In this document: positions 1-64,000 of the stretch, piece by piece
Position numbering within the stretch: position 1 is the first letter of the stretch
How the letters are laid out: each line of letters starts with the position of its first letter
Assembly: GCA_045803545.1 (NCBI GenBank)
Contig: JBJMOW010000004.1
Coordinates: 928,001-992,000 of the forward strand
Source of the DNA: Gemmatimonadaceae bacterium
GTDB lineage: Bacteria; Gemmatimonadota; Gemmatimonadetes; Gemmatimonadales; Gemmatimonadaceae
DNA: 64,000 bases
Direction: 5' to 3'
Translations under genes and position numbers: made by a program
The notes under the pieces: model-generated
The model's database searches: none
Told to the model about the DNA's origin: nothing
Seen by the model: the letters and a program-made list of their open reading frames with translations, nothing else

Positions 1-3
1 TTC

Positions 4-981
4 ATGCTGGAGTGGGAGTGGTTCCGGATCTACTTCGAGTCGGGTCTCGTCAAGATTCTGAGCGGTGACCCGACGTGGCGGAATCTCACAGCGATGGATC
101 AGTACTACCAGAACGGTCCGCTGCCAGCGTGGCCGGGTTGGTACGTGCAGCATTGGCCACACTGGTATCACGCCGGCACCGTAATCCTCACCTTGTTCGT
201 CGAATTGTTGCTGGTATGGGCGCTGTTCCTGCCGCGCCGCATTCGCATTGGGTCGTTTTTCATTTTCACCGCGCTGCAAATCGGCATCATCAGCACCGGG
301 AATTACGCGTTTCTGAACTACCTCGTGCTCTGTCTCGGCGTGCTACTGCTCGATGACCGCTTTCTAGCACGATTTGGATTTCCGCTTGCCGAGACGCGGG
401 CTGCGAGTCCGACTCGTGGTTCCCGGATATTTCGCCGCGTGGAGACAGCGGTTCTCTCAGTCGCTTTCTACTCGACCATTGTGGCGTTTCTGTGGGGTGG
501 TTCCAGCTCGATTCTCGCGCTGCCCAATCGGCTGCTGGCGCCGTTCCGCATCGCCAACCCATATGGATTGTTTGCGGTGATGACACCAGCCCGCTACGAG
601 ATCGAATTTCAGGGCAGCTCGGACGGCAGAGCGTGGGTGCCGTACCAATTCCGCTACAAGCCGCAGGACGTTTTCGAGCGTCCGGGGATATATGCGCCGT
701 ATCAGCCGCGCTTCGAGTGGAACCTCTGGTTTGCATCGCTGGCGCCATGGCAGCAGAACCCATGGGTGGTCAACACCGAACAACGACTGATCGAAGGAAG
801 TCCGAGCGTGTTGGGTTTATTCCGCGGCGATCCTTTCCACGGCAAACCACCGGCGATGGTGCGAACAATCATCTACCAATACTGGTTCACTGACCTCGCC
901 ACCAGGCGTAGTTCAGGCGCCTGGTGGCGGCGAGAGGAGCTCGGTCAGTTCAGTCCCTCGCTCTCCGCGCTTTCCCGTTGA
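4..981 (+). CDS. Lipase maturation factor (LMF1) family membrane protein, probably 5'-truncated by window edge
   Basis: Motifs FRIYFESGLVK, DPTWRNLTAM..YY..GPLP, TGNYAFLNYL, YGLFAVMT..RYEI, APYQPRFEWNLWFA. Confidence 0.85.
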   Translation: MLEWEWFRIYFESGLVKILSGDPTWRNLTAMDQYYQNGPLPAWPGWYVQHWPHWYHAGTVILTLFVELLLVWALFLPRRIRIGSFFIFTALQIGIISTGNYAFLNYLVLCLGVLLLDDRFLARFGFPLAETRAASPTRGSRIFRRVETAVLSVAFYSTIVAFLWGGSSSILALPNRLLAPFRIANPYGLFAVMTPARYEIEFQGSSDGRAWVPYQFRYKPQDVFERPGIYAPYQPRFEWNLWFASLAPWQQNPWVVNTEQRLIEGSPSVLGLFRGDPFHGKPPAMVRTIIYQYWFTDLATRRSSGAWWRREELGQFSPSLSALSR

Positions 982-1159
982 GATAGGCACCCAGACATAG
1001 AAGTCCCATCGCAACTCCGAGCAGCAAACCATGGACGCCGTCGAACACATCCTCGGCAACCTTTGTGGCTGGATGCGTCAGAAAGTTCATCGCAAAAAAC
1101 GCGAGTATGAATACGTATCCAATCTTGATAATCAACTTGGTGTTCTTCTGCACTAGCAT
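950..1159 (-). CDS. Small two-TM hypothetical membrane protein
   Basis: 69 aa, two hydrophobic segments, GGAG RBS upstream, third gene of the XRE operon. Confidence 0.6.
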   Translation of the reverse strand: MLVQKNTKLIIKIGYVFILAFFAMNFLTHPATKVAEDVFDGVHGLLLGVAMGLLCLGAYLNGKARRARD

Positions 1160-1171
1160 CGAATTAATCTC

Positions 1172-1393
1172 CTAATCGGTTATGAAGTACCACGTCATCA
1201 GCGCCAGTTTGACGGCGCCCATCGCTACCACCACCGCAACCAGATCCCAGTTCATCACTCCGTTGGCGAAGTAGCGGTAGACGAAAATGCCCACCGCAAC
1301 CCAGGCTCCGACCAGTCCGGCGATGCTCGTCGAGCGTTGACGATGACGGAAGAACCGCTCGTCGATCTCGGTGCCGAGTATTGGGATCCTCAT
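1172..1393 (-). CDS. Small membrane protein (DUF2178-like) coupled to XRE regulator
   Basis: DER motif then two TM helices; ATGA overlap with the XRE gene. Confidence 0.65.
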   Translation of the reverse strand: MRIPILGTEIDERFFRHRQRSTSIAGLVGAWVAVGIFVYRYFANGVMNWDLVAVVVAMGAVKLALMTWYFITD

Positions 1394-1602
1394 TTTTTCT
1401 TCTCCAGGCTGAAAATCTCATCCGTGCTCTTGCCAAAAACTCGCGCAAAAGTCAGCGCCAGTTCGAGGCTGGGCACGTAGCGCTCGCGCTCAATCGAGTT
1501 GATGCTCTGTCGCGAAACTCCTACCGCCGCAGCGAGCTCCTGCTGCGTCCAGCCTCGTTCGGTTCGGAGCTCTTTGACTCTATTTCGGATCGTCAGCGCC
1601 AT
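1390..1602 (-). CDS. XRE/Cro-family HTH transcriptional regulator
   Basis: NRVKELR..RGWTQQELA..VGVSRQSINSIE..RYVPSLELA. Confidence 0.92.
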   Translation of the reverse strand: MALTIRNRVKELRTERGWTQQELAAAVGVSRQSINSIERERYVPSLELALTFARVFGKSTDEIFSLEKKK

Positions 1603-1668
1603 GTAAAGTTAACTTTCCACAGCAAACATAAGACGGTTCAACCCAATGTCAAGTAAACTTTACTTGAC
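1602..1668 (-). promoter_or_regulatory. Promoter (TTGACA-N16-TATGTT) with two palindromic operators for the XRE operon
   Basis: TGTAAAGTTAACTTTCCA at 1602-1619 and GTCAAGTAAACTTTACTTGAC at 1648-1668 flank or overlap the promoter and start codon. Confidence 0.65.
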
Positions 1669-1914
1669 CGGGGCGGGACATACCCTAGGTTGAGCACGTA
1701 CTGATGAGCTCAGGGAGCCAGATTTTTCTGGGCGACTCGGCGTGATCTCGGCGGACGAGCTTGCTCTCTAGCTAAGCGATTGTATCACAAGTGGTTACGC
1801 AGCATGAATATGGTTGCTTCGAAGCCCAATTAGCTGTAGATTTCGGGCTACTTATTCAGGAGGCTTTTTGCACTCCTACTCAGCCTCCAAACCTCGTAGC
1901 GACTACCGCATTTA

Positions 1915-4439
<2,525 letters not shown>

Positions 4440-4443
<4 letters not shown>

Positions 4444-5576
4444 AGACCAAGCGGCTCGCCGTGGATAAACACCTCGAGGAAGTCAAGGATCTGCGTGCGT
4501 CTCTGCGTAAGGCAGAGAGCGAGATTCAGCGTCTGCTTGACGAGGCGTCCGCCCGTGGTGCGCTAGTCGACATCCTGCACGACGTGATGGGCTCGCTGTC
4601 GATGGGCGAGCTCTTTCACATGCTCGCCCGCCGTCTCGCGCGCGCTCTTAACCTCAGTCACTCGTCGGTGATCTTCGCCAAGTGCGGCGACACCATGGGA
4701 ACAGTCGCGTCGGCGCACGAAGATCCGCAGCTGGAGAATCTGCAGGTAGAGCTCGACAAGTATCCTGAGATCGAAGCGGCCCTGGCGAGCGAACAGCCGG
4801 TGCTGATTGGGGACATCTGGCACTCTGACGCCTACAAATTGCTTCGCGAGGCGTGGGAAAAGGATGGCAGCGTCATCTCGGTGCGGTCGATCATCGCTCT
4901 TCCGTTCCGTCTCGATCTCGATCGCACCGGGGTTTTCCTCCTCCGTCGCACCGCCGAGAAGCCAGCGCTCAACGAAGCGGATGTCGAGTTCGCGGAGACG
5001 GTGGTGAAGAGCGCGATGAACGCGATGCGTCGCGCGCACATGGTGGAAGTGACGCAGGCGGACAACCTGCGCCTCGAGGCGCTTGCGCGCACCGATCCGC
5101 TGACGCAGCTGCTCAATCGTCGCGCGCTGTTGCAGCAGCTCGCAACCGAAGTCGAGCGCACGCGCCGTTACAACGCGCCGCTGAGCATCCTGATGATCGA
5201 CGTCGACGAGTTCAAGGACGTCAACGACACCCACGGCCACCTCGCCGGTGATCAGGTGCTCGTCGAAGTCGCATTGCTTCTCGCTCGCACCGCGCGCAGC
5301 GTGGATTCAGTGGCGCGCTATGGTGGTGACGAGTTCGTGATCGCGGTCCCCGAGACCGGCGAAGCGGGCGCAATCGCGTTCGCAGAACGTTTGCGAGACA
5401 AGATCCAGTCGCACGCTTTCGACATCGGGAAGGGCCAGCCGCTCAAGCTGACGGTGAGCATCGGCGTCGCCGATTTTCCGGAAGCCAAAGTGGAGACCGC
5501 CGAGGATCTGCTCGATTGCGCGGACCAGGCGCTGTACCGGGCGAAGGCCGGGGGACGCAATCTGGTGTGCGTGTAG
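4440..5576 (+). CDS. GAF-domain diguanylate cyclase
   Basis: [16 protein letters not shown]-site, RYGGDEF; ATGA overlap with gyrA. Confidence 0.92.
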
Positions 5577-5591
5577 GGCGGGATAGGAAAT

Positions 5592-5654
5592 GCGGGAAGC
5601 GGGAAGCGGGAAGCGCTAAAGGCATTTAGCTTCTAGGTTCGCCTTCGCTCCCGC
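5592..5654. repeat. GCGGGAA x3 heptamer tract forming an imperfect hairpin
   Basis: GCGGGAAGCGGGAAGCGGGAAGC followed by partly complementary GCTTC...GCCTTCGCTCCCGC. Confidence 0.6.
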
Positions 5655-5688
5655 GCACAGGCGCTCCATTCACGTTCCTGGTTTTACC

Positions 5689-6732
5689 ATGCCCAATTCG
5701 CGCCGCTGGCTTCGCAGTTCCCTCCTCCTCCCGCTTTTTCTTTTTGGCTGCGTCGTTGATTCTGCCAGAAAAGAGTCTGCGACCGACACGACAAATGCGG
5801 CGCCCGTTGTAACCGCGACTCCCGTGAATCACGGCACGCACGGGATGGCGGAGGAAGTGCGGTGGCTGTTCTCGCCGGATCGGAAAGCCCTCCTCGTCGT
5901 TGCTGATCCTGCGGGAGTCGAGAACGAGCCGGTCCCCGACGCTTTCTTCTTTGGCGACGAGTCGCGCGGGTTCCAGACTCAAATGGACAGCGTGTGGGAC
6001 GTCGCACCGTCCCCCGACTGGAAGTGGCTCGGGTTCAGTCGCGCATACACCGTCGTCGGTGGTGGTGGATCTGGCAGCGAGCTGTTGACCGATGCCGCTC
6101 GTCGAACGGCGATCGATACTGCGACGCTGCGCGCCGGATCGTTCCCGGCGAGCGGAATGTCCATGTCACGCGCCATCGCCCAGGCGGGCGTGATTCACAT
6201 TCCCGACAATCCGCGAGCGCAGGCTGCGGCAGACAGCGCCGCGCCCAGGCTTTTCCCGGTCGCACTCGGCTGGCGCGTACGGTGGACGACTGACGGATCG
6301 ACGCTGGCGCTGGGAAATAATCCTGCGTCTGCGCGCGACGACGCGCAAAGCGAGACATGGGCCGCGCTGGATCCGACGACGGGGATGATGCACGGCTCGT
6401 TGCCAGCCAATGCGAAGCTGGCTGATTTGAAGTTCACGCGTGGTCCGACACTGGATCCGTCGCTGCCGATCGATCTTACGCAGTCGCCGTCGATCCCGAT
6501 TCAGCGCGGAGATCGGAGGTACACGATCGAGAGTCGTCGCGGTGTGATTACGATCGCAGATCCAAACCCGCCTGGCGCCACGGGCGCGACGGGCGCGGAG
6601 CGAGTGGTCGGCGCCGGAGTCGCACTCGCAGCGACGGCCGGTGGTCGCTACATCATTGCGCTGGCACCGCGCAGTCGAGCAGCGCAGGGAGAACCTGCAG
6701 TCGAGCCTGTCGTTTACACTGTGGTCTGGTAG
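5689..6732 (+). CDS. Hypothetical lipoprotein
   Basis: Lipobox-like LFLFGC; WD40/TolB-like FSPD and PSPD motifs. Confidence 0.7.
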   Translation: MPNSRRWLRSSLLLPLFLFGCVVDSARKESATDTTNAAPVVTATPVNHGTHGMAEEVRWLFSPDRKALLVVADPAGVENEPVPDAFFFGDESRGFQTQMDSVWDVAPSPDWKWLGFSRAYTVVGGGGSGSELLTDAARRTAIDTATLRAGSFPASGMSMSRAIAQAGVIHIPDNPRAQAAADSAAPRLFPVALGWRVRWTTDGSTLALGNNPASARDDAQSETWAALDPTTGMMHGSLPANAKLADLKFTRGPTLDPSLPIDLTQSPSIPIQRGDRRYTIESRRGVITIADPNPPGATGATGAERVVGAGVALAATAGGRYIIALAPRSRAAQGEPAVEPVVYTVVW

Positions 6733-7179
6733 CTACTTCCCGATTCGGCGCAGCTCTACAAGCAGGCAGTGATCTTGAATGACGTCAATGCCGGCCTTGG
6801 CTAGACGTTCAGCGGCCTCATCATTTCTGATTCCCAGCTGGAAGAAGACCGTTTTCGGCTTCTTGGCGAGAATGTCGTCAACGTGCTGCGTGATGTCCTT
6901 CGGACGACGAAAGACATCTACAAGATCGATGTCGCCGGGGATATCGACGAGCTTGCGGTAGACCTTTTTCCCCATGATCTCGGTGAGATCGGGATAGTAC
7001 ACCGGGACGGGGACCACATCATAGCCGGCTTGTGACGCGTACTCGGGCACATAGTACGCGGGCTGTGCTTCATCCGGCTTCATGCCGATGACGGCGATCC
7101 GATGAGTACTTTCGAGGATCTGTTGAATTTTCGAGGGCGATTCAACTAAGTGATCGCGCCACGTATCGGTACCTAGCAT
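6733..7179 (-). CDS. CoA-binding protein (YccU-like)
   Basis: RIAVIG, IDLVDVFRRP, FQLGIRN, DHCL. Confidence 0.9.
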   Translation of the reverse strand: MLGTDTWRDHLVESPSKIQQILESTHRIAVIGMKPDEAQPAYYVPEYASQAGYDVVPVPVYYPDLTEIMGKKVYRKLVDIPGDIDLVDVFRRPKDITQHVDDILAKKPKTVFFQLGIRNDEAAERLAKAGIDVIQDHCLLVELRRIGK

Positions 7180-7233
7180 GGACTCTTAAATTGCAAGAGC
7201 GAGTCCAGCTCTATAATTGGAGATTCACACGTA

Positions 7234-8379
7234 ATGCGAATGCTCGTGCTCGGCGCGGGGCTGCAAGGCTCCGCGTGTGCCTATGATCTGCTGCAGAATC
7301 CGGAAGTAAAAGAAGTTCGTCTCGCCGACTTGCATACTGGCCATCTGCCGCAGTTTCTCGCGCCGTTCTCCGGCGAGCGATTGATCTTCACACCATTGGA
7401 CGTGCGCGATCGTGAAGCGACACTCGCGCTGATGCGCGAGAGCGACGCGGCGATGAGCGCGATCCCGTACTACTTCAACTACGAGCTCGCAAAGCTCGCC
7501 GTGGAAGCTGGCGTGCACTTCTCCGACCTCGGCGGCAATACGGAAATCGTCTTCAAGCAGAAGACGCTCGACGCTGAAGCGAAAAAGAAAAGGATCACCG
7601 TGATTCCCGACTGCGGACTTGCGCCGGGAATGGTGAACATCCTCGCCGAGCATGCGATCGAGCAGCTGGACGAAGTGGATGCGGTGCGGATATTCGTCGG
7701 CGGACTGCCGCAGCATCCCGAGCCGCCGCTCAACTATCAAATCGTTTATTCACTCGAGGGTGTGCTCGACTATTACACGACGCTTTCGTGGGTGCTGCGC
7801 AATGGCAAGCGCACGCAGGTGACCGCTCTGTCGGAGATCGAGCCGGTTTACTTTGGTGGATCACTTGGTGAGCTCGAGGGATTCCACACGGCGGGTGGAT
7901 TGTCGACGATGGCGTTCCGCTACGAGGGGACGATTCCGACGATGGAATACAAGACGCTGCGATATCCAGGACATGCGCGGATCATGGAAGCTGTTCGCGA
8001 GCTGGGATTGCTGGAGCTCAATCCGGTCGACGTGAAGGGAATCAAAGTCGTGCCCCGCGATCTCGTTGTTGCCGCGATGGGTCCGCGTCTCACCAAACCG
8101 AACGGACACGATCTCGTTGCTTTGCGTGTGTTCGCCGAAGGAAAGAAGGGCGGCAAGCCGAAGCGCATCGGCTGGGAAATGGTGGACTACTACGACGAAG
8201 AGAACGGCATCAGTGCCATGGAGCGTTCGACCGGCTATTCGTTATCGATCACTGGCCAGATGCAGGTGCGCGGGGAGCTTGGGAAGGCAGGTGTCTTTAC
8301 GCCGGACGAAGCGATTCCGGCCGAGAAGTACGTTCGAGAGCTCGCGTCGCGCGGAGTAATGATCCACGAAATGAGGTAG
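7234..8379 (+). CDS. Saccharopine/lysine dehydrogenase family oxidoreductase
   Basis: VLGAGLQG Rossmann motif, DLGG, DCGLAPG, VGGLPQ, EYKTLRYPGH. Confidence 0.88.
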   Translation: MRMLVLGAGLQGSACAYDLLQNPEVKEVRLADLHTGHLPQFLAPFSGERLIFTPLDVRDREATLALMRESDAAMSAIPYYFNYELAKLAVEAGVHFSDLGGNTEIVFKQKTLDAEAKKKRITVIPDCGLAPGMVNILAEHAIEQLDEVDAVRIFVGGLPQHPEPPLNYQIVYSLEGVLDYYTTLSWVLRNGKRTQVTALSEIEPVYFGGSLGELEGFHTAGGLSTMAFRYEGTIPTMEYKTLRYPGHARIMEAVRELGLLELNPVDVKGIKVVPRDLVVAAMGPRLTKPNGHDLVALRVFAEGKKGGKPKRIGWEMVDYYDEENGISAMERSTGYSLSITGQMQVRGELGKAGVFTPDEAIPAEKYVRELASRGVMIHEMR

Positions 8380-8382
8380 CCG

Positions 8383-8808
8383 ATGCCTGATTTGCGCTCC
8401 CCCGAGTGGACGATCTACCTGTTGCAGCTGCTCGTATCCGCATTCATCGCGGTGCTGTTCCTGCAATCGGGCCTCGACAAGGTTTTCGACCGGGCGGGCA
8501 ACCGGGCGTACCTTGACGAACATTTCGCCAAGAGCCCGTTAGCGCGGACGGTCGGGCCCATGTTCCTGACCATTACGATTCTCGAAGTAGTCGCGGGTGT
8601 CTTGAGCGGGCTGGGAGTTCTCCAGCTTTTGTTTCTCCGCTCTTCCTCGCTCGCTTTCTACGGTGCCCTCATCGCTGCGGCAAACATGGTGGCGCTGTTT
8701 TTCGGCCAACGTGTCTCCAAAGACTACGCCGGCGCAGCCGCGCTTGTCCCGTATTTCCTCCTGGCTCTCGTAGCGATCGTAGTCCTCGCCCAGCCAATCC
8801 ACGTTTAG
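8383..8808 (+). CDS. DoxX-family membrane protein
   Basis: FLQSGLDKVFD..GN, FFGQRVSKDYAGAA, four TM segments. Confidence 0.75.
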   Translation: MPDLRSPEWTIYLLQLLVSAFIAVLFLQSGLDKVFDRAGNRAYLDEHFAKSPLARTVGPMFLTITILEVVAGVLSGLGVLQLLFLRSSSLAFYGALIAAANMVALFFGQRVSKDYAGAAALVPYFLLALVAIVVLAQPIHV

Positions 8809-8870
8809 AGAACCAGCAACCCAACCGCGAGTAAGCTCGCAACTCGGACTAATCCGTTAGCCCGCAGCAC

Positions 8871-11480
8871 TTACATTATTGCGCGGAGCCCAAAACTAAT
8901 CGTCCGCCCCGGGACAACCGTGATGTTGTCCGGCTCTCCATGCTGTCGGTTCAGCAGGTTCTCCCCGTTCACATTGAATGAAAACCCGCGATACAGATTC
9001 CGTCCCACGCTTGCGCGCAGGCGCGTGACTCCCGTGTATCGCAGCCAGTAGTTTCGCAGCTGCTGCCCAACCAGCTGCGCGTCGCTCTGCGTTGAATTGG
9101 AGAACGCGCCCGCCAACCCCACGCGATCGTAATCGATCCAGTCCCACGAGCGAGATGCAGTGATCGAGCTGTTCCATCCTCCACCCAGCCAGGCCGCCGA
9201 CAGGCTGCCAGTGCGAGCAGGGACCTCGAGCATCCGATCACCTACGCGCATGTCACCGATATAGTTAGCCGCGACGCGACGCACCCTGCTGTCGACGGTC
9301 GAATAAGTGGCGCTCAGCGTAAATGTCGGCAGCTGGACATCTCCCTTCACTTCCCAACCGCGATTGGTGATCTGACCAACGTTCTGCAGCACATACCAAA
9401 TGTGTCGATCGCTCGGCGCGTAGGATTGTGTCGAACCCGGCTCGCCGGGGCCTTCTCTGTCCCCACCACGGGAGCCCTGAGGATGGTCGTCGTAGACGTA
9501 AGCCACGCGTTGAATCAATCCGGATGCGAGCTGGTCGAAGCGCGTCACCTGCAGGCCGAACGTCCTGCCCAAGAACAGATCCATCCCCGTCTCGATGCCC
9601 GACTGTTGCTCGGGATTCAGATCGAGCAGTCTCGACTGGCCTGGATCGACCCATGCCATCTCGCGAATCGGAGTGGTGGCCGCCCGGATGCCGCGTCCAT
9701 ATGCGGACCGCAACTTCACGGTCACAGGTCCCATATCACGCAGCGCGGCGATACCAAGCATTGGTAGCGCGGAGTACGTGCTGGTGGCGCCGAGCGACGA
9801 GTTGCGCTCGAGACGCAGTCCTGCGGTGAGGAACCCGGCGTCGTGCCAGGCAAAATTCGCCTGGGTCACGCCGGCTGAGGTCATGCGCCGAACGATCGAC
9901 GAGAATGTCGACGTGCCCTGGGTGCTGGCGTTCGCCATTTGCGAACGGAAATCCAGCCAGGAGTTCTCGGCGGAAAGTGTCAGCGAGGACTCGAGCTTGC
10001 CGGGCGTGCCCACTTTGGCGACGCTGCTGAAGCGCAGCGTGGTGAGATCGGCGTTGCCGCCGGCAGCTCCGACGTCCTGGCCGGAAGCAGAGGGCAGTGG
10101 CGTGTGATAGTCCGGGATGTTGCTGACGCGACTGCCGTCGAAGCCGGCGACGATGGTGTTGGTCCATACGTCGTTGGCAATGAACGTCGCCGTACCGCCT
10201 GCCGTGTACTCCTGCACCGACTCCGGAATCACGAGACCGGCGCGGGTCGCGCTGACCGAGTCGCTGAACAGCGGACTGATCGGGTCGCTCGATTTGCTTG
10301 AAAGCAGTCGCGCCGTACCGGTGGCGATGAACTTCGACCTGACGGCGCGAAATCCAGCGCTGCCTGTCACATGGCGGACAAACGCTCCCGGCAAATACTC
10401 GCCAACTCCCCCCGAGCTGAAGCTCAGACTTCCCGACTGCGCATTTGACCCACCGCGCAGACTAACGGCATGATCCTGGGTGATGGCGCCGCGGGGGACG
10501 AACGAGCTCGACGCCACTCCGACAGTGCTCCTCACGATCGCGCTCGGTCCGCCATCGGAGCCGTCGTGACGAGTGACGATGTTGATCACGCCACTAATCG
10601 CGTCCGTCCCGTACAGCGCCGCGCCCTGTGGTCCTCGAATGATTTCGATTCGGTCGATCGTCTCGGGGGCGAACTGGGTCACCAGCAGCGGATTGGAGAG
10701 CTCGATACCATCGACGTAGATCTTCGGATAGCTCGAGCCGAACGAGCTGCTGCCGCGGATGCTGCCGTAATGAGCGAGCAGCGAAGTTGGCGCGCTTTGC
10801 CAGACCCACAACCCTGGCACTGCGTCGCTAAGCGCCTGACCCATGTTGCCCTCGGAGTAGCGCGCGACCTGAGCGCCACTGACGACATTCATGGCGACCG
10901 TTAGCCGCCGTTCTGGAGCCTCGATTGCATTCCCGGTGATCACGACCCGATCCAGCATTTTCGGGATCCGATCATGCGCATCGGTAACAGCCCGCGTTCG
11001 AGATGGGGCCAGGACTACAAGATCGCCGCCGGCAGCTATTGGTAGCACCGTCGTCTCGCGGAGCAGAAGAGTCAAAACACTGCCGACCGGGACCGAGTCG
11101 AACGATGCGCACACTCTGCTGTCGAGAGGCACTGTCTCCGTCGTGTACGAAAGATGGATGCTCGATTGAGTGGAGATCCGGTCGAGCGCATCCCGTAGCG
11201 AGATGTCGCTCAGATGGAGCGAGATGCGACGATCGAGTGGCGGATTCCAGGCGGGGAGCGACGAAAGCTCGCCCGCGGCAGTCGAGCACGCCTGAGCAGT
11301 GGCATTGTTTGGAGCAATCGAAATCGGCGCGGCCGCCAGGCTGAAACACAGGGCAAGGCCGCGGGTTGACGCTAGGCGAGGACTCCTAGGGGCGCGGGAC
11401 AGACTCCGTTGACCGGTACAGGACGGCGACATTCGCCTGTCGCTCGACCCGAGCGCCAAGGGAGAGGGCAATGACATCAA
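8871..11480 (-). CDS. TonB-dependent receptor with N-terminal signalling (STN-like) extension; true start probably near 11400-11430
   Basis: LDRRISLHL..ISLRDAL, TonB-box LDRVVITG, plug motif IDRIEIIRGPQGAALYGTDAISGVINIVT, C-terminal PGRTISFGL. Confidence 0.9.
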   Translation of the reverse strand: MMSLPSPLALGSSDRRMSPSCTGQRSLSRAPRSPRLASTRGLALCFSLAAAPISIAPNNATAQACSTAAGELSSLPAWNPPLDRRISLHLSDISLRDALDRISTQSSIHLSYTTETVPLDSRVCASFDSVPVGSVLTLLLRETTVLPIAAGGDLVVLAPSRTRAVTDAHDRIPKMLDRVVITGNAIEAPERRLTVAMNVVSGAQVARYSEGNMGQALSDAVPGLWVWQSAPTSLLAHYGSIRGSSSFGSSYPKIYVDGIELSNPLLVTQFAPETIDRIEIIRGPQGAALYGTDAISGVINIVTRHDGSDGGPSAIVRSTVGVASSSFVPRGAITQDHAVSLRGGSNAQSGSLSFSSGGVGEYLPGAFVRHVTGSAGFRAVRSKFIATGTARLLSSKSSDPISPLFSDSVSATRAGLVIPESVQEYTAGGTATFIANDVWTNTIVAGFDGSRVSNIPDYHTPLPSASGQDVGAAGGNADLTTLRFSSVAKVGTPGKLESSLTLSAENSWLDFRSQMANASTQGTSTFSSIVRRMTSAGVTQANFAWHDAGFLTAGLRLERNSSLGATSTYSALPMLGIAALRDMGPVTVKLRSAYGRGIRAATTPIREMAWVDPGQSRLLDLNPEQQSGIETGMDLFLGRTFGLQVTRFDQLASGLIQRVAYVYDDHPQGSRGGDREGPGEPGSTQSYAPSDRHIWYVLQNVGQITNRGWEVKGDVQLPTFTLSATYSTVDSRVRRVAANYIGDMRVGDRMLEVPARTGSLSAAWLGGGWNSSITASRSWDWIDYDRVGLAGAFSNSTQSDAQLVGQQLRNYWLRYTGVTRLRASVGRNLYRGFSFNVNGENLLNRQHGEPDNITVVPGRTISFGLRAIM

Positions 11481-12447
11481 GGACTCGATCGATGGGCTCG
11501 CCAGAAAAAGTCGCTGTAAGGTGGAGGTTAGCTAACGTCGAATCCGCTACGCGTAACCTTACTCCGTACCAGCGGTAAAGTTCAGCGCCAACGAGTACAA
11601 GTGGTGCGTCGCGAAAAATGAGCCGACCCTGCGTCCAGGCCCGATCATCTTCGGAGACAGCTGAGCGCTCAACCGATACAACGCCCGCTCCATCAACGAT
11701 AGCGCGATCACGCGCGTTGAGCACTGCGCCACGTACATGATTCTGGTCCGCAGCCCCAATAGCAACGGAACCCGAGTCGACTGCCACCCGAGTACCCGCA
11801 CTATCATCGTTTTCCACGGTGAACGCAGTGCCAATATCCTGGATGCTTATGCTACCGGCCCTTACTGTGAAAGGATGCGCGCGATCATGAACGACGCTGA
11901 AATAAGCGATGCCGTCGAGAGTGACCAGTCGCCGGTCCTCGCTTGCCGGAACCACCAGCCTGCTGGTCGGGCCGAGGAGGACTTTGGTGCCATCCTGCAG
12001 CACGACCTGACGGCGCTCGCCAATGCCCGTGGCGTAAGTATGCTCACTCGACTCGAGGCGAGACCGGCGCAGATTCTCCCACAAGGTCACACCACCGACG
12101 ATGATGAGGACGGCAGCAGCAACACGCGCCAGAGCGTAAATGGTACGACGGGAACGCGCGTCCTCGTCTGGTCGGGCCGCAAACGGGAGCACCTTCGGTT
12201 CGTGCATGCGTGTCTTCACGGCACTGAGAGCACCCTCGACATCAATGTCGGAGTTATCGTCCGCTCTATTGGCGAGAATCGATTCAAGCAGGCGCACGAC
12301 GTCTCCGCGATGCGGATCGGCGTCGATCCAGCGTCTCGTCGTTTCCGCTTCGCTTGCGACTGCCTCCCCGGTGACGTAGCGCGCGATGCGCTCCCAGTCA
12401 TTGGGACCGATGTCGCCGGAATCCCTGTCTGAATTCGACATATTCAT
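11386..12447 (-). CDS. FecR-family anti-sigma/transmembrane sensor
   Basis: TM helix then T..GERRQVVLQDGTKV.L, DIGTAF, AWTQGRLIF; ATG at 12447 or 12441. Confidence 0.9.
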   Translation of the reverse strand: MNMSNSDRDSGDIGPNDWERIARYVTGEAVASEAETTRRWIDADPHRGDVVRLLESILANRADDNSDIDVEGALSAVKTRMHEPKVLPFAARPDEDARSRRTIYALARVAAAVLIIVGGVTLWENLRRSRLESSEHTYATGIGERRQVVLQDGTKVLLGPTSRLVVPASEDRRLVTLDGIAYFSVVHDRAHPFTVRAGSISIQDIGTAFTVENDDSAGTRVAVDSGSVAIGAADQNHVRGAVLNARDRAIVDGAGVVSVERSAVSEDDRAWTQGRLIFRDAPLVLVGAELYRWYGVRLRVADSTLANLHLTATFSGEPIDRVLDVIALSLGARVERQANVAVLYRSTESVPRP

Positions 12448-12455
12448 TAATAAGT

Positions 12456-12483
12456 CAGACACACCAACTGGACGCTACCCTAC
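12456..12483 (-). promoter_or_regulatory. Putative ECF promoter GTAGGGTA-N13-GTGTCTG for fecR-TBDR
   Basis: Same bipartite motif and spacing recurs at 13103-13130. Confidence 0.65.
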
Positions 12484-13053
12484 TTGCCAACGAACGACGC
12501 CAGTGAGCGCGCGCTACAGGAGCGTGTCCGTGGCGGTGACGAAGCCGCCTTCGACACGGTTTTCCGCGACAACTATGCTCACATGGTGCGCATGGCGGAG
12601 TCGATCATCAGAGAGCGCGCGCTCGCCGAGGAAATCGCACAGGATGTAATGTTGGAGTTATGGCGTCGACGCGAAAGCATTGAGGTAGAACAAAGCTTCC
12701 GCGCGTATCTATTGAGATCGACCCGTAATCGGGCGCTCAATCACGTGCGGCACCAGCGCATTGTGATGCGCGAAGCGACCATCGCCGCCGCCACCGCGGA
12801 ATCTGCCCGGGTTCAGTCAGCCGAAGATGAAATGCTCAGCACCGAATTGGAGCGCGCAGTGCGACTCGCGATCGCGTCGCTACCGGAGCGGGCGCGCGAG
12901 GTGTTTCAGCTCAGTCGCGACCGGGGGCTGAAGTACGCCGAGATCGCGGTGCTGCTCGACATTTCGGTGAAGACGGTGGAGAAGCGCATGGGGCTGGCGC
13001 TGGCCGAGCTCCGCGACAGACTCGCCCAGTGGATGCCGGTCCGAAGAACGTGA
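12484..13053 (+). CDS. ECF sigma-70 factor (FecI-like), divergent from fecR
   Basis: GDEAAF, AEEIAQDV, RNRALNH, region 4 LPERAREVF...YAEIA..LDISVKTVE. Confidence 0.92.
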   Translation: MPTNDASERALQERVRGGDEAAFDTVFRDNYAHMVRMAESIIRERALAEEIAQDVMLELWRRRESIEVEQSFRAYLLRSTRNRALNHVRHQRIVMREATIAAATAESARVQSAEDEMLSTELERAVRLAIASLPERAREVFQLSRDRGLKYAEIAVLLDISVKTVEKRMGLALAELRDRLAQWMPVRRT

Positions 13054-13102
13054 CGTTTCACTAACAAGGCAGTAGTGACTCTCCGCCCAGATTCCGCAGT
13101 CG

Positions 13103-13130
13103 GTAGGGTAAGCCAAGCGACGCGTGTCTG
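13103..13130 (+). promoter_or_regulatory. Putative ECF promoter GTAGGGTA-N13-GTGTCTG for the lipoprotein gene
   Basis: Matches the motif upstream of fecR; 30 nt before ATG 13160. Confidence 0.65.
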
Positions 13131-13159
13131 TTCAAACAGATCCAACCTTTGGGGAGAAC

Positions 13160-14110
13160 ATGAAGATATTTTCACGCTACATCATCGTTGTCGGCGCCGC
13201 TGTGGTCGCCGCGGCTTGCTCGGATAGCACGACGACACCCGTCACCTCGGCGTTGGCACGCGCTGCACTGGTGAGTGCGCCGATCAGCTTCGACCAAATC
13301 AATACCAGTTTTGTTGGCAGCTCAGATGCGAACGCCGGCTTTGTGCCCGGCTTCGCACAGGGCGACGGCCAATGGGGCCGGCATGACGGTGATCATGACG
13401 GCGGACCCGGCTGGACCAACCTAATGGGCGGCGGCATCGCTGATGCTTTTCGTGGGACGATTCTATTCGGCCGAGGATTCGGTAGAGGCCCCTTCGGCGA
13501 TCTTGGCAGCAGCTCGAATTGCGCGTTCTCTTCGACTGACAATCGCGTGACTTGTGCTGCGGTCGCTCGCCGCGGACTGACCGTCAATCGCTCGTTCAAA
13601 TTTCTCGATGCGTCGGGCGGCGCGCAGCAGGTGTTTGACACCGCGACTACCAACTCGGTGAACGTCCTTACGACCGTGAGCGGCACGCGCGTTCACCACG
13701 ACGGCAATGACACCAGCAGCGTCGACAGTAAGAGCGATCTCACCGTAACCGGGCTGGCAACCGGCAGCTCTCAGCGCACCGTCGACGGTACCACGAGCGG
13801 CACCGAAAACAGCAAAGGACTGACTCGTGATGGCGTCGCATTCACCTCGGTTCGTACCGCCGGCGACACTGCGACCGGCGTCGTGATTCCGTTGCAGAAT
13901 GGAAAGCCGACGTATCCAACGGCCGGAACGATCGTGCGTTCCATGCAGGCTATCGTGACACTCGCCGGTCAAACGCCAACTCAGTCCACCCGCCGAGAAG
14001 TGATCACCTTCGACGGCACCAACACGGCGCAGATCAGCGTGACGCAGGACGGCGTGACGAAGACCGGGACGCTATCACTGGTTGGGCAGGGGCTCGACTG
14101 TCACGACTAA
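13160..14110 (+). CDS. Hypothetical Thr/Gly-rich lipoprotein
   Basis: GGGGAG RBS, signal peptide ending VAAAC. Confidence 0.8.
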   Translation: MKIFSRYIIVVGAAVVAAACSDSTTTPVTSALARAALVSAPISFDQINTSFVGSSDANAGFVPGFAQGDGQWGRHDGDHDGGPGWTNLMGGGIADAFRGTILFGRGFGRGPFGDLGSSSNCAFSSTDNRVTCAAVARRGLTVNRSFKFLDASGGAQQVFDTATTNSVNVLTTVSGTRVHHDGNDTSSVDSKSDLTVTGLATGSSQRTVDGTTSGTENSKGLTRDGVAFTSVRTAGDTATGVVIPLQNGKPTYPTAGTIVRSMQAIVTLAGQTPTQSTRREVITFDGTNTAQISVTQDGVTKTGTLSLVGQGLDCHD

Positions 14111-14114
14111 CCCA

Positions 14115-14459
14115 TCAAGCAGCGCTCTCGTCCACCTTGGCGATGCGCTTCGCTTTCTCGCAAAGCGCGCGAAGCTCGCCCTGGCTCATCGTCTCCCATT
14201 GCGATGGGATCGGTAGGAGGCGGCGTTTCTCGGTGAGAGATTCGAAGGTGAGCCAGCCGCTGCCGTAACCTTCGGCGAGCGTGATGCGGCGCTGACTTGT
14301 GATGCGGCGATCGTGTCCGCTACGGCGTTCCGTCTCGCGCCATGGGAAAAGTCGGGGCTTGCGCCGATCGACCATCGTCCGCCGTTCGACTCTGCTCGGC
14401 TGGGAATCCCACACCTGCCAGTAGGCCCCGTCTCTGTCTACAAAAGTTCGATAGCCCAT
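14115..14459 (-). CDS. Hypothetical protein with tandem ERR-x3-DRR motifs
   Basis: GAGGT RBS; RTFVDRDG..WQVWD and GWLTFE..EKRRL.PIP..W segments. Confidence 0.75.
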   Translation of the reverse strand: MGYRTFVDRDGAYWQVWDSQPSRVERRTMVDRRKPRLFPWRETERRSGHDRRITSQRRITLAEGYGSGWLTFESLTEKRRLLPIPSQWETMSQGELRALCEKAKRIAKVDESAA

Positions 14460-14585
14460 CTATCTATTACCTCACGCGGGGACGCACGCGGTCAAACTCA
14501 AACGGCGCTGCAGGAAAAATGCCAAATTACGCTTTGCTGACACGTCGTAAAGATATGTTTCCCAATGGGTTAAACCCTATAGTAT

Positions 14586-16127
14586 TTACCTCCCGAAGCT
14601 CGCCAAAGTTTCGCTCATTACGTCGATCATTGATTTCGCCGTCCAGCGATCCCGTCCGTTGTAGAGGAATGAAAAAGCGAGCACCTCGCCGTTGACCGCA
14701 GTTACATAACCCGCCAGCGCGATAACGTCATTGGTAGTACCCGTTTTGGCGTGAAGATTCCCCTCGGCGGGAGTGTTCCTCATCCGCCGCTTGAGGAGTT
14801 CAGAATCGCCTGCGACAGGCAATGAGGAGTGCAGCCACGGGCCCCATGAAGCGCGATGAGCGTAGCCCAGCAGTTGTACCTGCGCCCTCGGCGTGACTCG
14901 ATCGATAGTCGAAAGACCGCTCCCATCGGAGAAGATCAGCTTGCTCGTGTCCGCGCCGACCTTACTTGCGAAGAAAGATTTCAACAGGCTACTGCCGTTG
15001 GCTACCGAGCCAATAGTGTCTCGTTGTAGCCCCCTTGCTGCGTCGCGAAAGAAGAGTTCCGCGTAAATATTGATGCTCTCACGGTTCATTGCTGCAATCA
15101 TGCTCGCTAGCGGCGGCGAAAGCAGGCTTGCCACCTTCACGGCGCTCGCCGGCGTCCTGCCGAGCTTGATATCGCCGTCGACTTTGATTCCGCGAGCTGT
15201 CAGCGCATCGCGCAACGCGCCCGTGGCGAACGATGCCGGATCCTCGACGATGTAGACGTAGCGGCGGGTTCCAGTGCGTGAGCCGATTGAGCCGTTGGCA
15301 GTAATCGCTCCGTTGCTCGCCTTTCTGAATCCAAGTCGAGCCCCGCCACCGGCAACGGTGCGTACGTTCGCCACCAAAGGAATTGCGCTCGATGAAGGCT
15401 CGAGCGTCACTTTCGCCTGTTGTCCGGGCGAAGTCGGCGTTACCGCCACGGCGACCAGATTCTCGTTGAGCGACAGCGCTGAGATGCGGGCCGCATATGA
15501 CGCCTGGAGGTAGCGCGATAGCCAGCCCTCGGGCACTTTCTGATCGTCGAACCCGGTTGCATCACCGATGACGCTGCCAGTGATATGCTTGATCCCCTTC
15601 GATGCGACGAGATCGGCGAGGCGGTTCATCGGCGCTGACGGCCCACCGGGCAGGAACTTTCCGGAAAGGGCAGGATCGCCATCACCTCTCAGATAGATAT
15701 TTCCCGCGAGGGTTCCATCCGGACCGACCGGCCCATCGCGCAGCGCGTCAGTGCTGAATTGATAGTTGGGCCCGAACCGCTCGAACGCGATCGCGCTCGT
15801 CAGCAGCTTCATCGTCGAGGCGGGCAGCATTTGCTCGCCCGCGTTCTGTGCGAAGAGCGTGTCACCTCGCGTCAGCGACGTCACCATCACGCCCCAGTCA
15901 CCGCCCCTCGTGCGCGAGATCAGACCGGAGAGCGAGGATGCCAGGTCCTCAGGGCTGCGCGCCAACGTGTAACGCACCGCTGGAGCGGCCGGGACCGCAT
16001 TGCGCGGCGGGCGGCGCACGCGCCGACGAGTGGTTTTTTTTGTTTGTTGGGTTTCGATCAGCGAGGGCGCAGCGGTGAGCGCAGTCAACGCCAGTAGAAC
16101 AGCGATGCGTATTTTACGGGAGAACAT
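14586..16127 (-). CDS. dacB: D-alanyl-D-alanine carboxypeptidase/endopeptidase (PBP4, S13)
   Basis: PASTMK (SxxK), ESIN (SxN), DGSGLS, AKTGT. Confidence 0.93.
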   Translation of the reverse strand: MFSRKIRIAVLLALTALTAAPSLIETQQTKKTTRRRVRRPPRNAVPAAPAVRYTLARSPEDLASSLSGLISRTRGGDWGVMVTSLTRGDTLFAQNAGEQMLPASTMKLLTSAIAFERFGPNYQFSTDALRDGPVGPDGTLAGNIYLRGDGDPALSGKFLPGGPSAPMNRLADLVASKGIKHITGSVIGDATGFDDQKVPEGWLSRYLQASYAARISALSLNENLVAVAVTPTSPGQQAKVTLEPSSSAIPLVANVRTVAGGGARLGFRKASNGAITANGSIGSRTGTRRYVYIVEDPASFATGALRDALTARGIKVDGDIKLGRTPASAVKVASLLSPPLASMIAAMNRESINIYAELFFRDAARGLQRDTIGSVANGSSLLKSFFASKVGADTSKLIFSDGSGLSTIDRVTPRAQVQLLGYAHRASWGPWLHSSLPVAGDSELLKRRMRNTPAEGNLHAKTGTTNDVIALAGYVTAVNGEVLAFSFLYNGRDRWTAKSMIDVMSETLASFGR

Positions 16128-16317
16128 CTTCGATCATTACACTTTTTGACCAGAGGAGCGTGAACATTCTCTGATGGCTAGAAGGGTGCCACGCTCTCGC
16201 CTCCGCTGAGGATTCGCGCGCGACGATGTTCGCTTGGAATATAGTCGGAGCATAAGTATTTTCTCCGAAGCAGGAACCGCACATTCGCGGACAGCTCTCC
16301 TTCGATAGAGGGAATCA

Positions 16318-16818
16318 ATGGCTGAACGGCCGCACAATTTTCTGCGCGAAGGCATTGTCACCGGCTTCATCGGCGGCACTGCGATCGCGATCTGGTTCCT
16401 GATCGTCGACACGATCGCAGGTCATCCCTTTTACACCCCGATCTTCCTCGGCAAGGGCGTCGTCAGCGTGCTGGGCAAAAACATGATGGGCGATACGGCG
16501 TTCACGCACGTCCTTGGCTACACCATTTTCCACTATCTCGCGTTCTTCATCGTCGGCATCCTGCTGACGGTGATCGTCCACCAGGCTGAGCGCACGCCGG
16601 GGATTCTGGCCGGTCTGCTCGTAGCCTTCGTGATGATGACCCTCGGCTTCTACATGATCGCCGCGGTGTTTACCCAATCGGCGCTGGGCGGGATGTCGTG
16701 GGTGAACATCTTCATCGCCAACCTGTTGGCCTCAAGCCTGATGCTCTGGTATCTGTGGCGGAAGCATCCGCGTCTGGATGCCAATCTCAGAAGGGCGCTC
16801 GAAGGAACAGACGACTAG
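16318..16818 (+). CDS. Hypothetical four-TM membrane protein
   Basis: GAGGG RBS, four hydrophobic segments. Confidence 0.75.
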   Translation: MAERPHNFLREGIVTGFIGGTAIAIWFLIVDTIAGHPFYTPIFLGKGVVSVLGKNMMGDTAFTHVLGYTIFHYLAFFIVGILLTVIVHQAERTPGILAGLLVAFVMMTLGFYMIAAVFTQSALGGMSWVNIFIANLLASSLMLWYLWRKHPRLDANLRRALEGTDD

Positions 16819-17648
16819 GCGGTCGACGGCTTCCAGTCCACCTGCGCGCCCGCGGTCGAGTCCTCGCCGCGGGCGTTCCATTTGAAAAAGATCACGGTCA
16901 TGATGATCATGAAGATGATCCCGCCCGGGATCCACATGATCAGTGCGCCTAACAGCTGATCCTCGAGGGGCGTTAGCGGTAAAACGCGGGGCGCAGCGTC
17001 GTATGCGGGATACAGCACGTGGTCCGCCATCGCGATATAGACCGCGACGATCGACATCGGGATGCTCATCAAAAAGCTGTAGAGCATCTGCCCGGGATAC
17101 GCGAGGCGGGGAAACTCGGGCAGCTGACTGAGTAGCGGCCACCACATCAATACTGCCGCCGCCATGAACATCAAATGCTCTACGATGTGCAGGCTGTGAT
17201 GCGCCATCGCCGCGTTGTAGAACGGCGGCAAATGCCAGAACGCGATGGTCAGGTTAAAGACGACGAACGCGACCTTGGCGCGAGTGAAGAACTGCGCCAA
17301 GGGCCTGATCCCCCGACGAGATAAAACCGGACGCAACATCCAGCCGGGAGTGCCGGCGAGAAGAAGCGGTGGAATCGCCAGCGTCAGCAGCAGGTGCTGC
17401 ACCATGTGCGCGCTGAACAGGTAATCGTCGCTCAGGTCGTGGATCGGACCGTTGAGCGTCGCGAACATCACCAGAAGGCCACTGACGAAGAAAATCTTCT
17501 GGGCGTCGGTGGGAGATCGACGCAGCCTGTATGATACCCAAATGTAGAGTGCGCCAAGCGCCGCGATGCCGATGACCGTACTCGGGTGAATCGACCATCG
17601 CCACCAGCTCAGATTGGCAATGGGATGCAGCAGCGCCAGCGCCAGCAT
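16815..17648 (-). CDS. ctaG: caa3-type cytochrome c oxidase assembly factor
   Basis: LFSAHMVQHLLL, WHLP, HIVEH, DQLLGALIMWIPG. Confidence 0.9.
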   Translation of the reverse strand: MLALALLHPIANLSWWRWSIHPSTVIGIAALGALYIWVSYRLRRSPTDAQKIFFVSGLLVMFATLNGPIHDLSDDYLFSAHMVQHLLLTLAIPPLLLAGTPGWMLRPVLSRRGIRPLAQFFTRAKVAFVVFNLTIAFWHLPPFYNAAMAHHSLHIVEHLMFMAAAVLMWWPLLSQLPEFPRLAYPGQMLYSFLMSIPMSIVAVYIAMADHVLYPAYDAAPRVLPLTPLEDQLLGALIMWIPGGIIFMIIMTVIFFKWNARGEDSTAGAQVDWKPSTA

Positions 17649-17649
17649 A

Positions 17650-18012
17650 CTACGTGATTCTTATGAACAAGTGGCCGAAGAGGAACATCAGCGCCAGGAG
17701 TGTCAGCGCTGCGATCAGCAACGGGCCCGTGAACAAAACGCGGAAGAGCCGGTGATCGTACTTGAGGTGCATGTAGAACATCACCACGATCGCAAACTTG
17801 ACCGCCGAAAGAATCAGCAGGGTCGGGACAAACCCTCGCGACGCGACGAACGACGGGATGTAATACGCCCACACTTCGCCGACCGTGATAATCGTGAGAA
17901 TGAGTGCGACCTTCCAGTAGGTCGACCACGTGGGATGCTCGTGCTCTACTTCGCTTGTCGGCGCGTGGAGCGAGGCTTCAGCGGAATCGGGGGCGGCGGC
18001 GTGAGTGTCCAT
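17650..18012 (-). CDS. ctaF: Cytochrome c oxidase subunit IV
   Basis: KFAIVVMFYMHLKYD; position in the cta operon. Confidence 0.85.
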   Translation of the reverse strand: MDTHAAAPDSAEASLHAPTSEVEHEHPTWSTYWKVALILTIITVGEVWAYYIPSFVASRGFVPTLLILSAVKFAIVVMFYMHLKYDHRLFRVLFTGPLLIAALTLLALMFLFGHLFIRIT

Positions 18013-18022
18013 CGTTTTGCCG

Positions 18023-18712
18023 TTACTTGATTAGGTAGACGAGAGTAAAAATCGCGATCCAGACGACGTCGACGAAGTGCCAGTACAGCGCACAGATGTC
18101 GACGAGCAGCGAATCCTTCGACGTCAGGTTGCGACGGTAATCGATCGCCAGCATGGTGCACAGCCACAGCACACCGGCAGTGACGTGTGCGCCGTGGAAG
18201 CCGGTCAGCGTGAAGAAGGTCGAGCCGAAGAGATTTCGTCTGATCGACAGGCCTTCGTGCACGAAGGAAGTGAACTCGTAGGCCTGGAAACCAAGGAAAG
18301 TGGCGCCGGCGAGGGCGGTCATGAAGAGCCATAGCCTGGAGTTTCCGAGAATCCGTTCGCCGGTCGTGCGCTTCGGCAGCTCTTTGTTCTGGACCGCGGC
18401 CAGCGCCAGCACCATGAACAGTGACGACATCAGCAACACGAACGTAGATGCCGACGTCACCGGGATGTTCAGAATCGGCTTGAAGACCTGACCGGTGCTC
18501 GGATCGGTCCACGCCTCGTGTGGAAACGGACCGATGACGCTGCGTCCCTTATAAATCAGATACGTCGATATCAGCGACACGAACAGCATGCACTCTGAGC
18601 CGATGAACGCCCAGATCGCGACCTTGCGGCTGTCCAAGCCGAGAGTCGTGTAGTGATGGTGCGCAGGCGCGCTGGTGTGCACAACGCCGCTCGTGTGAGC
18701 TGCTGTTGCCAT
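18023..18712 (-). CDS. ctaE: Cytochrome c oxidase subunit III
   Basis: FIGSEC, TGFHGAHV, LYWHFVDVVW. Confidence 0.93.
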   Translation of the reverse strand: MATAAHTSGVVHTSAPAHHHYTTLGLDSRKVAIWAFIGSECMLFVSLISTYLIYKGRSVIGPFPHEAWTDPSTGQVFKPILNIPVTSASTFVLLMSSLFMVLALAAVQNKELPKRTTGERILGNSRLWLFMTALAGATFLGFQAYEFTSFVHEGLSIRRNLFGSTFFTLTGFHGAHVTAGVLWLCTMLAIDYRRNLTSKDSLLVDICALYWHFVDVVWIAIFTLVYLIK

Positions 18713-20565
18713 TAGTGGTGCTCCGGCTCGAGCGGGCTAAGCAGCCAGCTGTAAAGTGAGAGAATCATCGTCGCCGCGCCGACGGCGATGAGTGCCTTGG
18801 TCCAGATCAGTCCGCAGAACATCACCACCAATCCGAGAGCGACGAATAGCGGCTTGATGGTGCTGTAGGGAATGATGATGCCGAGCTCGTCGGCGGTCTT
18901 ACCCGTTTGCGAATTGATGCGCGCGCTCTCGTGGTCGGCTTCCTTGCCCTCCCACAACGGATAACGCGATGTCACGGTCGGGATCTTGGCGAAGTTATAC
19001 TCGGGTGGCGGACTGGGGATCGTCCACTCCAGAGTGCCGGCACCCCACGGGTTCGAGCCAGCGATCTCACCACTGCGGCGGCTCTTGAAGAAGTTGTAAA
19101 TGAAGAAGAGCATCGCGATCGGGAAAATCATCGCGCCCGCCGTCGACATCGCGTTGTACAGATCCCATCCCTGTCCGGAATCGTAGGTGTAGATGCGGCG
19201 TGGCATGCCGAGCATTCCCGAGAAATGCATCGGGAAGAAAGTGAGATTCATGGCGATGAACATCAGCCAGAAATGCCACTTGCCGAGCTTCTCGTCCATC
19301 AATCTTCCGGTGATCTTCGGGAAGTAGTGGTAGATGCCGGCGAAGATGCCCATAATCGAGCCGCCGAAGAGCACGTAATGGAAGTGCGCGACGATGAAGT
19401 AGGTGTCGGTCTGCTGCAGGTCGGCGGGCGGCGACGAGTGCATGATGCCGGAGATACCGCCAATCGTAAACAGTCCGACGAGTGCGATCGCGAAAAGCAT
19501 CGCTGTGTTGTAGCGATTTGAGCCCTGTGCCATCGTCGCGACCCAGTTGAAGATCTTTACGCCCGTCGGAATAGCGATCAGCATCGTCGCCAACCCGAAG
19601 AACGTATCGGCGATCGGACCCATACCTACCGCGAACATGTGATGCGCCCAGACTCCAAATCCCAACACGCCGATCAGGATGCCCGAATACACCATCACCG
19701 GATATCCGAATAGCGGCTTCTTCGCGTTGACCGGAATGACTTCCGAGACTAGTCCGAACGCCGGCAGAATCAGGATGTAGACCTCCGGGTGACCGAAGAT
19801 CCAGAACAGGTGCTGCCATAGCAGCGGATCGGCGCCGGCGCTGACCGTATTGTAGAAATTGGTGCCGAAGAATCGATCGAAGAGCAGGAAGACCAGCGCG
19901 ATGGTGATTACCGGGAACGCCAGCACCAGCAGCACCTGAACGACGAATGCCATCCATGTGAACATCGGCATCCGCATCAGCGACATGCCCGGCGCGCGGA
20001 GGTTGATGATCGTCGTCAGGAAGTTGAAAGCGGCCGCCAGCGACGAGATGCCGAGGATCTGCAGACCGATGACCCAGAAATCGATGTTGAGTCCGGGCGA
20101 ATACGCTTTCGTCGTCAGCGGAGCGTAGCCGAACCATCCGCCATTGGGCGCGACGGCAAAGAAGATCGGAATGGTGATGAAGAGTCCACCAAACAAATAG
20201 ACCCAGTAGCTGAACGCATTCAGTCGCGGGAAGGCGACATCGCGTGCACCGAGCTGTAGTGGAATCAGGAAGTTGAAGAACGCAGCCGAAAGTGGCATGA
20301 TCGCGAGGAAGATCATGGTCGTCCCGTGCATCGTGAAAAGCTGATTGTAGAACTCGGCGCTGACTAAATGCTGGTTCGGTGCACCAAGTTGCGCGCGGAT
20401 GACTACCGCTTCGATACCCCCGAAAACGAAGAAGCCAAGCGCGGTGTAGAGGTAGAGCACACCGATGCGCTTATGATCGACGGTGGTCAGCCAGGCCCAG
20501 AGCCCGTTGTGCTCACCAGGGTACTCAGCGGCGTGCGCCGGGGCGTGGATTGCAGTGGTTGCCAA
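18712..20565 (-). CDS. ctaD: Cytochrome c oxidase subunit I (A1 type)
   Basis: TVDHKRIG, TMHGT, GHPEVY, WAHHM, VAHFHY, GMPRR. Confidence 0.97.
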   Translation of the reverse strand: MATTAIHAPAHAAEYPGEHNGLWAWLTTVDHKRIGVLYLYTALGFFVFGGIEAVVIRAQLGAPNQHLVSAEFYNQLFTMHGTTMIFLAIMPLSAAFFNFLIPLQLGARDVAFPRLNAFSYWVYLFGGLFITIPIFFAVAPNGGWFGYAPLTTKAYSPGLNIDFWVIGLQILGISSLAAAFNFLTTIINLRAPGMSLMRMPMFTWMAFVVQVLLVLAFPVITIALVFLLFDRFFGTNFYNTVSAGADPLLWQHLFWIFGHPEVYILILPAFGLVSEVIPVNAKKPLFGYPVMVYSGILIGVLGFGVWAHHMFAVGMGPIADTFFGLATMLIAIPTGVKIFNWVATMAQGSNRYNTAMLFAIALVGLFTIGGISGIMHSSPPADLQQTDTYFIVAHFHYVLFGGSIMGIFAGIYHYFPKITGRLMDEKLGKWHFWLMFIAMNLTFFPMHFSGMLGMPRRIYTYDSGQGWDLYNAMSTAGAMIFPIAMLFFIYNFFKSRRSGEIAGSNPWGAGTLEWTIPSPPPEYNFAKIPTVTSRYPLWEGKEADHESARINSQTGKTADELGIIIPYSTIKPLFVALGLVVMFCGLIWTKALIAVGAATMILSLYSWLLSPLEPEHH

Positions 20566-20578
20566 GACTGGTCTCCGA

Positions 20579-22015
20579 TTACTTCAGTGCAGTGAGATAA
20601 GCAACGATGTCGGCGATCTGTTGATCGGTGAGTCCACCGTTCGCCGAGGTCACTTTCGCTTTCAGAACAGGATCGTACTCGTCCATGCCGAGTGTCGGCA
20701 TCAGGACGTCGGGTTTCATCTTGCGCGCGTTCTTGATCCAGAGCGCGAGATAAGCCGCTGTGTTCGGATATCGGCCAGCGGCGATCGTGCTGCGCGATCC
20801 GACGTGCGTGAGGTTCGGTCCCGTCACGCCCATCGCCATTGGATTGCCGGCGATCGAGTGACAGCCGATGCACGCAGCACCGGAAAAGACCTGCTTGCCG
20901 CGTGCCGCATTACCCGTCAGACCGGCAGTGAAATTCAAATCGCCCGGCGGCGGCGCGTGCGGAATAGCGTAAGAGGGAATCTTGTCGCGCGGGAAGTAGT
21001 AGCCCGGCGCGAGCGCCGCCCCGCTCATCGAGACATTTTGCGCTACGCCCCGCGCCGTGGTCTGCGCACCCGGGTTTGCTTCCGGGTTCTGCGGACGCGG
21101 GATCGCCGGTTGGGTACCTCCGACTCCCTGAGTGCCCGAGCTCGTTTGTGCGACGCGCTGGGCTGCGGCTTGTGCTGCCGAAGTCGGTCCCTGCGTACCG
21201 CCCGGCGTCGTCACGATTGCGCCTTCGCGCGGCGGAGGAATCGGACCACCAGCGGGTGGCGTCGGACCAACGGCTCCAAACCGCGCCGGCATTTTTTGTC
21301 CGGCGACCCACGAGTCAAACTGCTGCTGGGTAACGGTAAATACCCGGAAGCGCATGTTGGCGTGCGACGATCCGCAGTACTCGACACAGAAACCGTTCCA
21401 GACATCACCGGCGATTGTGGTGTCCGGCGTATACCAGATGTAGTTGGTGCGGTTCGTGACGACATCGCGCTTGCCGCCCAGCTCCGGTGTCCAGAACGAG
21501 TGAATGACGTCGGCAGAGCGGAGGCGGAAATTCACCGTGCGTCCGACTGGCAGATAGATCTCGTTCGCCGTTGTGACACCGTACTCGGGATAACGGAATT
21601 CCCACCACCACTGGTGTCCGGTGACATCGATGTTCAGGGAGCCCGGCGCCGCCTGGGCTTGAGTGATGAAAATCGTCTTTACCGTCGGCACCGCGATGAA
21701 AACCAGAATCACCGCCGGGATCAGCGTCCAGGCAATTTCCAGTTTGGTGTTGCCATGGGTTTGCGGTGGTGTTGCCTGGTTCTCACGCCGACGGTAGCGG
21801 ATGACGACGTAGAGCAACGCTCCTTCGACGAGAACAAAGACGATGGTGCCGAGGAGAAGCAGTCGGTCCCACAGGAAATCGATTTCGCGTCCGAAATCGG
21901 AATGTGGGGTGAGGGTACTGTTGGGGTGTGCTTCGTTACAGGAGGCGGCTGCGACAGCTAACGCGGCGACCAGCGCGAACGACGCAAGCCGCCTCAGGCG
22001 GTCAGAACCTTTCAT
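20579..22015 (-). CDS. ctaC: Cytochrome c oxidase subunit II with C-terminal cytochrome c
   Basis: Lipobox AAASC, GHQWWW, DVIHSF, CuA motif CVEYCGSSHANM, heme motif CIGCH; start ATG 22015 or TTG 22057. Confidence 0.95.
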   Translation of the reverse strand: MKGSDRLRRLASFALVAALAVAAASCNEAHPNSTLTPHSDFGREIDFLWDRLLLLGTIVFVLVEGALLYVVIRYRRRENQATPPQTHGNTKLEIAWTLIPAVILVFIAVPTVKTIFITQAQAAPGSLNIDVTGHQWWWEFRYPEYGVTTANEIYLPVGRTVNFRLRSADVIHSFWTPELGGKRDVVTNRTNYIWYTPDTTIAGDVWNGFCVEYCGSSHANMRFRVFTVTQQQFDSWVAGQKMPARFGAVGPTPPAGGPIPPPREGAIVTTPGGTQGPTSAAQAAAQRVAQTSSGTQGVGGTQPAIPRPQNPEANPGAQTTARGVAQNVSMSGAALAPGYYFPRDKIPSYAIPHAPPPGDLNFTAGLTGNAARGKQVFSGAACIGCHSIAGNPMAMGVTGPNLTHVGSRSTIAAGRYPNTAAYLALWIKNARKMKPDVLMPTLGMDEYDPVLKAKVTSANGGLTDQQIADIVAYLTALK

Positions 22016-22060
22016 GGGGGACAAACTAATCCCGCAGTGAGTCTTGTGGGAGGGCAAAGA

Positions 22061-22100
22061 GGGATGAGGGATCGGCGGATGCGCTCGCCTCCCTCATCCT
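22061..22100. other. Hairpin at the aspA stop codon
   Basis: GGGATGAGGGA...TCCCTCATCCT stem. Confidence 0.5.
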
Positions 22101-23578
22101 TATCCCTCTTCCCGCTTCTCCCCTAACATCATCTCCGGATTCAACAAACGGTCGAGCTGTTCACGCGTCATCAATCCGCGCTCGCAGACCAGATCGTACA
22201 CATCGCGCCCCGTCTCCAGCGCTTCTTTCGCAATGTCCGTAGTCGTCTCGTAACCGAGTGCGGGCACCAGAGCGGTGATGACGCCGACCGAATCCTCGAC
22301 GAACTTCTGCATCCGTTCTTTATTCGCTGTAATCCCTTCGATACAGCGGTCCTGCAGAATCTTGCACGCGCGCTGCAGGTAGGTCATTCCACTCAGTAAT
22401 CGAAACGCGATGATCGGCTCGAATGCGTTCAGCTGCAGCTGGCCGGCCTCGGCGGCCATGGTGACGGTTACGTCCCCACCGATGATGTCGAAGCAGACCT
22501 GATTGACTACTTCCGGAATCACCGGATTCACCTTGCCCGGCATCAGCGACGAGCCAGGCTGCATGGGCGGGAGATTTATCTCACCGAGTCCCGCGCGTGG
22601 TCCCGAGCTGAGTAGTCGGAGATCGTTGCAGATCTTGGAAAGCTTGACCGCGCACCGCTTGAGCACTCCGGACAGCTGCACAAAGGCGCCGGTGTCGGCC
22701 GTCGCTTCGACGAGATCGGGTGCGGTGATCAGCGAGAGTCCCGTCAGATGCTCCAGGTGTCGTCGCACCGTCTCTGCATAGCCTGACGGTGCAGTGATGC
22801 CGGTGCCGATCGCCGTCGCGCCCATGTTGATCTCGCGAATCAGTGCTTGCGCTTCACCCAATCGATCGACGTCCTCGAGGATCGTGTGGGCAAACGCGCT
22901 GAACTCCTGGCCGAGCGTCATCGGAACTGCATCCTGTAACTGGGTGCGGCCCATCTTGATGAAGCTGCTGAACTCTTCGCCCTTGTGCAGGAAGGCGGCA
23001 GCCAATGCGATCATCGCCAGCTGTAAATCGGAAATACTGGTATGAAGCGCCAGCTTTACCGCGGTCGGATAAACGTCGTTGGTTGACTGACTGAGATTGA
23101 GATGATTGTTGGGATGAACGACTTCGTAGTCACCCCGCTCTTTGCCGAGGATCTCGAGCGCGCGGTTAGCCATCACTTCGTTGACATTCATGTTGCTCGA
23201 AGTGCCGGCGCCCCCCTGAATCATGTCCACGCGGAAGTGGTCGTGATGCAGCCCTTCGCGAATCTCGGCGGCGGCCTGACAGATAGGGTCGACGATGTCG
23301 CGATGGAGCAGTCCCATCTCCAGGTTCGATAGAGCAGCCGCTTCCTTCACGGTCGCGAGCGCGGCGATCAGAGTGGGGAACTCGCGCAGCTCGATGCCGG
23401 AGATGCAGAAGTTCTCGATCGCGCGCAGCGTCTGGATTCCGTAGAGCGCATCGGCCGGCACATCGCGCTCTCCCAGCAGGTCGTGCTCGCGACGAGTCGG
23501 TCCTTTCAGATCGACTCGCGGGGCGTCTGCCGCTTCCAGACGCAGCACTCTCAAACGGGAGGGACGCGAGGACTTCAT
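22100..23578 (-). CDS. aspA: Aspartate ammonia-lyase
   Basis: YGIQTLRA, QGGAGTS.NMN, SQSTND, GRTQLQDA, GSSLMPGKVNP. Confidence 0.93.
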   Translation of the reverse strand: MKSSRPSRLRVLRLEAADAPRVDLKGPTRREHDLLGERDVPADALYGIQTLRAIENFCISGIELREFPTLIAALATVKEAAALSNLEMGLLHRDIVDPICQAAAEIREGLHHDHFRVDMIQGGAGTSSNMNVNEVMANRALEILGKERGDYEVVHPNNHLNLSQSTNDVYPTAVKLALHTSISDLQLAMIALAAAFLHKGEEFSSFIKMGRTQLQDAVPMTLGQEFSAFAHTILEDVDRLGEAQALIREINMGATAIGTGITAPSGYAETVRRHLEHLTGLSLITAPDLVEATADTGAFVQLSGVLKRCAVKLSKICNDLRLLSSGPRAGLGEINLPPMQPGSSLMPGKVNPVIPEVVNQVCFDIIGGDVTVTMAAEAGQLQLNAFEPIIAFRLLSGMTYLQRACKILQDRCIEGITANKERMQKFVEDSVGVITALVPALGYETTTDIAKEALETGRDVYDLVCERGLMTREQLDRLLNPEMMLGEKREEG

Positions 23579-23699
23579 GCGTAGCGGGAAGCTATATAAG
23601 CGGAATACCTTAGTGAAGTCATTCGTCCATTGCGAGACGATTGCCTTGTGGCCGGGGATACGAGATCCGGGTCGACAAAGATCGAGGACTTTAGAAGCG

Positions 23700-23879
23700 A
23701 ACTACCTCGCTGGTAGCTGATAGCAGCTAGCTATTAGCTATTCGCTGCACGCGACGGGACAGATCGCGATAGAGTCAGAGGAAAGGCGTTCTGTTCGCAT
23801 TTATGCGATGAGATCGGTCCCGTTGGCAGCCAGCGATCAGCTATCAGCATGCTGCTATCAGCTACCAGCGAGGCAGTTG
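23700..23879. repeat. About 180-bp imperfect palindrome with (A)GCTATC(A) heptamer arms
   Basis: AACTACCTCGCTGGTAGCTGATAGCAGC vs GCTGCTATCAGCTACCAGCGAGGCAGTT (27/28 complementary), with further inner pairing. Confidence 0.8.
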
Positions 23880-23907
23880 CAATAACCCATTGAACGAGGG
23901 TAAAGGC

Positions 23908-25038
23908 TTGTCGATTTCGCGACGCCATTTTGTCGGCCTGAGCGCAGCTGCCGCGGCTGCGCTCACCCTCGACCGTGAAGCAACCGCGGAAACACTCGAG
24001 CGATTCGAGAGTGGCGGCGGGTTTGCCGGGCCACCGATAGTAATCTCTTCCGCCAACGGCATCCGCGGCGTCGCGAAAGCGTACGACATGATCACACGCC
24101 AGAATGCCGACACGCTCGACGCCATCATTGCGGGCGTCAACATCACCGAGCTCGATCCGGACGACCAGTCGGTCGGACTTGGCGGTTTGCCCAACGAGGA
24201 CGGCGTGGTGCAGCTCGATGCGTCGTGCATGCACGGCCCGACCAGGCGAGCGGGCGCGGTCGGAGCCCTGGAGGACATCGCGACTGCGTCGAACGTCGCA
24301 AAAGCAGTGATGGACTACACCGATCACGTCATGCTCGTCGGCGCCGGGGCGAAGAAGTTCGCGCTGCAAATGGGATTCAAGGAGCAGAACCTCCTCACCG
24401 AGAAGAGCAGGCAGGACTGGCTGCGCTGGAAGCAGTGTCTCAATCCGAACGACAATTGGCTCGATGAGGGAGGCGGGAAGCGGGAGGTGGGAGGGGCGCA
24501 CAGCGAAACCGTCGCGTACGATCATCCGCTGCATGTGAAGTTCACGACTGGGACGATCAACATGAACGCGATCAACGCGCGCGGGGACATTTCCTCGGTG
24601 ACGACCACGAGCGGACGGTCGTGGAAAATTCCTGGCCGGGTCGGTGATTCGCCGATCGTCGGCGCGGGCCAGTACTGCGACAATACCGTCGGCGCGGCAG
24701 GATCGACGGGACGCGGTGAAGCAAACATCAAGGTTTGTGGCGCATTCCTCATCGTCGAGTTCATGCGCCAGGGACTTTCCCCGGAGCAGGCTTGCCTCCG
24801 CTGCGTCGATCGCGTCATTGCAATGACGGAGTCGCGGCTACTCGACAACGGTCGCCCGCTGTTCGATCTCGAGTTCTACGCAGTAGCGAAGGACGGTCGG
24901 TTTGGTGGCGCGTCAGCCTACGAAGGCGCGCACATGGCCGTCGCCGATGCGAGCGGCGCGCGACTGGTTCCGATTGCCTACAAGTTTCCGCGGGCTCAAC
25001 GCCCCCAGATGCCGGAGATCAGCTGTCGCCGAGCTTGA
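23908..25038 (+). CDS. N(4)-(beta-N-acetylglucosaminyl)-L-asparaginase (Ntn hydrolase), Tat-exported
   Basis: SRRHFVG Tat motif, [12 protein letters not shown] nucleophile, [15 protein letters not shown] 23908 has GAGGG RBS (alternative 23890). Confidence 0.9.
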
Positions 25039-26434
25039 AGATTCCTACGAGGTCTGACAGACGCTCGGCGACATCGGTCAACGCATGCGCGGTGGCGGCG
25101 AGGTCCGACATCGCTTTACTCTGTTCTTCGTCGCTGACTGCGATTTGATGCATCGACCGGGAGAACGATCCCGAGCTTTGGGATAGCGTTGCCAGCTGCT
25201 GCGTCATCGCTGTGATCAGCTGATTCGATTCGCGCACTGCCTTGTCGACGCGTCCGCTCAAATCCTCTCCTTCGACCGCGCCCTCTTCGACTTTCGCCAG
25301 CGACTGACGCGCGGCGCGGGTCGCACCGAGTACCTGCTCAACCGTTGATACCGTTCGCGACGATGATTCGCGCGATTGGGCGACGCTGTCGAGCATCTGT
25401 TGCACCAGGGAGCTGGTGCGCTGCGCGGCGTCGGCGGAGCTGGTGGCGAGACGGCGAACTTCATTGGCGACGACGGCGAAACCGTGTCCGTGCTCGCCGG
25501 CGCGCGCGGCTTCCATCGCTGCGTTGAGCGCCAGCAGCTTCGACTGCTTGGCGATTTTCTGGACCAGCACGAGGAAAGTCCCGATCTCGTTAACCGCTGC
25601 CGACATCGCGTCGATACCTTCGGCGCCTTCCAGAGCATCGGACGCGAGCGACTGCAACGACGTTGCAGTGCGCTCCAGGCGCACGCGATTCTCTCTGGCC
25701 AGCTGCCGGAGCGCCTTGTCGCGGCGCAATCCCTCCTGCGCCGCTTCGCGAAGATGGCCGGAGATGTCCGTGAGCTTGGTGGCTTCGCTCGTCAACTCCT
25801 TGATCGCGCGTTCGCGCGCGACCGATTCGTGCTCGAGACTGTTGGTGAGGTTGGCCATCTCGCGCCCTTTAGCCGACGCGCTCACCGATGCCTTTGAGAT
25901 TTGCACGGCGAGGTCTGTATTGTCATTGGCCGACCGCTTGATACGCGCGGCAACGCCACGGAGCTCGCTCAGCATCGTCATCGTCGATCGAGTCAATCGA
26001 TCGACTGCTCGGTTCGAGATGCCCGGGTTGTAGATGCTCGACAAATCACCCTTGGCGATTGCTTCGTGGGTGCGCGCGAGATCTGCTGCGGGGCCGCTGA
26101 CGTGCTGTCTGACGAAAATCAGCGCCGCCGTTATGGTCGCGGCGAGGGCGACGACGATCCACAGAAATGCCATCGCCAGCGCGACGACGACGCCGTTTAC
26201 CGCAAACAACTCGGCCCGGACCGCAGCGGGAATCAGGTGATAGAGCTGCCATGAAATTGCGCCCAGCCCCGCGATGAACGCGGCACCGAAGCCAATGCTC
26301 GCGCGTAGAGCCCGTCGTTGCAGCGCGCTGAACACCGGCTTCAGGAAGCCCGATGATGGCGTGAAATCGGAACGAGGCCGACGAGGTGGCGTCGGAGGCG
26401 GACGATGTGCGACTGGGAGTGGCGTTGCGGTCAT
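25019..26434 (-). CDS. Methyl-accepting chemotaxis-like protein
   Basis: Two TM helices, HAMP-like region, [31 protein letters not shown]. Confidence 0.88.
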
Positions 26435-26510
26435 CTACGGATCGATTTTGAGCACTCAGTCAGCCGCGCCACAGATGAAAGTGTGTCGCTTAGCCGCTAC
26501 TTTGGTACGA

Positions 26511-28973
26511 ATGGACAACTCGGCAACACGCAACGATCCGCTGGCTCCGCCCGTGACGTACGACCCACAGGCAATCGAGCGTAAATGGCAGCGCATCTGG
26601 CAGGAGCGTGGCACCAACCACACCGACCTGCAGCGCGCTCAACGGCCGTTCTATGCACTGATGATGTTCCCCTATCCGTCGGCGGAGGGACTCCACGTCG
26701 GGAATCTCTTCGCGTTCACGGGGAACGACATTTATGGACGATTCCAGCGGCTTCAGGGACACAACGTCTTCGAGCCGCTCGGCTATGACGCATTCGGGAT
26801 TCATTCGGAGAACTACGCGCTCAAAGTTGGCGTGCATCCGATGGATCTGATCCCCCGCAACATCGCCAACTTCCGGCGACAGCTTGAAAGCGCCGGCCTG
26901 ATGGTGGACTGGCGCTATACCCTGGCCACCACCGATCCGAATTACTACAAATGGACCCAGTGGCTTTTCCTGCAGCTGTTCGACAAGGGCCTCGCCTACA
27001 GAAAGAAAGCGGCGGTCAACTGGTGCCCGAGCTGCAAGACGGTGCTGGCGAACGAGCAGGTCGTCTCGGGCGGATTCTGCGAGCGCTGTGGCACGGAGGT
27101 CGAGCAGCGTCTGCTCGAGCAGTGGTTCTTCCGCATCAGCGATTACACCCCGCGGCTGCTTGGCAATCTCGACCATATCGACTGGTCCGAAACAACCAAG
27201 ACGGCGCAGCGGAACTGGATCGGCAAATCGGAAGGCGCCGAGTTGGACTTCGCGACCAGGAGGGTAAGCGGCGAGGAGTGCCTGATCCGGGTCTTCACAA
27301 CGCGCCCGGACACGATCTTCGGCGCCACCTACATGGTGCTGGCGCCCGAGCACCCGCTGGTGGAATCACTGACCAGTCCGGCCGAAAAAAAGAAGGTCGC
27401 CGATTACCTGGAGAGAACCAAAAAACAGGATCTGGTGTCTCGGAAGACGAGCACCGACAAGACGGGGGCGTTCACGGGTGCGTACGCCCTCAATCCAGCC
27501 ACGGGGAAGGAAATTCCGATCTGGATCTCCGACTACGTGTTGATGGAGTACGGGACCGGCGCGATCATGGGCGTCCCGGGTCACGATGAGCGCGACTTCG
27601 AGTTTGCAAAGAAATTCGACCTGCCGATCGTGCGCGTCGTTTGCGGCGAGCGGGAAGATGCGAACACCCCCCTGCATGAAGCGTTCGTCGAATGTGAGTC
27701 AGGGACACTGGTGAATTCCGGCATGTTCGATGGCTTTCGGGTCGAAGCGGCCAAAAAGGCGATCGTCGACTATCTGGCCAAGACCGGAGCGGCGAAGCCG
27801 ATCGTGAATTACAGGCTGCACGACTGGTGTATCTCCCGCCAGCGCTACTGGGGGCCGCCGATTCCTATCATTTACTGCGACGACTGTGGAATCGTGCCGG
27901 TGCCGGAGAAGGATCTGCCGGTCCTGCTGCCGTTCATCGAGGACTTCAAGCCCGACGATTCGGGCGTGTCGCCGCTGGCCCGTCACGAGGAATGGTATCG
28001 GGTCGCCTGCCCGAAGTGTGGCAGGACCGGGCGCCGCGAGACGGACGTCTCCGACAACTTCCTCGACAACTCGTGGTATTTCCTGCGCTATCCCAGTGTG
28101 GGCCGCGATGATGTTCCGTTTGAGGCCGGCGTTACAAAGAAGTGGCTGCCCGTCAACTCGTACATCGGAGGTAACGAGCATGCCGTGCTCCACCTCCTCT
28201 ACTCGCGTTTCCTCACGATGGTTCTGCACGACATGGGCTATCTGGAATTCGAGGAGCCATTCACGCGCTTCCGCGCGCATGGGCACATCATCCGCGAAGG
28301 CGCGAAGATGTCGAAGACGCAGGGCAACATCGTGAACCCCGACGAATACATCGAGGAGTGGGGCGCGGATGCATTCCGCACCTACCTGATGTTCCTCGGC
28401 CCGTACGAGCAGGGCGGCGATTTCCGAGATGCCAGCATCTCCGGCACCCGTCGTTTTCTGGATCGACTGTTCGCGTCCGCGCAGAGCATGACCGGCGACG
28501 GCGAGCCCGATCACGATGTGCTGCGCAAGCTCCATCAGACAATCCGGAAAGTTTCGGAAGACATCCCGCGTCTCAGCTACAACACCGCGATCGCGGCGAT
28601 GATGGAATACATGAACGTCCTCCGCAAAGGGGAGCGCACCCCGCACCGCGAAGAGGTTCTGCCGCTGTTTACGCTGGTCTCGCCATTCGCACCACACGTC
28701 GCCGAGGAGCTGTGGGAGCAGAACGGTGGCAAGGGCAGCATCTTCGACTCCGCGTGGCCGTCGTTCGACGCTGCCCTCGCCGCCGACGACATGATCGAGC
28801 TGGTGGTGCAGGTGAACGGCAAAGTACGCAGTCGCGTGATGGTGCAGCGCGACATCGACGAAAAAGAAGCGCTCGTCGCGGCGCTGGAAGATCAGGCAGT
28901 CGCGAAGTTCGTCACCGGTGCGCCGAAGAAAGTCATCTTCGTGCCGGGGCGGCTCTTAAACGTGGTCGTCTAG
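26511..28973 (+). CDS. leuS: Leucine--tRNA ligase
   Basis: MFPYPS..LHVGN, VFTTRPDT editing domain, DWCISRQRYWG, KMSKT, VVQVNGKVR; ATG 26511 avoids overlap with the MCP gene. Confidence 0.96.
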   Translation: MDNSATRNDPLAPPVTYDPQAIERKWQRIWQERGTNHTDLQRAQRPFYALMMFPYPSAEGLHVGNLFAFTGNDIYGRFQRLQGHNVFEPLGYDAFGIHSENYALKVGVHPMDLIPRNIANFRRQLESAGLMVDWRYTLATTDPNYYKWTQWLFLQLFDKGLAYRKKAAVNWCPSCKTVLANEQVVSGGFCERCGTEVEQRLLEQWFFRISDYTPRLLGNLDHIDWSETTKTAQRNWIGKSEGAELDFATRRVSGEECLIRVFTTRPDTIFGATYMVLAPEHPLVESLTSPAEKKKVADYLERTKKQDLVSRKTSTDKTGAFTGAYALNPATGKEIPIWISDYVLMEYGTGAIMGVPGHDERDFEFAKKFDLPIVRVVCGEREDANTPLHEAFVECESGTLVNSGMFDGFRVEAAKKAIVDYLAKTGAAKPIVNYRLHDWCISRQRYWGPPIPIIYCDDCGIVPVPEKDLPVLLPFIEDFKPDDSGVSPLARHEEWYRVACPKCGRTGRRETDVSDNFLDNSWYFLRYPSVGRDDVPFEAGVTKKWLPVNSYIGGNEHAVLHLLYSRFLTMVLHDMGYLEFEEPFTRFRAHGHIIREGAKMSKTQGNIVNPDEYIEEWGADAFRTYLMFLGPYEQGGDFRDASISGTRRFLDRLFASAQSMTGDGEPDHDVLRKLHQTIRKVSEDIPRLSYNTAIAAMMEYMNVLRKGERTPHREEVLPLFTLVSPFAPHVAEELWEQNGGKGSIFDSAWPSFDAALAADDMIELVVQVNGKVRSRVMVQRDIDEKEALVAALEDQAVAKFVTGAPKKVIFVPGRLLNVVV

Positions 28974-29626
28974 TCGGGAATCGTGAACTTCCCGGCGACG
29001 TGTGCCAGGGTGAGCGCGGCGAGAGTGTAACCATCGCGTATCTCGCAGCGCGAGATGCGCGTGCGTAGTTCTGGTGGAAAAATCTCGACGATTCTGCCGA
29101 ACGCTTCCTTATCTTCCGGATGATCGCGTGGCGGACCCGGCTCCAGGTCGGCCCAGAACACGGGCAGCGTGCTCGCCAGGATCGCTGTGTCGCCACTCAC
29201 TTCGCCGATCTGCTCGATGTTTCGGACTTTGAAGCCGAGCTCCTCGCTGATCTCCTTGAGTGCGGCGTCCGACGCGGACATGCCGGTTTCACGCTGACCG
29301 CGGGGTGTCTCGAGCTCCCAGCGACGTGTCGCGTGCCTGAAGGTTTCGCGCAGGAAGATATTGCCGTCACGTGAGCAGAGCGCGACGACACCCGACGGTC
29401 CATCGTGCATGGTGCAGCCGATGATGCGCATCGCGGTCCCGACTTCGCCGCTCGGATATCTCAGAGCATCGCGCACGAATATGTGGAGCTTGTCCTCGAG
29501 CAGTACGCCGGTCTTGGCGCGAATCTTCGGCGCTTCTCGTTTGTCGATGATCTGAATCTCATCGTCATTCGCGTCGCCGATGAAACGCGCCGATTCCGGC
29601 AGGCTCTGGATGTAACGCGGAGGCAT
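28970..29626 (-). CDS. NUDIX hydrolase (ADP-ribose pyrophosphatase-like)
   Basis: FRH..RRWELETPRG, Nudix box variant GQRETGMSASDAALKEISEELG. Confidence 0.8.
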   Translation of the reverse strand: MPPRYIQSLPESARFIGDANDDEIQIIDKREAPKIRAKTGVLLEDKLHIFVRDALRYPSGEVGTAMRIIGCTMHDGPSGVVALCSRDGNIFLRETFRHATRRWELETPRGQRETGMSASDAALKEISEELGFKVRNIEQIGEVSGDTAILASTLPVFWADLEPGPPRDHPEDKEAFGRIVEIFPPELRTRISRCEIRDGYTLAALTLAHVAGKFTIPD

Positions 29627-29629
29627 CGG

Positions 29630-30394
29630 TTACTCGTACATGTTGTCGATATCGGCGGCGGCGAGATCCACGAGGAATCCGCCGACGCGTTCCGTGACGG
29701 CGCGAATGAATTTCTCGCCCTTCGCAGCGGTGGCCGCGTATGGATTACCGGTGCCGGTGTCGTCGGTCACCTTCGTCCATTGGCGCGGTGCCCACGCCCA
29801 GCCCTCGCGGAAGCCTGCGACACGAAATTTTCTTGCCTTGCCCGGGCCCGCTTCCTTTAGCGGCAACGGCAAATCCGGCTCGAGCACCATCATCATGCTC
29901 GTCTCCATTTCCCCGGCGTGATCGCCAGGCTCGTCAAAGAATTCAGTGCTTTTCAGGCACGTCCACCAGTTCAGGGTGCAGACGAACATGTCGAGCTTCG
30001 GTTGCAGCTCGCGGATCATCTGCTTGAAATCGTTGCCGCCGTGACTGTTCAGAATCACCAGCTTGTGGATGCCCTGACCATGAATTGCCGACGCGACGTC
30101 CGTGAGCACGGCCAATTGAGTGCTCGGGTTCATGTTGATCGCCAGACGCAAATCGAGCTGACCAGTGTTGACGCCGAACGGAATTGTCGGCAGTGCGATG
30201 ACCTTCGCCCCCTTGTTCCATGCGAACTCGACGGCACGCTCCGATATGTGTCGCGATTCGTAGACGTCGGTCCCGTACGGCAGGTGGAAGTTGTGGGGCT
30301 CGGTCGCGCCCCATGGCAGAACTGCAACCTCATACCGGATGTCCTTGACCGTTTTCCAATTCGTTTCGGCGAGGACGTAAGGGCGGGGTGGCAT
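29630..30394 (-). CDS. Creatininase family amidohydrolase
   Basis: LPWGATEPHNFHLPYGTD, LNSHGGN, DHAGEMETS. Confidence 0.9.
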   Translation of the reverse strand: MPPRPYVLAETNWKTVKDIRYEVAVLPWGATEPHNFHLPYGTDVYESRHISERAVEFAWNKGAKVIALPTIPFGVNTGQLDLRLAINMNPSTQLAVLTDVASAIHGQGIHKLVILNSHGGNDFKQMIRELQPKLDMFVCTLNWWTCLKSTEFFDEPGDHAGEMETSMMMVLEPDLPLPLKEAGPGKARKFRVAGFREGWAWAPRQWTKVTDDTGTGNPYAATAAKGEKFIRAVTERVGGFLVDLAAADIDNMYE

Positions 30395-30443
30395 TCTTAA
30401 AAGAAGGGAGTCTCAGGCTTCTGGTGCAAGGCGCGGTCCGACA

Positions 30444-30509
30444 TCTGAGAAACTGAAGTCGGCAGTTCGCGGTTGACTGCAGACTGCCGACTTTTTTTTC
30501 AGTCCTCAG
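30444..30509. terminator. Long hairpin/terminator downstream of the S8 protease
   Basis: AAGTCGGCAGT...ACTGCCGACTT stem with a T-run on the + strand. Confidence 0.65.
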
Positions 30510-30523
30510 AAGGCAAAACCGTG

Positions 30524-32014
30524 TTACGAGCAGTTCCGTCTGTTACAGGTTACGCCGACACTTGCGCTGCTCGACTGCGTTCCATCGACATCGGTCAGCT
30601 TGACCGTGTACGACTTACGCGAGGAGAAAGTGTGGCTGGCGTTCTTCGTGGTGACGACTGCCGATCCGTCACCGAAGTTCCAGGAGTAGGTCGTCGAAGC
30701 GCTCGTGTTCTTCGACGTGTTTGTGAAGCTGCAGGTAAGACCCGAGCATGACTTGGTGAAGCTTGCCGTCAATGGTGCCGGTGGCGGAGGCGGAGCTGCT
30801 TCGGTGCCGGTGTAGAGAAGCCGGTTCGGCGTTCCGGAGCCAGCGTTCTTGACGACACCCGCAGTGGCGTTGCCAATCAAGCCTGCCGCGACAGAAACGG
30901 GGCTCGCGCCAGGATTCGTCTCGAGGTACAACGCTGCAGCACCCGTCACGTGCGGCGTCGCCATCGAAGTGCCGCTGATGGTGTTCTGAGTCTGACCCGT
31001 CGACGACCACCACGACGACGTAATGTTCACGCCGGGCGCAAAGATGTCGACGCAGGTACCGTAGTTAGCCCAGCTCGCCTTGGTGTCAGTGTTGTCAGTC
31101 GCGCTAACCGTGATCGCGGCGGTCACACGCGCGGGGGACGTCGTGCAAGCGTCCTGCGCGCGGCCCAGGAAGTCGCCGTTTCCGGCTGCTATCGCGTAGG
31201 TGATCCCAGCGTTTATCGAGTTGTTCACCGCTGCGTCCAGCGTCGTCGAAGCGCCGCCGCCGAGACTCATGTTCGCCACCGCAGGCTTCTTCGCGTTTGC
31301 AGTGACCCAGTCGATGCCGGCGGCGACTCCCGACGTCGAGCCGCTGCCGGAGCAATCCAGCACGCGCACTGCGACGAGACTTACATCCTTCGCGACTCCG
31401 TAAGTTGCGCCTCCAACGGTCCCGGAAACGTGGGTGCCATGACCGTTGCAATCCGCGGCGCTGCCACCGCTCGTCACTTCATCGATTCCAGTCGATGCGC
31501 GTCCCTCGAGATCGGAATGCGTGAAGTCGATTCCGGTGTCGATTATATAGGCGGTTACGCCTTTGCCGGTCGCGGTGAAGGCGTACGAGTTGCTGGGCGT
31601 CGTCCACGAGCGCTGATCGATTCGATCCAATCCCCACGACGGTGGGTTGGTTTGCGGATTGGCCGTTGTCGTCACGGCGTGAACTTCCTTATCCTGCTCG
31701 ACGTACAACACACGCGGATCACTCGCAATTGCCGCAGCGGCGGCATCGGAAAGGTTGCGAACGGCGAAGCCCTTCAACGCAAACTGATAGACGTGCTTCA
31801 CCTGACCTTTGTGTAGTCCAGCAATGGACTGGGCAATCGACTGAACATCGACTGCGTCGTCACGAAGTCTGACTATGTAGTCGCCCGGTAGGGGAGTGGC
31901 TTTAGCAGCATTGACTATGGATGGCGCTGTCGGACGGCCGAGCGCGGGACCGGACGCGTCCTGACATGCGGAAACGGCGAGCGCTGCCACAGCGAGTGGT
32001 ACAAATCTCTTCAT
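30524..32014 (-). CDS. S8 subtilisin-like serine protease (aqualysin/proteinase K type) with I9 propeptide and PKD domain
   Basis: WGLDRIDQR, IIDTG, NGHGTH, SGTSMATPHV, YSWNFGDG; lipobox-like AVSAC. Confidence 0.93.
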   Translation of the reverse strand: MKRFVPLAVAALAVSACQDASGPALGRPTAPSIVNAAKATPLPGDYIVRLRDDAVDVQSIAQSIAGLHKGQVKHVYQFALKGFAVRNLSDAAAAAIASDPRVLYVEQDKEVHAVTTTANPQTNPPSWGLDRIDQRSWTTPSNSYAFTATGKGVTAYIIDTGIDFTHSDLEGRASTGIDEVTSGGSAADCNGHGTHVSGTVGGATYGVAKDVSLVAVRVLDCSGSGSTSGVAAGIDWVTANAKKPAVANMSLGGGASTTLDAAVNNSINAGITYAIAAGNGDFLGRAQDACTTSPARVTAAITVSATDNTDTKASWANYGTCVDIFAPGVNITSSWWSSTGQTQNTISGTSMATPHVTGAAALYLETNPGASPVSVAAGLIGNATAGVVKNAGSGTPNRLLYTGTEAAPPPPPAPLTASFTKSCSGLTCSFTNTSKNTSASTTYSWNFGDGSAVVTTKNASHTFSSRKSYTVKLTDVDGTQSSSASVGVTCNRRNCS

Positions 32015-32208
32015 GAAACTCCCCTCGAATCACAGGAATGCCGGTCGTGCCGGCGTGTCCATCGGCGACGGGTGCCGACGGTGCAGATTGGATGAGGCGT
32101 ATCTATGACAAACCCGCGGCGCAGACTGCCCGCGGGGTCGGTTCGTGAGGAGATCAAGCGCTAAGAGCGCTCAGCAGCCCTGTCGGAAATATCCCGGAAG
32201 CGGAGGCA

Positions 32209-32236
32209 AACATATGGAATCGCGTCCGGGCGTCAA
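32209..32236 (-). promoter_or_regulatory. Putative sigma70 promoter TTGACG-N16-TATGTT for the protease gene
   Basis: Read on the minus strand about 190 nt upstream of ATG 32014. Confidence 0.4.
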
Positions 32237-32246
32237 GTGTTTGCTC

Positions 32247-33410
32247 CTAGATCAGCTTCCCGACCCACCCACCGACGAAGTAGCCGACTGCTGCCACGCC
32301 AACGCCGACCACGAACATGTCGAGGCCTGAGCGGAATGCGCTGCGACCTGTGAAAACCGAGCGGGCTGCGCCGACCAGGAAGTGCGACAACATCGCCAGC
32401 GCGAAGGAAATCACGATGGCCGTCGTGCCATGCCAGATGAGGAAAGGAAAAACGGGAATCGCGGCGCCAAACGCTGTCGCGAGTCCGGTCAGCCACCCTT
32501 CACGGAGTGGCGACATCCCGTACTCGCCGATCTTCAACTCTTCCTGCACCTGCTCCTTCAGCATTAGCGCGGGATCGGCCATGATCTGCGTCGCAAGCTG
32601 ATGCGCCGAGTCGCGATCCATCCCCTTCGCTTCGTAAATCACCGCCAGCTCGTCGCGCTCGATCTCCGGCATCAGCTCGACTTCGGTTTTCTCCATCGAG
32701 ATCTCGTAGTCGTAGACCTCGCGCTCGCTCTTGCTGGCGAGATAGCCGCTCGATCCCATCGACAACGCGTCGGCGATGAGTCCCGCAACTCCGGCAAGAA
32801 CTACAGCCTGGTGTTGATTGACAACCGCCGCGCCGATGACTCCGGCGACCAGACCGAAGTTCGCCGTGAGGCCATCATTGAATCCGTACACGACGTTGCG
32901 CAGGAATCCACCGGATGCTGTCTTGTGCCAGGGTTCCGCGCCCTTGCCGGCGATCTCACCAAGCGTGGTCGCATGATCCGCGGACTCGCGCGCAAGGAGC
33001 AAAGCCTCGGGACCGCCGGGCGCGCCACGTGGTGTACCGCGATGCATGTCGAGGTAAGCCTTTACTTCACGCCCTTCTTCCTCGAGCAACATCGGCAGCA
33101 GGAAATTCGGACCGAACATCTTGCCGAGTGAGGCAAGCAGTCGCGCGCGTCCACTCGGCTTGAAATCACCCGGCGGATGACCGTGTGTTGTTAGCAGCTC
33201 CGTCCAGATGGTGACGTGCCGATCCTCGACGCTGGCCAGCCGAGCGTAGACGTCACTCTTCTTTGGGTCAGACTCGGCCTCTGCGAGAAGCCGATAGAGA
33301 TAGGCGGCATCGGCTTCGTCCTGCCAGTGATGCTCGAAGGAGTGAATATCAATCGCGGTATCCGGCCGGGCGTCGGGGGCGGGGCGTGGTGGTTCCAACG
33401 TCGTCGACAT
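32247..33410 (-). CDS. Rubrerythrin/ferritin-like domain fused to a VIT1/CCC1 transporter
   Basis: E..AAYLY..LA, EDRH, ESADH; LRNVVYGFNDGL..NFGL. Confidence 0.9.
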   Translation of the reverse strand: MSTTLEPPRPAPDARPDTAIDIHSFEHHWQDEADAAYLYRLLAEAESDPKKSDVYARLASVEDRHVTIWTELLTTHGHPPGDFKPSGRARLLASLGKMFGPNFLLPMLLEEEGREVKAYLDMHRGTPRGAPGGPEALLLARESADHATTLGEIAGKGAEPWHKTASGGFLRNVVYGFNDGLTANFGLVAGVIGAAVVNQHQAVVLAGVAGLIADALSMGSSGYLASKSEREVYDYEISMEKTEVELMPEIERDELAVIYEAKGMDRDSAHQLATQIMADPALMLKEQVQEELKIGEYGMSPLREGWLTGLATAFGAAIPVFPFLIWHGTTAIVISFALAMLSHFLVGAARSVFTGRSAFRSGLDMFVVGVGVAAVGYFVGGWVGKLI

Positions 33411-33502
33411 GCTTCAATATCATCCGCCGAGCCACCTTTTGCACCCTTGGCAACCATTGCACGGAAGAGTTTGTCCTATCGGACAGAACACTAAAGGAGC
33501 AA

Positions 33503-34348
33503 ATGATGAAGTCACCGCTAATTCTTTCGGCGCTGGTCGCCGCGATGGGCGTTGCTGGCGCTCAGGACAAGACTGTCCAGCCTGACTCGACCTGCACCAA
33601 ATACTCGAACGGTCGCGTCGAGTGTCGGGTCTACCGACACTTTGGATCAGACAGTCTGATGCGAAGAATGAGCTTCCGCATGGACTCAGTATTGGCCAAC
33701 CGCGCGGCACTGGGCCTGGAAGTTCGCTCGACCGGCAACAAGCGCGATACGCTCGGCGTTTTTGTCGAGGGCGTGACGTCGAAGGGGCCGGCTGAAGCAG
33801 CCGGCATCGTCGAAGGCGATCGGATTGCGTCGATCAACGGCATCGACCTTCGTACCGCGCCGGCCGACGCTGATGATGAATTCGACAGCGGAATCGGAGC
33901 GCGCAGATTGAGTCGCGAAGTGCAGAAGCTCAGTCCAGGCGCGCGCGTCAGTCTGCGGGTTTACTCGGGCGGCCGCTTTCGCGATGTGCAGGTGACTGCC
34001 GGAAAAGCCGGCGACCTGATGCGCCTGAGAACGGCGAACGGCAGATTCCCTGGCGGTGGTTTCGAGTTCTACGGGCCTGACAGGATGATCGGTCCCGAAC
34101 AACTGATGATGCACGAGGATTTCGAACCGCTGATGCTCGAGCGGATGCAGCCGATGCTCGACCGGATGCAGCCGATGCTCGAGAGGATGCAGCCGATGTT
34201 GGAGGAACGCCTGCGCGATTTACCTGAGCGGATCGAGTTGCGCATGGCGCCCGGGGTCCGGACGTTTCGGACGCTACCCCGCACTTACCGTGTGGAGCGT
34301 GGTACCGAGGAGCAGCGCGCCGCTGCCCAGCAGGGATTCATCCATTAA
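33503..34348 (+). CDS. Secreted PDZ-domain protein
   Basis: AAGGAG RBS, signal peptide ending AGAQ, GVFVEGV..KGPAEAAGIVEGDRIASING. Confidence 0.85.
   Translation: MMKSPLILSALVAAMGVAGAQDKTVQPDSTCTKYSNGRVECRVYRHFGSDSLMRRMSFRMDSVLANRAALGLEVRSTGNKRDTLGVFVEGVTSKGPAEAAGIVEGDRIASINGIDLRTAPADADDEFDSGIGARRLSREVQKLSPGARVSLRVYSGGRFRDVQVTAGKAGDLMRLRTANGRFPGGGFEFYGPDRMIGPEQLMMHEDFEPLMLERMQPMLDRMQPMLERMQPMLEERLRDLPERIELRMAPGVRTFRTLPRTYRVERGTEEQRAAAQQGFIH
34132..34206 (+). repeat. 21-bp coding tandem repeat, about 3.5 copies (MLERMQP)
   Basis: GATGCTCGAGCGGATGCAGCC / GATGCTCGACCGGATGCAGCC / GATGCTCGAGAGGATGCAGCC / partial. Confidence 0.9.
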
Positions 34349-34353
34349 TGCGA

Positions 34354-35022
34354 TTACGGAGTTTGCCGCGACAGCAGCTCGGGCCGCTCGAGTCGCGTCA
34401 GCGCCGCTTTTTGTGGCTGGAATTGTTTCGCTAACTCGCTGACGCGGGATTGCCAGCGCGATTGCAGCTCGGTCGCTGCTGATTGAACGCGCTGTTCCGC
34501 CGCAGTAGGGCCGGGCAGCGCGTTTTGCGTTGATTTCGCGGGCGTTGTTGGCGTCGCCGGAGGCGTTGCAGTGGGCGTGTCCGAACATCCGAAGCTCGGG
34601 GGATTTTTCGGATCGACGGCAGCATAACCGATACGGGGCAACACATCGGCTGCAATGAGAATCGTGCCAGCGAGCGCGATCGCGATCGAGACCAAATGCA
34701 TTCGGGGTAAGCGAGCGCGCCACGACGTGATGCCGATCCAGATGCCACCGATGACGATGACCGCCTCGGCACCCAGAAATCCAAACAGACCTGCACCGCA
34801 CGTATTGTTGTACGGCCAGAAGAGCAGAGCGACACCAACGGCGGCAACCAGAATCAGTCGCGCAGTAACGCCGATGAGAGCTGCGCGCTGAGCCGTACGT
34901 TCCTTGGCGCGCCGATCCTCTTCGGTCTGGAGCTTCTTGTACGCAAGCGACGGCTCCGGCGGCAATCCGTCGAATTCGCGCTCTATCTTTTTGAGTTGTG
35001 TCGACCAGTCGTCTTGAGCCAC
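34354..35022 (-). CDS. Hypothetical membrane protein
   Basis: GTG 35022 with GAGG RBS; three TM helices, Pro/Thr-rich tail. Confidence 0.7.
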   Translation of the reverse strand: MAQDDWSTQLKKIEREFDGLPPEPSLAYKKLQTEEDRRAKERTAQRAALIGVTARLILVAAVGVALLFWPYNNTCGAGLFGFLGAEAVIVIGGIWIGITSWRARLPRMHLVSIAIALAGTILIAADVLPRIGYAAVDPKNPPSFGCSDTPTATPPATPTTPAKSTQNALPGPTAAEQRVQSAATELQSRWQSRVSELAKQFQPQKAALTRLERPELLSRQTP

Positions 35023-35086
35023 GCACGCCTCGGCAAAACCCCTGATATCTTCAAGACTCCGAGAGCCCGTTTTGGGCAACGATAAG

Positions 35087-35482
35087 ATGAGTTCCGACGA
35101 CATAACGCGAGTCAGACTGGATAAATGGCTGTGGGCCGCCCGTTTTTTCAAAACCCGGGGCTTAGCGGCTCAGGCGATAGAAACCGGCAAGGTCGAGGTC
35201 AACGGGGAGCGCGCAAAGCGCGCAAAGCAGCTACAGCTCGGAGATGAACTGCGGATCCGCCTCGGGCCGTATCACCACATCGTCAAAGTGCGCGGAATTT
35301 CCGAGCGCCGCGGTCCGCCTGCAGTCGCGGCTGAACTATTCGCGGAAACGGAGGAAAGCCGGAAGGCGCGCGAAGCGATGCAGCTCCAGGTTCGCGTCGC
35401 CCAATCAGTTCCCGGCTACGATCGAGGCCGTCCCACGAAAAAAGATCGCCGCGATATCGAAAGATTGAAGCGCCGGGAGTAG
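35087..35482 (+). CDS. hslR: Ribosome-associated heat shock protein Hsp15 (S4 domain)
   Basis: VRLDKWLWAARFFKTR, GRPTKKDRR. Confidence 0.95.
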   Translation: MSSDDITRVRLDKWLWAARFFKTRGLAAQAIETGKVEVNGERAKRAKQLQLGDELRIRLGPYHHIVKVRGISERRGPPAVAAELFAETEESRKAREAMQLQVRVAQSVPGYDRGRPTKKDRRDIERLKRRE

Positions 35483-37396
35483 CTAGAACTCCATTTGGGC
35501 GCCGAGCTCTACGACTCGATTCGGCGGGATTCCGAAAAACTCGGTCGCGGGGCGCGAGTTGCGCTGCATGAAAATGAAAAGCCGCTTGCGCCAGCGCGCG
35601 AGCGGCTTCGTTCCGGTCGGAATCAGGTTCTCTCTGCCAAGGTAGTACGTAGTTTCCGTCGGCTTCGCGATAACGCCACGCTCAGTAGAGAGCGACAAAA
35701 CTTCCGGCACGTTCGGCGTCTGCATGAAGCCATACTTGGCTTTAACGCGCGTGAAGTTATGTGGGAATGTCGTTACTTCGATTCGCTCAGTCGTCGGCAC
35801 TTCGGGAACAGGCGCCGAGACGACGGATAACAGCACCACGTGCTCGTGCAGAACCTTGTTGTGTTTCAGGTGATGCAGCAGCACCAGTGGTGCGTCCTTC
35901 GACTCCGACGTCAGGAACACCGCCGTACCTGGGACGCGAACCGGCTTGAAACGCTTATCCGGATTCTGGTCGCCCAGGTCGTTGAGCAACACGTCCAGCG
36001 GAATCGACGCGTCACGCAGCAATCCCCGCACGATCAGCCGGCCGCGCTGCCACGTCGTCATCAGGATGAACAACGCAAGCGCGACGGTGAGCGGGACCCA
36101 GCCACCGTCCTTCACCTTGAGGATGTTCGCGCTAAAAAACGACGCGTCTATAACGAAGAACGGTACCACCAGCAGTATCGTGCGCGTCCTACTCCATCCC
36201 CACCACGTGCGAGCAACGGTGTAGATAAGCGCAGTAGTTATCAGGAACGTACCCGTCACCGCTATGCCGTACGCTGCGCCAAGAGCGTCCGACGATCTGA
36301 AGTAGAGAACGACGAGGAGGCAGCCAATCATCAGCGCGCTGTTGACTTCAGGGATATAGATCTGCCCCGCCTCCTGCTTCGAAGTGTGAATGATGGTGAC
36401 ACGGGGGCTATAACCGAGTTGCACGCATTGCTGGGTGATCGAGAAAGCTCCCGAGATCAGCGCCTGAGATGCAATGATGGCAGCCAGAGTTGCCAGCGTG
36501 ATGAGCGGATAAAGCATCGGACGCGGCGCCAACAGGTAAAAAGGATTTGACGCCGCGGTTGGGTCGTGGAGGAGCAACCCGCCCTGACCGAAGTAATTGA
36601 GAATGAGTGCTGGAAAGACAATGGTGAACCAGGCGATCCGAATCGCGCGCTTTCCAAAGTGACCCATGTCGGCGTAGAGCGCTTCAGCACCCGTTACAAC
36701 GAGTACGACTGCGCCGAGTATCACGAACGAGTGCGCGCCGTGCAGCGCGAAAAAGTCGAGAGCATACCAGGGATTAATTGCCAGCAGGATTCTCGGCTCT
36801 TTCCCAATCTCGGCCGCGCCAAGGAGTGCTATCGCGATGAACCATATTAGCGTGATCGGTCCGAAGATTCGCCCGACTTTCCCGGTGCCCCACTTCTGAA
36901 AGAAGAAGAGAGTGAAGATGATGATAAGGGTGAGTGGTACCGCCAATCTGGCCAGCAGCGGTTCGACTACACCCAAACCTTCCGTCGCACCGAGCACCGA
37001 GATTGCCGGAGTTATGATTCCGTCGCCGTAGAGAAGTGCAGCGCCGATCAGCCCGATAGCGGTGATAATGACTTTGGCGCGCCTGTCGGCATCGCGGTTC
37101 AAGCGCTGAGCAATCAGCGCTACCAGCGCGAGAATTCCGCCTTCACCATGGTTGTCCGCACGCATGACAACGATGATGTACTTGATGCTGACGACGGCGA
37201 TCAGTGACCAGACGATCAGCGACAGAACACCGTAGATGTTGGCTGGAGTGGGCGTGAGCCCGTACTCGGGCTTGAAGCATTCTCGCAGTGCGTAAAGCGG
37301 GCTGGTACCGATGTCGCCATAGACGACGCCGAGCGCGAGAAGAGTAAGTTTTGCGAGACGGCGGCCGCTCGGACGAGCTTCCAGGTTAGTACTGAT
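35483..37396 (-). CDS. kup: Potassium uptake permease Kup; start probably non-canonical (ATC 37396 or CTG 37384)
   Basis: In-frame LGVVYGDIGTSPLY lies upstream of the first ATG; GEGG, GDGIITPAISV, GAEALYADMGHFG, QIYIPEVN. Confidence 0.92.
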   Translation of the reverse strand: MSTNLEARPSGRRLAKLTLLALGVVYGDIGTSPLYALRECFKPEYGLTPTPANIYGVLSLIVWSLIAVVSIKYIIVVMRADNHGEGGILALVALIAQRLNRDADRRAKVIITAIGLIGAALLYGDGIITPAISVLGATEGLGVVEPLLARLAVPLTLIIIFTLFFFQKWGTGKVGRIFGPITLIWFIAIALLGAAEIGKEPRILLAINPWYALDFFALHGAHSFVILGAVVLVVTGAEALYADMGHFGKRAIRIAWFTIVFPALILNYFGQGGLLLHDPTAASNPFYLLAPRPMLYPLITLATLAAIIASQALISGAFSITQQCVQLGYSPRVTIIHTSKQEAGQIYIPEVNSALMIGCLLVVLYFRSSDALGAAYGIAVTGTFLITTALIYTVARTWWGWSRTRTILLVVPFFVIDASFFSANILKVKDGGWVPLTVALALFILMTTWQRGRLIVRGLLRDASIPLDVLLNDLGDQNPDKRFKPVRVPGTAVFLTSESKDAPLVLLHHLKHNKVLHEHVVLLSVVSAPVPEVPTTERIEVTTFPHNFTRVKAKYGFMQTPNVPEVLSLSTERGVIAKPTETTYYLGRENLIPTGTKPLARWRKRLFIFMQRNSRPATEFFGIPPNRVVELGAQMEF

Positions 37397-37534
37397 TTGC
37401 GCGACCTATAGAGGTAGTTCAGGCCACTGTTTCTGCAGTGCTACTTAATCTGGTGGCTTGACCTCGGAATTTCCGTAGGCACGGCACCGTTTGCAAGGTC
37501 GGTACCTCCGCGGGGTGAAAACATGCTGCTAACA

Positions 37535-37550
37535 GGGCATGTCACTTGCG
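37535..37550 (+). promoter_or_regulatory. Putative sigma54 -24/-12 promoter for csbD-like gene
   Basis: GGGCATGTCACTTGCG fits GG-N10-GC with TTGC; about 40 nt before the ATG. Confidence 0.5.
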
Positions 37551-37591
37551 TTTATAACGCCCGCAAGTACCTGACTAAATGGAGGAAGAAA

Positions 37592-37792
37592 ATGGCAGAT
37601 CTCAACGAAAGAGGTCTCAAGAACCAGGTCAAAGGGACCGGCAAGGAGATGAAAGGGAAGCTTCGCGGTGACCTCGGCGACGCTACCGACAACAGCAGCG
37701 AGCACATCAAAGGTCGCGCTGAACAACTGGAAGGAAAAATCCAGAAAAACTTCGGCAAGGGTGAACGCGACGCGGATCCCGACAACGTCTAA
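37592..37792 (+). CDS. CsbD-family general stress protein
   Basis: GGAGG RBS; NQVKG..KEMKGKLR...GDATDN...KG..EQLEGKIQK.FG. Confidence 0.88.
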   Translation: MADLNERGLKNQVKGTGKEMKGKLRGDLGDATDNSSEHIKGRAEQLEGKIQKNFGKGERDADPDNV

Positions 37793-37811
37793 GTCCTCCA
37801 TCCAAAACTGA

Positions 37812-37856
37812 GAAAAAAACAAAGGCCGGTGCATTGCACCGGCCTTTTTGTTTTTC
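37812..37856. terminator. Bidirectional intrinsic terminator
   Basis: A-run, AAAGGCCGGTGCA-T-TGCACCGGCCTTT, T-run, between convergent genes. Confidence 0.9.
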
Positions 37857-37861
37857 ATATC

Positions 37862-38299
37862 TCAATAGCGCGGCGGACTTCCGGGTCCACTCGGTCCGCC
37901 GAGTGTATCGCCGCCGCGTCGTTCGGCCAGATCCTTTCGCGCGGCCGCTCGAAGCTTGTCGAGTTTCGCGGCCTGCTCAGGAGTCAGCAAGCGCTTGATC
38001 TGCGCGTGAGTGCTGTCGCTCACGACTCGCGCCTGCTTGGCAATCGAGTCGAGCTGCGGCTGAATGGGCTTATACAGCGCGACGATCTGCCGGTGCTTCT
38101 GTTCGATCAGTGTGTCGACGGCGGCTGCCTGCTGTGGCGTCAAGCTCAGCTCTTCCGCCATGCGCTGCCTAGAGGCGCGGGGTCCACGGACGTGCTCGCG
38201 CTTCGCGTCCATCACTCGGTCTGCTGTAAAGCCCAGCGCGCCGCCCGTGATGAAGGCGCCAAGCAGGAACATCAGCGCGTAACCCTTAGAGCGTTCCAT
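37862..38299 (-). CDS. Periplasmic Spy/CpxP-like protein
   Basis: N-terminal TM, LSLTPQQ and LLTPEQ (LTxxQ) motifs. Confidence 0.7.
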   Translation of the reverse strand: MERSKGYALMFLLGAFITGGALGFTADRVMDAKREHVRGPRASRQRMAEELSLTPQQAAAVDTLIEQKHRQIVALYKPIQPQLDSIAKQARVVSDSTHAQIKRLLTPEQAAKLDKLRAAARKDLAERRGGDTLGGPSGPGSPPRY

Positions 38300-38306
38300 C
38301 GCGACC

Positions 38307-38723
38307 TCAGTGTGACATGACGTAGCGGAACGTCGCTTCCCGCTGCGACGATCCGTCGTGCGGAGCCTGAACTACCTGCACCGCACCAGGCAGTAGTTCG
38401 TACGACAGGGAATCGGTGACTGCCTCGTAGCTGACGCGCAAATCTTCGTCTTTCTGTTTCGACAAAACCAATCCGGCGGCGACAAACAGCAACGCAGCGG
38501 CTGCGAGTCCGGGACCGGCCCAGCTCGCCAGATCAGACCACCAATTCACGGGGATCACTGCTGCGCCGCGATCCCTGACATATGACATGATCTGCTGCTC
38601 GAAGCCGTCCCAGTAGGACGTAGCGGCAGGCGCCGCATAAATCTCACGAAGTGCCTTCGTGAGCTCTGCGTCCGGCCCGTCTTCGTTCTCGAGTCGCAAA
38701 TCGAATCTTTCGTCCATCTTCAA
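38307..38723 (-). CDS. Putative membrane anti-sigma factor
   Basis: Overlaps the ECF sigma stop; single TM helix. Confidence 0.6.
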   Translation of the reverse strand: MKMDERFDLRLENEDGPDAELTKALREIYAAPAATSYWDGFEQQIMSYVRDRGAAVIPVNWWSDLASWAGPGLAAAALLFVAAGLVLSKQKDEDLRVSYEAVTDSLSYELLPGAVQVVQAPHDGSSQREATFRYVMSH

Positions 38724-39307
38724 TCCCTCAGATTTCCCAGCAGCACCCGCAACTTCTGTCGCGCGTGGTGCAAATCCGACCGGGCAGTGCCGCCCGGTAT
38801 ACCCAACATCTCTCCAATTTCCGCGTGCGTAAAGCCCTCGACATCATGGAGAACTATCACCGACCGCGCCCGATCGGAAAGCTTCGCTAGCGCAGCCTTT
38901 AACCGTTCCCGCAACTCGTCGCCTTCGGCGGGATCGCGAAAAGGAGTTGCCATCGTGTCCGACAGCTCTTCCGCGTTCCTGACCTTACGGCGACGGGCCA
39001 GATCCAGCGCTGCGTTTGCGACGATGCGATTGAGCCAGGCTCCGAATGCCTGCGCGGGATCGAAACGATCCAACGCCTGGTGCGCCCGCAGAAACCCTTC
39101 CTGCACCGCGTCTTCCGCATCCTCGTGCGTCAGCACTATCGAGCGTGCTACCGCATACGCCCTTCTCTGATGCAGTCGAACCAGCCCTGCAAAACCCCGG
39201 TCGTCGCCCGCCCTGGCAAGGCGAACGAGCTCCTTCTCTTCATCAGAAATACGAACGGGCTGACTGGACTGTTGGGACAGATGCGGTTCCCCCGGGTTCT
39301 GCTCCAA
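38720..39307 (-). CDS. ECF sigma-70 factor (RpoE/SigW-like); start uncertain
   Basis: DAEDAVQEGF, WLNRIVAN.ALD, EGFTHAEIGEMLGIPGGTARS. Confidence 0.9.
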   Translation of the reverse strand: MEQNPGEPHLSQQSSQPVRISDEEKELVRLARAGDDRGFAGLVRLHQRRAYAVARSIVLTHEDAEDAVQEGFLRAHQALDRFDPAQAFGAWLNRIVANAALDLARRRKVRNAEELSDTMATPFRDPAEGDELRERLKAALAKLSDRARSVIVLHDVEGFTHAEIGEMLGIPGGTARSDLHHARQKLRVLLGNLRD

Positions 39308-39363
39308 ACCTACTGGAGGCCCGCCGGGTGCGTCTGCAGAATCGATGCGGGGCAAGGATCCGC

Positions 39364-40950
39364 CTAGTGTACGGGTCCCATCGACCCGCGGGCGCGGCCA
39401 GTTCTGAACAGCAGGAGCAACGGCAGCGCACAAAGGAGGACCAGACCGCTATACAGGTAGATCTTCGAGAACGCGAGCATGCTCGACTGCAGAGTGACCT
39501 GACGGTCCAGAATCGCCAGCGCCTGCTGCTGCGCCACCATCGGGTTTATTCCGCGGGAGATCAAACCGCGAGTGAGCATGGAGATCCGGCCAAGGGTCTC
39601 CGGATCGTTGTTGCCAACGTGCTCGACCAGGACTGCCTTTTCAGCCGCCATGAAGCGCGCGAGCAATGTCGCCATAACCGCAATGCCCAATGAGCCGCCG
39701 AGCTGACGCATCAAGTTGAACATCCCAGTTCCTTGCGCCAGGTCCTTCACCTTTAGGTCGGCCATCGTCGCATTCGTAAGCGGCACAAAGATCAGGCCGA
39801 GGCCCATGCCGCGCAGGATCAACGGCCAGAACAGATCCTGGGATCCGCTCGCCGATGTCAGGTGCGACAGCTTCAGCATCGACAGGAAGAACAGGAATGC
39901 GCCAGCTATCACGGTATAGCGTGCGTCGAGTCGCATCGCATTGCGCCCAACGACCGCCATCGTCACAGCGGATGCAATCGCACCTGGCAGGATGATCTTT
40001 CCGGTCTGCCACGCCGTCATCTGCAACAACCCCTGCAGAAATACCGGCAGGATGAACACCGACCCGTAGAGCGCGAATCCGAGCAGCAGACCAATGCTGA
40101 TACCGGCCGTGAGCTGGCGGCTCTTGAGAATCCGAAAGTTGATGACGGGCTCGTCGGTAGTCAGCTCGTGCCAGATCAGCGCGACGCCTGCGACGGCTGC
40201 GGTGACGGCCAACGCGGTGACAGAGCGTGATTCCCACCAATCGTAGCGCTCGCCGCGCTCGAGCATCCACTGCAATGAGCCGACGCATAACGCCAACAGC
40301 CCTATCCCGAGATAGTCGATCTTATCGGCGCGCTCCTGGTGCGCGGCGTCGTGGACGTAAGTCATCGTCAGGATCGCCGCGATAATGCCGAGCGGAACGT
40401 TGATGTAGAAGATCCACGGCCAGTTGTAATTGTCCGTGATCCAACCGCCAAGTGTAGGCCCGAGCGTCGGCCCGACCATGACGCCGACGCCGAAGATCGC
40501 CATCCCGGTGCCGGCTTCTTCGGGCGGGAAGGATTCGTAAAGTGTCGCCTGCGCGGTGGACAGCAGAGCGCCACCTCCGATCCCCTGGATTACGCGCCAG
40601 AAAATGAGCCCGAGCAGCGAGTGCGCAGCGCCGCAGAAAAACGACGCGACGGTAAAAAGCGCAATCGATCCGGTGAAGTAGCGCTTTCTGCCGAAATAGG
40701 CAGAGAGCCATCCAGACATCGGAATGACGATGACGTTGGCGATGATGTAGGCCGTCGACACCCATGCGATTTCGTCGAGGGTGGCGCCGAGGTTCCCCAT
40801 CATGTGCGGGATGGCGACGTTGACGATCGAGGTGTCGATCAGCTCCAACATCGCCGCCATCGTGACGGTGGCGGCGATGATGTATTTATGGGCGTACTTA
40901 TCCTCGACGGATGTAGAAATCCCCGTCGACCGCAGTACGGCGGTGCTCAC
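39364..40950 (-). CDS. emrB: DHA2 (EmrB/QacA) MFS efflux permease
   Basis: DTSIVNVAIP, RVIQGIGGG, GPTLGPTLGGWITD, WPWIFYINVPLG; GTGA overlap with emrA. Confidence 0.92.
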   Translation of the reverse strand: MSTAVLRSTGISTSVEDKYAHKYIIAATVTMAAMLELIDTSIVNVAIPHMMGNLGATLDEIAWVSTAYIIANVIVIPMSGWLSAYFGRKRYFTGSIALFTVASFFCGAAHSLLGLIFWRVIQGIGGGALLSTAQATLYESFPPEEAGTGMAIFGVGVMVGPTLGPTLGGWITDNYNWPWIFYINVPLGIIAAILTMTYVHDAAHQERADKIDYLGIGLLALCVGSLQWMLERGERYDWWESRSVTALAVTAAVAGVALIWHELTTDEPVINFRILKSRQLTAGISIGLLLGFALYGSVFILPVFLQGLLQMTAWQTGKIILPGAIASAVTMAVVGRNAMRLDARYTVIAGAFLFFLSMLKLSHLTSASGSQDLFWPLILRGMGLGLIFVPLTNATMADLKVKDLAQGTGMFNLMRQLGGSLGIAVMATLLARFMAAEKAVLVEHVGNNDPETLGRISMLTRGLISRGINPMVAQQQALAILDRQVTLQSSMLAFSKIYLYSGLVLLCALPLLLLFRTGRARGSMGPVH

Positions 40951-42089
40951 CGGGATGTATCCACGTGCACGTCCACGGATAGACCCGGACGCAACGGACG
41001 ACTGCCGCCGCACGGCTTGGTGACCGCGATTCTCACCGGCACACGCTGCACGACCTTGGTGAAGTTACCGGTCGCATTGTCGGGCGGAAGCAGCGCGAAC
41101 TTGGCGCCCGTCGCACCGCTCACACTTTCCACTTTACCTTCCGCGGTGCAACCGTAGGCGTCGACCGAGAACTCAACCGGCTGTCCCGGATGAATCTTGG
41201 CGAGCTGCGTCTCCTTGAAATTCGCGGTCACCCAAACACCGGTGTCGGCGACGATGCTGAGGAGCGGCTGTCCAGGATTCACGAGTTGTCCAACTTCTAC
41301 CTGCTTGCGCGAGATTTCCCCGGACGCCGGAGCAGTGATTCGGGTGTAGTCCAATTGCAACTGCGCGTTCGCCGTAGCTGCGCGCGCGGCAAGTGTGCGC
41401 GCACTCGCGACGCGGACACCAGCCTCGGCGGTGTTCACGGTACCCCCCGCGGCCGAGGCCTGACGCTCAGCGGCGAGGAGATTCGCGTGCGCGACCTCGG
41501 CCGCGGCCTGCGAAGCATCGAGTTGCTGCTTGGAGATGATCTGCTTGCCAGCCAACTCCTTGGCGCGGGCGAGATCCAAGTCAGCCTTGTTGGCGTTGGC
41601 GCGAGCAGCACCGATCTGCGCATCGAGTGCAGCGCGCTGGCCGGCGGCGCTTTGCACCTGAGCCTGAGCCTGACCAGCGAAGCCGGCGCTGCCGGCGGTT
41701 GCTTCGGCGGCAGCGAGATCCGCCTGCGATTGCTGCAGCCGCACGACGTAGTCGGCGTCGTCGAGCTGGACGAGTGGCTGGCCAGCGTTCACGTGATCGT
41801 TCTCGTTGACCGAAACAGATTTCACGTAGCCGCCGACTTTCGCCAGTACCGGCACGATGTGACCGTCGACCTGTGCGTTGTCAGTCGACTGGTGGGAGCG
41901 ACCGTAGTTCCACTTCTGGAACGCCCAGAAGAGAACGAGCAGTGCGACGACACCAACGATCGGCAGCACGAATTTCTTTTTGTTCGATCCTGTGGTCGTC
42001 TCGGTCACGTGATCCGTTCGAGTCTGGGAAGTACGAGAGCCGTTCCCACTCGGGGTCTGCGGCGCTTCGGTTTCGATTGCGGTGGCCAT
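40947..42089 (-). CDS. emrA: HlyD/EmrA membrane fusion protein
   Basis: STDNAQVDG, ANFKETQL, LLPPDNATGNFTKVVQRVPVRI. Confidence 0.93.
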   Translation of the reverse strand: MATAIETEAPQTPSGNGSRTSQTRTDHVTETTTGSNKKKFVLPIVGVVALLVLFWAFQKWNYGRSHQSTDNAQVDGHIVPVLAKVGGYVKSVSVNENDHVNAGQPLVQLDDADYVVRLQQSQADLAAAEATAGSAGFAGQAQAQVQSAAGQRAALDAQIGAARANANKADLDLARAKELAGKQIISKQQLDASQAAAEVAHANLLAAERQASAAGGTVNTAEAGVRVASARTLAARAATANAQLQLDYTRITAPASGEISRKQVEVGQLVNPGQPLLSIVADTGVWVTANFKETQLAKIHPGQPVEFSVDAYGCTAEGKVESVSGATGAKFALLPPDNATGNFTKVVQRVPVRIAVTKPCGGSRPLRPGLSVDVHVDTSR

Positions 42090-42134
42090 TGGATTCCTGT
42101 TCTTAGTCTGAATTTAGTGCTGAAATGTCGCTGA

Positions 42135-43523
42135 TTATCTCAAAGTCGTCACACTGCCGGTCGCACGAGCGAGCGCGACACGAGCGAGCTGATACGCAGT
42201 TTCGGCGTCGTTCACCAACGTCCGCGATGCTGTGAGCGCAAGCGATGCATTCACAACGTCTGCGTTCCCTGCCACTCCGGCGTTGAAGCGATCCCGCGCC
42301 TGTGCCAGCTCCTGCTGGGCCAGACTAAGTCGCTCCGTTGCCGCGGCTACCTGCTCGGTGGCGTTCGCCAGATCTAGGAGAGCCCCGCGGACATCCGCCT
42401 CTGCCTGCTGCTCGAGATCGCGGCGCCGAATTTCCGCTTCTTTCACCACGGATCGCTGTTCCTGAACGCGAGCCTCGCGACGGAATCCGTCGAAAATCGG
42501 CAGGGAGACCTGCAGGCCCCAGGTGTAAGTGCCCAAAAGCTTTCCTCCGGTCTTCCCAATTACACCGTCATCGGCGACAAGCCCCAGAGTAGGCAACCGT
42601 TCCGCTTTGATAGCTGAGAGTCCCTGCTTCGCGGCACGCACCCGCTCTTCTTCGGCGATCAGATCTGGCCGATTGCGTATGGCCTGGCTGACCAGCGTAG
42701 CCTCATCGGGCAAAGTCTGACGTGCTGCCGTCGGGGATAAGGAATCAGCGAGAACGACCTCGGTCCCGACCGGAAGCGAGAGCGCGCGAAGCACATCGAG
42801 ATGCGCGTGATCGCGTGCGTTCCGTGAGCTAATCAGGCTGGCGCGCGTGGCGGCCAGCTGCGCCTTGGCGCGCGTGACGTCCAGTCCGACTCCGGTGCCC
42901 GCCTGAAGCTGGGACTGCGCGATGCGAAGGAGCTCGGTCGCCAGGACGGTATCGGCCTGTCGAGCCCGCAAATCTGCGTCAGCGCGCATTGCTCTCACGT
43001 ATGCGGTTGTCGCAGTGGTCGCCGCCAATTCGGCGCTCGCATCCGCATCAGCGTTGGACGACCTCGCCTGCGCCTGTGCAGATCTCACGCGACCAATCGC
43101 ACTGAAGTCGAGCAGATTTTGCTGCACGCGACCGCGAATGTCGACGAGATTAACCGGGCCTTCCACCTGGCCAGCGGGATCGAAAATCGGTGGTTGGCCG
43201 GGGGGCGAGGGAAAATCGATGCCGAAGGTGGCGGTGTTGAAGGTGTGCCCTGATTGATTCGCGTACGCGGTCAAATTCGGAAGCAGGTCCGCGCGACGCT
43301 CGCGTACGCGAGCCTGGGCTTCATCAGCGCGAAGGCGCGCGCCCAGGGCAACGGCGCTTTGTCGCGCGGCCAAACGCGCAGCTTCGCCGAGTGAAAGCGT
43401 AACGAGACCGTCGACCGGGCGAGGCAACGAATCGACGTTTTGGGCCAATAGTGGAGGCGATACGATTGCAATCGTTGCGGCGACAGCGATCGCGCGCCGA
43501 ACGCTAGAGAAAATCTCAGTCAT
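42135..43523 (-). CDS. TolC-family outer membrane efflux protein
   Basis: Signal peptide, two OEP repeats (LLPNL, RLPTL..SLPIFDG). Confidence 0.9.
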   Translation of the reverse strand: MTEIFSSVRRAIAVAATIAIVSPPLLAQNVDSLPRPVDGLVTLSLGEAARLAARQSAVALGARLRADEAQARVRERRADLLPNLTAYANQSGHTFNTATFGIDFPSPPGQPPIFDPAGQVEGPVNLVDIRGRVQQNLLDFSAIGRVRSAQAQARSSNADADASAELAATTATTAYVRAMRADADLRARQADTVLATELLRIAQSQLQAGTGVGLDVTRAKAQLAATRASLISSRNARDHAHLDVLRALSLPVGTEVVLADSLSPTAARQTLPDEATLVSQAIRNRPDLIAEEERVRAAKQGLSAIKAERLPTLGLVADDGVIGKTGGKLLGTYTWGLQVSLPIFDGFRREARVQEQRSVVKEAEIRRRDLEQQAEADVRGALLDLANATEQVAAATERLSLAQQELAQARDRFNAGVAGNADVVNASLALTASRTLVNDAETAYQLARVALARATGSVTTLR

Positions 43524-44223
43524 TGTGAAAAGGGAAGAACGAAACTGCAGGGGCGCCGTCAGCCTGTTCGCAGGCGCCGATGGATGTGGTGAGGGAGTGT
43601 AGATAGAACTGCGCCAGCTCGCGAAAAACTTCCTCGCGCTTCTTGTGGCAAAGGAGCGGGACGCCGGTGTGCTCGTCGCTCCAGATGGCGTTCATCACCG
43701 TGAGTGCGACCAGCATGCGCGCGGCAACCATTGGATCGACTTCGCGAAATTCGCCGGCCTCGGTGCCGCGGCGGATGATACCGCTGAGCAGCCTTAGTCC
43801 GCGGGCAGTGACTTCATCGGCGTAGAAACGCGCGAGGTCGGGGAACCGATGCAGCTCGCCGAGGACCAGGCGGTGCAGGGTATTGAAGAGTGGAGAGCTA
43901 ACGAAAGCCCAGTACCCGCGCATTGCGCCGTAAAGCTGTTCGCTGGGCGATCCGCCCTGGCTCGCAGTTTTTTCGCCCGTTTCAATCGCGGCGACGGCGG
44001 TTTGGCGGACTACTTCCCGGAAGAGCTCTTCCTTGTTCGGGAAGTAGAGGTAGATGGTTCCCTTGGAGACTCCGGCGCGGGCGGCGATATCCTGGAGGCG
44101 GGCCTTGGCGAGTCCGCACTCGCCGAAGACCTCTAGTGCGGCCTCGATGATCTGCTGGGGCCGGTGCTCGGGTCTTCTGCGCCACTTGGGCGATTTTGCG
44201 ACGGCTGGTATGGTAGCGGACAT
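43516..44223 (-). CDS. TetR/AcrR-family regulator
   Basis: IIEAALEVF, IAARAGVSKGTIYLYFPNKEELF. Confidence 0.93.
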   Translation of the reverse strand: MSATIPAVAKSPKWRRRPEHRPQQIIEAALEVFGECGLAKARLQDIAARAGVSKGTIYLYFPNKEELFREVVRQTAVAAIETGEKTASQGGSPSEQLYGAMRGYWAFVSSPLFNTLHRLVLGELHRFPDLARFYADEVTARGLRLLSGIIRRGTEAGEFREVDPMVAARMLVALTVMNAIWSDEHTGVPLLCHKKREEVFRELAQFYLHSLTTSIGACEQADGAPAVSFFPFHND

Positions 44224-44241
44224 TGCGGTAAACACATAGTA

Positions 44242-44255
44242 ACTGACCGGTCAGT
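44242..44255. promoter_or_regulatory. Palindromic TetR operator candidate
   Basis: Perfect palindrome ACTGACCGGTCAGT about 20 nt upstream of the tetR ATG. Confidence 0.75.
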
Positions 44256-44365
44256 AAGATATATTGAGTCATCTCTGGAGTAAAGGGGAACAACGACGCT
44301 TGCTGCTGCCTGCTTCGGCTAGCCGCCGAGCAGCTGGCTCAAAGCCCAGCGGCCAGCGCCGTTTG

Positions 44366-44521
44366 TTAATGCCTCGTTATCGCTTTTGACTCCTCGAGAT
44401 GCCTGTACTTCGCATTCGTCAGCAGCACGATCGAAGTCAGGATGAGGAATAGGGTCACCGCGCTGAGGATGAAGCCGGTGAGCGCAGCAGCGAGATCGGT
44501 TTTCTTTTTGATCGCCATCAT
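44366..44521 (-). CDS. Small single-TM protein (51 aa)
   Basis: ATGA overlap with the cyclophilin stop, [43 protein letters not shown]. Confidence 0.6.
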
Positions 44522-44997
44522 TTCGCTCCCGGCTCGCTCGCCACGCGTGCCTTCGACAGGGTGTCGTTCTGATTGATCTTCGGAATCACCTCGAGCCCTT
44601 CGACCACCCGCCCGAAAACTGTGTGCACCCCGTTCAGGTGTCGAGTGTTCGCCTCGCTGAGCACGATGAAGAACTGGCTGCCGCCGGTATCCTTGCCCGC
44701 GTGCGCCATCGATAGTGCGCCAACCTGATGCTTGTTCGGATTCCCGGACGTTTCGCATTTGATCTTGTAGCCAGGCCCACCGGTTCCAACCGGTCCTTTC
44801 GCCTCGGCGCCGCCTTTCGAGTACGGGTCGCCACCCTGCACCATGAAATCCTTGATCACACGGTGGAACTTCGTTCCGTCGTAAAATCCTGAGTTCGCCA
44901 GCTTCTCGAAATTGGCGACAGTATTCGGCGCGTCTTTCTCGAACAGCTCGGCGCGCATAGTTCCTTTGTTCGTTTCGATTGTGGCGATTTTCGTCAT
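44518..44997 (-). CDS. Cyclophilin-type peptidyl-prolyl isomerase
   Basis: [43 protein letters not shown]. Confidence 0.95.
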
Positions 44998-45032
44998 TAG
45001 TCGAGGAAGGGAATTGCTAAAACTAACACACA

Positions 45033-45090
45033 GATTGAGGCGTTCGGACCAACAGCCTGAACTGGCTGTTTTAGTCCGAACGCCTCAATC
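45033..45090. mobile_element. 58-bp palindromic mini-element, internally deleted derivative of the 62676-63300 cassette
   Basis: First 25 bp identical to 62676-62700; right part closely matches 63271-63300. Confidence 0.8.
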
Positions 45091-45754
45091 ATTTCCGCGC
45101 GGCGCGAAATCCGGCGGGTCGTTCCCGGCTCGCCTGGTCGAGCGCGCGACGCACGCCCGCCGCATCAAAGTCGGTCCCATACACCGGAGATCCCGGCTGC
45201 TGCTTCCATGACTCGTCGAGTCCGCCCGCGTCAACAGCGTCAAATCCCATCTCGTCGAGCAGCTTGATCACGACATCCTTGGCTTGCTTGTCGTCGCCGG
45301 CCACCGGCAACGCAATGCGTCCGGGCGTGCCACGTGGTTTACCGCGGTCCAGCAGATGCTTCGCGTAGATGTTGTTAAATGCTTTCACAACCGGTCGTCC
45401 GAGCTGCTGCGCTACCCACCGACTCTCGGTCGTTCCTGATTCGATGTCAGACAGGTAGCCGTCTCGCTGAGGGTAATAATTGCCGGTGTCGACTATCACT
45501 GCGGTTGCAGGTGTGTCAGCGAATAGATCGCGCGGCAACCTGGGGATGCTCTTCTCCGGAATGGTGACTATCACAACCTCACCCTTCCGCGCCGCTTCGC
45601 TCGGTGTCACCGCTTTGGCGCCAGTCTCGCGCGCGAGACCGTCCAGGGTCTCCGGACCACGAGAGTTCGCGACATAGACCTCGTGACCAAGCTGACTGAG
45701 ACGGCGAGTAAGATTGCCGCCAATGTGTCCGGCTCCGATGATTCCGATTCTCAT
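45089..45754 (-). CDS. NADPH-dependent F420 reductase-like / dinucleotide-binding oxidoreductase
   Basis: IGIIGAGHIGG, ANSRGPETL, VDTGNYYP.RD, VVKAFNN. Confidence 0.85.
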   Translation of the reverse strand: MRIGIIGAGHIGGNLTRRLSQLGHEVYVANSRGPETLDGLARETGAKAVTPSEAARKGEVVIVTIPEKSIPRLPRDLFADTPATAVIVDTGNYYPQRDGYLSDIESGTTESRWVAQQLGRPVVKAFNNIYAKHLLDRGKPRGTPGRIALPVAGDDKQAKDVVIKLLDEMGFDAVDAGGLDESWKQQPGSPVYGTDFDAAGVRRALDQASRERPAGFRAARK

Positions 45755-45764
45755 ATCTGCTCCG

Positions 45765-46466
45765 TTAAATAGTGCTCGACGGGCAAATCTCGACCAGCGT
45801 GCAGCTCACACACTGCGGTGAGCGGGCGAAACAGACTCGACGCCCGTGAAAGATCAACACGTGGGCGAGCATCGTCCAATCGTCGCGCTCAATGAGACCC
45901 ATCAAATCCTGCTCGGCTTTCACGGGATCGGTTTGACGCGTGAGGCCAAGTCGCACTGCGAGCCTGCCAACGTGAGTGTCGACGACCACGCCTTCGTTCT
46001 TGCCGAACGCATTGCCGAGTATGACGTTGGCGGTCTTGCGACCAACGCCGGGTAGTTTGACCAGCTCCTCCATCGAGTCGGGGACTGCGCCCTTGTGCCG
46101 CTCGACCAGCGCCTTACCGAGCGCGATCAGGCTCTTTGTCTTGTTGCGAAAGAATCCGGTGCTCCTGATCATCTCCTCCAGCACCGTCGGATTCGCATCG
46201 GCGAGCGATTGAGCCGTCGGAAAAGCCTTGAACAGCGCTGGCGTCACCAAGTTGACGCGCTTGTCGGTGCACTGAGCGCTGAGGATGGTTGCTATCAAGA
46301 GCTCGAGCGGGGTGGAGTAATCCAGCTCGACGTGCGCGTCGGGATAAAGGTTGCGCAGCCGCGTGTACAGCTCGCGGGTGTGGGCCGGGATCTGCGCTTT
46401 CGCAATCGAACGTCTGCGCCGGCTGGCAATCGCCTTCTTCAGTTTCTTGACGATCGTTTTTTTCAT
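45765..46466 (-). CDS. nth: Endonuclease III
   Basis: [12 protein letters not shown], Hh[18 protein letters not shown]-x6-C-x2-C-x5-C Fe-S motif. Confidence 0.96.
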
Positions 46467-48196
46467 TTACGCCTTTTTCGGGCGAACGCTAGTACATCGT
46501 CCGCGCCGCGGGTGTTGAGGATCTCTACAGACTCGAGCCACGCCTTCCGGGCGAGGCCGATTCCGAAGTGAACATTGTCGAGCCCGGGCACCGAATGCGC
46601 GTCCGGGCCGATCTCGATCGTCACTCCCAATTCCTTCGCGCGACGGCAATAGCGCCAGTCGAGATCGAGCCGATGCGGATCGGCGTTGAGCTCGACCGAC
46701 ACACCGACTTGAGCGGCCTTTTCGAGCACGGCCTCGACATCAAGTGCGTACGGCTCGCGCGACAACAATAATCTTCCGGTCGGATGCGCGAGAATCGTAA
46801 GGTGTGGGTCGTCGAGCGCAGCGAGTACACGCTTCGTCATTGCATCGCCGTCCATGCTAAAGCGCGAATGGATCGAGCCGATGACGTAGTCGAAGGTATC
46901 CAGAACGTCGGAGTCGTAGTCGACGCGGCCGTCGGCGAGAATGTCGGCTTCGATTCCCTTGAGAATCCGGAAGTTCTTGAGCCGGACGTTGATCTCGTCG
47001 ATCTCCTCATGTTGGCGCAGCAAACGATCGCGCTTCAAGCCGCGAGCGTAAAACGCAGACTCCGAGTGATCGGAGATGCCGATGTAATCCCAGCCGCGCT
47101 CAATCGCGCCCTCGGCCAGCTCCTCGATCGTCGCGACACCGTCGGAGTAATCCGAATGGCAGTGAAGGATGCCTCGCAAGTCTTCATAGACGACGAGATC
47201 GGGCAGCTCGTGGCGGGCGGACGCTTCGACTTCGCCCATGCCCTCGCGCATTTCGGGCGGAATCGGCAGGAGATCTAGCGCGGTGAAAAACGCATCCTCA
47301 TCCTCGACCGGAATTCGCTTTCCGTCGGGTCCGATCAACGAGTTGCCGCGAATTTCGAAGCCGCGCTCCTTTGCCAGTTCGCGCACCTCGTCGACGTGCG
47401 GCGAATTGCCCGTCGCGCGCCATAGGGCTACCGGATAGTCGGCTTTGGTGACGCAGTGAATGTCGAGATGGGTTCCGTCAACGAATCGAATCTGGACCGA
47501 GCCCGGCTCATCGGGCTTCGAGGTCGCCTCGCGCACACCCGGCGATCTCGCAAAGGAATCGGCAACCTTGACCGGATCCTTCGTGCACTCGGCGACGATG
47601 TCGACGTCAGCGACGAGCTCATTGTGCCGCCTGATCGAGCCGGCGATTTCCGCGTGGTCGACGTCGGGATGGCGGTCGACATTTGTCGCGAGCATGTGGG
47701 CCTGGATGATCGCCGCCGGGAATCGCTGCAGATGCGCATCGCGTCGCACGACCTCGATTCCGCGAAGTATCTTGTGGGCCGTCTTGTCGCCGAACTTCGG
47801 CAGCTTGGCGAGCTCACCGTTCTGAGCGACGCGTTCGAGATCTTCGAGGGTCTGGACGCCGAGCTCGGCGTGAATGAATTGGATTTTTTCGGCATTGAGT
47901 CCGGGGACGCGCATCAAATCCACCATCCCCGACGGCATTCCTTCGCTGAGCTGATTCAGGTATCGCGATTCGCCAGTCTCGACGAGGTCTCGGACGACCG
48001 AGAGCGTAGCGGGGCCGATACCGGGTGTGTCAGCGAGCTCGCCGGAACGGAGCAGCGGACCCAGGTCATCGGTGTCGAGCGCGATCAATGCGCGCGCGGC
48101 CCCCTGATACGCTTTAGCCTTGAACCTTTGTTCGCCTTTCAAACGAAGAAGCGAACCGATTTGGGAGAGAACGTGCGCTGCTGACCGCGAATCCAT
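46463..48196 (-). CDS. polX: DNA polymerase X with PHP domain
   Basis: HhH motifs, [40 protein letters not shown]. Confidence 0.93.
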
Positions 48197-48250
48197 TCCC
48201 GCAATTTAAGCGGGATGCCTGCCCGTCTCCTTCCTTAAGGAAGGGCGAAA

Positions 48251-48712
48251 TCAGGTCGCTTCTTCGACGCCGGCGTGGAAGGGGAGGGTCTTCACGATCT
48301 CCTCTATCTGCTTCTGAATCAGCTCGAGCTCCTGGCTGGCGCCCTCACTGTCCAGCATGCCGTGCCGCATCGTCACGGCCACCCGGTTCATGTACTTGAT
48401 CTTGGTGATGATTTCTTCGGTGGCCCGACGGAGTCGGATATAGCGACGCTTGTCCGCCAGTGCGCGGTGGCAACGCCGCTCGAGATCCTGGGGAGTGAGC
48501 TTACGCGCCGTCTCGACGGCTTCGGCGATGGTACGACCGGGAACAGCGCCGTGATCGGGGATTCCCATTTGGTCGCTGTTTGGATCGCTGAACCAGAGCC
48601 TGCCGATGTATTCGACACCGTCATAGGCGAGACGGAGCGCTACTCTGTATTCCTTGCCGTCAACCGTGATCGAGCTGATCGCGTGCTGCGTTACGCCGGA
48701 ATCTGATGTCAT
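48251..48712 (-). CDS. Hypothetical protein
   Basis: 153-aa ORF with genome-typical codon bias, co-oriented with neighbours. Confidence 0.75.
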   Translation of the reverse strand: MTSDSGVTQHAISSITVDGKEYRVALRLAYDGVEYIGRLWFSDPNSDQMGIPDHGAVPGRTIAEAVETARKLTPQDLERRCHRALADKRRYIRLRRATEEIITKIKYMNRVAVTMRHGMLDSEGASQELELIQKQIEEIVKTLPFHAGVEEAT

Positions 48713-48721
48713 GGCTGAATT

Positions 48722-49645
48722 TCAGCGTCGTACAGGCGGATTTGTCTCATCCAGGAATGGTTCGAGTGCCGCGAAAAGCCGGTCCGGTTGTTCAACGTAC
48801 GGCACATGCCCGCAGTCGTCCAGCACCACCAGGTCCGTTCCGAGGGCGTTAGCAGCGTCACTGGAAGACGCTAATGGAATAGGATCGTCACGCCCGTGGA
48901 TCACAATTGAAGGGATTTTAATCGCTTCCAGGTCAGGAAACAGGTTGAAATCACCGAGACTTTGCCACACAGACTGCTGGATCCTGCCGATGACCCGGAA
49001 GGGCGTGAGGTCGGTTGCCTTGCGCGGATCGGAGAAATACCCGGCAACGCTCAACTCAAACGCGCGGTGGCGGTTGGCTTCCGGATCGCGTTCGCGCAAA
49101 CCAGACGCGTTCAGCTCGTCGCGCAACCGCTGGATTTCAGGACTCGCCTGCCTGCGTGCAAACTCGGCGTCGAACTGTGCGCGATACTCGCGGGTCAGTG
49201 GCGCTGGGTTGATCAGCGCCAGCCGTGCCGGTGGGATCAGATGCGGGTTTCTCCGCTGTTCGATCGCGTACAGAAGCGCCAGCATCGCACCCCAGGAGTA
49301 TCCAACGATCGAAAGTGGTTCGAGCCGGTGCTCGTCGGCAATCCGTCCCAGATCATCGACGTGAGTCCGCCACGTCACCTGCATCCGCGCGTCGGTTCGC
49401 GATCGTCCGCCACCGCGCTGATCGTAAAAGGTGAGATCGTATTTCTCGCCGAGCCGCAGCATTTGCGGCAACAGATAACAGTGATCGGCGCCCGGCCCGC
49501 CGTGCAGGACTATGAGCTTTGGTGCGCCGGTCTTTCCGTACCTGGCCCAATAGATCGGGACTTCGGTTGAAGTTGTGAAGCCCTCCTCGCGCGGAGGCGG
49601 AATGCGGGAGGCGCGAGACGGGAGGCGGGAGGCGGAACTGCTCAA
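48722..49645 (-). CDS. Alpha/beta hydrolase (proline iminopeptidase-like)
   Basis: LHGGPG, YDQRGGG, GYSWG nucleophile, HGRDD, GHVP. Confidence 0.9.
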   Translation of the reverse strand: MSSSASRLPSRASRIPPPREEGFTTSTEVPIYWARYGKTGAPKLIVLHGGPGADHCYLLPQMLRLGEKYDLTFYDQRGGGRSRTDARMQVTWRTHVDDLGRIADEHRLEPLSIVGYSWGAMLALLYAIEQRRNPHLIPPARLALINPAPLTREYRAQFDAEFARRQASPEIQRLRDELNASGLRERDPEANRHRAFELSVAGYFSDPRKATDLTPFRVIGRIQQSVWQSLGDFNLFPDLEAIKIPSIVIHGRDDPIPLASSSDAANALGTDLVVLDDCGHVPYVEQPDRLFAALEPFLDETNPPVRR

Positions 49646-49675
49646 AGAGCCGGAGGTGGAGGCGAGAAGCGGGAC
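49591..49675. repeat. Degenerate GGGAGGC/TCCCGCC heptamer tract spanning the intergenic gap and hydrolase N-terminus
   Basis: Minus strand reads TTCCGCC TCCCGCC TCCCGTC TCGCGCC TCCCGCA TTCCGCC. Confidence 0.65.
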
Positions 49676-49677
49676 GT

Positions 49678-50745
<1,068 letters not shown>

Positions 50746-50924
50746 GCGTGGTAAAGTTGACAGGTTTGGGCAGACACGGCCTCGAGGACGTGACGAGCGA
50801 GGAGAAGCAAAATGTATAGCAACAGGGACCTAAAATGACGTTGTAAGCGTGCGGGGCTGGCCTTCGCGAACGACTCTTGCAACTCGACGCGCGGTATCAA
50901 TCACTAGTACAGCGCTTGTTCATC

Positions 50925-52742
50925 ATGAGAAACGCCCTTCCGCTGCTGCTTGCATCTTTCTTCGCGACAGCAGTCCAATCGTCACCAGCGGCGGCACAAG
51001 CGGTCGCGACTTCCGCGCCAATCACCGATGTGCGCTACGAGGTGACCTTCACTCGCGCAAACGGTGAGCAGCGGCGCGTCGGTTCGGCGATGACCTTTAC
51101 CGTTGGAGGCATCGATCCGGTTGTGCTGGCGCTCCCGAAATGGACGCCGGGCGCCTACGAAATTGCCGATTTTTCGCGCGATGTGCTGAATTTTTCGGCC
51201 GAGCAGGCGGGCGCATCGCTGGCGTGGGATAAAGCGGGCCCCGACACGTGGCGTATTCGTCCACGTGGAGTTGGTGAAGTGACGGTACGGTTCGAATATC
51301 TCGCGGACAGCCTCGACAACGCCAACACGTGGGCGCGTCCCGACTTTCTTCTCTTCAACGGCACCAACCTCTTCCTCTATCCGGCGGGCCGGGGATTCGA
51401 TTTTCCAGCGTCAGTATCGGTGAATACCGAAGCTGGGTGGAAGGTGGTCACGGGGATGCGATCGGCGAGCCCACGACAATATTCGGCTCCGAACTACCAT
51501 GATTTGGTCGACTTCCCGTTTTTCGTCGGACAATTCGACGTCGACAGCGCCCAGATTTCGGGCACCTGGGTTCGCTTCGCGACTTACCCATCAGGCAGCG
51601 TGACTGGTGGTGCGCGCATCGCGGTATGGGAAGCGCTGAAGCGTGTCATTCCAGCCGAAGTCAAGGTCTTCAAAGAAGTGCCGTGGACGACATACAGTGT
51701 GCTTCAGATCGCGGATCCCAGCTACGGCGGCGGCTCCGGGTTGGAGCATCAGAACTCCCACGTTGACGTGCTCGGTCCCGGGATGCTGGGGACACCGGTG
51801 CTGCCCTCACTCTATGCCCACGAGATCTTTCACGCCTGGAACGTAAAGCGCCTACGGCCGGCGGACCTTTGGCCGTACCGCTACGACCAGGAGCAGCCAA
51901 CGACCTTACTGTGGGTCAGCGAAGGCATCACCGATTATTACGCGGATCTCGCCGAGGTACGCGGCGGAGTCATAAATCCGCAGGGATTCTACGAGGCGAC
52001 GAGTGACAAGATCTCGCAGGTGGAGCAGCTTCCGCCGACATCGCTCGAGGATGCATCACTGTCGACGTGGGTGCATCCGCGTGACGGCACCGAGTACATC
52101 TACTATCCGAAGGGCTCACTCGCCGGGTTGCTGATCGATATCATGATTCGTGACGCGAGCGGCAATCACAGCTCGCTCGACGATGTGATGCGCAACCTGT
52201 TCAACGCGGACTACAAGGGTGGGCGTGGATTCACCAATGAGGAATGGTGGGCGGCTATAACATCCGCCGCCAACGGAAAATCATTCGCCGATTTTTCTGC
52301 GCGCTACATCGACGGGCGCGAGCCGTTTCCTTACGAGCGAGTGCTGCCATTGGCGGGCTTGCGGCTCGCCCGCGATACCGCCCGAGTGCCGCAATTAGGC
52401 ATTGCGAGTCTGCAGGATTCGACGGGATTGCGAGTTACCGAAGTGATTCCCGGGAGTGCAGCCGCTACTGCGGGAGTACAGCCTGGTGATCAGCTCGTTT
52501 CAGTAGCGGGGTTCGACGCTGCCGATCCGAATTGGACCGATCGCTTTCGCGCCCGCTACTCGAGCGTGGCTGAGGGAACAGATCTGCCGGTAGTAATCAA
52601 GCGCGACGGTCAGCAGCAAACCCTGATGGCGCATCTGCATTTTGTGCTGCGGATCGAGTCGCGCGTCGTCGAGGATGTCAGGGCGTCGGCCAAGGCGAAA
52701 AGGATTAGATCGGGATTGCTGACGGGAACGACCAGTCCGTGA
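50925..52742 (+). CDS. M61 glycyl aminopeptidase family protein with PDZ domain
   Basis: WTPGAY, GLEH..S, HEIFHAWNVKRLRP, LWVSEGITDYY, YYPKG. Confidence 0.92.
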   Translation: MRNALPLLLASFFATAVQSSPAAAQAVATSAPITDVRYEVTFTRANGEQRRVGSAMTFTVGGIDPVVLALPKWTPGAYEIADFSRDVLNFSAEQAGASLAWDKAGPDTWRIRPRGVGEVTVRFEYLADSLDNANTWARPDFLLFNGTNLFLYPAGRGFDFPASVSVNTEAGWKVVTGMRSASPRQYSAPNYHDLVDFPFFVGQFDVDSAQISGTWVRFATYPSGSVTGGARIAVWEALKRVIPAEVKVFKEVPWTTYSVLQIADPSYGGGSGLEHQNSHVDVLGPGMLGTPVLPSLYAHEIFHAWNVKRLRPADLWPYRYDQEQPTTLLWVSEGITDYYADLAEVRGGVINPQGFYEATSDKISQVEQLPPTSLEDASLSTWVHPRDGTEYIYYPKGSLAGLLIDIMIRDASGNHSSLDDVMRNLFNADYKGGRGFTNEEWWAAITSAANGKSFADFSARYIDGREPFPYERVLPLAGLRLARDTARVPQLGIASLQDSTGLRVTEVIPGSAAATAGVQPGDQLVSVAGFDAADPNWTDRFRARYSSVAEGTDLPVVIKRDGQQQTLMAHLHFVLRIESRVVEDVRASAKAKRIRSGLLTGTTSP

Positions 52743-52780
52743 TGCGAGCCAACGATTAGTTGGCTCTCATCACGCAGCTG

Positions 52781-53944
52781 TTACTTGAGTATGGCTTTCG
52801 CGATGGTCTGTAGCTGCATGTTGGAGGTCCCCTCGTAAATCGTTCCGATTTTCGCATCGCGGTAAAACTTTTCGACCGGATAATCCTTCGTGTATCCGTA
52901 ACCGCCGAAAAGTTCGATGCACAATGAGGTGACGCGCTCGCAGACCTGTGACGAGAAGAGCTTCGCCATCGCGCCTTCGCGCGCGATGTCCTTGCCGGCA
53001 TCCTTGAGACGCGCGGCGTTATAGACCATCAGGCGCGCTGCCTCGACCTCGGTCGCGGCCTGCGCCAGCTGGAACTGGATTGCCTGAAAGTCTGCGAGCT
53101 GTTTGCCGAATTGCTTGCGCTCCTGCACGTACGCGATCGCTGCATTCAAAGCGCCCTGGGCGATACCAATCATCTGCGCGCCAATACCGATGCGCCCACC
53201 ATTCAGCGTGTTGATCGCGATCTTGTAACCCTGACCAACCGGCCCAAGGACGTTCTCCTCGGGAACTTCACAGTTGTCGAGTAGGAGCTCAGTGGTGCTC
53301 GAGGCGCGAATGCCAAGCTTGTCTTCCTTCTTGCCAACCTTGAATCCCGCGAAATCACGCTCGATGATGAACGCCGTAATTCCGCGGTAACCCGCCGACG
53401 GATCAGAATTCGCGAACACGACGAAGATTCCCGCCTCGGCGCCATTCGTGATCCACAGCTTCTGACCGTTGAGAATCCACTTATTGCCGCGCTTCTCGGC
53501 GCGCGTGGCGAGTCCAAATGCATCCGAGCCCGACCCTGATTCGGACAGCGCATAGGCGCCGATCACGTCCGAGGTCAGCTGCGTCACGTACTTCGCTTTC
53601 TGAGTGTCAGTGCCGTACTTGAGGATCGGGAAGTTGACGAGGGTGTTCTGCACATCGCACACGATCGCCGCGGCTGCGTCGACCTTGCTGATCTCCTCGA
53701 CGGCGAGCGTCAGCATGAACAGGTTGCCGCCCGCCCCGCCGTATTGTTCGGGTGCTTCAATCCCCATCAAGCCAAGCTCGAAGTACTTCGGGAGCAGGGA
53801 TGGATCGATCTTTCCGGCTTTCTCCATTTCCATCACGCGCGGCCGCACCTCGTCCTGCGCAAAAGCGGCAATCGCGTCGCGAAACATCATCTCCTCTTCG
53901 GAGAGGACTGTTAACGCATTCACTGCCCCCGCCTCTGTCTCCAT
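52781..53944 (-). CDS. Short/branched-chain acyl-CoA dehydrogenase
   Basis: ALSE..SGSD, LNGQKLWITN, KLGIRASST, FGGYGY, IYEGTSN. Confidence 0.93.
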   Translation of the reverse strand: METEAGAVNALTVLSEEEMMFRDAIAAFAQDEVRPRVMEMEKAGKIDPSLLPKYFELGLMGIEAPEQYGGAGGNLFMLTLAVEEISKVDAAAAIVCDVQNTLVNFPILKYGTDTQKAKYVTQLTSDVIGAYALSESGSGSDAFGLATRAEKRGNKWILNGQKLWITNGAEAGIFVVFANSDPSAGYRGITAFIIERDFAGFKVGKKEDKLGIRASSTTELLLDNCEVPEENVLGPVGQGYKIAINTLNGGRIGIGAQMIGIAQGALNAAIAYVQERKQFGKQLADFQAIQFQLAQAATEVEAARLMVYNAARLKDAGKDIAREGAMAKLFSSQVCERVTSLCIELFGGYGYTKDYPVEKFYRDAKIGTIYEGTSNMQLQTIAKAILK

Positions 53945-53946
53945 TC

Positions 53947-56004
53947 CTACCAGATCCTGGGCTGCATCGCAGCCGCACGAACCATCGGATCGCCTTCCTT
54001 GCAGCCCCATGCCGCCCTGAACTCCGGCATGTTGCTGAGTGGACCGTTAACCCGCCACTTGGACGGCGGATGCGGGTTCGAGCTGACGAGATAGCGCAAG
54101 AATTCCGGACGATCCAGCTCACGCCACACCTGCGCCCACCCGAGGAAGAAGCGTTGCTCGGGGGTGAATCCGTCGATTACCGGCTGTGGATGCGCCGCCA
54201 GGGCGCGCTTCATCGCAGCATATGCGACGGTGAGCCCGCCGAAATCTCCAATGTTCTCGCCAAGGGTGAGATTGCCCTGTACGTGCGTCGCGGTGTCGAG
54301 CACGGTGTACGCGTCGAACTGCGTGACGATCTTGTTGGCTTCGGTCTCGTACTTCGCCGCGTCTTCCTTCGTCCACCAGTCGCGCATGTTGCCGAACTTG
54401 TCGTACTGGCGACCCTGGTCGTCGAAGGCGTGTGACATCTCGTGACCGATCACTGCGCCCATCGCTCCATAGTTCAGCGCGTCGTCCGCATTGGGATCGT
54501 AAAATGGTGGCTGGAGAATACCTGCCGGGAACACGATCTCATTGAGCAGCGGATTCTCATAGGCATTCACAGTGGGCGGAGTCATTCCCCACTCGGTGCG
54601 GTCGGTCGGCTTACCGATCTTCGCCCAGTCGCGCTGCGACAGGAATTGATTCGCCGCGACGACATTTGCGTAGTAGCCCCCTGGCGTGATCTGCAGCTTC
54701 GAGTAGTCGCGCCATTTGTCGGGATATCCGATCTTTCGATTGAACGCGTCGAGCTTGACCAGCGCCTGCTGCTTGGTATCCGGGCTCATCCACTGCAACT
54801 GCTCGATGCGCGAACGCAGCTCGCGGACGAGATTGTCGACAATCGTGACTGCGCGGGCCTTGGCGGCAGGAGTGAATCTTCGGGCGACGAACTCCTGGCC
54901 AAGAACCTCGCCTAGATAATTGTCAGCAGCGTTGGTGCACCGCTTCCAGCGCGGACTGATCTCCGTCGCGCCGGTGAACAGCTTGTTGAACTCGAAATCC
55001 TGTTGCACGAACGGCGTGCTCAGCGATGCCGCGGAGCCGTGGATCAGCCGCCAGCGAAGCAGCGTCTTCCAGTCGGCGAGCGGGATGCTGGTAAGCATCT
55101 TGTCGAACGCCTGGAAAAACTCCGGTTGACCGACGTTGATCTTCTGTGGTGGCGTGATCCCAAGCGCGCGATAGAAGTCTTCCCACCTGAAATCCGGGGT
55201 CAGCGAATCGACCTGCCGCAGTGTCAGCCCATGATAGTTGTTGACGACATCTCGCAGCTGAATCGGCGTCCGCGACGCTTTCGCGAACTGGGTCTCGACG
55301 GCGAGGACTGTGTTTGCTTCAGCTTTCGCCTTGGCTGGGTCGTCGCCCACCAGTCGGAACATTCCAGCGATGTTGTCGACGAACTTGGCGCGCAGATTTG
55401 TCGACGCGGTGTCGGTCTTTGAGTAGTACTCGTTGTTGGGCAGCGACAATCCGCCCTGGTACAAACCGGCGATGGTGTTTGCAGCGTCTTTAGCGTCCTG
55501 AGCCGAGCCTTCGGAGATTGGCGCCAGCCCATAACTGTGCTCGAGCTCTCCGAGCGCTCGTTTCAGGTCGTCAACGCTATTGATCGCAGCAATGCGAGCG
55601 AAGCCGGGTTTAAGCGGCGTTGCGCCTAGTCGCTCGATGGCGACGGTGTCCATGCAGCTCGAATAGAAGGCGGCCATCTTGTAGTTGTCGGTCGCCGGCT
55701 TGTACTGGCCGGCCTTCAACCTGACAACGCTGGTATCGAGAATCTCCCGCAACAGCGCCTGGTTCTGATCGAACAGCTGATCGAACGCTCCGTAACTCGA
55801 ATAATCTCCGGGGATCTTCGCGGTCTGCAGCCAGCCACCGTTGGCATAAGAGTAAAAGTCTTCGCACGGACCGCACGTGGTATCCATGTTCGCGCGATCG
55901 AACGGTTTGGTTTGCACGGGTGCCTGCGCGCCCAAAACACTCGCAAACGCCAGCGCAAGAAACAGTGGGTGGGCCAGGGTTCGACGAGAGCAAATCACCG
56001 ACAT
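53947..56004 (-). CDS. M13 family metalloendopeptidase
   Basis: PCEDFYSYANG.W, KIGYPD, VNAY, GHEMSHAFDD, GENIGD; GGAGG RBS before ATG 56004. Confidence 0.94.
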   Translation of the reverse strand: MSVICSRRTLAHPLFLALAFASVLGAQAPVQTKPFDRANMDTTCGPCEDFYSYANGGWLQTAKIPGDYSSYGAFDQLFDQNQALLREILDTSVVRLKAGQYKPATDNYKMAAFYSSCMDTVAIERLGATPLKPGFARIAAINSVDDLKRALGELEHSYGLAPISEGSAQDAKDAANTIAGLYQGGLSLPNNEYYSKTDTASTNLRAKFVDNIAGMFRLVGDDPAKAKAEANTVLAVETQFAKASRTPIQLRDVVNNYHGLTLRQVDSLTPDFRWEDFYRALGITPPQKINVGQPEFFQAFDKMLTSIPLADWKTLLRWRLIHGSAASLSTPFVQQDFEFNKLFTGATEISPRWKRCTNAADNYLGEVLGQEFVARRFTPAAKARAVTIVDNLVRELRSRIEQLQWMSPDTKQQALVKLDAFNRKIGYPDKWRDYSKLQITPGGYYANVVAANQFLSQRDWAKIGKPTDRTEWGMTPPTVNAYENPLLNEIVFPAGILQPPFYDPNADDALNYGAMGAVIGHEMSHAFDDQGRQYDKFGNMRDWWTKEDAAKYETEANKIVTQFDAYTVLDTATHVQGNLTLGENIGDFGGLTVAYAAMKRALAAHPQPVIDGFTPEQRFFLGWAQVWRELDRPEFLRYLVSSNPHPPSKWRVNGPLSNMPEFRAAWGCKEGDPMVRAAAMQPRIW

Positions 56005-56012
56005 CCTCCTTT

Positions 56013-56504
56013 TTATGTAGCGGTTTGTCGCGATGTTGCGGTCTGACGCGCCGTCTTGGCGCGGCATGCGTCACCGCAGAGTGTCTCGGAGCAATCTGGA
56101 TCCCAGCAGCGGTCCGCCTCGGCTCCGACAAAGGCCTTGATCGGTTCGATGCCGGCGCGCTCCAGAATCAACTCTCCGAGCTTTTCGTGGACGCCGAAGG
56201 CAGGCGTCACGCTGAATGTCACGTGAGGGAAGGGTCGCGCGGCAGCGGCCACCATCTGCGGAATATCGGTGGTGGAATGGCGACCCGGCGACAGCATGTA
56301 CGGGAAAACGATCACATCGTCTGCCCCGCGAGTCACGCAGTCTGCAAAACCTGCGTTGATATCGGGATCGGCAAGATCCATATGGGCGAAGCTGACAACG
56401 ACGTCGGAACCAGTCATCGTCTGCAGCAGGTTGGCCATGCACCGCATCATGCCGTTCGCCTCGGCGCGAACCGAGCCGTGATCGACGATGAGAATTCCTT
56501 TCAT
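56013..56504 (-). CDS. Short CbiX/SirB-type chelatase with Cys-rich tail
   Basis: IVDHGS, AHMDLA.P, PYML.PGRH...DIP. Confidence 0.82.
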   Translation of the reverse strand: MKGILIVDHGSVRAEANGMMRCMANLLQTMTGSDVVVSFAHMDLADPDINAGFADCVTRGADDVIVFPYMLSPGRHSTTDIPQMVAAAARPFPHVTFSVTPAFGVHEKLGELILERAGIEPIKAFVGAEADRCWDPDCSETLCGDACRAKTARQTATSRQTAT

Positions 56505-56536
56505 CTTTGCAAAATGGCGGTCAACACGCTGCGAGA

Positions 56537-57082
56537 CTAGTGCGGAGCTTCGTCCAGGCTGGTGCCGCGATGCCAGGTAGGTACGGCAAGGCCGCCCGCG
56601 TCCTCGTAAAAATGGATCTTGTTGGGCGCGTACATTTTGGTGAGGAAAATGATCTGCCCAGTGTGCATCGCGAAATGCTCCACGACGTGATAAACAGCGG
56701 CGAGGACCGTCGTTTCGCGATCCTGAATCACCAAGGGTCGTTCAAGATCTCGGGGCGTTAGCTGCGCCAGGACTGAGTCAGCTTCACGTAAGATTTGTTC
56801 GAGACCGTCCAGTAGTGTGCGCGCGTCGGCACCCTCCTGCTGGGCGAATTCTGACGCACGATGCCGGTGGTATTGCCGCCCGCCCACGCCGCCGAGGATC
56901 CACTCGGTGACATTCCCCGTGAGGTGCACCAGCAGATTGCCGATGCTGTTGCAACCGTCATCCGGACGAGTCCACACTGCCTGCCGCGGCAGCGCCTCGA
57001 CACAATGCCGAAGCTTGATCGGGTATTCCTTGGCCAGCCAGTATCTGGACCGAGCGATGAAATCGTCGGCGATCGACATCAC
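56537..57082 (-). CDS. DinB-family protein
   Basis: NSIGNLLVHL.GN, R..EF, HVVEHFAMHTGQI. Confidence 0.85.
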   Translation of the reverse strand: MMSIADDFIARSRYWLAKEYPIKLRHCVEALPRQAVWTRPDDGCNSIGNLLVHLTGNVTEWILGGVGGRQYHRHRASEFAQQEGADARTLLDGLEQILREADSVLAQLTPRDLERPLVIQDRETTVLAAVYHVVEHFAMHTGQIIFLTKMYAPNKIHFYEDAGGLAVPTWHRGTSLDEAPH

Positions 57083-58974
57083 GCCGTCTTCGCCTCGGTG
57101 GCAGCCAGGGTATCACGGAAGACATCGAGCGCGAGCTCCACTTTTCCAAATGGCGCCGACACCTGCACACCCTGGACATGCGGTCGCACGCGTTCGAGCA
57201 TCTCGCGAGCAATGGCGATTCCTTCGGCGACGCCGTGCTCCTTCGACTTCGCGCTTGCAGCCCGCATGCGCTCGATGATCTTCGGTGGCACGACGACGCC
57301 GGGGACTTCGTTGGCGAGGAACTCGGCGTTGCGCAAAGAGACGAGCGGCCAAATGCCGGCCACGATCGGAATCCGCACGTGGTCGATCGTGGAAAGGAAT
57401 TTGTCCAGCTGATTCACGTCAAACACCGGCTGTGTAATGGCGTATTCGGCGCCCGCTTCGACCTTCCACTCAAACCTCTTTAGTTCATGAGCGGGATCGA
57501 TCGCCGCCGGATTCACGCCGACGCCGATGGTGAACTTCGTCGGCTGGCCAATCGCGTTGGCGCCGGGATCGAGGCCGTGATTCAGGTTGCTCACCAGATT
57601 GGTGAGTCCGATCGCATCGATGTCGAAAACGGCGGTCGCATTAGGATACGGACCCATTTTCGGCGGATCGCCCGTGATCAGTAGCAAGTTGCGGAGGCCG
57701 ACCGCCGACGCTCCCAACAAATCGCTTAACATCCCCAGCAGATTGCGATCGCGACAGCAGTAATGGATGACAGTCTCGATTCCGACCTGCTGCTCGATGA
57801 GAATGCTGCAGAGGAGTGCACCCATCCGCGACTGAGCGCGCGGGCCGTCAGGGACGTTGACCGCGTCGACGCCTGCATCACGCAATGCAGCGGTGTCGCG
57901 AATCATCTTTGCCGCATCGACACCGCGCGGTGGAACGATCTCGACAGAGGTTACGAACTCTCCAGTGGCGATCTTGCGCCCCCACTTCGAACGCTCCGCG
58001 AGTGGCACGGGCTGGACCCCCGGATTCTCCGGCGGCACATCGGGATGACTCTGCCGCCTCTCCTTCATCGGCACGCGCGCCTGGCGTGGCGAAAGGGGAC
58101 GCACTCCCTCTACCATCGCCGCGATGTGCTCCGGCGTTGTTCCGCAGCAGCCCCCGACGATCTTGGCACCGGCCTGGACCAGGTGATGGGCATAGGTGGC
58201 CATGTACTCGGGGCTCGCCATGTACATGCTGCGACCGCTTACGTCGCGTGGCATGCCTGCGTTCGGCTGAGCAGATAATTTCCGCCGCGTAACCTGCGCC
58301 ATCTTTTCGATCGCATCGAGAATGATCTGCGGACCGACGGAGCAGTTGAGGCCGATGACGTCGGCGCCGAATGCGTCGAGCGTTTGCGCGAGATCTTCGG
58401 GCGTTACTCCATACGGAGTGTGACAATCAGAACCGATCGTCATCTGTGCGATGACAGGTATAGTCGCATCGACTTCGCGTGCGGCGAGAATCGCCTGCTC
58501 GACTTCGTGGATATCAGCGAAGGTCTCTAGGAGGAATAAATCGCAGCCCCCGTCCTTGAGCGCCTGCAACTGTTCACGGAATGCGGCGCGCGCCTCATCG
58601 AGACTGGTCGGACCAAAAGGCTCGATGCGAAGACCGAGCGGACCGACGGCGCCCGCCACAAGCAGCTCACCGTCCGCAACTTCGCGCGCCAGCTTTGCGG
58701 CAGCGCGATTGATCTCCGCCACCTGCGCGACGAGTCCGTATTGCTCGAGCTTGAAGCGATTGGCGCCGAAGCTATTGGTCTCCAGCACCTCGGCTCCCGC
58801 TTTCTTGTACGCCTTGTGGACGTCGCGCACGAGATCCGGCGCCCTAAGGTTAAGCTCGTCGTAGCACTGATTGATGAAGACGCCCTTGTTGTACAGCATC
58901 GTCCCCATCGCGCCGTCGAAGACGACGACCTGAAGCGGATCGAGAAGTCGCGACAGCAGCGGATTGTCAGGCAA
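57079..58974 (-). CDS. yitJ: Bifunctional homocysteine S-methyltransferase / methylenetetrahydrofolate reductase
   Basis: FDGAMGT, GLNC, GGCCGTTP, then MTHFR motifs CRDRN, ITGDP, ITQPVFD; TTG 58974 has GGAGG RBS. Confidence 0.9.
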   Translation of the reverse strand: MPDNPLLSRLLDPLQVVVFDGAMGTMLYNKGVFINQCYDELNLRAPDLVRDVHKAYKKAGAEVLETNSFGANRFKLEQYGLVAQVAEINRAAAKLAREVADGELLVAGAVGPLGLRIEPFGPTSLDEARAAFREQLQALKDGGCDLFLLETFADIHEVEQAILAAREVDATIPVIAQMTIGSDCHTPYGVTPEDLAQTLDAFGADVIGLNCSVGPQIILDAIEKMAQVTRRKLSAQPNAGMPRDVSGRSMYMASPEYMATYAHHLVQAGAKIVGGCCGTTPEHIAAMVEGVRPLSPRQARVPMKERRQSHPDVPPENPGVQPVPLAERSKWGRKIATGEFVTSVEIVPPRGVDAAKMIRDTAALRDAGVDAVNVPDGPRAQSRMGALLCSILIEQQVGIETVIHYCCRDRNLLGMLSDLLGASAVGLRNLLLITGDPPKMGPYPNATAVFDIDAIGLTNLVSNLNHGLDPGANAIGQPTKFTIGVGVNPAAIDPAHELKRFEWKVEAGAEYAITQPVFDVNQLDKFLSTIDHVRIPIVAGIWPLVSLRNAEFLANEVPGVVVPPKIIERMRAASAKSKEHGVAEGIAIAREMLERVRPHVQGVQVSAPFGKVELALDVFRDTLAATEAKTA

Positions 58975-61900
58975 CGGCGGCCTCCGGCGCGCCGGCTTGC
59001 GCACCCGTGCCGCGCACGGCGTAGTACTTCGCCTCTGGATGGTGCATGATCACTGCGGCGGTCGATTGTTCGGGCAGCAGCTGGAACGCTTCGGTGAGAT
59101 CCATGCCGAGCGCTTCTTTTGCGGGAAGCAGTTTGAACACGACGGTGTGATCGTCGAGATCGGGGCATGCGCCGTAGCCCCACGAGTATCTCTTCCCACT
59201 ATCTACGCCCAACTCTTTCTTGATGCGTCGATGCGCCCACTCGGCGACCGCTTCCGCCGATTCGACCGAGAGTCCGTGCGAGTAGAACGCTTCGGTGTAT
59301 TCGTTCCTGCCCTGGAGTTCGTCGAACCGCTTCGTCGCTTCGTCGCCGACGGTGACGACCTGCAGCGGTACGACGTCTACATCACCTGAATCCACGCTAC
59401 GCACATAGTCGGCGAGACAAAGCCGCTCGCGACCGACCATTCGCGGGAAGTGAAATCGCGCGATCTCGCGCAGCGAGCCGCCGTCGCTCGAGTATGCAGC
59501 CGGATCATAGATGATTACGTCGTTGCCCTTGGATTGGGCAGGGAAGTAGCCGTAGACGACTTGCGGTTTGATCCAACCGTTCTGCTTCGCATTTTTCTTG
59601 AGACGCTCGAGCGCGGGCTCGAACTCTTTCTTTACGGTTTGTTTGTAGGCATCGCCTGAGCCGCGCGCGCCCCACTGCAGGCGATATAGCTCGTCGAGAT
59701 CCAGCAGGTCGAATACTTCGTCGAGCGGAATGTCACGAATGACGCGGGTGCCCCAGAATGGCGGCTTAGGAACAGGATTGTTTGCCGCGACGTCGCTGCG
59801 CTCGCCACCTGCCTCGCCGACCGCGATGTCTTTGCCGACAGCAGTCTTCAGGAAAACGTCGTTGCGGGCGTCTTCGAGATTCTTGATCACGAATTCTTTG
59901 CGCTGCTTCGGATCCTGGAGCACGTCCATCGTCTCCAGTCCCTCGAAGGCATCCTTGCAGTAGAAGACGCCGGAACCGTAGTGTCGATCGCCGTCGACGA
60001 ACAGCGCCCGGCGGCCGAACCGACGATTGATTGCCGCGCCGCCGATCAACACGGGAATCTTCATCCCGCGCTTGTCGAGCTCCTGAACGCATAGCGGCAT
60101 CTGCTTCGACGTCGACACCAGCAGCGCACTCAATCCAATCGCATCAGCGCCAACTTCAACCGCCTTGTCCAGAATCGTGTTGACCGGAACTTGCTTGCCG
60201 AGGTCGTAGACGGTGTAGCCGTTGTTGGAGAGAATGGTGTTGACGAGCGATTTGCCGATGTCATGCACGTCGCCGTAGACCGTCGCGAGGACGACTTTGC
60301 CCTTGGTGAATCCCTCGGCCTTCTCGAGGAACTGCTCGAGATGTTTGACCGCCTTTTTCATTACTTCAGCGGACTGCAGAACGAAGGGGAGAATCAGCTC
60401 GCCAGCGCCGAACTTATCGCCGACTTCTTTCATCGCTGGCAGCAAGACATCGTTGAGCACCCGCACCGGATTCTCGCGCACGCCGGCGGTATCGAGCTGC
60501 TCTTCGATTCCTTCTTTCTTGCGGTGGAGGATCATCCAGTGGATGCGCTGATCCGACGTCATGCCCGCGGTCGGATCCTCTTTCTCGTTTTGCGTCGCCG
60601 CTGCGCCTGGTCCGGCCGCCGCGTAATGTTCGATGAAACGCTGAAGCGCGTCCGCCCGCTTGTTGAACACAAGATCATCGGCAAGCTCGCGCTCCGCCTG
60701 TGATATCTCGGCATAGGGCCGGATGTGCGCGGGATTGACGATCGCCGCGTCGAGCCCAGCCTGCACGCAATGGTGCAGGAACACCGAGTTGAGAACGCCC
60801 CGAGCATCCGGCGACAGACCAAAGCTGACGTTGGACACGCCAAGGATGGTCGATACGCCCGGGAGCTCGCGCTTTATGAGTCGAATGCCCTCGATCGTCT
60901 CTTTGCCCGACTCGATCCACTCCGCATCACCGGTCGCCAGCGTGAAGGTGAGCGCATCGTAGATGATATCCTCGGGTGCGAGGCCGTACTCATCGACAAC
61001 GATGTCGTAAATCTTTCTGGCGACCTCGAGCTTTCGCTCGCGGGTCTTTGCCATGCCGATCTCGTCGATGGTGAGCGCAATCACGGCTGCGCCGTGCTTT
61101 TTCACCAACGGCACCACAGCATCGATGCGCTTGCGGCCATTCTCCATATTGATGGAGTTCACGATTCCACGGCCGGGAATGTGCTCGAGCGCTTTCTCGA
61201 TGACGTTGGCTTCGGTCGAGTCGATGACGAGCGGCGTCTCAACGCTCATCGACAACAGCTTGACGACCTTCGACATCTGCTCGGCTTCGTCCGCGCGCTC
61301 GGTGAGCGCCACACAGACGTCGAGGACGTGCGCGCCCGAATCGACCTGATCGCGCGCCACCTCGAGAATGCCCTCGTAGTCGTCCGCGAGCAGGAGGCGC
61401 TTCACCTTGCGAGACCCCTGCGAATTGACGCGCTCCCCGACCAGAAGCGGCGGCGGATCCTGATGCAATGTGATCGCGCGCATCGCCGAGCTGACGCGTG
61501 GAACGTGACTCGGATGTTGAGGCTTCGATTCGGGCTCGGCTTTTCGAACCGCCTTGACGATCGCCGACAGGTGCTCGGGCGTCGTCCCACAACAGCCGCC
61601 CACGATACGAACACCGAAGTCGCGCACGAATTCCGAGAGCGCGGCCGCCATTGGTGCCGGCTCGAGCGGATAAACAGCTTCGCCGACGCCAGTGTTGAGC
61701 GGCAATCCCGCATTCGGAATTACCGAGAGCGGCAGAGTGGCATGCTCCGAGAGATAGCGAATTGGCTCGCGCATGTGCTCGGGACCAGTCGAGCAATTCA
61801 GTCCGATGACATCGACGTTGAGCGCCTCGAGTGTCGTCATCGCGCTGGCGATGTCGGTGCCGAGCAGCATGCGGCCGCTGACGTCGAGCGTGACCTGCGC

Positions 61901-62497
61901 CTGGATCGGAACGCGACGCCCGATTTCCGCGAACAGCTGCTCGATGCCGGCGACTGCAGCTTTTACTTCGAGGATGTCCTGCGAGGTCTCGATCAGAAGA
62001 ACGTCGACGCCGCCTTCGACGAGATACTTCGCCTGCTCGTAGTAATTCGCCGCGAGCTCTTCGTAGGTGATTTTGGATAGGGCCGGATCGGAGCTGGAAG
62101 GCAGCATTCCGGTTGGTCCCATCGATGCAGCGACGAACCGCGGTTTATCCGGCGTTGAGAATTTGTCCGCCGCCGCTCGCGCGAGCCGCGCCGCCGCGAT
62201 GTTGACCTCGCGCACTTTGTCGCCCAATCCCCATTCGTGCAACCGGCGCGGAGTCGACTGGAATGTGCAGGTCTCCACGACGTCGCAACCGACTTTCAGG
62301 AAGGATTCATGGATTTCCTGAATGACATCAGGCCGGGTGAGGACGAGGTGATCGTTGCACCCTTCGAGCGCTTTGCCTCCGAAATCTTCGGCGGTCAAGT
62401 GATAGCGCTGGATGTTCGTCCCCATCGCGCCGTCATAAACGAGGACGCGGCGATTCAGTTCTTCGAGGTAGCGAGAATCAATCTTTCGTTCAGCCAT
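58967..62497 (-). CDS. metH: Cobalamin-dependent methionine synthase
   Basis: DGAMGT, GLNC, GGCCGT, GERVN, GDVHDIGK B12 motif, RYSWGYGACP; ATG 62497 with GGGAG RBS. Confidence 0.96.
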   Translation of the reverse strand: MAERKIDSRYLEELNRRVLVYDGAMGTNIQRYHLTAEDFGGKALEGCNDHLVLTRPDVIQEIHESFLKVGCDVVETCTFQSTPRRLHEWGLGDKVREVNIAAARLARAAADKFSTPDKPRFVAASMGPTGMLPSSSDPALSKITYEELAANYYEQAKYLVEGGVDVLLIETSQDILEVKAAVAGIEQLFAEIGRRVPIQAQVTLDVSGRMLLGTDIASAMTTLEALNVDVIGLNCSTGPEHMREPIRYLSEHATLPLSVIPNAGLPLNTGVGEAVYPLEPAPMAAALSEFVRDFGVRIVGGCCGTTPEHLSAIVKAVRKAEPESKPQHPSHVPRVSSAMRAITLHQDPPPLLVGERVNSQGSRKVKRLLLADDYEGILEVARDQVDSGAHVLDVCVALTERADEAEQMSKVVKLLSMSVETPLVIDSTEANVIEKALEHIPGRGIVNSINMENGRKRIDAVVPLVKKHGAAVIALTIDEIGMAKTRERKLEVARKIYDIVVDEYGLAPEDIIYDALTFTLATGDAEWIESGKETIEGIRLIKRELPGVSTILGVSNVSFGLSPDARGVLNSVFLHHCVQAGLDAAIVNPAHIRPYAEISQAERELADDLVFNKRADALQRFIEHYAAAGPGAAATQNEKEDPTAGMTSDQRIHWMILHRKKEGIEEQLDTAGVRENPVRVLNDVLLPAMKEVGDKFGAGELILPFVLQSAEVMKKAVKHLEQFLEKAEGFTKGKVVLATVYGDVHDIGKSLVNTILSNNGYTVYDLGKQVPVNTILDKAVEVGADAIGLSALLVSTSKQMPLCVQELDKRGMKIPVLIGGAAINRRFGRRALFVDGDRHYGSGVFYCKDAFEGLETMDVLQDPKQRKEFVIKNLEDARNDVFLKTAVGKDIAVGEAGGERSDVAANNPVPKPPFWGTRVIRDIPLDEVFDLLDLDELYRLQWGARGSGDAYKQTVKKEFEPALERLKKNAKQNGWIKPQVVYGYFPAQSKGNDVIIYDPAAYSSDGGSLREIARFHFPRMVGRERLCLADYVRSVDSGDVDVVPLQVVTVGDEATKRFDELQGRNEYTEAFYSHGLSVESAEAVAEWAHRRIKKELGVDSGKRYSWGYGACPDLDDHTVVFKLLPAKEALGMDLTEAFQLLPEQSTAAVIMHHPEAKYYAVRGTGAQAGAPEAAVA

Positions 62498-62532
62498 CGG
62501 TTCCCAGCTCCCGCTCTTAACTGAGCGGTAAC

Positions 62533-62559
62533 AAAAAAGCCCGCGCATAGGCGCCGGGC
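62533..62559 (-). terminator. Intrinsic terminator in the metH leader
   Basis: Minus strand GCCCGGCGC-CTAT-GCGCGGGC-TTTTTT. Confidence 0.8.
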
Positions 62560-62564
62560 CAGCG

Positions 62565-62612
62565 CTTTAGCGGATTGTTTAACGTGGCCGCAAGTTGCTT
62601 TAAATCGCCACG
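62565..62612 (-). ncRNA. SAM-II (SAM-alpha-like) riboswitch aptamer
   Basis: CGTGGCGATTTaaagcaacTTGCGGCCACGttAAACAATCCGCTAAAG: P1 CGTGGC/GCCACG plus GATTT, TTGC and GCTAAA elements; upstream of metH. Confidence 0.8.
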
Positions 62613-62634
62613 ATTTCGATTAACACCCTTCGCT

Positions 62635-62663
62635 ATTGTAGTGAGGAGATCGGCGCTCGGCAA
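62635..62663 (-). promoter_or_regulatory. Sigma70 promoter TTGCCG-N17-TACAAT for the met operon
   Basis: Near-consensus boxes about 22 nt upstream of the aptamer. Confidence 0.7.
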
Positions 62664-62675
62664 GTTCTTGATGCG

Positions 62676-63300
62676 GATTGAGGCGTTCGGACCAACAGCC
62701 ATTCCGGAGTTCGGATTAATTGAGGGCCGAGGGGTAGACCCGCAATCGAAGGGTAGTTGGCACGCGCGAAAGGTTCTTGAACGCTTGGGCGACCACATAG
62801 CTTAGCGGCGTGAGTCATAAGCTATCGCCCGTGAGTGCAGATACTTCGAACGACCCGCTGCTCAGAATGCGAGCTTACACTCTTGGCCAGGAGTTACTCG
62901 ACGTGGCCTGGGTGGATGCAAAAACACTGAGTGGTGACGCGCTCACAGAACAGATTTCCGGACAACTTTACGCAGCAATCGCTTCGATTTCTGCGAACAT
63001 TGGCGAGGGATATTCTCGCAGTTCCGGCAAAGATCGTTCGAGAATATTTGAGTACGCGCTCGGCTCGGTTCGTGAAGCGATGGTCTGGTACCGAGCAGCG
63101 AAGCCAGTCATTGGGGAGGTTTCGACCGAACGACTCAACAAGTTGGAAGAGATTCGGCGCATGCTTCTGGTCATAATCCCGCGAGAACGCGGCAAGACTA
63201 TTCGTCCAAAGAATCGCCCGGGCTTAACTAACTAAAGTTAGATCCTCGCCCCTCAATTAATCCGAACTCCGAACTGGCCGTTGGTCCGAACGCCTCAATC
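62676..63300. mobile_element. Inverted-repeat-bounded cassette carrying a four-helix-bundle gene
   Basis: 57-bp arms at 62676-62732 and 63244-63300, 53/57 complementary. Confidence 0.8.
62810..63235 (+). CDS. Four-helix-bundle protein (23S rRNA intervening-sequence protein / Avd-like family)
   Basis: QLYAAIASISANIGEGYSRSSGKDRSRIFEYALGSVRE matches the family pattern QL.RA..SI..NIAEG..R....D...F...A.GS..E. Confidence 0.9.
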   Translation: MSHKLSPVSADTSNDPLLRMRAYTLGQELLDVAWVDAKTLSGDALTEQISGQLYAAIASISANIGEGYSRSSGKDRSRIFEYALGSVREAMVWYRAAKPVIGEVSTERLNKLEEIRRMLLVIIPRERGKTIRPKNRPGLTN

Positions 63301-63712
63301 AAAACTGTACCTGATAATCCTCCCCGCCAATTTCCCTCTGCGATCTGCCCGTCGTCCTCGATCTGCAATCAAACGACTGTACCAACGCCATCAAGCGCTG
63401 CCTCTCCAACGGCAAAACCAAATGCGCCAAAGTCGCCCGCTGCAGCTTCGGCGGCAGAAAGAGATGCTCTCCATGCGATTTTCCGTAGACGATCAACGCG
63501 GCGTTAGTAGTGAGGGGAAGCGATGCGGCCTGACCGGCTTCCGTTACCTCCTCACTCGATACGACTACAACCTCGGTTTCGTCCGCGCGCATCATAGCTG
63601 CCGCGTCCGGGAGCGTTGCCGCGAACTCGACATCGTGACCGCAGCCGAGCAGGGTTTGCGCTAAGCCCTCGAGCAGCGCGACGTCGGCGCCGACGAGTAT
63701 CACCTTACACAT
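63299..63712 (-). CDS. Degenerate receiver-like (CheY-fold) hypothetical protein
   Basis: VILVG.D.ALLEGL.Q.L...GHDV pattern; lacks the canonical Asp/Lys residues. Confidence 0.55.
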   Translation of the reverse strand: MCKVILVGADVALLEGLAQTLLGCGHDVEFAATLPDAAAMMRADETEVVVVSSEEVTEAGQAASLPLTTNAALIVYGKSHGEHLFLPPKLQRATLAHLVLPLERQRLMALVQSFDCRSRTTGRSQREIGGEDYQVQF

Positions 63713-63831
63713 CGCAGCAAGCCTCAGCCATTCTTTGAATCGACTCGGGGTGAACTCTTGTGCGCCTCTACTACCTTTCGTGACGCGGGTCGCTCACGAT
63801 GCACACATTGCGCCGTGAGTGGTGCGCCCGC

Positions 63832-64000
63832 TCATACCAGTCGCAACAATCCTGACTGGATGATGCCGAGTAGGATGTAGGCGATGATCGGCGTGATGTC
63901 GAGCCCGCCAAGCACCGGAACTATTCGCCGCAGCGGCGACAGGATCGGCTCGCTCAGTCGGTAACTCCAGCTGACCCAGGGCGAGTAGGGAGAGATCGGG
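63832..64000 (-). CDS. YggT-family membrane protein, C-terminal part (5' end outside window)
   Basis: Manual translation: ...YRLSEPILSPLRRIVPVLGGLDITPIIAYILLGIIQSGLLRLV*. Confidence 0.85.
   Translation of the reverse strand, partial: PISPYSPWVSWSYRLSEPILSPLRRIVPVLGGLDITPIIAYILLGIIQSGLLRLV

Follow-up and report, generated by a model that had tools for sequence, protein, structure and literature searches.

Two protein genes in the window, by which we mean the whole 64,000-nucleotide stretch of DNA that was analysed, end on the minus strand in a TGA stop codon whose GA also forms bases 1 and 2 of the tip of an inverted repeat, the 17-mer GATTGAGGCGTTCGGAC. At site 1 the stop of an oxidoreductase gene meets a short copy of a repeat element, and at site 2 the stop of a 137-residue gene meets a long copy; the two open reading frames (ORFs) end CGG AAA TGA and CAG TTT TGA, respectively. 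The features around the two junctions are as follows (the elements themselves are given no strand).

44518–44997, minus strand: cyclophilin-type PPIase, the next gene downstream of the oxidoreductase, starting 35 nt past the short element's far end
45033–45090: short F1 hairpin copy without an ORF, 58 bp, with perfect 17-nt terminal inverted repeats flanking a small inner stem-loop
45089–45091, minus strand: TGA closing the oxidoreductase gene, with its T (45091) from the host and its GA (45090–45089) from the element
45089–45754, minus strand: NADP oxidoreductase of the F420-dependent type, 221 aa (PF03807)
62543–62621, minus strand: SAM-II riboswitch preceding metH (RF00521, 44.7 bits; gathering score 36), which limits the free space at the long element's far side
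62676–63300: long F1 copy with a gene, 625 bp, with imperfect inverted arms of ~60 nt and perfect 17-nt tips (62676–62692 and 63284–63300)
62810–63235, plus strand: 141-aa ORF of the 23S_rRNA_IVP family, a four-helix-bundle protein (PF05635, E 3.8e-10; 40.4 bits, cut-off 33.8)
63299–63301, minus strand: TGA closing the 137-aa gene, with its T (63301) from the host and its GA from the element
63299–63712, minus strand: conserved 137-aa gene without an assigned family (no Pfam family at E ≤ 0.01), matched in 50 of 61 genomes of the genus

The 17-mer occurs four times in the window, each time with 0 mismatches, as two inverted pairs (45033–45049 with 45074–45090, and 62676–62692 with 63284–63300), against a mean of 0.31 occurrences in shuffled controls and four or more in 0 of 100 shuffles. 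Both copies lie between protein-coding genes. The preliminary description of this DNA had reported TGA overlaps in the same register at 45089–45091 and 63299–63301, and different bases before the opposite ends with no target duplication. The first observation is borne out, with a host T and the repeat's first GA in both cases, and the second agrees with the flank comparison given below; A (45032) precedes the far end of the short copy and G (62675) that of the long copy. Two other points require revision. The second copy, taken to be a short repeat, is instead a 625-bp element whose ~60-nt arms enclose the 141-residue ORF, which is antisense relative to both adjoining genes, and the "receiver-like" label given to the 137-residue gene has no backing in Pfam at E ≤ 0.01. 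An Rfam search of the whole window at gathering thresholds covered neither element and returned the SAM-II riboswitch as its sole match.

Hairpin families and gene-carrying cassettes

The source genome (G000; 3.7 Mb, 6 contigs, 60% GC) holds about a dozen copies of family F1, 31–625 bp long and mostly ~120 bp, in which each arm carries a motif of ~17 nt twice, once in an outer and once in an inner position. Of 61 related genomes, 3 contain the F1 tip at ≤1 mismatch: the source genome has 18 tips, the sister genome G014 has 33 and G009 has 1. A second family, F2, is more numerous than F1 and has the similar tip GACTGAGGCCCGAGGAC; the consensus for the start of the tips is GAyTGAGG. The arms are degenerate arrays with a 7-nt period, as indicated by a self-match of 0.413 at lag 7, 0.31 at lag 14 and ~0.23 at other lags (79 arms). 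The heptamer units within an arm differ among themselves, and TRF did not call F1 arms as tandem arrays. The 58-bp copy, as gene-strand RNA, has a predicted fold of −44.4 kcal/mol (z −11.8) and the ~120-bp F1 copies have predicted folds of −67 to −78 kcal/mol, the range overall being −44 to −78 kcal/mol with z of −9 to −13. A "three-frame stop" was considered as a general design of the tips and set aside; the core tip closes two frames only, and a stop triplet is absent from the tip of the cassette family at C4:457085.

All 8 PF05635 genes of the source genome are situated within inverted repeats spanning 579–819 bp, the arm sequence being different in each; the gene-carrying form of F2 is the PF05635 cassette at C4:1539243–1539914. 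In the long window copy the PF05635 gene is the sole ORF, and no recombinase or transposase was detected in the element with Pfam. An orthologue of this copy is present in the sister genome, where the 141-residue protein is identical at 121 of 141 positions; the two genes differ by 64 synonymous and 20 non-synonymous codon changes, implying that the gene is under purifying selection. A search of the source genome (93% complete) for the Y1/RAYT transposase (PF01797) gave 0 matches, whereas the control matched in 6 of 14 genomes.

No target-site duplication was found at the element flanks, where oriented left and right flanks (positions −7 to −1) match at 32% (70/217), and an inverted repeat longer than the present tips was looked for at the flanks and none was seen. 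By sequence comparison the GA at the junctions is part of the element rather than of the host, since it lies within an inverted repeat that is perfect on the four window arms and since the tip is retained whatever the flank. As a separate observation on the flanks, an RTGCG pentamer repeatedly precedes some tips, but is not general.

Docking of element tips at stop codons

The position of every F1 and F2 outer tip in the source genome was compared with gene calls made with our own codon log-odds model (3341 genes, about 92% coding); the only checks on the gene models were conservation among orthologues of 8 genes and the agreement of our two methods at 41 of 42 tips. Distance is given as x, counted from the first base of the tip to that of the stop, so that the T+GA register of both window sites corresponds to x = −1. 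The 74 outer tips comprise 44 directed at a stop and 30 directed at a start, and 27 of the 44 stop-facing tips have x between −9 and +3, distributed as follows.

x −9: 3 tips
x −8: 7 tips (TGA 2, TAG 4, TAA 1)
x −7: 1 tip
x −5: 2 tips
x −4: 1 tip
x −3: 2 tips
x −2: 1 tip
x −1: 3 tips
x +3: 7 tips (2 on weak ORFs)

The interval from −9 to −3 holds 16 of the 44 tips, compared with 5.6% under a random-intergenic null (binomial p 8e-10); when the null is confined to intervals of ≤100 nt it rises to 17%, and the same 16/44 gives a binomial p of 2e-3. At the other end of the intergenic interval, only 1 of 30 start-facing tips lies ≤10 nt from the start. In tandem stop-element-start arrangements the gap on the stop side is the smaller one in 13 of 16 (sign test, p = 0.02), and under uniform placement these 16 cases give a Fisher combined p of 4e-6, or 1e-4 with 20 nt reserved before the start. 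In the sister genome, frame-by-frame scoring identified 27 tips with the end of a coding ORF within 60 nt, and 19 of these lie at −9 to +3 (five at −8, five at −4, two each at −5, −3, −1 and +3, and one at −6), although the counts from the two genomes are not independent, several tip sites being orthologous. The PF05635 cassettes show the same tendency: 5 of the 8 in the source genome touch or overlap a called stop, as a complete TAG abutting the element, T+AA, TG+A, an internal TAG and T+GA.

Docking of F1 and F2 tips at stops above chance is thus real in both genomes, and the case is a clear quantitative instance of stop-codon docking. The enrichment over random intergenic positions that the preliminary description had proposed tabulating is present (27/44 and 19/27). 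Its broader claim, that insertion targets translation stops or is tolerated at them alone, stands in so far as tips are enriched there, but not as a rule, since 30 of 74 tips face starts and in 17 of the 44 tips that face a stop the distance exceeds 9 nt.

The specific T+GA register is another matter. A T precedes F1 tips in 4 of 23 cases, which is background, whereas it precedes F2 tips in 22 of 51 compared with 21% T in intergenic DNA. The F1 figure, together with a sample of two in the window, would suit an explanation by coincidence, in which a frame-closing T stands by chance before two of the dozen or so copies. The enrichment across the genome and between genomes contradicts this reading, and the closest metagenome relative (L235) shares the site-1 register by descent; we regard coincidence as scarcely credible.

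A second possibility is that selection and genome compaction are sufficient: elements insert anywhere between genes with no site preference, copies near promoters are lost, and a deletion bias erases the spacer between stop and hairpin. The coding density of ~92%, the median 3′-side spacer of 58 nt in the source genome and the large gaps that remain on the start side (1/30 within 10 nt) are all consistent with such a process. Gradual erosion would not, however, be expected to produce the sharp peak at −8 or the peaks in heptamer phase (−8/−1 and −4/+3), and the excess persists within intervals of ≤100 nt (p 2e-3). Evidence from the sister genome, considered below, bears on both sides of this explanation, which overall we consider unlikely.

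Origin of the stops and turnover of the junctions

We set the C-termini of 8 source-genome genes with tip-overlapped stops against those of their orthologues. Two unpublished genomes (G063 and G078) count in some of the genome tallies of this study, and no claim otherwise rests on them.

Site 2 gene, 137 aa, x −1: TGA in 26 of 29 genes; lengths of 135–137 aa in 27 of 29
218-aa gene, x −1: final residue position identical in 18 of 21, with TGA, TAG and TAA all used
258-aa gene, x −2: identical end in 9 of 12
268-aa gene, x +3: 9 of 14 share the genus-wide end, Asp (GAY) followed by a stop
249-aa gene, x +3: end ≤1 codon from those of 6 orthologues; the sister-genome junction is T+GA with an F1 element
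459-aa gene, x +3: tail similar in length to, but unlike in sequence, those of its 4 orthologues
608-aa gene, x +3: the orthologues in G014 and G021 end ..RA TAG; 7 nt, the TAG among them, are missing from the source-genome gene, which terminates at the internal TGA of the tip
Site 1 oxidoreductase, 221 aa, x −1: element-free genus orthologues longer in 13 of 13

The stop is at the genus-conserved codon position in 4 of the 8 genes, and the statement of the preliminary description that genes are left intact is essentially upheld on this basis. The site 2 comparison includes element-free genomes that retain the order stop-riboswitch-metH. In the 268-aa gene the native end is GAY plus stop, so the GAT TGA of the tip coincides with a native GAT TGA. 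Taken together, these host stops look ancestral, that is, older than the elements. By contrast, the stop of the 608-aa gene is clearly not the host's, and the last codons of the 459-aa gene look element-derived.

The latter genes raise the possibility that elements land in dispensable 3′ coding ends, truncate the gene and supply the whole stop from their TGA-rich tips, in which case neither the GA nor the rest of the stop would come from the host. Seven source-genome genes end at the tip's internal TGA, the 608-aa gene has lost its TAG, the tail of the 459-aa gene has been replaced, and the excess of T before F2 tips (22/51 against 21%) points in the same direction. The oxidoreductase would be a further example, as its 13 element-free genus orthologues have 226–248 aa compared with 221 and 222 aa in the source and sister genomes, i.e. 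they are 5–27 aa longer. Truncation of this gene by the element was weakened as an interpretation by a wider comparison: among 80 metagenome relatives the tail after a conserved FRA varies from 0 to 29 residues, element-free relatives with tails of 0–2 aa occur (L239, L244, L250, L255 and L296), and many end ..RAK+TGA, so that the truncation reading is not secure. The genus-wide codon position of the stop in the site 2, 218-aa, 258-aa and 268-aa genes also argues against element-borne stops in general, and the TAG and TAA stops at −3, −5 and −8 cannot derive from the tip. We consider such an origin of the stops improbable.

The register of the junction was compared among the closest relatives at both sites. 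At site 1 the four closest genomes are all occupied by F1 and all four genes end in Lys plus TGA, as follows (amino acid identity is to the source-genome protein).

Source genome: 58-bp element, x −1
L235, 87% identity: 123-bp element, x −1 (T+GA)
L236, 86% identity: 26-bp element, AAG TGA and then the tip, x −3
Sister genome G014, 84% identity: 123-bp element, AAG TGA G and then the tip, x −4

What separates the source genome and L235 from L236 here is a single unit of a GA-GA tandem. At site 2 x is −1 in the source genome and −8 in the sister genome, which has 7 extra nucleotides between the TGA and the tip; the 5 bases after the source genome's far tip are the reverse complement of 5 of these 7, which suggests that the inverted repeat at site 2 may once have been longer. 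Junction length in the source genome differs from that in relatives by 7 nt at the 608-aa gene and by 1 nt at the 249-aa gene. A strain variant with a 7-nt insertion (soil run X2) occurs in another heptamer array of the window, and Coxiella strains are described as varying in the number of heptamer units in their intervening sequences (IVSs), in passages of a published account (PMC4990558); both indicate that such arrays change in 7-nt steps. The order of change at the junctions is unrooted, so the looser junctions could be expansions of a tight original. The tighter junctions of the source genome at both window sites are what the compaction explanation would lead one to expect.

The T+GA register, which the preliminary description had noticed in both copies, does not hold up as a signature of insertion. 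Orthologous insertions read TGA directly followed by the tip in L236, and TGA-G or TGA plus 5 nt followed by the tip in the sister genome, and a T at −1 is not enriched in F1 (4/23). These comparisons give no evidence for a mechanistic role of the GA register.

No clean empty site was found between the source and sister genomes, in which the flanks map well and the intergenic DNA is too diverged or holds another element, and no strain-level empty allele was found among the joints listed for the contigs of four soil runs over positions 44300–63900. The short element is spanned without a single difference by records of runs X1 and X3, and most of the long element is present in an X4 record from a relative at ~98%. 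The nearest approach to an empty site is provided by L239, the nearest element-free relative at site 1 (80% amino acid identity), in which the stop is TAG and a motif beginning ATTAC.. follows at once. In the four filled site-1 genomes this motif comes after the element plus 5–8 bases, a comparison that places the site-1 insertion directly behind the stop.

Mapping of 27 F1-bearing sites of the sister genome onto the source genome, with the outcome judged by eye, revealed turnover. F1 is present in both genomes at 7 of the 27 sites; at ≥5 the source genome has F2 in place of F1, at 2 it has a palindrome of another family, and at ≥4 no recognisable element. The sister genome also contains 4 chimeric elements, each combining one F1 tip with an F2 tip at the opposite end, and the position behind the stop of the 218-aa gene holds yet other hairpin families in several orthologues. 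From these alignments the sites appear to endure while the occupant families change, and the presence of different families at the same positions in sister genomes is not anticipated by compaction.

The persistence of filled sites is compatible with active targeting, in which a machinery recognises the stop (as TRR in context, a terminating ribosome or the mRNA 3′ end) and inserts the element behind it, selection being minor. This would also fit the fixed offset of −8 with all three stop codons (7 tips in the source genome and 5 in the sister genome), the cassettes with unrelated arms that likewise adjoin stops, and the L239 motif that begins right at the stop. Several observations are difficult to reconcile with it: the 30/74 tips facing starts and the 17/44 stop-facing tips more than 9 nt off; the absence of a target duplication, of a recombinase or transposase in the element and of a Y1/RAYT gene in the genome; the background frequency of T at −1 in F1 (4/23); and the inability of a 3-nt target alone to account for in-frame specificity. 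Nor was any recent insertion seen at the source- and sister-genome sites or in the soil-run contigs. Active targeting is, in our assessment, rather unlikely.

Interpretation and comparison with known systems

The explanation we favour, and hold to be probable, is that the elements are heptamer-built hairpins of the ribosomal-RNA-intervening-sequence kind, and that both window overlaps are host stop/tip junctions in which small slippage deletions likely merged an older TGA with a tip starting GA(y)TGA. At site 1 the source genome would have lost one GA of TGA-GA-TTGAGG, and at site 2 one 7-nt unit. Such losses may have been harmless because the tip supplies TGA in two reading frames (T+GA and GAy-TGA), and would thereby keep termination; with an outer GACTGAG-like unit a third frame would be covered. 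Docking as such is probably the outcome of elements being admitted right behind a stop, in many cases by replacing a resident element through recombination between similar tips, and selection probably contributes alongside these two processes. Recognition of the GA register is probably not its cause.

A more far-reaching proposal is that hairpin cassettes lacking a transposase form a widespread, undescribed class defined by stop docking, with the classic rRNA IVS as one special case. The machinery that places them would read the end of translation and might consist of the four-helix-bundle protein working on the 17-nt motif repeats, and the TGA-laden, 7-nt-phased tips would be adapted to close every incoming frame. 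We offer this proposal with little confidence.

Three subjects meet in this one element family, which has copies with and without a gene: the "IVS protein" family PF05635, so far an orphan, the heptamer repeats of bacteria, for which there is no explanation, and the tendency of intergenic hairpins to follow stops. With respect to annotation, the last 1–2 codons and the stop of a gene in element-rich genomes may be element sequence, and C-termini can then differ by a few residues among close relatives. In the transcript, a hairpin starting 0–5 nt after the stop would fall within the footprint of the terminating ribosome, which would bring control of mRNA processing or decay through translation within reach of experiment. 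Literature searches, at the level of main texts, found no paper on PF05635 cassettes outside rRNA or on their docking at stops.

The elements share features with several known systems. As in MITEs, the miniature inverted-repeat transposable elements, there are terminal inverted repeats (here perfect 17-nt tips), short ORF-less copies alongside a longer one, and a patchy presence (3/61 genomes). MITEs, however, are expected to have a target-site duplication, of which none was found at these elements, and derive from transposase-encoding insertion sequences, whereas the long copy here has a four-helix-bundle gene and the source genome has no Y1 match. The attC site of integrons sits at a gene's 3′ end, is imperfectly palindromic and often overlaps the stop codon, and the elements resemble it in being palindromes at gene ends that overlap stops. 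The tips do not match the attC core consensus in a by-eye comparison, and the flanking genes are syntenic core genes, unlike integron cassettes. Similar to REP/BIME sequences, the elements are multi-copy palindromes in 3′ flanks, but REP/BIME units are 20–40 bp long with a GTAG/CGTC head and an associated RAYT gene, whereas the elements described here have GAyTGAGG tips and no RAYT/Y1 gene, are longer (~120 bp), have the motif twice in each arm and occur also in a form with a gene. REPs located ≤15 nt from stops reportedly affect translation, in work by Liang, Rudd and Deutscher from 2015.

IVSs, heptamer repeats and REP-like hairpins are thus the related known kinds, and stop-proximal heptamer repeats have already been described (Rehm et al., 2015; PMC4692102). 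Stable intergenic stem-loops are known to be enriched ≤50 bp after stops and to act like mRNA 3′ hairpins (PMC1590033). The repeats described by Rehm et al. lie close to stops or overlap them in Xanthomonas (GGGAATC) and Nostoc (GGGGAYT), and the F1 and F2 arms share their 7-nt periodicity. Those arrays are near-perfect and simple and are interpreted as formers of G-quadruplexes, whereas the elements here consist of degenerate heptamers; the relevant passages of that paper also state no link to a PF05635 gene or to a terminal inverted repeat, in contrast to the palindromic element and gene-carrying copy found here (PMC4692102).

The 23S rRNA IVS of Coxiella burnetii and Leptospira has an S23p ORF in the loop of a long inverted-repeat stem, with heptameric direct repeats in the region of the stem, and is considered selfish or possibly mobile, with no transposase known, in the passages cited above (PMC4990558). 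The window elements likewise combine a PF05635/S23p ORF, a long stem, heptamer units and the lack of a transposase (PMC4990558). IVSs are cut out of the transcript by RNase III. The window elements differ in location, IVSs occupying helix 25 or 45 of 23S rRNA and both window copies lying between protein genes at stops, and in having many ORF-less derivatives of 26–211 bp, unlike IVSs. The window ORF is moreover under purifying selection, whereas the same account reports the Coxiella IVS ORF to be decaying (PMC4990558). The nearest relatives in kind of the window elements are the ORF-bearing IVSs of 23S rRNA.

Recombination between two hairpin-element families

Two related families of hairpin elements with similar inverted-repeat tips, F1 (to which both window copies belong) and F2, have recombined with each other. 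Direct evidence comes from four elements in the sister genome (G014) whose two ends differ, one bearing an F1 tip and the other an F2 tip.

Chimeric F1/F2 elements in G014
C4:3184-3316
C4:11269-11460
C57:2948-3080
C171:9370-9508

PF05635 cassettes and an F2 tip nested within one

Besides the window copy, the genome holding the window (G000) has seven cassettes encoding the 23S-rRNA-IVS protein (PF05635), eight in total. The arm family differs for each of these seven, and several contain plain heptamer arrays. In five of the eight, window copy included, the neighbour gene that abuts tightly is convergent with the PF05635 gene, pointing at its 3' end.

Further PF05635 cassettes in G000
C4:382189-382772
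C4:457085-457690
C4:1517956-1518637
C4:1539243-1539914
C5:26994-27572
C5:154227-155045
C6:61266-61864, ORF split in two frames

The PF05635 ORF of the long F2 element (G000 C4:1539334-1539774) itself terminates at the TGA inside a nested F2 tip (1539769).

Genes flanking the F1 copies

The long F1 element of the window is squeezed between the stop of the upstream gene and a SAM-II riboswitch preceding a 1193-aa metH gene, and the order stop-riboswitch-metH is retained in relatives that lack this element.

62543-62621, minus strand, SAM-II riboswitch (SAM_alpha, RF00521; 44.7 bits)

Comparison of the F420-type oxidoreductase C terminus (window 45089-45200, minus strand) with loci L072-L086 and L235-L314 showed that, among relatives, the tail past the conserved FRA/WRA motif is low-complexity and variable, ranging from 0 to 29 residues.

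Heptamer arrays in the window

5592-5615, perfect GCGGGAA array, 3.4 copies
49593-49668, GGAGGCG-type array, 6 units

The gene at 4440-5576 ends in a TAG stop followed immediately by heptamer-like units. The GCGGGAA unit of the first array also adjoins some F2 elements in G000 (C2:445608 and C6:221093). A separate tandem repeat (34132-34198) has a 21-nt unit, 3.2 copies and 93% matches. Within the GGAGGCG-type array, one contig of a soil run (X2) has a 7-nt insertion, GCGGGAG, at 49668, which is one heptamer unit gained at strain level.

Follow-up and report, generated by a model that had tools for sequence, protein, structure and literature searches.

The 58-bp hairpin at positions 45033-45090 is probably a copy, shortened from within, of a palindromic repeat of about 120 bp that is restricted to this lineage. 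The conserved 17-nt ends of that repeat also bound a cassette carrying a four-helix-bundle (4HB) protein gene. The copy was likely inherited in a gene-less state and then lost its centre. The window, meaning the whole stretch of 64,000 nucleotides analysed, corresponds to G000:C2:928001-992000, where G000 is the genome studied (3.7 Mb in 6 contigs, 93% complete, with no LSU rRNA in the assembly). It was compared with its closest relative G014, with G080 (86% complete) and G078 (72% complete), and with G005, G002, G024, and G010. Over both genes flanking 45033-45090, G014 and G000 share 77-85% DNA identity. The palindromic repeat family of this clade is herein called G-type and is defined by the terminal 17-mer GATTGAGGCGTTCGGAC in inverted orientation. 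X1 (a soil run), X3, and X4 (both from a second study) denote public DNA assemblies, and X7, X11, and X12 denote metatranscriptome contigs. The features of the two window elements are collected in Table 1.

Table 1. Coordinates of the 58-bp hairpin with its neighbours and of the gene-bearing cassette, in window positions
Feature	Positions	Strand	Basis or remark
Gene-less G-type member, 58 bp, probably apex-deleted	45033..45090		Exact end match, fold, orthologous 123-/143-bp copies in G014/G080
Left terminal 17-mer GATTGAGGCGTTCGGAC	45033..45049	+	Exact match
Putative remnant of the arms' interior: CAACAGCC, loop TGAACT, GGCTGTT + TTA bulge	45050..45073		Fold, arm alignment
Right terminal 17-mer, exact complement of the left	45074..45090	-	Contributes its final two bases to the TGA stop of the oxidoreductase-like ORF
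Upstream neighbour: NADP/F420-type oxidoreductase-like ORF (PF03807)	45089..45754	-	Stop codon overlaps the element's end
Downstream neighbour: cyclophilin-type peptidyl-prolyl isomerase (PF00160)	44518..44997	-	Start codon 35 nt past the hairpin
Gene-bearing G-type member, 625 bp	62676..63300		Ends are the 58-mer's ends; G014 has a cassette at the same site
Cassette left arm, 57 nt	62676..62732	+	93% complementary to the right arm
Cassette right arm, 57 nt	63244..63300	-	End overlaps the stop codon of the - strand ORF 63299-63712
4HB protein gene, 141 aa	62810..63235	+	PF05635, TIGR02436

A sequence-only reading of the window had described a 58-bp derivative lying 17.6 kb from the cassette and sharing 25 identical bp with 62676-62700, which is correct to the base. 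Positions 45033-45057 read GATTGAGGCGTTCGGACCAACAGCC, the same letters as 62676-62700, followed by a T at 45058; 45059-45090 (GAACTGGCTGTTTTAGTCCGAACGCCTCAATC) differs from GAACTGGCCGTTGGTCCGAACGCCTCAATC at 63271-63300 only by one C>T change and 2 nt of length. The two elements have the same orientation and lie 17,643 bases apart. Their outer 17 nt are perfect inverted repeats in both, and the ends of the 58-mer are identical to those of the cassette, so that the earlier statement of outer ends kept in the same orientation stands. The 17-mer occurs exactly four times in the window, at both ends of each of the two elements, compared with 0.37 occurrences expected from shuffles; 0 of 100 shuffles reach four. 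The predicted fold of the 58-mer is a stem of 17 + 7 pairs with -43.6 kcal/mol on the plus strand (z = -11.1) and -44.4 on the minus strand (z = -11.8), and 0 of 200 shuffles are as stable. An nhmmer profile of the arms matches both its arms, at profile positions 1-27 and 1-32 (E ~2e-5), the remainder of the arms beyond positions 27/32 being deleted. After loss of the centre, the left arm retains 25 nt and the right arm 32 nt, which still pair, and 45050-45073 would represent the junction left by that loss. ORF and family searches found no 4HB-family ORF in or beside the 58-mer.

An 861-nt contig of X1, which is possibly the genome's source sample, spans 44310-45170 with 0 differences; aligned on the full cassette, it shows the mini form as a 62700->63284 joint containing 16 intervening letters. 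The contigs of X3 and X4 end at 45049/45074 with loose ends that match other family copies. These breaks are repeat-induced fragmentation and uninformative on the length of the element in those samples; hence, the 58-bp form is confirmed in X1 only, possibly the source sample.

The cassette ORF passes the family models PF05635 (40.4 bits; cut-off 33.8) and TIGR02436 (51.4 bits; cut-off 24; E = 1.1e-13), and the nearest solved chain to its product is 2gsc_A (E = 0.0045). We know of no catalytic activity of 4HB proteins; the 4HB "23S rRNA intervening-sequence proteins", a very large family, have to our knowledge no assigned function. At both window copies, the end of the element supplies part of a TGA. 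At the cassette's site, which follows metH, G014 also has G-type arms and a protein 86-87% identical to that of G000; G080 has a 4HB paralog that is only ~62-65% identical, with arms quite different. These G080 arms (L049, G080:C71, 1986-2668, compared with window 62676-63300) are built of GAGTCCGAG/GCGAGCT units, which recur as the inner part of G080's G-type copies of 249-253 bp and suggest that one hairpin family is nested inside another there.

At the site of the 58-mer, between the same two genes, G014 has a 123-bp gene-less family member and G080 a 143-bp gene-less palindrome; the more distant G024 and G010, with the same gene order, have no copy there. Since both palindromes are gene-less, the 58-mer is read as an apex deletion of an inherited gene-less palindrome, and the element was most likely present, gene-less and full-length, before G000, G014, and G080 split, as judged from these orthologous copies. 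The symmetric loss of a palindrome's tip is a known product of hairpin processing or of slippage at long palindromes. C2:502894 is a second case in which a relative carries the longer structure at the shared site. The question raised earlier, of what relatives carry between the oxidoreductase and cyclophilin genes, thus receives a divided answer: gene-less forms in two, nothing in two, the full cassette in none. The proposed pair of a full-length and a miniature form of the same element holds for the shared family and ends; it does not hold for a direct collapse of the gene cassette into the 58-mer, G014 and G080 being gene-less at the site.

Genome-wide, the termini do define a dispersed family, as had been suggested, with 12 loci in G000 and many copies in three further genomes of the genus. 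The end motif has 12 exact occurrences in G000 and 18 with ≤1 mismatch. The count of copies that had been called for, classified as full and mini, gives one gene-bearing locus, five of 107-123 bp, one of 211 bp that contains a nested inner palindrome, three short ones (31, 44, and 58 bp), and two half copies. A typical member consists of two ~57-nt arms and a loop of 2-14 nt, that is, the cassette arms minus the interior. The short forms (31 and 44 bp in G000; 44 and 68 bp in relatives) likewise retain both ends, and gene-less copies of G000 and its relatives fall in tight size classes of 107-128, 140-151, and 249-253 bp. The inverted repeat often continues outward of the ends as GAG...CTC. 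With ORFs called only roughly, a stop codon lies ≤36 nt from 10 of the 12 G000 copies. One 123-bp copy, G000:C2:1016071-1016193, lies 24 kb past the window end, directly behind the stop of one gene of an operon and ahead of the next; in the same region, a heptamer-type hairpin lies ~20 nt ahead of a TTCGG-repeat operator. The 1081 bp between inverted G-type ends at L044 (G080:C231, 1486-2566) were considered as a second gene-bearing copy and rejected, as they hold an unrelated 253-aa ORF without a Pfam family.

The range of the family is narrow. Among 101 genomes of the genus, nine have any match with ≤1 mismatch and only four have several copies, with 18 ends in G000, 33 in G014, 20 in G080, and 6 in G078; a reversed-pattern control gave two matches in all of the genus genomes. 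A scan of one genome per species across bacteria and archaea found the exact 17-mer in 90 stretches. Among the 80 of these that were listed, 19 belong to two Gemmatimonadaceae records, the only multi-locus ones among the stretches listed, and 61 are single matches in unrelated taxa, close to the ~69 expected by chance for that amount of DNA by simple arithmetic.

The flanks of 39 copies of the relatives (25 from G014 and 14 from G080) were mapped on G000, and both flanks were found for all; for 37 of the 39, the two are separated by no more than a few hundred bases. In G014 and/or G080, a G-type copy also stands at the site of seven of the 12 G000 loci (C2:502894, C2:973033, C2:990676, C4:92635, C4:1265254, C4:1332109, and C6:201291); the reverse comparison, from a G000 copy to its site in G014/G080, covered eight of the 12, all but C2:296560, C2:1016071, C4:693209, and C4:1175821. 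Presence/absence polymorphism, whose absence along with that of further copies had been named earlier as refuting, is found: six sites filled in G014 or G080 (L028, L035, L036, L038, L045, and L046) face a gap of 11-27 nt in G000, and a 689-bp cassette of G014 faces a clean 7-nt gap in G000, directly past a stop codon. Of the copies at these six sites, one follows closely on a bidirectional terminator. Neither the 39 copies in relatives nor the 12 in G000 show a visible target-site duplication; at a genome identity of ~80%, the exact insertion borders are unreadable. At other shared sites (L021, L022, and C2:228429 compared with G014), G000 has a different hairpin family; different families of hairpins apparently re-use gene ends. 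At G000:C2:228429-228459, a 31-bp G-type palindrome lies between convergent genes; G014 (L029, 2115-2270) has a ~155-bp hairpin of another family, the loop of which contains a terminator-like stem.

What is conserved in the repeats are the ends. Across six orthologous pairs, the terminal 17-mers are 92% identical (188/204), compared with 72% (519/720) for the adjacent 60-nt flanks and 52% (300/582) for the interiors of orthologous copies. A test for compensatory change, or for copying from one arm of an element to the other, was negative: over variable columns, the arms within one gene-less copy have a similarity of 0.574, the arms of different copies of the same genome one of 0.628 +/- 0.028, and 1966 of 2000 re-pairings lie at or above the observed value. 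As the arms of one copy are no more alike than those of different copies, interior pairing is not maintained. The ends, by these alignments, appear to be under constraint or homogenisation and the interior pairing not. In addition, the copies of one genome have certain letters in common that vary from genome to genome, orthologous sites included. At position 17, C is found in 12/12 arms of G000 and 14/14 of G080, and T in 11/16 of G014; the variable letter of GGA[T/C]TAA is T in 10/12 (G000) and 16/16 (G014) and C in 14/14 (G080). The gene-bearing copy of G014 carries the G014-type letter. Such genome-specific letters would result from conversion among the copies or else from turnover in which preferred sites are used again.

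The G-type cassette is one of several 4HB cassettes. PF05635 has nine matches in G000, which make up eight loci, and all eight are bracketed by inverted repeats of 22-126 nt. The arm sequence differs at each locus, several arms consisting of heptamer-like units. The seven others are C4:457085-457690, C5:26994-27572, C4:382189-382772, C4:1517966-1518641, C6:61266-61864, C4:1539242-1539915, and C5:154260-155013; the gene at C6:61266-61864 is matched by the family model as two overlapping pieces, perhaps owing to a frameshift. Inverted arms surround 17 of the 19 4HB genes examined in G014, G080, and G078, the other two being at contig ends, and at least six of the eight arm families also have gene-less inverted pairs at other places in G000. 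The proteins of G080_C67 and G078_C192 are 87% identical and their arms similar, with different genomic sites; cassettes thus behave as units that move or are replaced.

At the site of G014:C74 (573 bp, with a gene), G000 (C4:669640-669716), G080, and G005 have gene-less heptamer hairpins. As G014 is the closest relative of G000, a single gain or replacement in G014 explains the pattern more simply than three losses would, and the gene-less state is probably the older one at this site, judging by its distribution. At G078:C192 (587 bp, with a gene), gene-less elements of ~230-250 bp are found in G000 (C2:201922-202151), G014, G080, G005, and G002, and either polarity is possible.

These sites bear on an unlikely alternative, that a full cassette once stood between the oxidoreductase and cyclophilin genes and lost its interior by direct collapse, gene-less palindromes being relics of separate cassette insertions. 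The ends of the 58-mer do match those of the gene cassette, and G014:C74 and G078:C192 are gene-bearing in one genome and gene-less in others. Cassettes also decay: 58 of the 101 genus genomes have relatives of the window 4HB protein, which are 49-69% identical to it (87% in G014), in-frame stops are present in 21 of 89 among the matches listed (one of the 21 in G085, an unpublished genome), and one G000 gene matches its model in the two pieces described above. However, all three genomes with an element at the 58-mer site are gene-less there. Moreover, tblastn with 25 proteins (E ≤ 0.01) found no 4HB coding remnant outside the eight G000 cassettes, and inside 11 longer gene-less copies, E ≤ 1 gave only chance matches of 7-32 residues. 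The tight size classes of gene-less copies also count against collapse, as does G014:C74, where the closest relative has the gene and G000, G080, and G005 are gene-less. Of the idea that REP-like palindromes can arise by collapse of 4HB cassettes, the decay of the genes is borne out; the absence of coding remnants, the uniform 107-128 bp, and the polarity at G014:C74 speak against the remainder. Cassette collapse would thus occur as gene decay, and by these comparisons it is shown neither as the source of the gene-less palindromes nor as the history of the 58-mer.

The tie between repeat and gene appears loose: G080 and G078 keep G-type repeats, and no close copy of the G-type protein was found there (the best relative in G080 is 69% identical, and none was found in G078; both genomes are incomplete). 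Co-variation of proteins and arms was considered and set aside. The Mantel correlation is r = 0.42, reached by 0 of 2000 permutations, but it drops to 0.15 without pairs ≥60% identical; hence, the co-variation is mostly kinship. Arms may also enclose other genes. At G000:C4:1137714-1138408 (L182, 206-918), 112-nt arms that are 90% complementary belong to a family bracketing another 4HB gene, and they enclose a conserved, membrane-like, non-4HB ORF of 128 aa without a Pfam family. Its ortholog has arms in G080 too and none in G014, G002, or G005. The ORF is inverted in G000 compared with all four relatives, which shows that the arms recombine.

Under the favoured reading of the 58-mer as an apex-deleted, inherited palindrome, the gene-bearing cassette and its gene-less relatives would form one DNA-level element family. 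The family would spread or be homogenised via its conserved ends, by a route without a classical transposase; the 4HB cassette would be the usual full-length form, the gene-less copies would be non-autonomous members, and long palindromes would later shrink by loss of the hairpin tip. In an oxidoreductase-cyclophilin transcript, the 58-mer would be predicted to fold as a 24-pair stem directly behind the stop codon, which would at most be a 3' barrier or a weak stop. The Y1/RAYT transposase domain PF01797 (Y1_Tnp) was not found in G000 (93% complete), the control being positive in 6 of 14 reference genomes; neither were the reverse transcriptase PF00078 and the RNase III domains PF14622 and PF00636. 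PF14622 is present in only 1 of 41 order-sampled genomes, on a 1.5-kb contig, and tblastn with that single protein found nothing in G000. Because no Y1 transposase, reverse transcriptase, or RNase III was found, the route of the family's spread is one that we infer. More broadly, and only tentatively, 4HB (PF05635) genes could be the resident genes of undescribed, transposase-less, hairpin-armed DNA cassettes, whose conserved ends drive the spread or in-place conversion of gene-less minis, as REPINs depend on RAYTs; the 58-mer would then be one worn-out member. Counting against the favoured explanation are that no enzyme was found for the spread, the loose tie of repeat and gene, the similar arms around the non-4HB gene at C4:1137714-1138408, the interior pairing that is not maintained, the lack of visible target-site duplications, genome-specific letters that turnover could produce as well as conversion, and the confirmation of the 58-bp form in X1 only.

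It is rather improbable that the hairpin is an RNA element selected by the host for its use in the transcript, whether as a terminator, as a 3' stabiliser, or, in the manner of the 23S rRNA intervening sequence (IVS), as an RNase III cut site, with spread being secondary. Consistent with such a role, the stem is very stable, it stands directly behind a stop codon as do 10 of the 12 copies, it is retained at its site in three species, and it is followed on the transcribed strand by a moderately T-rich tail, TGTGTGTT. Nonetheless, a scan for the terminator consensus (a G+C-rich stem, then a T run) found nothing at 45033-45090 on either strand. No Rfam family was found for the 58-mer, two sub-threshold matches to miRNA models (E = 0.18 and 0.93) being taken as chance. 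Further arguments against an RNA role are the RNase III domains not found in G000 and PF14622 in 1/41 order genomes, the arm interior that is poorly conserved and without compensation, and the unrelated hairpin families that occupy the same intergenic sites in different genomes. The RNA contig of X7 covers 44778-45009 only, and the metatranscriptome contigs of X7, X11, and X12 give no cover over the hairpin or the 4HB gene. In an oxidoreductase-cyclophilin transcript, the 58-mer would be predicted to fold as a 24-pair stem directly behind the stop codon, which would at most be a 3' barrier or a weak stop.

The comparison with the 23S rRNA IVS is instructive in its own right. ORF-less IVSs exist in other bacteria. 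The long terminal stem around an ORF (57-nt arms, 93% complementary) and a mini form without the ORF are IVS features seen here too. In ORF-bearing IVSs (PMC4990558), a PF05635-family ORF likewise lies in the loop of a long terminal-inverted-repeat stem, and sporadic distribution suggests mobility. The same text describes the helix-45 IVS of Coxiella burnetii with S23p, cites Ralph and McClelland 1993 for an ORF serving mobility, and treats the mode of IVS movement as an open question since the 1990s (PMC4990558). Unlike the 23S rRNA IVS, both window elements lie between protein-coding ORFs and not in an rRNA helix (9, 25, or 45), many gene-less copies have the same ends, and no RNase III gene was found in this lineage. 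IVS-style excision by RNase III is therefore unlikely here. The lineage may lack RNase III, and long hairpins in transcripts could then be tolerable; a literature search on RNase III in Gemmatimonadetes found nothing specific.

Highly doubtful, finally, is that the repeat is just a REPIN or MITE of the ordinary kind, which a RAYT (Y1) transposase or an insertion sequence sharing its inverted ends would mobilise, the 4HB gene being a bystander. The likeness to REPIN/RAYT systems (Bertels and Rainey 2011, PMC3116915) comprises hairpin-forming inverted doublets that are extragenic, dispersed, and over-represented, one resident gene flanked by the repeat at a 'master' locus as RAYT genes are, and a genome-specific population. 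That arms can enclose non-4HB genes also fits a bystander. Unlike in REPIN/RAYT systems, no Y1/RAYT gene was found (PF01797 in the 93% complete G000) and the flanked gene encodes a 4HB protein; unlike in REPINs, the arms are ~57 nt or longer and made of short units, and the repeat persists where no close gene copy was found. MITEs are short, gene-less elements with conserved terminal inverted repeats, which are often found at gene ends and are able to supply stop codons. G-type repeats resemble them in being short and gene-less, with conserved inverted ends, at gene ends and as part of a stop codon. Unlike for MITEs, arm searches of G000 found no parent insertion sequence with a transposase, and no target-site duplication was seen, as far as the diverged empty sites can show; in the arm searches, the only longer DNA bounded by both ends was the 4HB cassette. 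As all eight 4HB genes are bracketed by eight different arm sequences, chance capture is no explanation.

A fourth system to compare are the paired inverted heptamer-repeat arrays of Xanthomonas, which are intergenic, lie mostly ≤50 bp from stops or starts, and can form stem-loops as convergent pairs (Rehm et al. 2015, PMC4692102). Rehm et al. 2015 read the arrays as G-quadruplex repeats, and 4HB genes go unmentioned there, with 0 occurrences of 'helix bundle' or 'intervening sequence' (PMC4692102). G-type repeats resemble these arrays in being intergenic and near stops, and other arm families of G000 are heptamer arrays; unlike them, G-type arms are not simple tandem heptamers. Hence, for IVS, REPIN/RAYT, MITE, and heptamer arrays, defining features of each fail here. 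No literature linking PF05635/TIGR02436/S23p genes to dispersed gene-less palindromes was found in a search whose coverage excludes subscription journals.

A chance palindrome or an assembly artefact has a negligible probability: contigs of two runs of another study do break inside the element, but 0 of 100 shuffles reach the observed 17-mer count, the X1 contig spans the element with 0 differences, and family members at the orthologous spot in two other species show that the 58-mer is no artefact, which answers the doubt attached to the first description.

The 58-mer itself is an ordinary relic, likely a decayed non-autonomous offshoot of the cassette family and not a working switch; it is probably mostly inert and of no consequence to the cell. 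Its value is that of a dated member of an experimentally tractable family. The clade offers a compact comparable system, with one gene-bearing and about a dozen or more gene-less copies per genome that have the same ends, with sites that are filled, empty, or replaced between species, and with genome-specific letters. As there is apparently no RNase III, Y1 transposase, or reverse transcriptase, the possible mechanisms are narrowed to a DNA-level process on the conserved ends. The 17-mer, the 120-bp mini, and the cassette are concrete substrates for binding and mobility assays.

Follow-up and report, generated by a model that had tools for sequence, protein, structure and literature searches.

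The intergenic region upstream of metH in the window (the whole 64-kb stretch of DNA that was analysed) contains a 625-nt cassette in which a single gene for a four-helix-bundle protein is enclosed by two long inverted arms. We favour, with moderate confidence, the interpretation of this cassette as a gene-carrying hairpin element, that is a counterpart outside rRNA of the ORF-bearing intervening sequences (IVSs) of 23S rRNA, which probably spreads, and undergoes rearrangement, as DNA. The genome of the window, hereafter denoted G000, is a metagenome-assembled genome (MAG) of a soil bacterium of the Gemmatimonadaceae, of 3.7 Mb in 6 contigs and is 93% complete; its closest relative is denoted G014.

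Architecture of the cassette at the metH locus

The left arm (62676–62732; 57 nt) is G-rich on the plus strand and consists of two modules, with GATTGAGGCGTTCGGA on the outside and CGGATTAATTGAGGG on the inside. An inverted-repeat search bore out the coordinates given in the preliminary description: the right arm (63244–63300; 57 nt) is the reverse complement of the left at 53/57 positions (93%), with 511 nt between the two, and the pair forms the longest inverted repeat in the window. The loop is filled by one ORF, that of the four-helix-bundle protein (62810–63235, plus strand; 141 aa, GTG start), which begins 77 nt past the left arm and stops 8 nt before the right arm. The spacer leading from the left arm to the start codon (62733–62809, plus strand) is divergent between G000 and G014; no Shine–Dalgarno sequence is evident in its 77 nt, and reading by eye revealed no convincing shared −35 that would mark a possible internal promoter, or a start without a leader, for the gene.

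Both neighbouring genes lie on the minus strand, the enclosed ORF being antisense to each of them, as first described. One neighbour is metH (58967–62548; likely start 62497), the leader of which carries a SAM-II (SAM_alpha) riboswitch (62543–62621, minus strand; RF00521, 44.7 bits). A promoter-like site of metH (62635–62663, minus strand; TTGCCG-17-TACAAT), with −10 and −35 words that are conserved in relatives, precedes the riboswitch, and given the location of this site the left arm starts 12 nt beyond the −35 box. On the other side, the right arm shares its final 2 nt with the TGA stop codon (63299–63301) of the second neighbour gene (63299–63712, minus strand). The position originally assigned to the cassette, between a stop codon and the metH promoter, is therefore correct. 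An orthologous cassette, with arms that are 96% complementary, is present at the same site and in the same orientation in G014, and hence the cassette is not an assembly artefact.

The enclosed gene encodes a predicted four-helix bundle

The proposed membership of the ORF in PF05635/TIGR02436 was confirmed by profile search, in which the protein scored above both curated cut-offs (40.4 versus 33.8 bits for PF05635; 51.4 versus 24 bits for TIGR02436). The core motif Q..(R)A..S...N..EG is present, with Q52, A56, S59, N63, E66 and G67 invariant across the two subfamilies of the genome; an N-terminus of the form M/V-S-H is common to the cassette protein, its G014 orthologue and paralogues F and H. 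The subfamily to which the cassette protein belongs is divergent and was found in 15 of the 301 phylum genomes sampled, all of them Gemmatimonadaceae.

A structure model built from six subfamily members (pLDDT 84, pTM 0.76) places helices at residues 16–41, 47–69, 73–101 and 104–127. The best 10 Foldseek matches to this model consist only of 2rld and 2gsc chains (target TM 0.77–0.85; E 2.6e-3 to 6.6e-2), and the sequence of the protein itself matches 2gsc_A (E 0.0045). The model is that of an up-down four-helix bundle, and we predict a fold like that of 2GSC and 2RLD. These entries are the two solved structures of the 'S23 ribosomal protein family'. A homopentameric ring has been reported for XCC0516 and for Avd. 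The S23p/IVS-protein family is very large and, to our knowledge, has been without an assigned function since 1993. The G000 and G014 orthologues are 86% identical in amino acid sequence (dN 0.10, dS 1.79), values which indicate that the cassette gene is functional and under purifying selection.

Genes of this family are packaged between inverted repeats

Profile searches of G000 revealed eight PF05635/TIGR02436 loci, one of which is frameshifted. The check that had been proposed, whether such genes carry long inverted repeats genome-wide, gave a positive answer: all eight loci are enclosed by inverted repeats (22–126 nt; units of 579–819 bp), versus 1/400 random 330-bp segments of G000 at E<=0.01, this one repeat being 14 nt long. 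Since just one random segment was so enclosed, chance is excluded as the origin of the cassette arms. The eight arm pairs are unrelated to one another in sequence, and several are made of short tandem repeats.

The same arrangement is seen in other Gemmatimonadota, where 58/66 testable loci are enclosed (shifted controls, 1/101), with a median arm of 55.5 nt and a median unit of 600 bp; this phylum sample comprised 80 loci, all from Gemmatimonadota, 14 of which were left out as lying near a contig end. Within the cassette's own subfamily, 17 of the 20 testable loci are enclosed (2 skipped). Phyla beyond Gemmatimonadota were sampled solely through 6 of 12 cyanobacterial plasmid matches; all 6 of these genes lie between inverted arrays of 6–8-nt repeats (6/6 at E<=0.05, 5 of them at <=0.01; controls 0/12), and 4 are wedged inside operons, two of them at cas6-cas4, one at cas10-cmr3 and one at a parA-like gene and parB. 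Together, these comparisons show that arms and gene constitute a recurrent, selected package. We found no description of cassettes of this kind outside rRNA in the literature searched, the coverage of which stops short of subscription journals.

A local palindrome is present on neither side in 76/83 cassettes, and for these an arrangement in which the gene is merely flanked by two complete hairpins is ruled out. Flanking of the latter type, by two complete palindromic hairpins, is found at a SnoaL-like gene in G000 (G000:C2:39094–40002).

The arms also have a characteristic composition. Read inward from either side, 66 cassettes have G-rich arms, as against 14 with C-rich ones (p 3e-9), and the inward-read arm closes more reading frames by stop codons than its complement does in 32 cassettes, versus 9 with the reverse and 42 ties. 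By symmetry, the inward G-richness is unaffected by the orientation of the gene. A rule that the arms always abut the stop codon of a neighbour was considered, 12/16 elements of G000 having an end −21 to +5 nt from the stop of a crude long ORF, and was dropped on the wider sample, in which 13/80 ends lie −20 to +5 nt from a stop and 29/80 within 20 nt, with just 80/161 ends facing an inbound ORF (the arm limits here being BLAST limits).

Gene-less hairpins and arm families

The arm sequence of the metH cassette recurs in G000 in about ten gene-less hairpins. Five of these, of 106–123 bp, have arms parted by a small apical hairpin alone; there are shorter, nested versions of 31–58 bp and a few truncated copies. 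One of the short versions, a 58-bp mini-hairpin with only the outer module, lies in the window itself (45033–45090; G000:C2:973033–973090). The arm search of genome and relatives that had been put forward as a check retrieved further copies in both G000 and G014, the latter having at least 11; among 31 genus genomes the family was matched in these two only.

An alignment of 16 gene-less copies revealed outer (17-bp) and inner (13-bp) stems that are nearly invariant, separated by a middle part that varies in both sequence and length, with double-sided change at only three pairs. Near-invariant stem modules around a variable middle point to a sequence that is recognised and not simply to a stem.

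Each of the eight G000 cassettes has its own arm family, with 1–13 other loci apiece and 56 in total. The arms of a related type found at the metH locus of G012 are multi-copy in G012 and G017, have 0 matches in G014, and have one marginal match in G000; the subfamily gene and the G012-type arms occur in 17 and 18 of the 31 genomes, respectively, an imperfect overlap in a set that includes many incomplete MAGs. Between the G000 and G014 cassettes the arms differ by double-sided changes at 3–4 positions (by eye), and each pair is still 93–96% complementary. Cassette arms and dispersed hairpins thus share a lineage-specific sequence, as would be expected if the hairpins were spawned from, or homogenised with, the gene-carrying copy. 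One of the five G000 gene-less copies has a 12-mer in common with the cassette interior (reached by 2/300 shuffles), and an 11-mer match, which may be chance, lies inside the coding region in G014; because one gene-less copy alone shares a 12-mer, the direction from cassette to hairpin is weakly supported.

Occupancy of the metH site and turnover of hairpin sites

Overlays of the G000 and G014 hairpin sites identify three that are shared, three that are filled in G014 only, and two with a different hairpin family in each genome. The site of the 58-bp mini-hairpin of G000 (45033–45090) contains a full hairpin of ~125 bp in G014. The arms are thus part of a hairpin family that is dispersed in the genome, confined to this lineage and subject to turnover of its sites.

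The metH site varies among relatives in a similar manner. In G012 and G017 the whole cassette interior is inverted and the arms are related in type but not the same; the site is occupied by a gene-less hairpin in G021; short spacers of tens of bases are found in G010, G011 and G003; and in G015, G005, G009 and G024 another gene is present, with no cassette. These comparisons show that arms and gene form one unit, which the genomes compared carry at the metH site in one orientation or the other, as a hairpin without the gene, or not at all. Cassette-free sites, for which the alignment of orthologous metH upstream regions had been suggested, do exist among relatives, and a cassette fixed at this locus and with no other copies, the situation named in the preliminary description as arguing against mobility, is not what is observed.

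In the metH tree, two cassette-occupied clades are separated by unoccupied species. Repeated loss of an old cassette, together with a single flip, would account for this patchy pattern as well as re-insertion would. No target-site duplication was found by eye at the flanks of 8 copies, nor at the cassette, and no clean empty site was found between G014 and G000, whose ~20% divergence blurs the junctions. Some of the 'empty' sites carry relic-like words or another hairpin family, and loss rather than gain may explain some of them on account of these relic-like words. The description of the cassette as a mobile unit is hence supported in its comparative aspect, by presence and absence among relatives and by dispersed gene-less copies, whilst no jump, circle or cut end was seen.

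An arm duplication with a flipped resident gene

A blind census of long inverted repeats in G000 identified 41 loci, ten of them with loops >350 nt; six of these ten are four-helix-bundle cassettes and another is the SnoaL-like gene locus. At G000:C4:1137712–1138409, single arms of the type found in the H cassette surround a 128-aa membrane-protein gene that has no Pfam match. This gene is resident in the genus and has the opposite orientation in 12/12 relatives in which gene and flanks could be matched; G014 lacks an inverted repeat at the locus, where a related C-rich array is present to the right alone. Therefore, a second, inverted arm arose and the gene with its leader was flipped in the G000 lineage. 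The second arm copy is placed exactly between two convergent stop codons.

The locus shows that arms are able to duplicate as inverted copies and to flip DNA. It has the form expected as the product either of replicative inverted copying of an arm, or of insertion followed by arm–arm recombination; for the flip locus itself, two insertions and then arm–arm recombination are possible. Intramolecular replicative transposition with inversion is known from elements of the Tn3, Mu and IS26 type, with which the locus has in common a second, inverted copy of the element and a flipped intervening gene. It differs from them in that the 'element' is a ~60–110-nt non-coding repeat array, with none of six transposase or reverse transcriptase (RT) families found.

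RNA stem or DNA-level process

The preliminary description proposed that RNA of the cassette would fold into a long stem with the gene in its loop. When either strand is folded, the terminal stem is indeed part of the predicted minimum-energy structure (−276.7 kcal/mol, z −7.1 for one strand; −270.9 kcal/mol, z −9.2 for the other), and two of the four arm mismatches become G-U on the minus strand, which would be read through from the neighbouring gene. A selected stem in coding-strand RNA should enrich the mismatches for G-U on that strand. Across 66 cassettes oriented by their gene, 85 mismatches are of the sense-G-U and 76 of the antisense-G-U type (p 0.53), with 178 of the transversion type; neither G-U strand bias nor wobble enrichment is present in this set. 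The long stem consequently stands as a prediction for both strands, and the mismatches carry no sign of selection at the RNA level. A selected RNA stem was dropped as the main reading on the basis of these counts (85 versus 76), and the lack of strand bias favours DNA-level copying or conversion between arms as the cause of their likeness. The same lack of bias is compatible with RNA stems that work on both strands.

In a search for expression, three soil metatranscriptomes contained 5–7% of the sampled words, a trace cover. In one soil RNA library, two perfect 151-nt contigs cover 63009–63288, from the gene into the right arm, although DNA carry-over is possible.

Search for a mover and comparison with known systems

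Profiles for Y1_Tnp (PF01797), RVT_1, rve, DDE_Tnp_1, the TnpB zinc-ribbon and IS110 DEDD each gave 0 matches in the 93% complete genome. All six transposase/RT profiles gave matches in control genomes, and MAGs can miss IS elements. The earlier remark that no transposase or RT is visible in the window accordingly extends, for these six families, to the whole genome.

PMC4990558 describes ORF-bearing IVSs in 23S rRNA, in helix 45 of Coxiella burnetii and in Leptospira, with an S23p ORF, as well as the cutting by RNase III of rRNA IVSs of the same layout; it cites Ralph and McClelland 1993. The cassette resembles the IVSs in that account in having the same protein family in the loop of a long terminal stem, in size (428 nt for the Coxiella IVS; 625 nt for the cassette, with a phylum median of 600), in its sporadic presence among relatives, and in the occurrence of short tandem repeats, which adjoin the ORF in Coxiella and are present in many of the cassette arms; an old suggestion mentioned there, that the ORF serves mobility, is applicable to both (PMC4990558). 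The two differ, as far as the same text goes, in location (an IVS lies in helix 9, 25 or 45 of 23S rRNA, the cassette between protein-coding genes), in the stem (28 bp in Coxiella versus 57-nt arms), in the state of the ORF (reported as decaying in Coxiella, and under purifying selection in the cassette), and in that the IVS is cut by RNase III whereas the cassette is known here from its sequence and predicted fold (PMC4990558). The cassette differs further in having dispersed gene-less copies and in lying either way round with respect to the transcription of its host. The G000 assembly contains no 23S rRNA in which an rRNA IVS might be seen. Terminal inverted repeats that form a stem around an S23p ORF are one feature of an ORF-bearing IVS, and the cassette has it; by its layout it resembles such an IVS and, of the features tested, lacks only the defining one, a location in 23S rRNA.

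Avd, the DGR accessory protein of Bordetella phage BPP-1, is PF05635-like (PMC10053308); this homologous four-helix bundle offers a precedent for an adaptor between nucleic acid and polymerase. The cassette differs from a DGR in lacking both an RVT_1 match in G000 and a template/variable repeat pair (no direct repeats, as TR/VR would be, were found within 62000–64000), and in having its gene inside its own inverted repeat.

Among the MITEs and palindromic repeats of bacteria are Correia/NEMIS and REP/REPIN with RAYT; PMC3116915, PMC3733652 and PMC10969869 are among the papers on such repeats. Like these, the cassette's relatives are dispersed intergenic hairpin repeats in lineage-specific families, with non-coding copies presumed to be moved in trans. 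In contrast to REP/REPIN-RAYT, RAYT/Y1 is absent from G000 and the hairpins are modular, of 106–135 bp, as against palindromes of 20–40 nt; in contrast to MITEs, the cassette hairpins have no target-site duplication, and the 'master' of each family carries a four-helix-bundle gene and not a transposase. The first classification, as an IVS-like or MITE-like unit outside rRNA, therefore stands for the IVS-type layout, whilst the target-site duplication of a MITE and, among the families searched, its cognate transposase were not found. By the features tested, the cassette is not a DGR, a REP-RAYT system or a classical MITE.

Integron cassettes are likewise one-gene units, of ~0.5–1 kb, and their attC site is an imperfect inverted repeat that acts as a folded single strand and is conserved in structure more than in sequence. 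The likeness lies in the one-gene unit with an imperfect inverted repeat; the difference is that the repeat halves flank the gene in the cassette described here, whereas in attC they are together at one end, and that this cassette is not part of an array; no integron integrase was noticed nearby.

Proposed mechanism and alternative explanations

For the cassette as a gene-carrying hairpin element, the reading that we favour, the following mechanism is proposed. The two near-invariant arm modules would be cis sites that are read sequence-specifically, most likely by the cassette's own protein, and the four-helix bundle would be an adaptor through which replication or recombination enzymes of the host are engaged, much as its relative Avd serves the RT of a DGR. 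New arms may arise as inverted copies, with copying or conversion of DNA keeping the arms alike, and the gene-less hairpins would be derivatives moved in trans. In a read-through transcript of the host, the 57-bp stem could form on either strand and RNase III could cut it as in rRNA IVSs; such cutting would make insertions between genes harmless. A broader proposal, which we put forward tentatively and regard as having a rather limited chance of being correct, is that there is a class of mobile DNA that does without a transposase and in which IVS proteins are dedicated to the recognition of arms, each reading the conserved modules of its own arms and recruiting host replication or repair enzymes; rRNA IVSs, many of the dispersed hairpin repeats of bacteria and the short tandem repeat arrays of cyanobacteria would then all result from one mechanism, so far undescribed. 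Under that proposal, host enzymes would place an inverted copy of an arm at a new site, from which hairpins without a gene, cassettes with a gene in the hairpin, and flipped resident genes would follow.

An alternative that we consider unlikely is that the cassette is an RNA device only and is not mobile now, its stem serving as an RNase III site by which the cassette is excised or insulated, stabilising or limiting the mRNA, or keeping read-through out of the metH promoter. Minimum-energy folds of both strands that include the terminal stem, the two of four mismatches that turn into G-U on the minus strand, the placement between a gene end and a promoter, and the RNase III cutting of rRNA IVSs of the same layout (PMC4990558) all suit such a device; the mismatches of the 66 cassettes (85/76/178), with neither strand bias nor wobble enrichment, and the stem modules, conserved in sequence and not covarying, do not, and a DNA-level process is needed for the dispersed lineage-restricted copies, the site turnover and the inverted arm duplication. 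The arms might instead be a target, a small gene unit having inserted into the apical loop of pre-existing palindromes, of which the gene-less hairpins would be empty examples. This would account for the exact replacement by the gene of the small apical hairpin of gene-less copies, for the greater number of gene-less hairpins than cassettes, and for the gene-less hairpin at the metH site of G021; IVSs likewise sit at rRNA helix tips. Nevertheless, cassettes with different arms share no conserved core ends, the arms of orthologous cassettes vary from lineage to lineage in step with the dispersed hairpins of their genome, as fits spawning from a master copy, and 12 nt of the cassette interior in one gene-less copy point, weakly, the same way; we accordingly give this explanation a small probability.

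It is still less probable that the cassette is a MITE-like transposon, with arms that are the ends of an IS whose transposase is elsewhere or unassembled and a four-helix-bundle gene that is a passenger. Long terminal inverted repeats, several gene-less copies and presence/absence polymorphism are what such a transposon would have. Against it, however, target-site duplication is missing at 8 copies, one kind of gene is found within eight unrelated arm families, its association with arms recurs in the two phyla tested, the six transposase/RT families were not found in the 6-contig assembly, and repeat-built arms of 57–126 nt are unlike IS ends. Coincidence or an assembly artefact has a negligible probability: G000 is metagenome-assembled, which is the one point in its favour, and it is opposed by the 8/8 enclosed loci versus 1/400 random segments, by the orthologous G014 cassette with its 96% complementary arms, and by the two perfect 151-nt contigs that run from the gene into the right arm in an independent soil RNA library.

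Implications

The cassette at the metH site links the S23p/IVS-protein family, rRNA intervening sequences, and dispersed hairpin and short tandem repeats, in the setting of one small genome that lacks recognisable transposases. For this family G000 offers eight protein–arm pairs, two near-invariant modules, gene-less derivatives and a dated arm duplication. If the protein is not arm-binding, the cassette would still be a clean model for the tolerance and the symmetry of long hairpins in bacterial chromosomes. If it is an arm-binding factor, a new way of moving DNA would be defined, and the presence of such genes in operons, for example at CRISPR-cas loci, would be explained.

Arm handedness and retention

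Of the 83 cassettes examined, which comprise those of the source genome (G000) and loci L054-L184, 66 have arms that are G-rich when read inward from either side, whereas in 14 the inward-read arm is C-rich (p 3e-9); stop codons are more numerous in the inward-read arm than in its complement in 32 of these cassettes, with the reverse in 9. As inward reading is symmetric between the two sides, the handedness of the arms is independent of gene orientation. One of the eight G000 cassettes (G000:C6:61266-61864) carries a frameshifted four-helix-bundle gene, present as two overlapping pieces of 69 aa each; despite the frameshift, its 60-nt arms are retained at 93% complementarity, and the arm matches nine further loci.

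Arms and hairpins without a four-helix-bundle gene

Single arms of the cassette H family (H-type) enclose a resident gene for a 128-aa membrane protein (G000:C4:1137712-1138409; locus L185:1213-1910), the orientation of which is opposite to that in 12 of 12 relatives. At the orthologous site of the closest relative, G014, just one flank has a related array; from these sequence comparisons, the locus looks like an inverted duplication of the arm that flipped the host gene. A SnoaL-like gene (PF12680; G000:C2:39094-40002, locus L186) has a complete palindromic hairpin of ~145 nt on each side, belonging to a further, separate family; in G014 the gene is present without flanking hairpins. At two orthologous intergenic sites (G000:C4:882729-882779 and C4:1338475-1338625 versus G014:C153 and G014:C5) the hairpin families differ between the species, which would reflect either hot spots or replacement of one hairpin by another. 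The window also contains a gene-less hairpin (23700-23878), with 48-nt arms, 85% complementary and 83 nt apart, composed of GCTGATAGC/GCTATTAGC-like repeats; its arm family differs from that of the window cassette.

Surroundings of the window cassette

The 137-aa neighbour gene (63299-63712, minus strand), without a match in either Pfam or NCBIfam, varies among relatives in its C-terminus and stop codon, precisely at the junction with the cassette. Upstream of metH lies a SAM-II riboswitch (SAM_alpha, RF00521; 62543-62621, minus strand), the core of which (62554-62612) shares 81-85% identity with genomes from other families of the order. The family takes its name from Alphaproteobacteria; here it occurs in a Gemmatimonadaceae genome.

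Cassettes within CRISPR-cas operons

On three cyanobacterial plasmids, L155 (NZ_CP112875.1), L156 (NC_019429.1) and L157 (NZ_CP016476.1), a CRISPR-cas operon is interrupted by a four-helix-bundle gene that is accompanied by inverted arrays of the heptamer type, between cas6 and cas4 in two cases and between cas10 and cmr3 in one. Such insertions may explain why a figure legend (PMC10910872) lists the four-helix-bundle Pfam family as CRISPR-linked.
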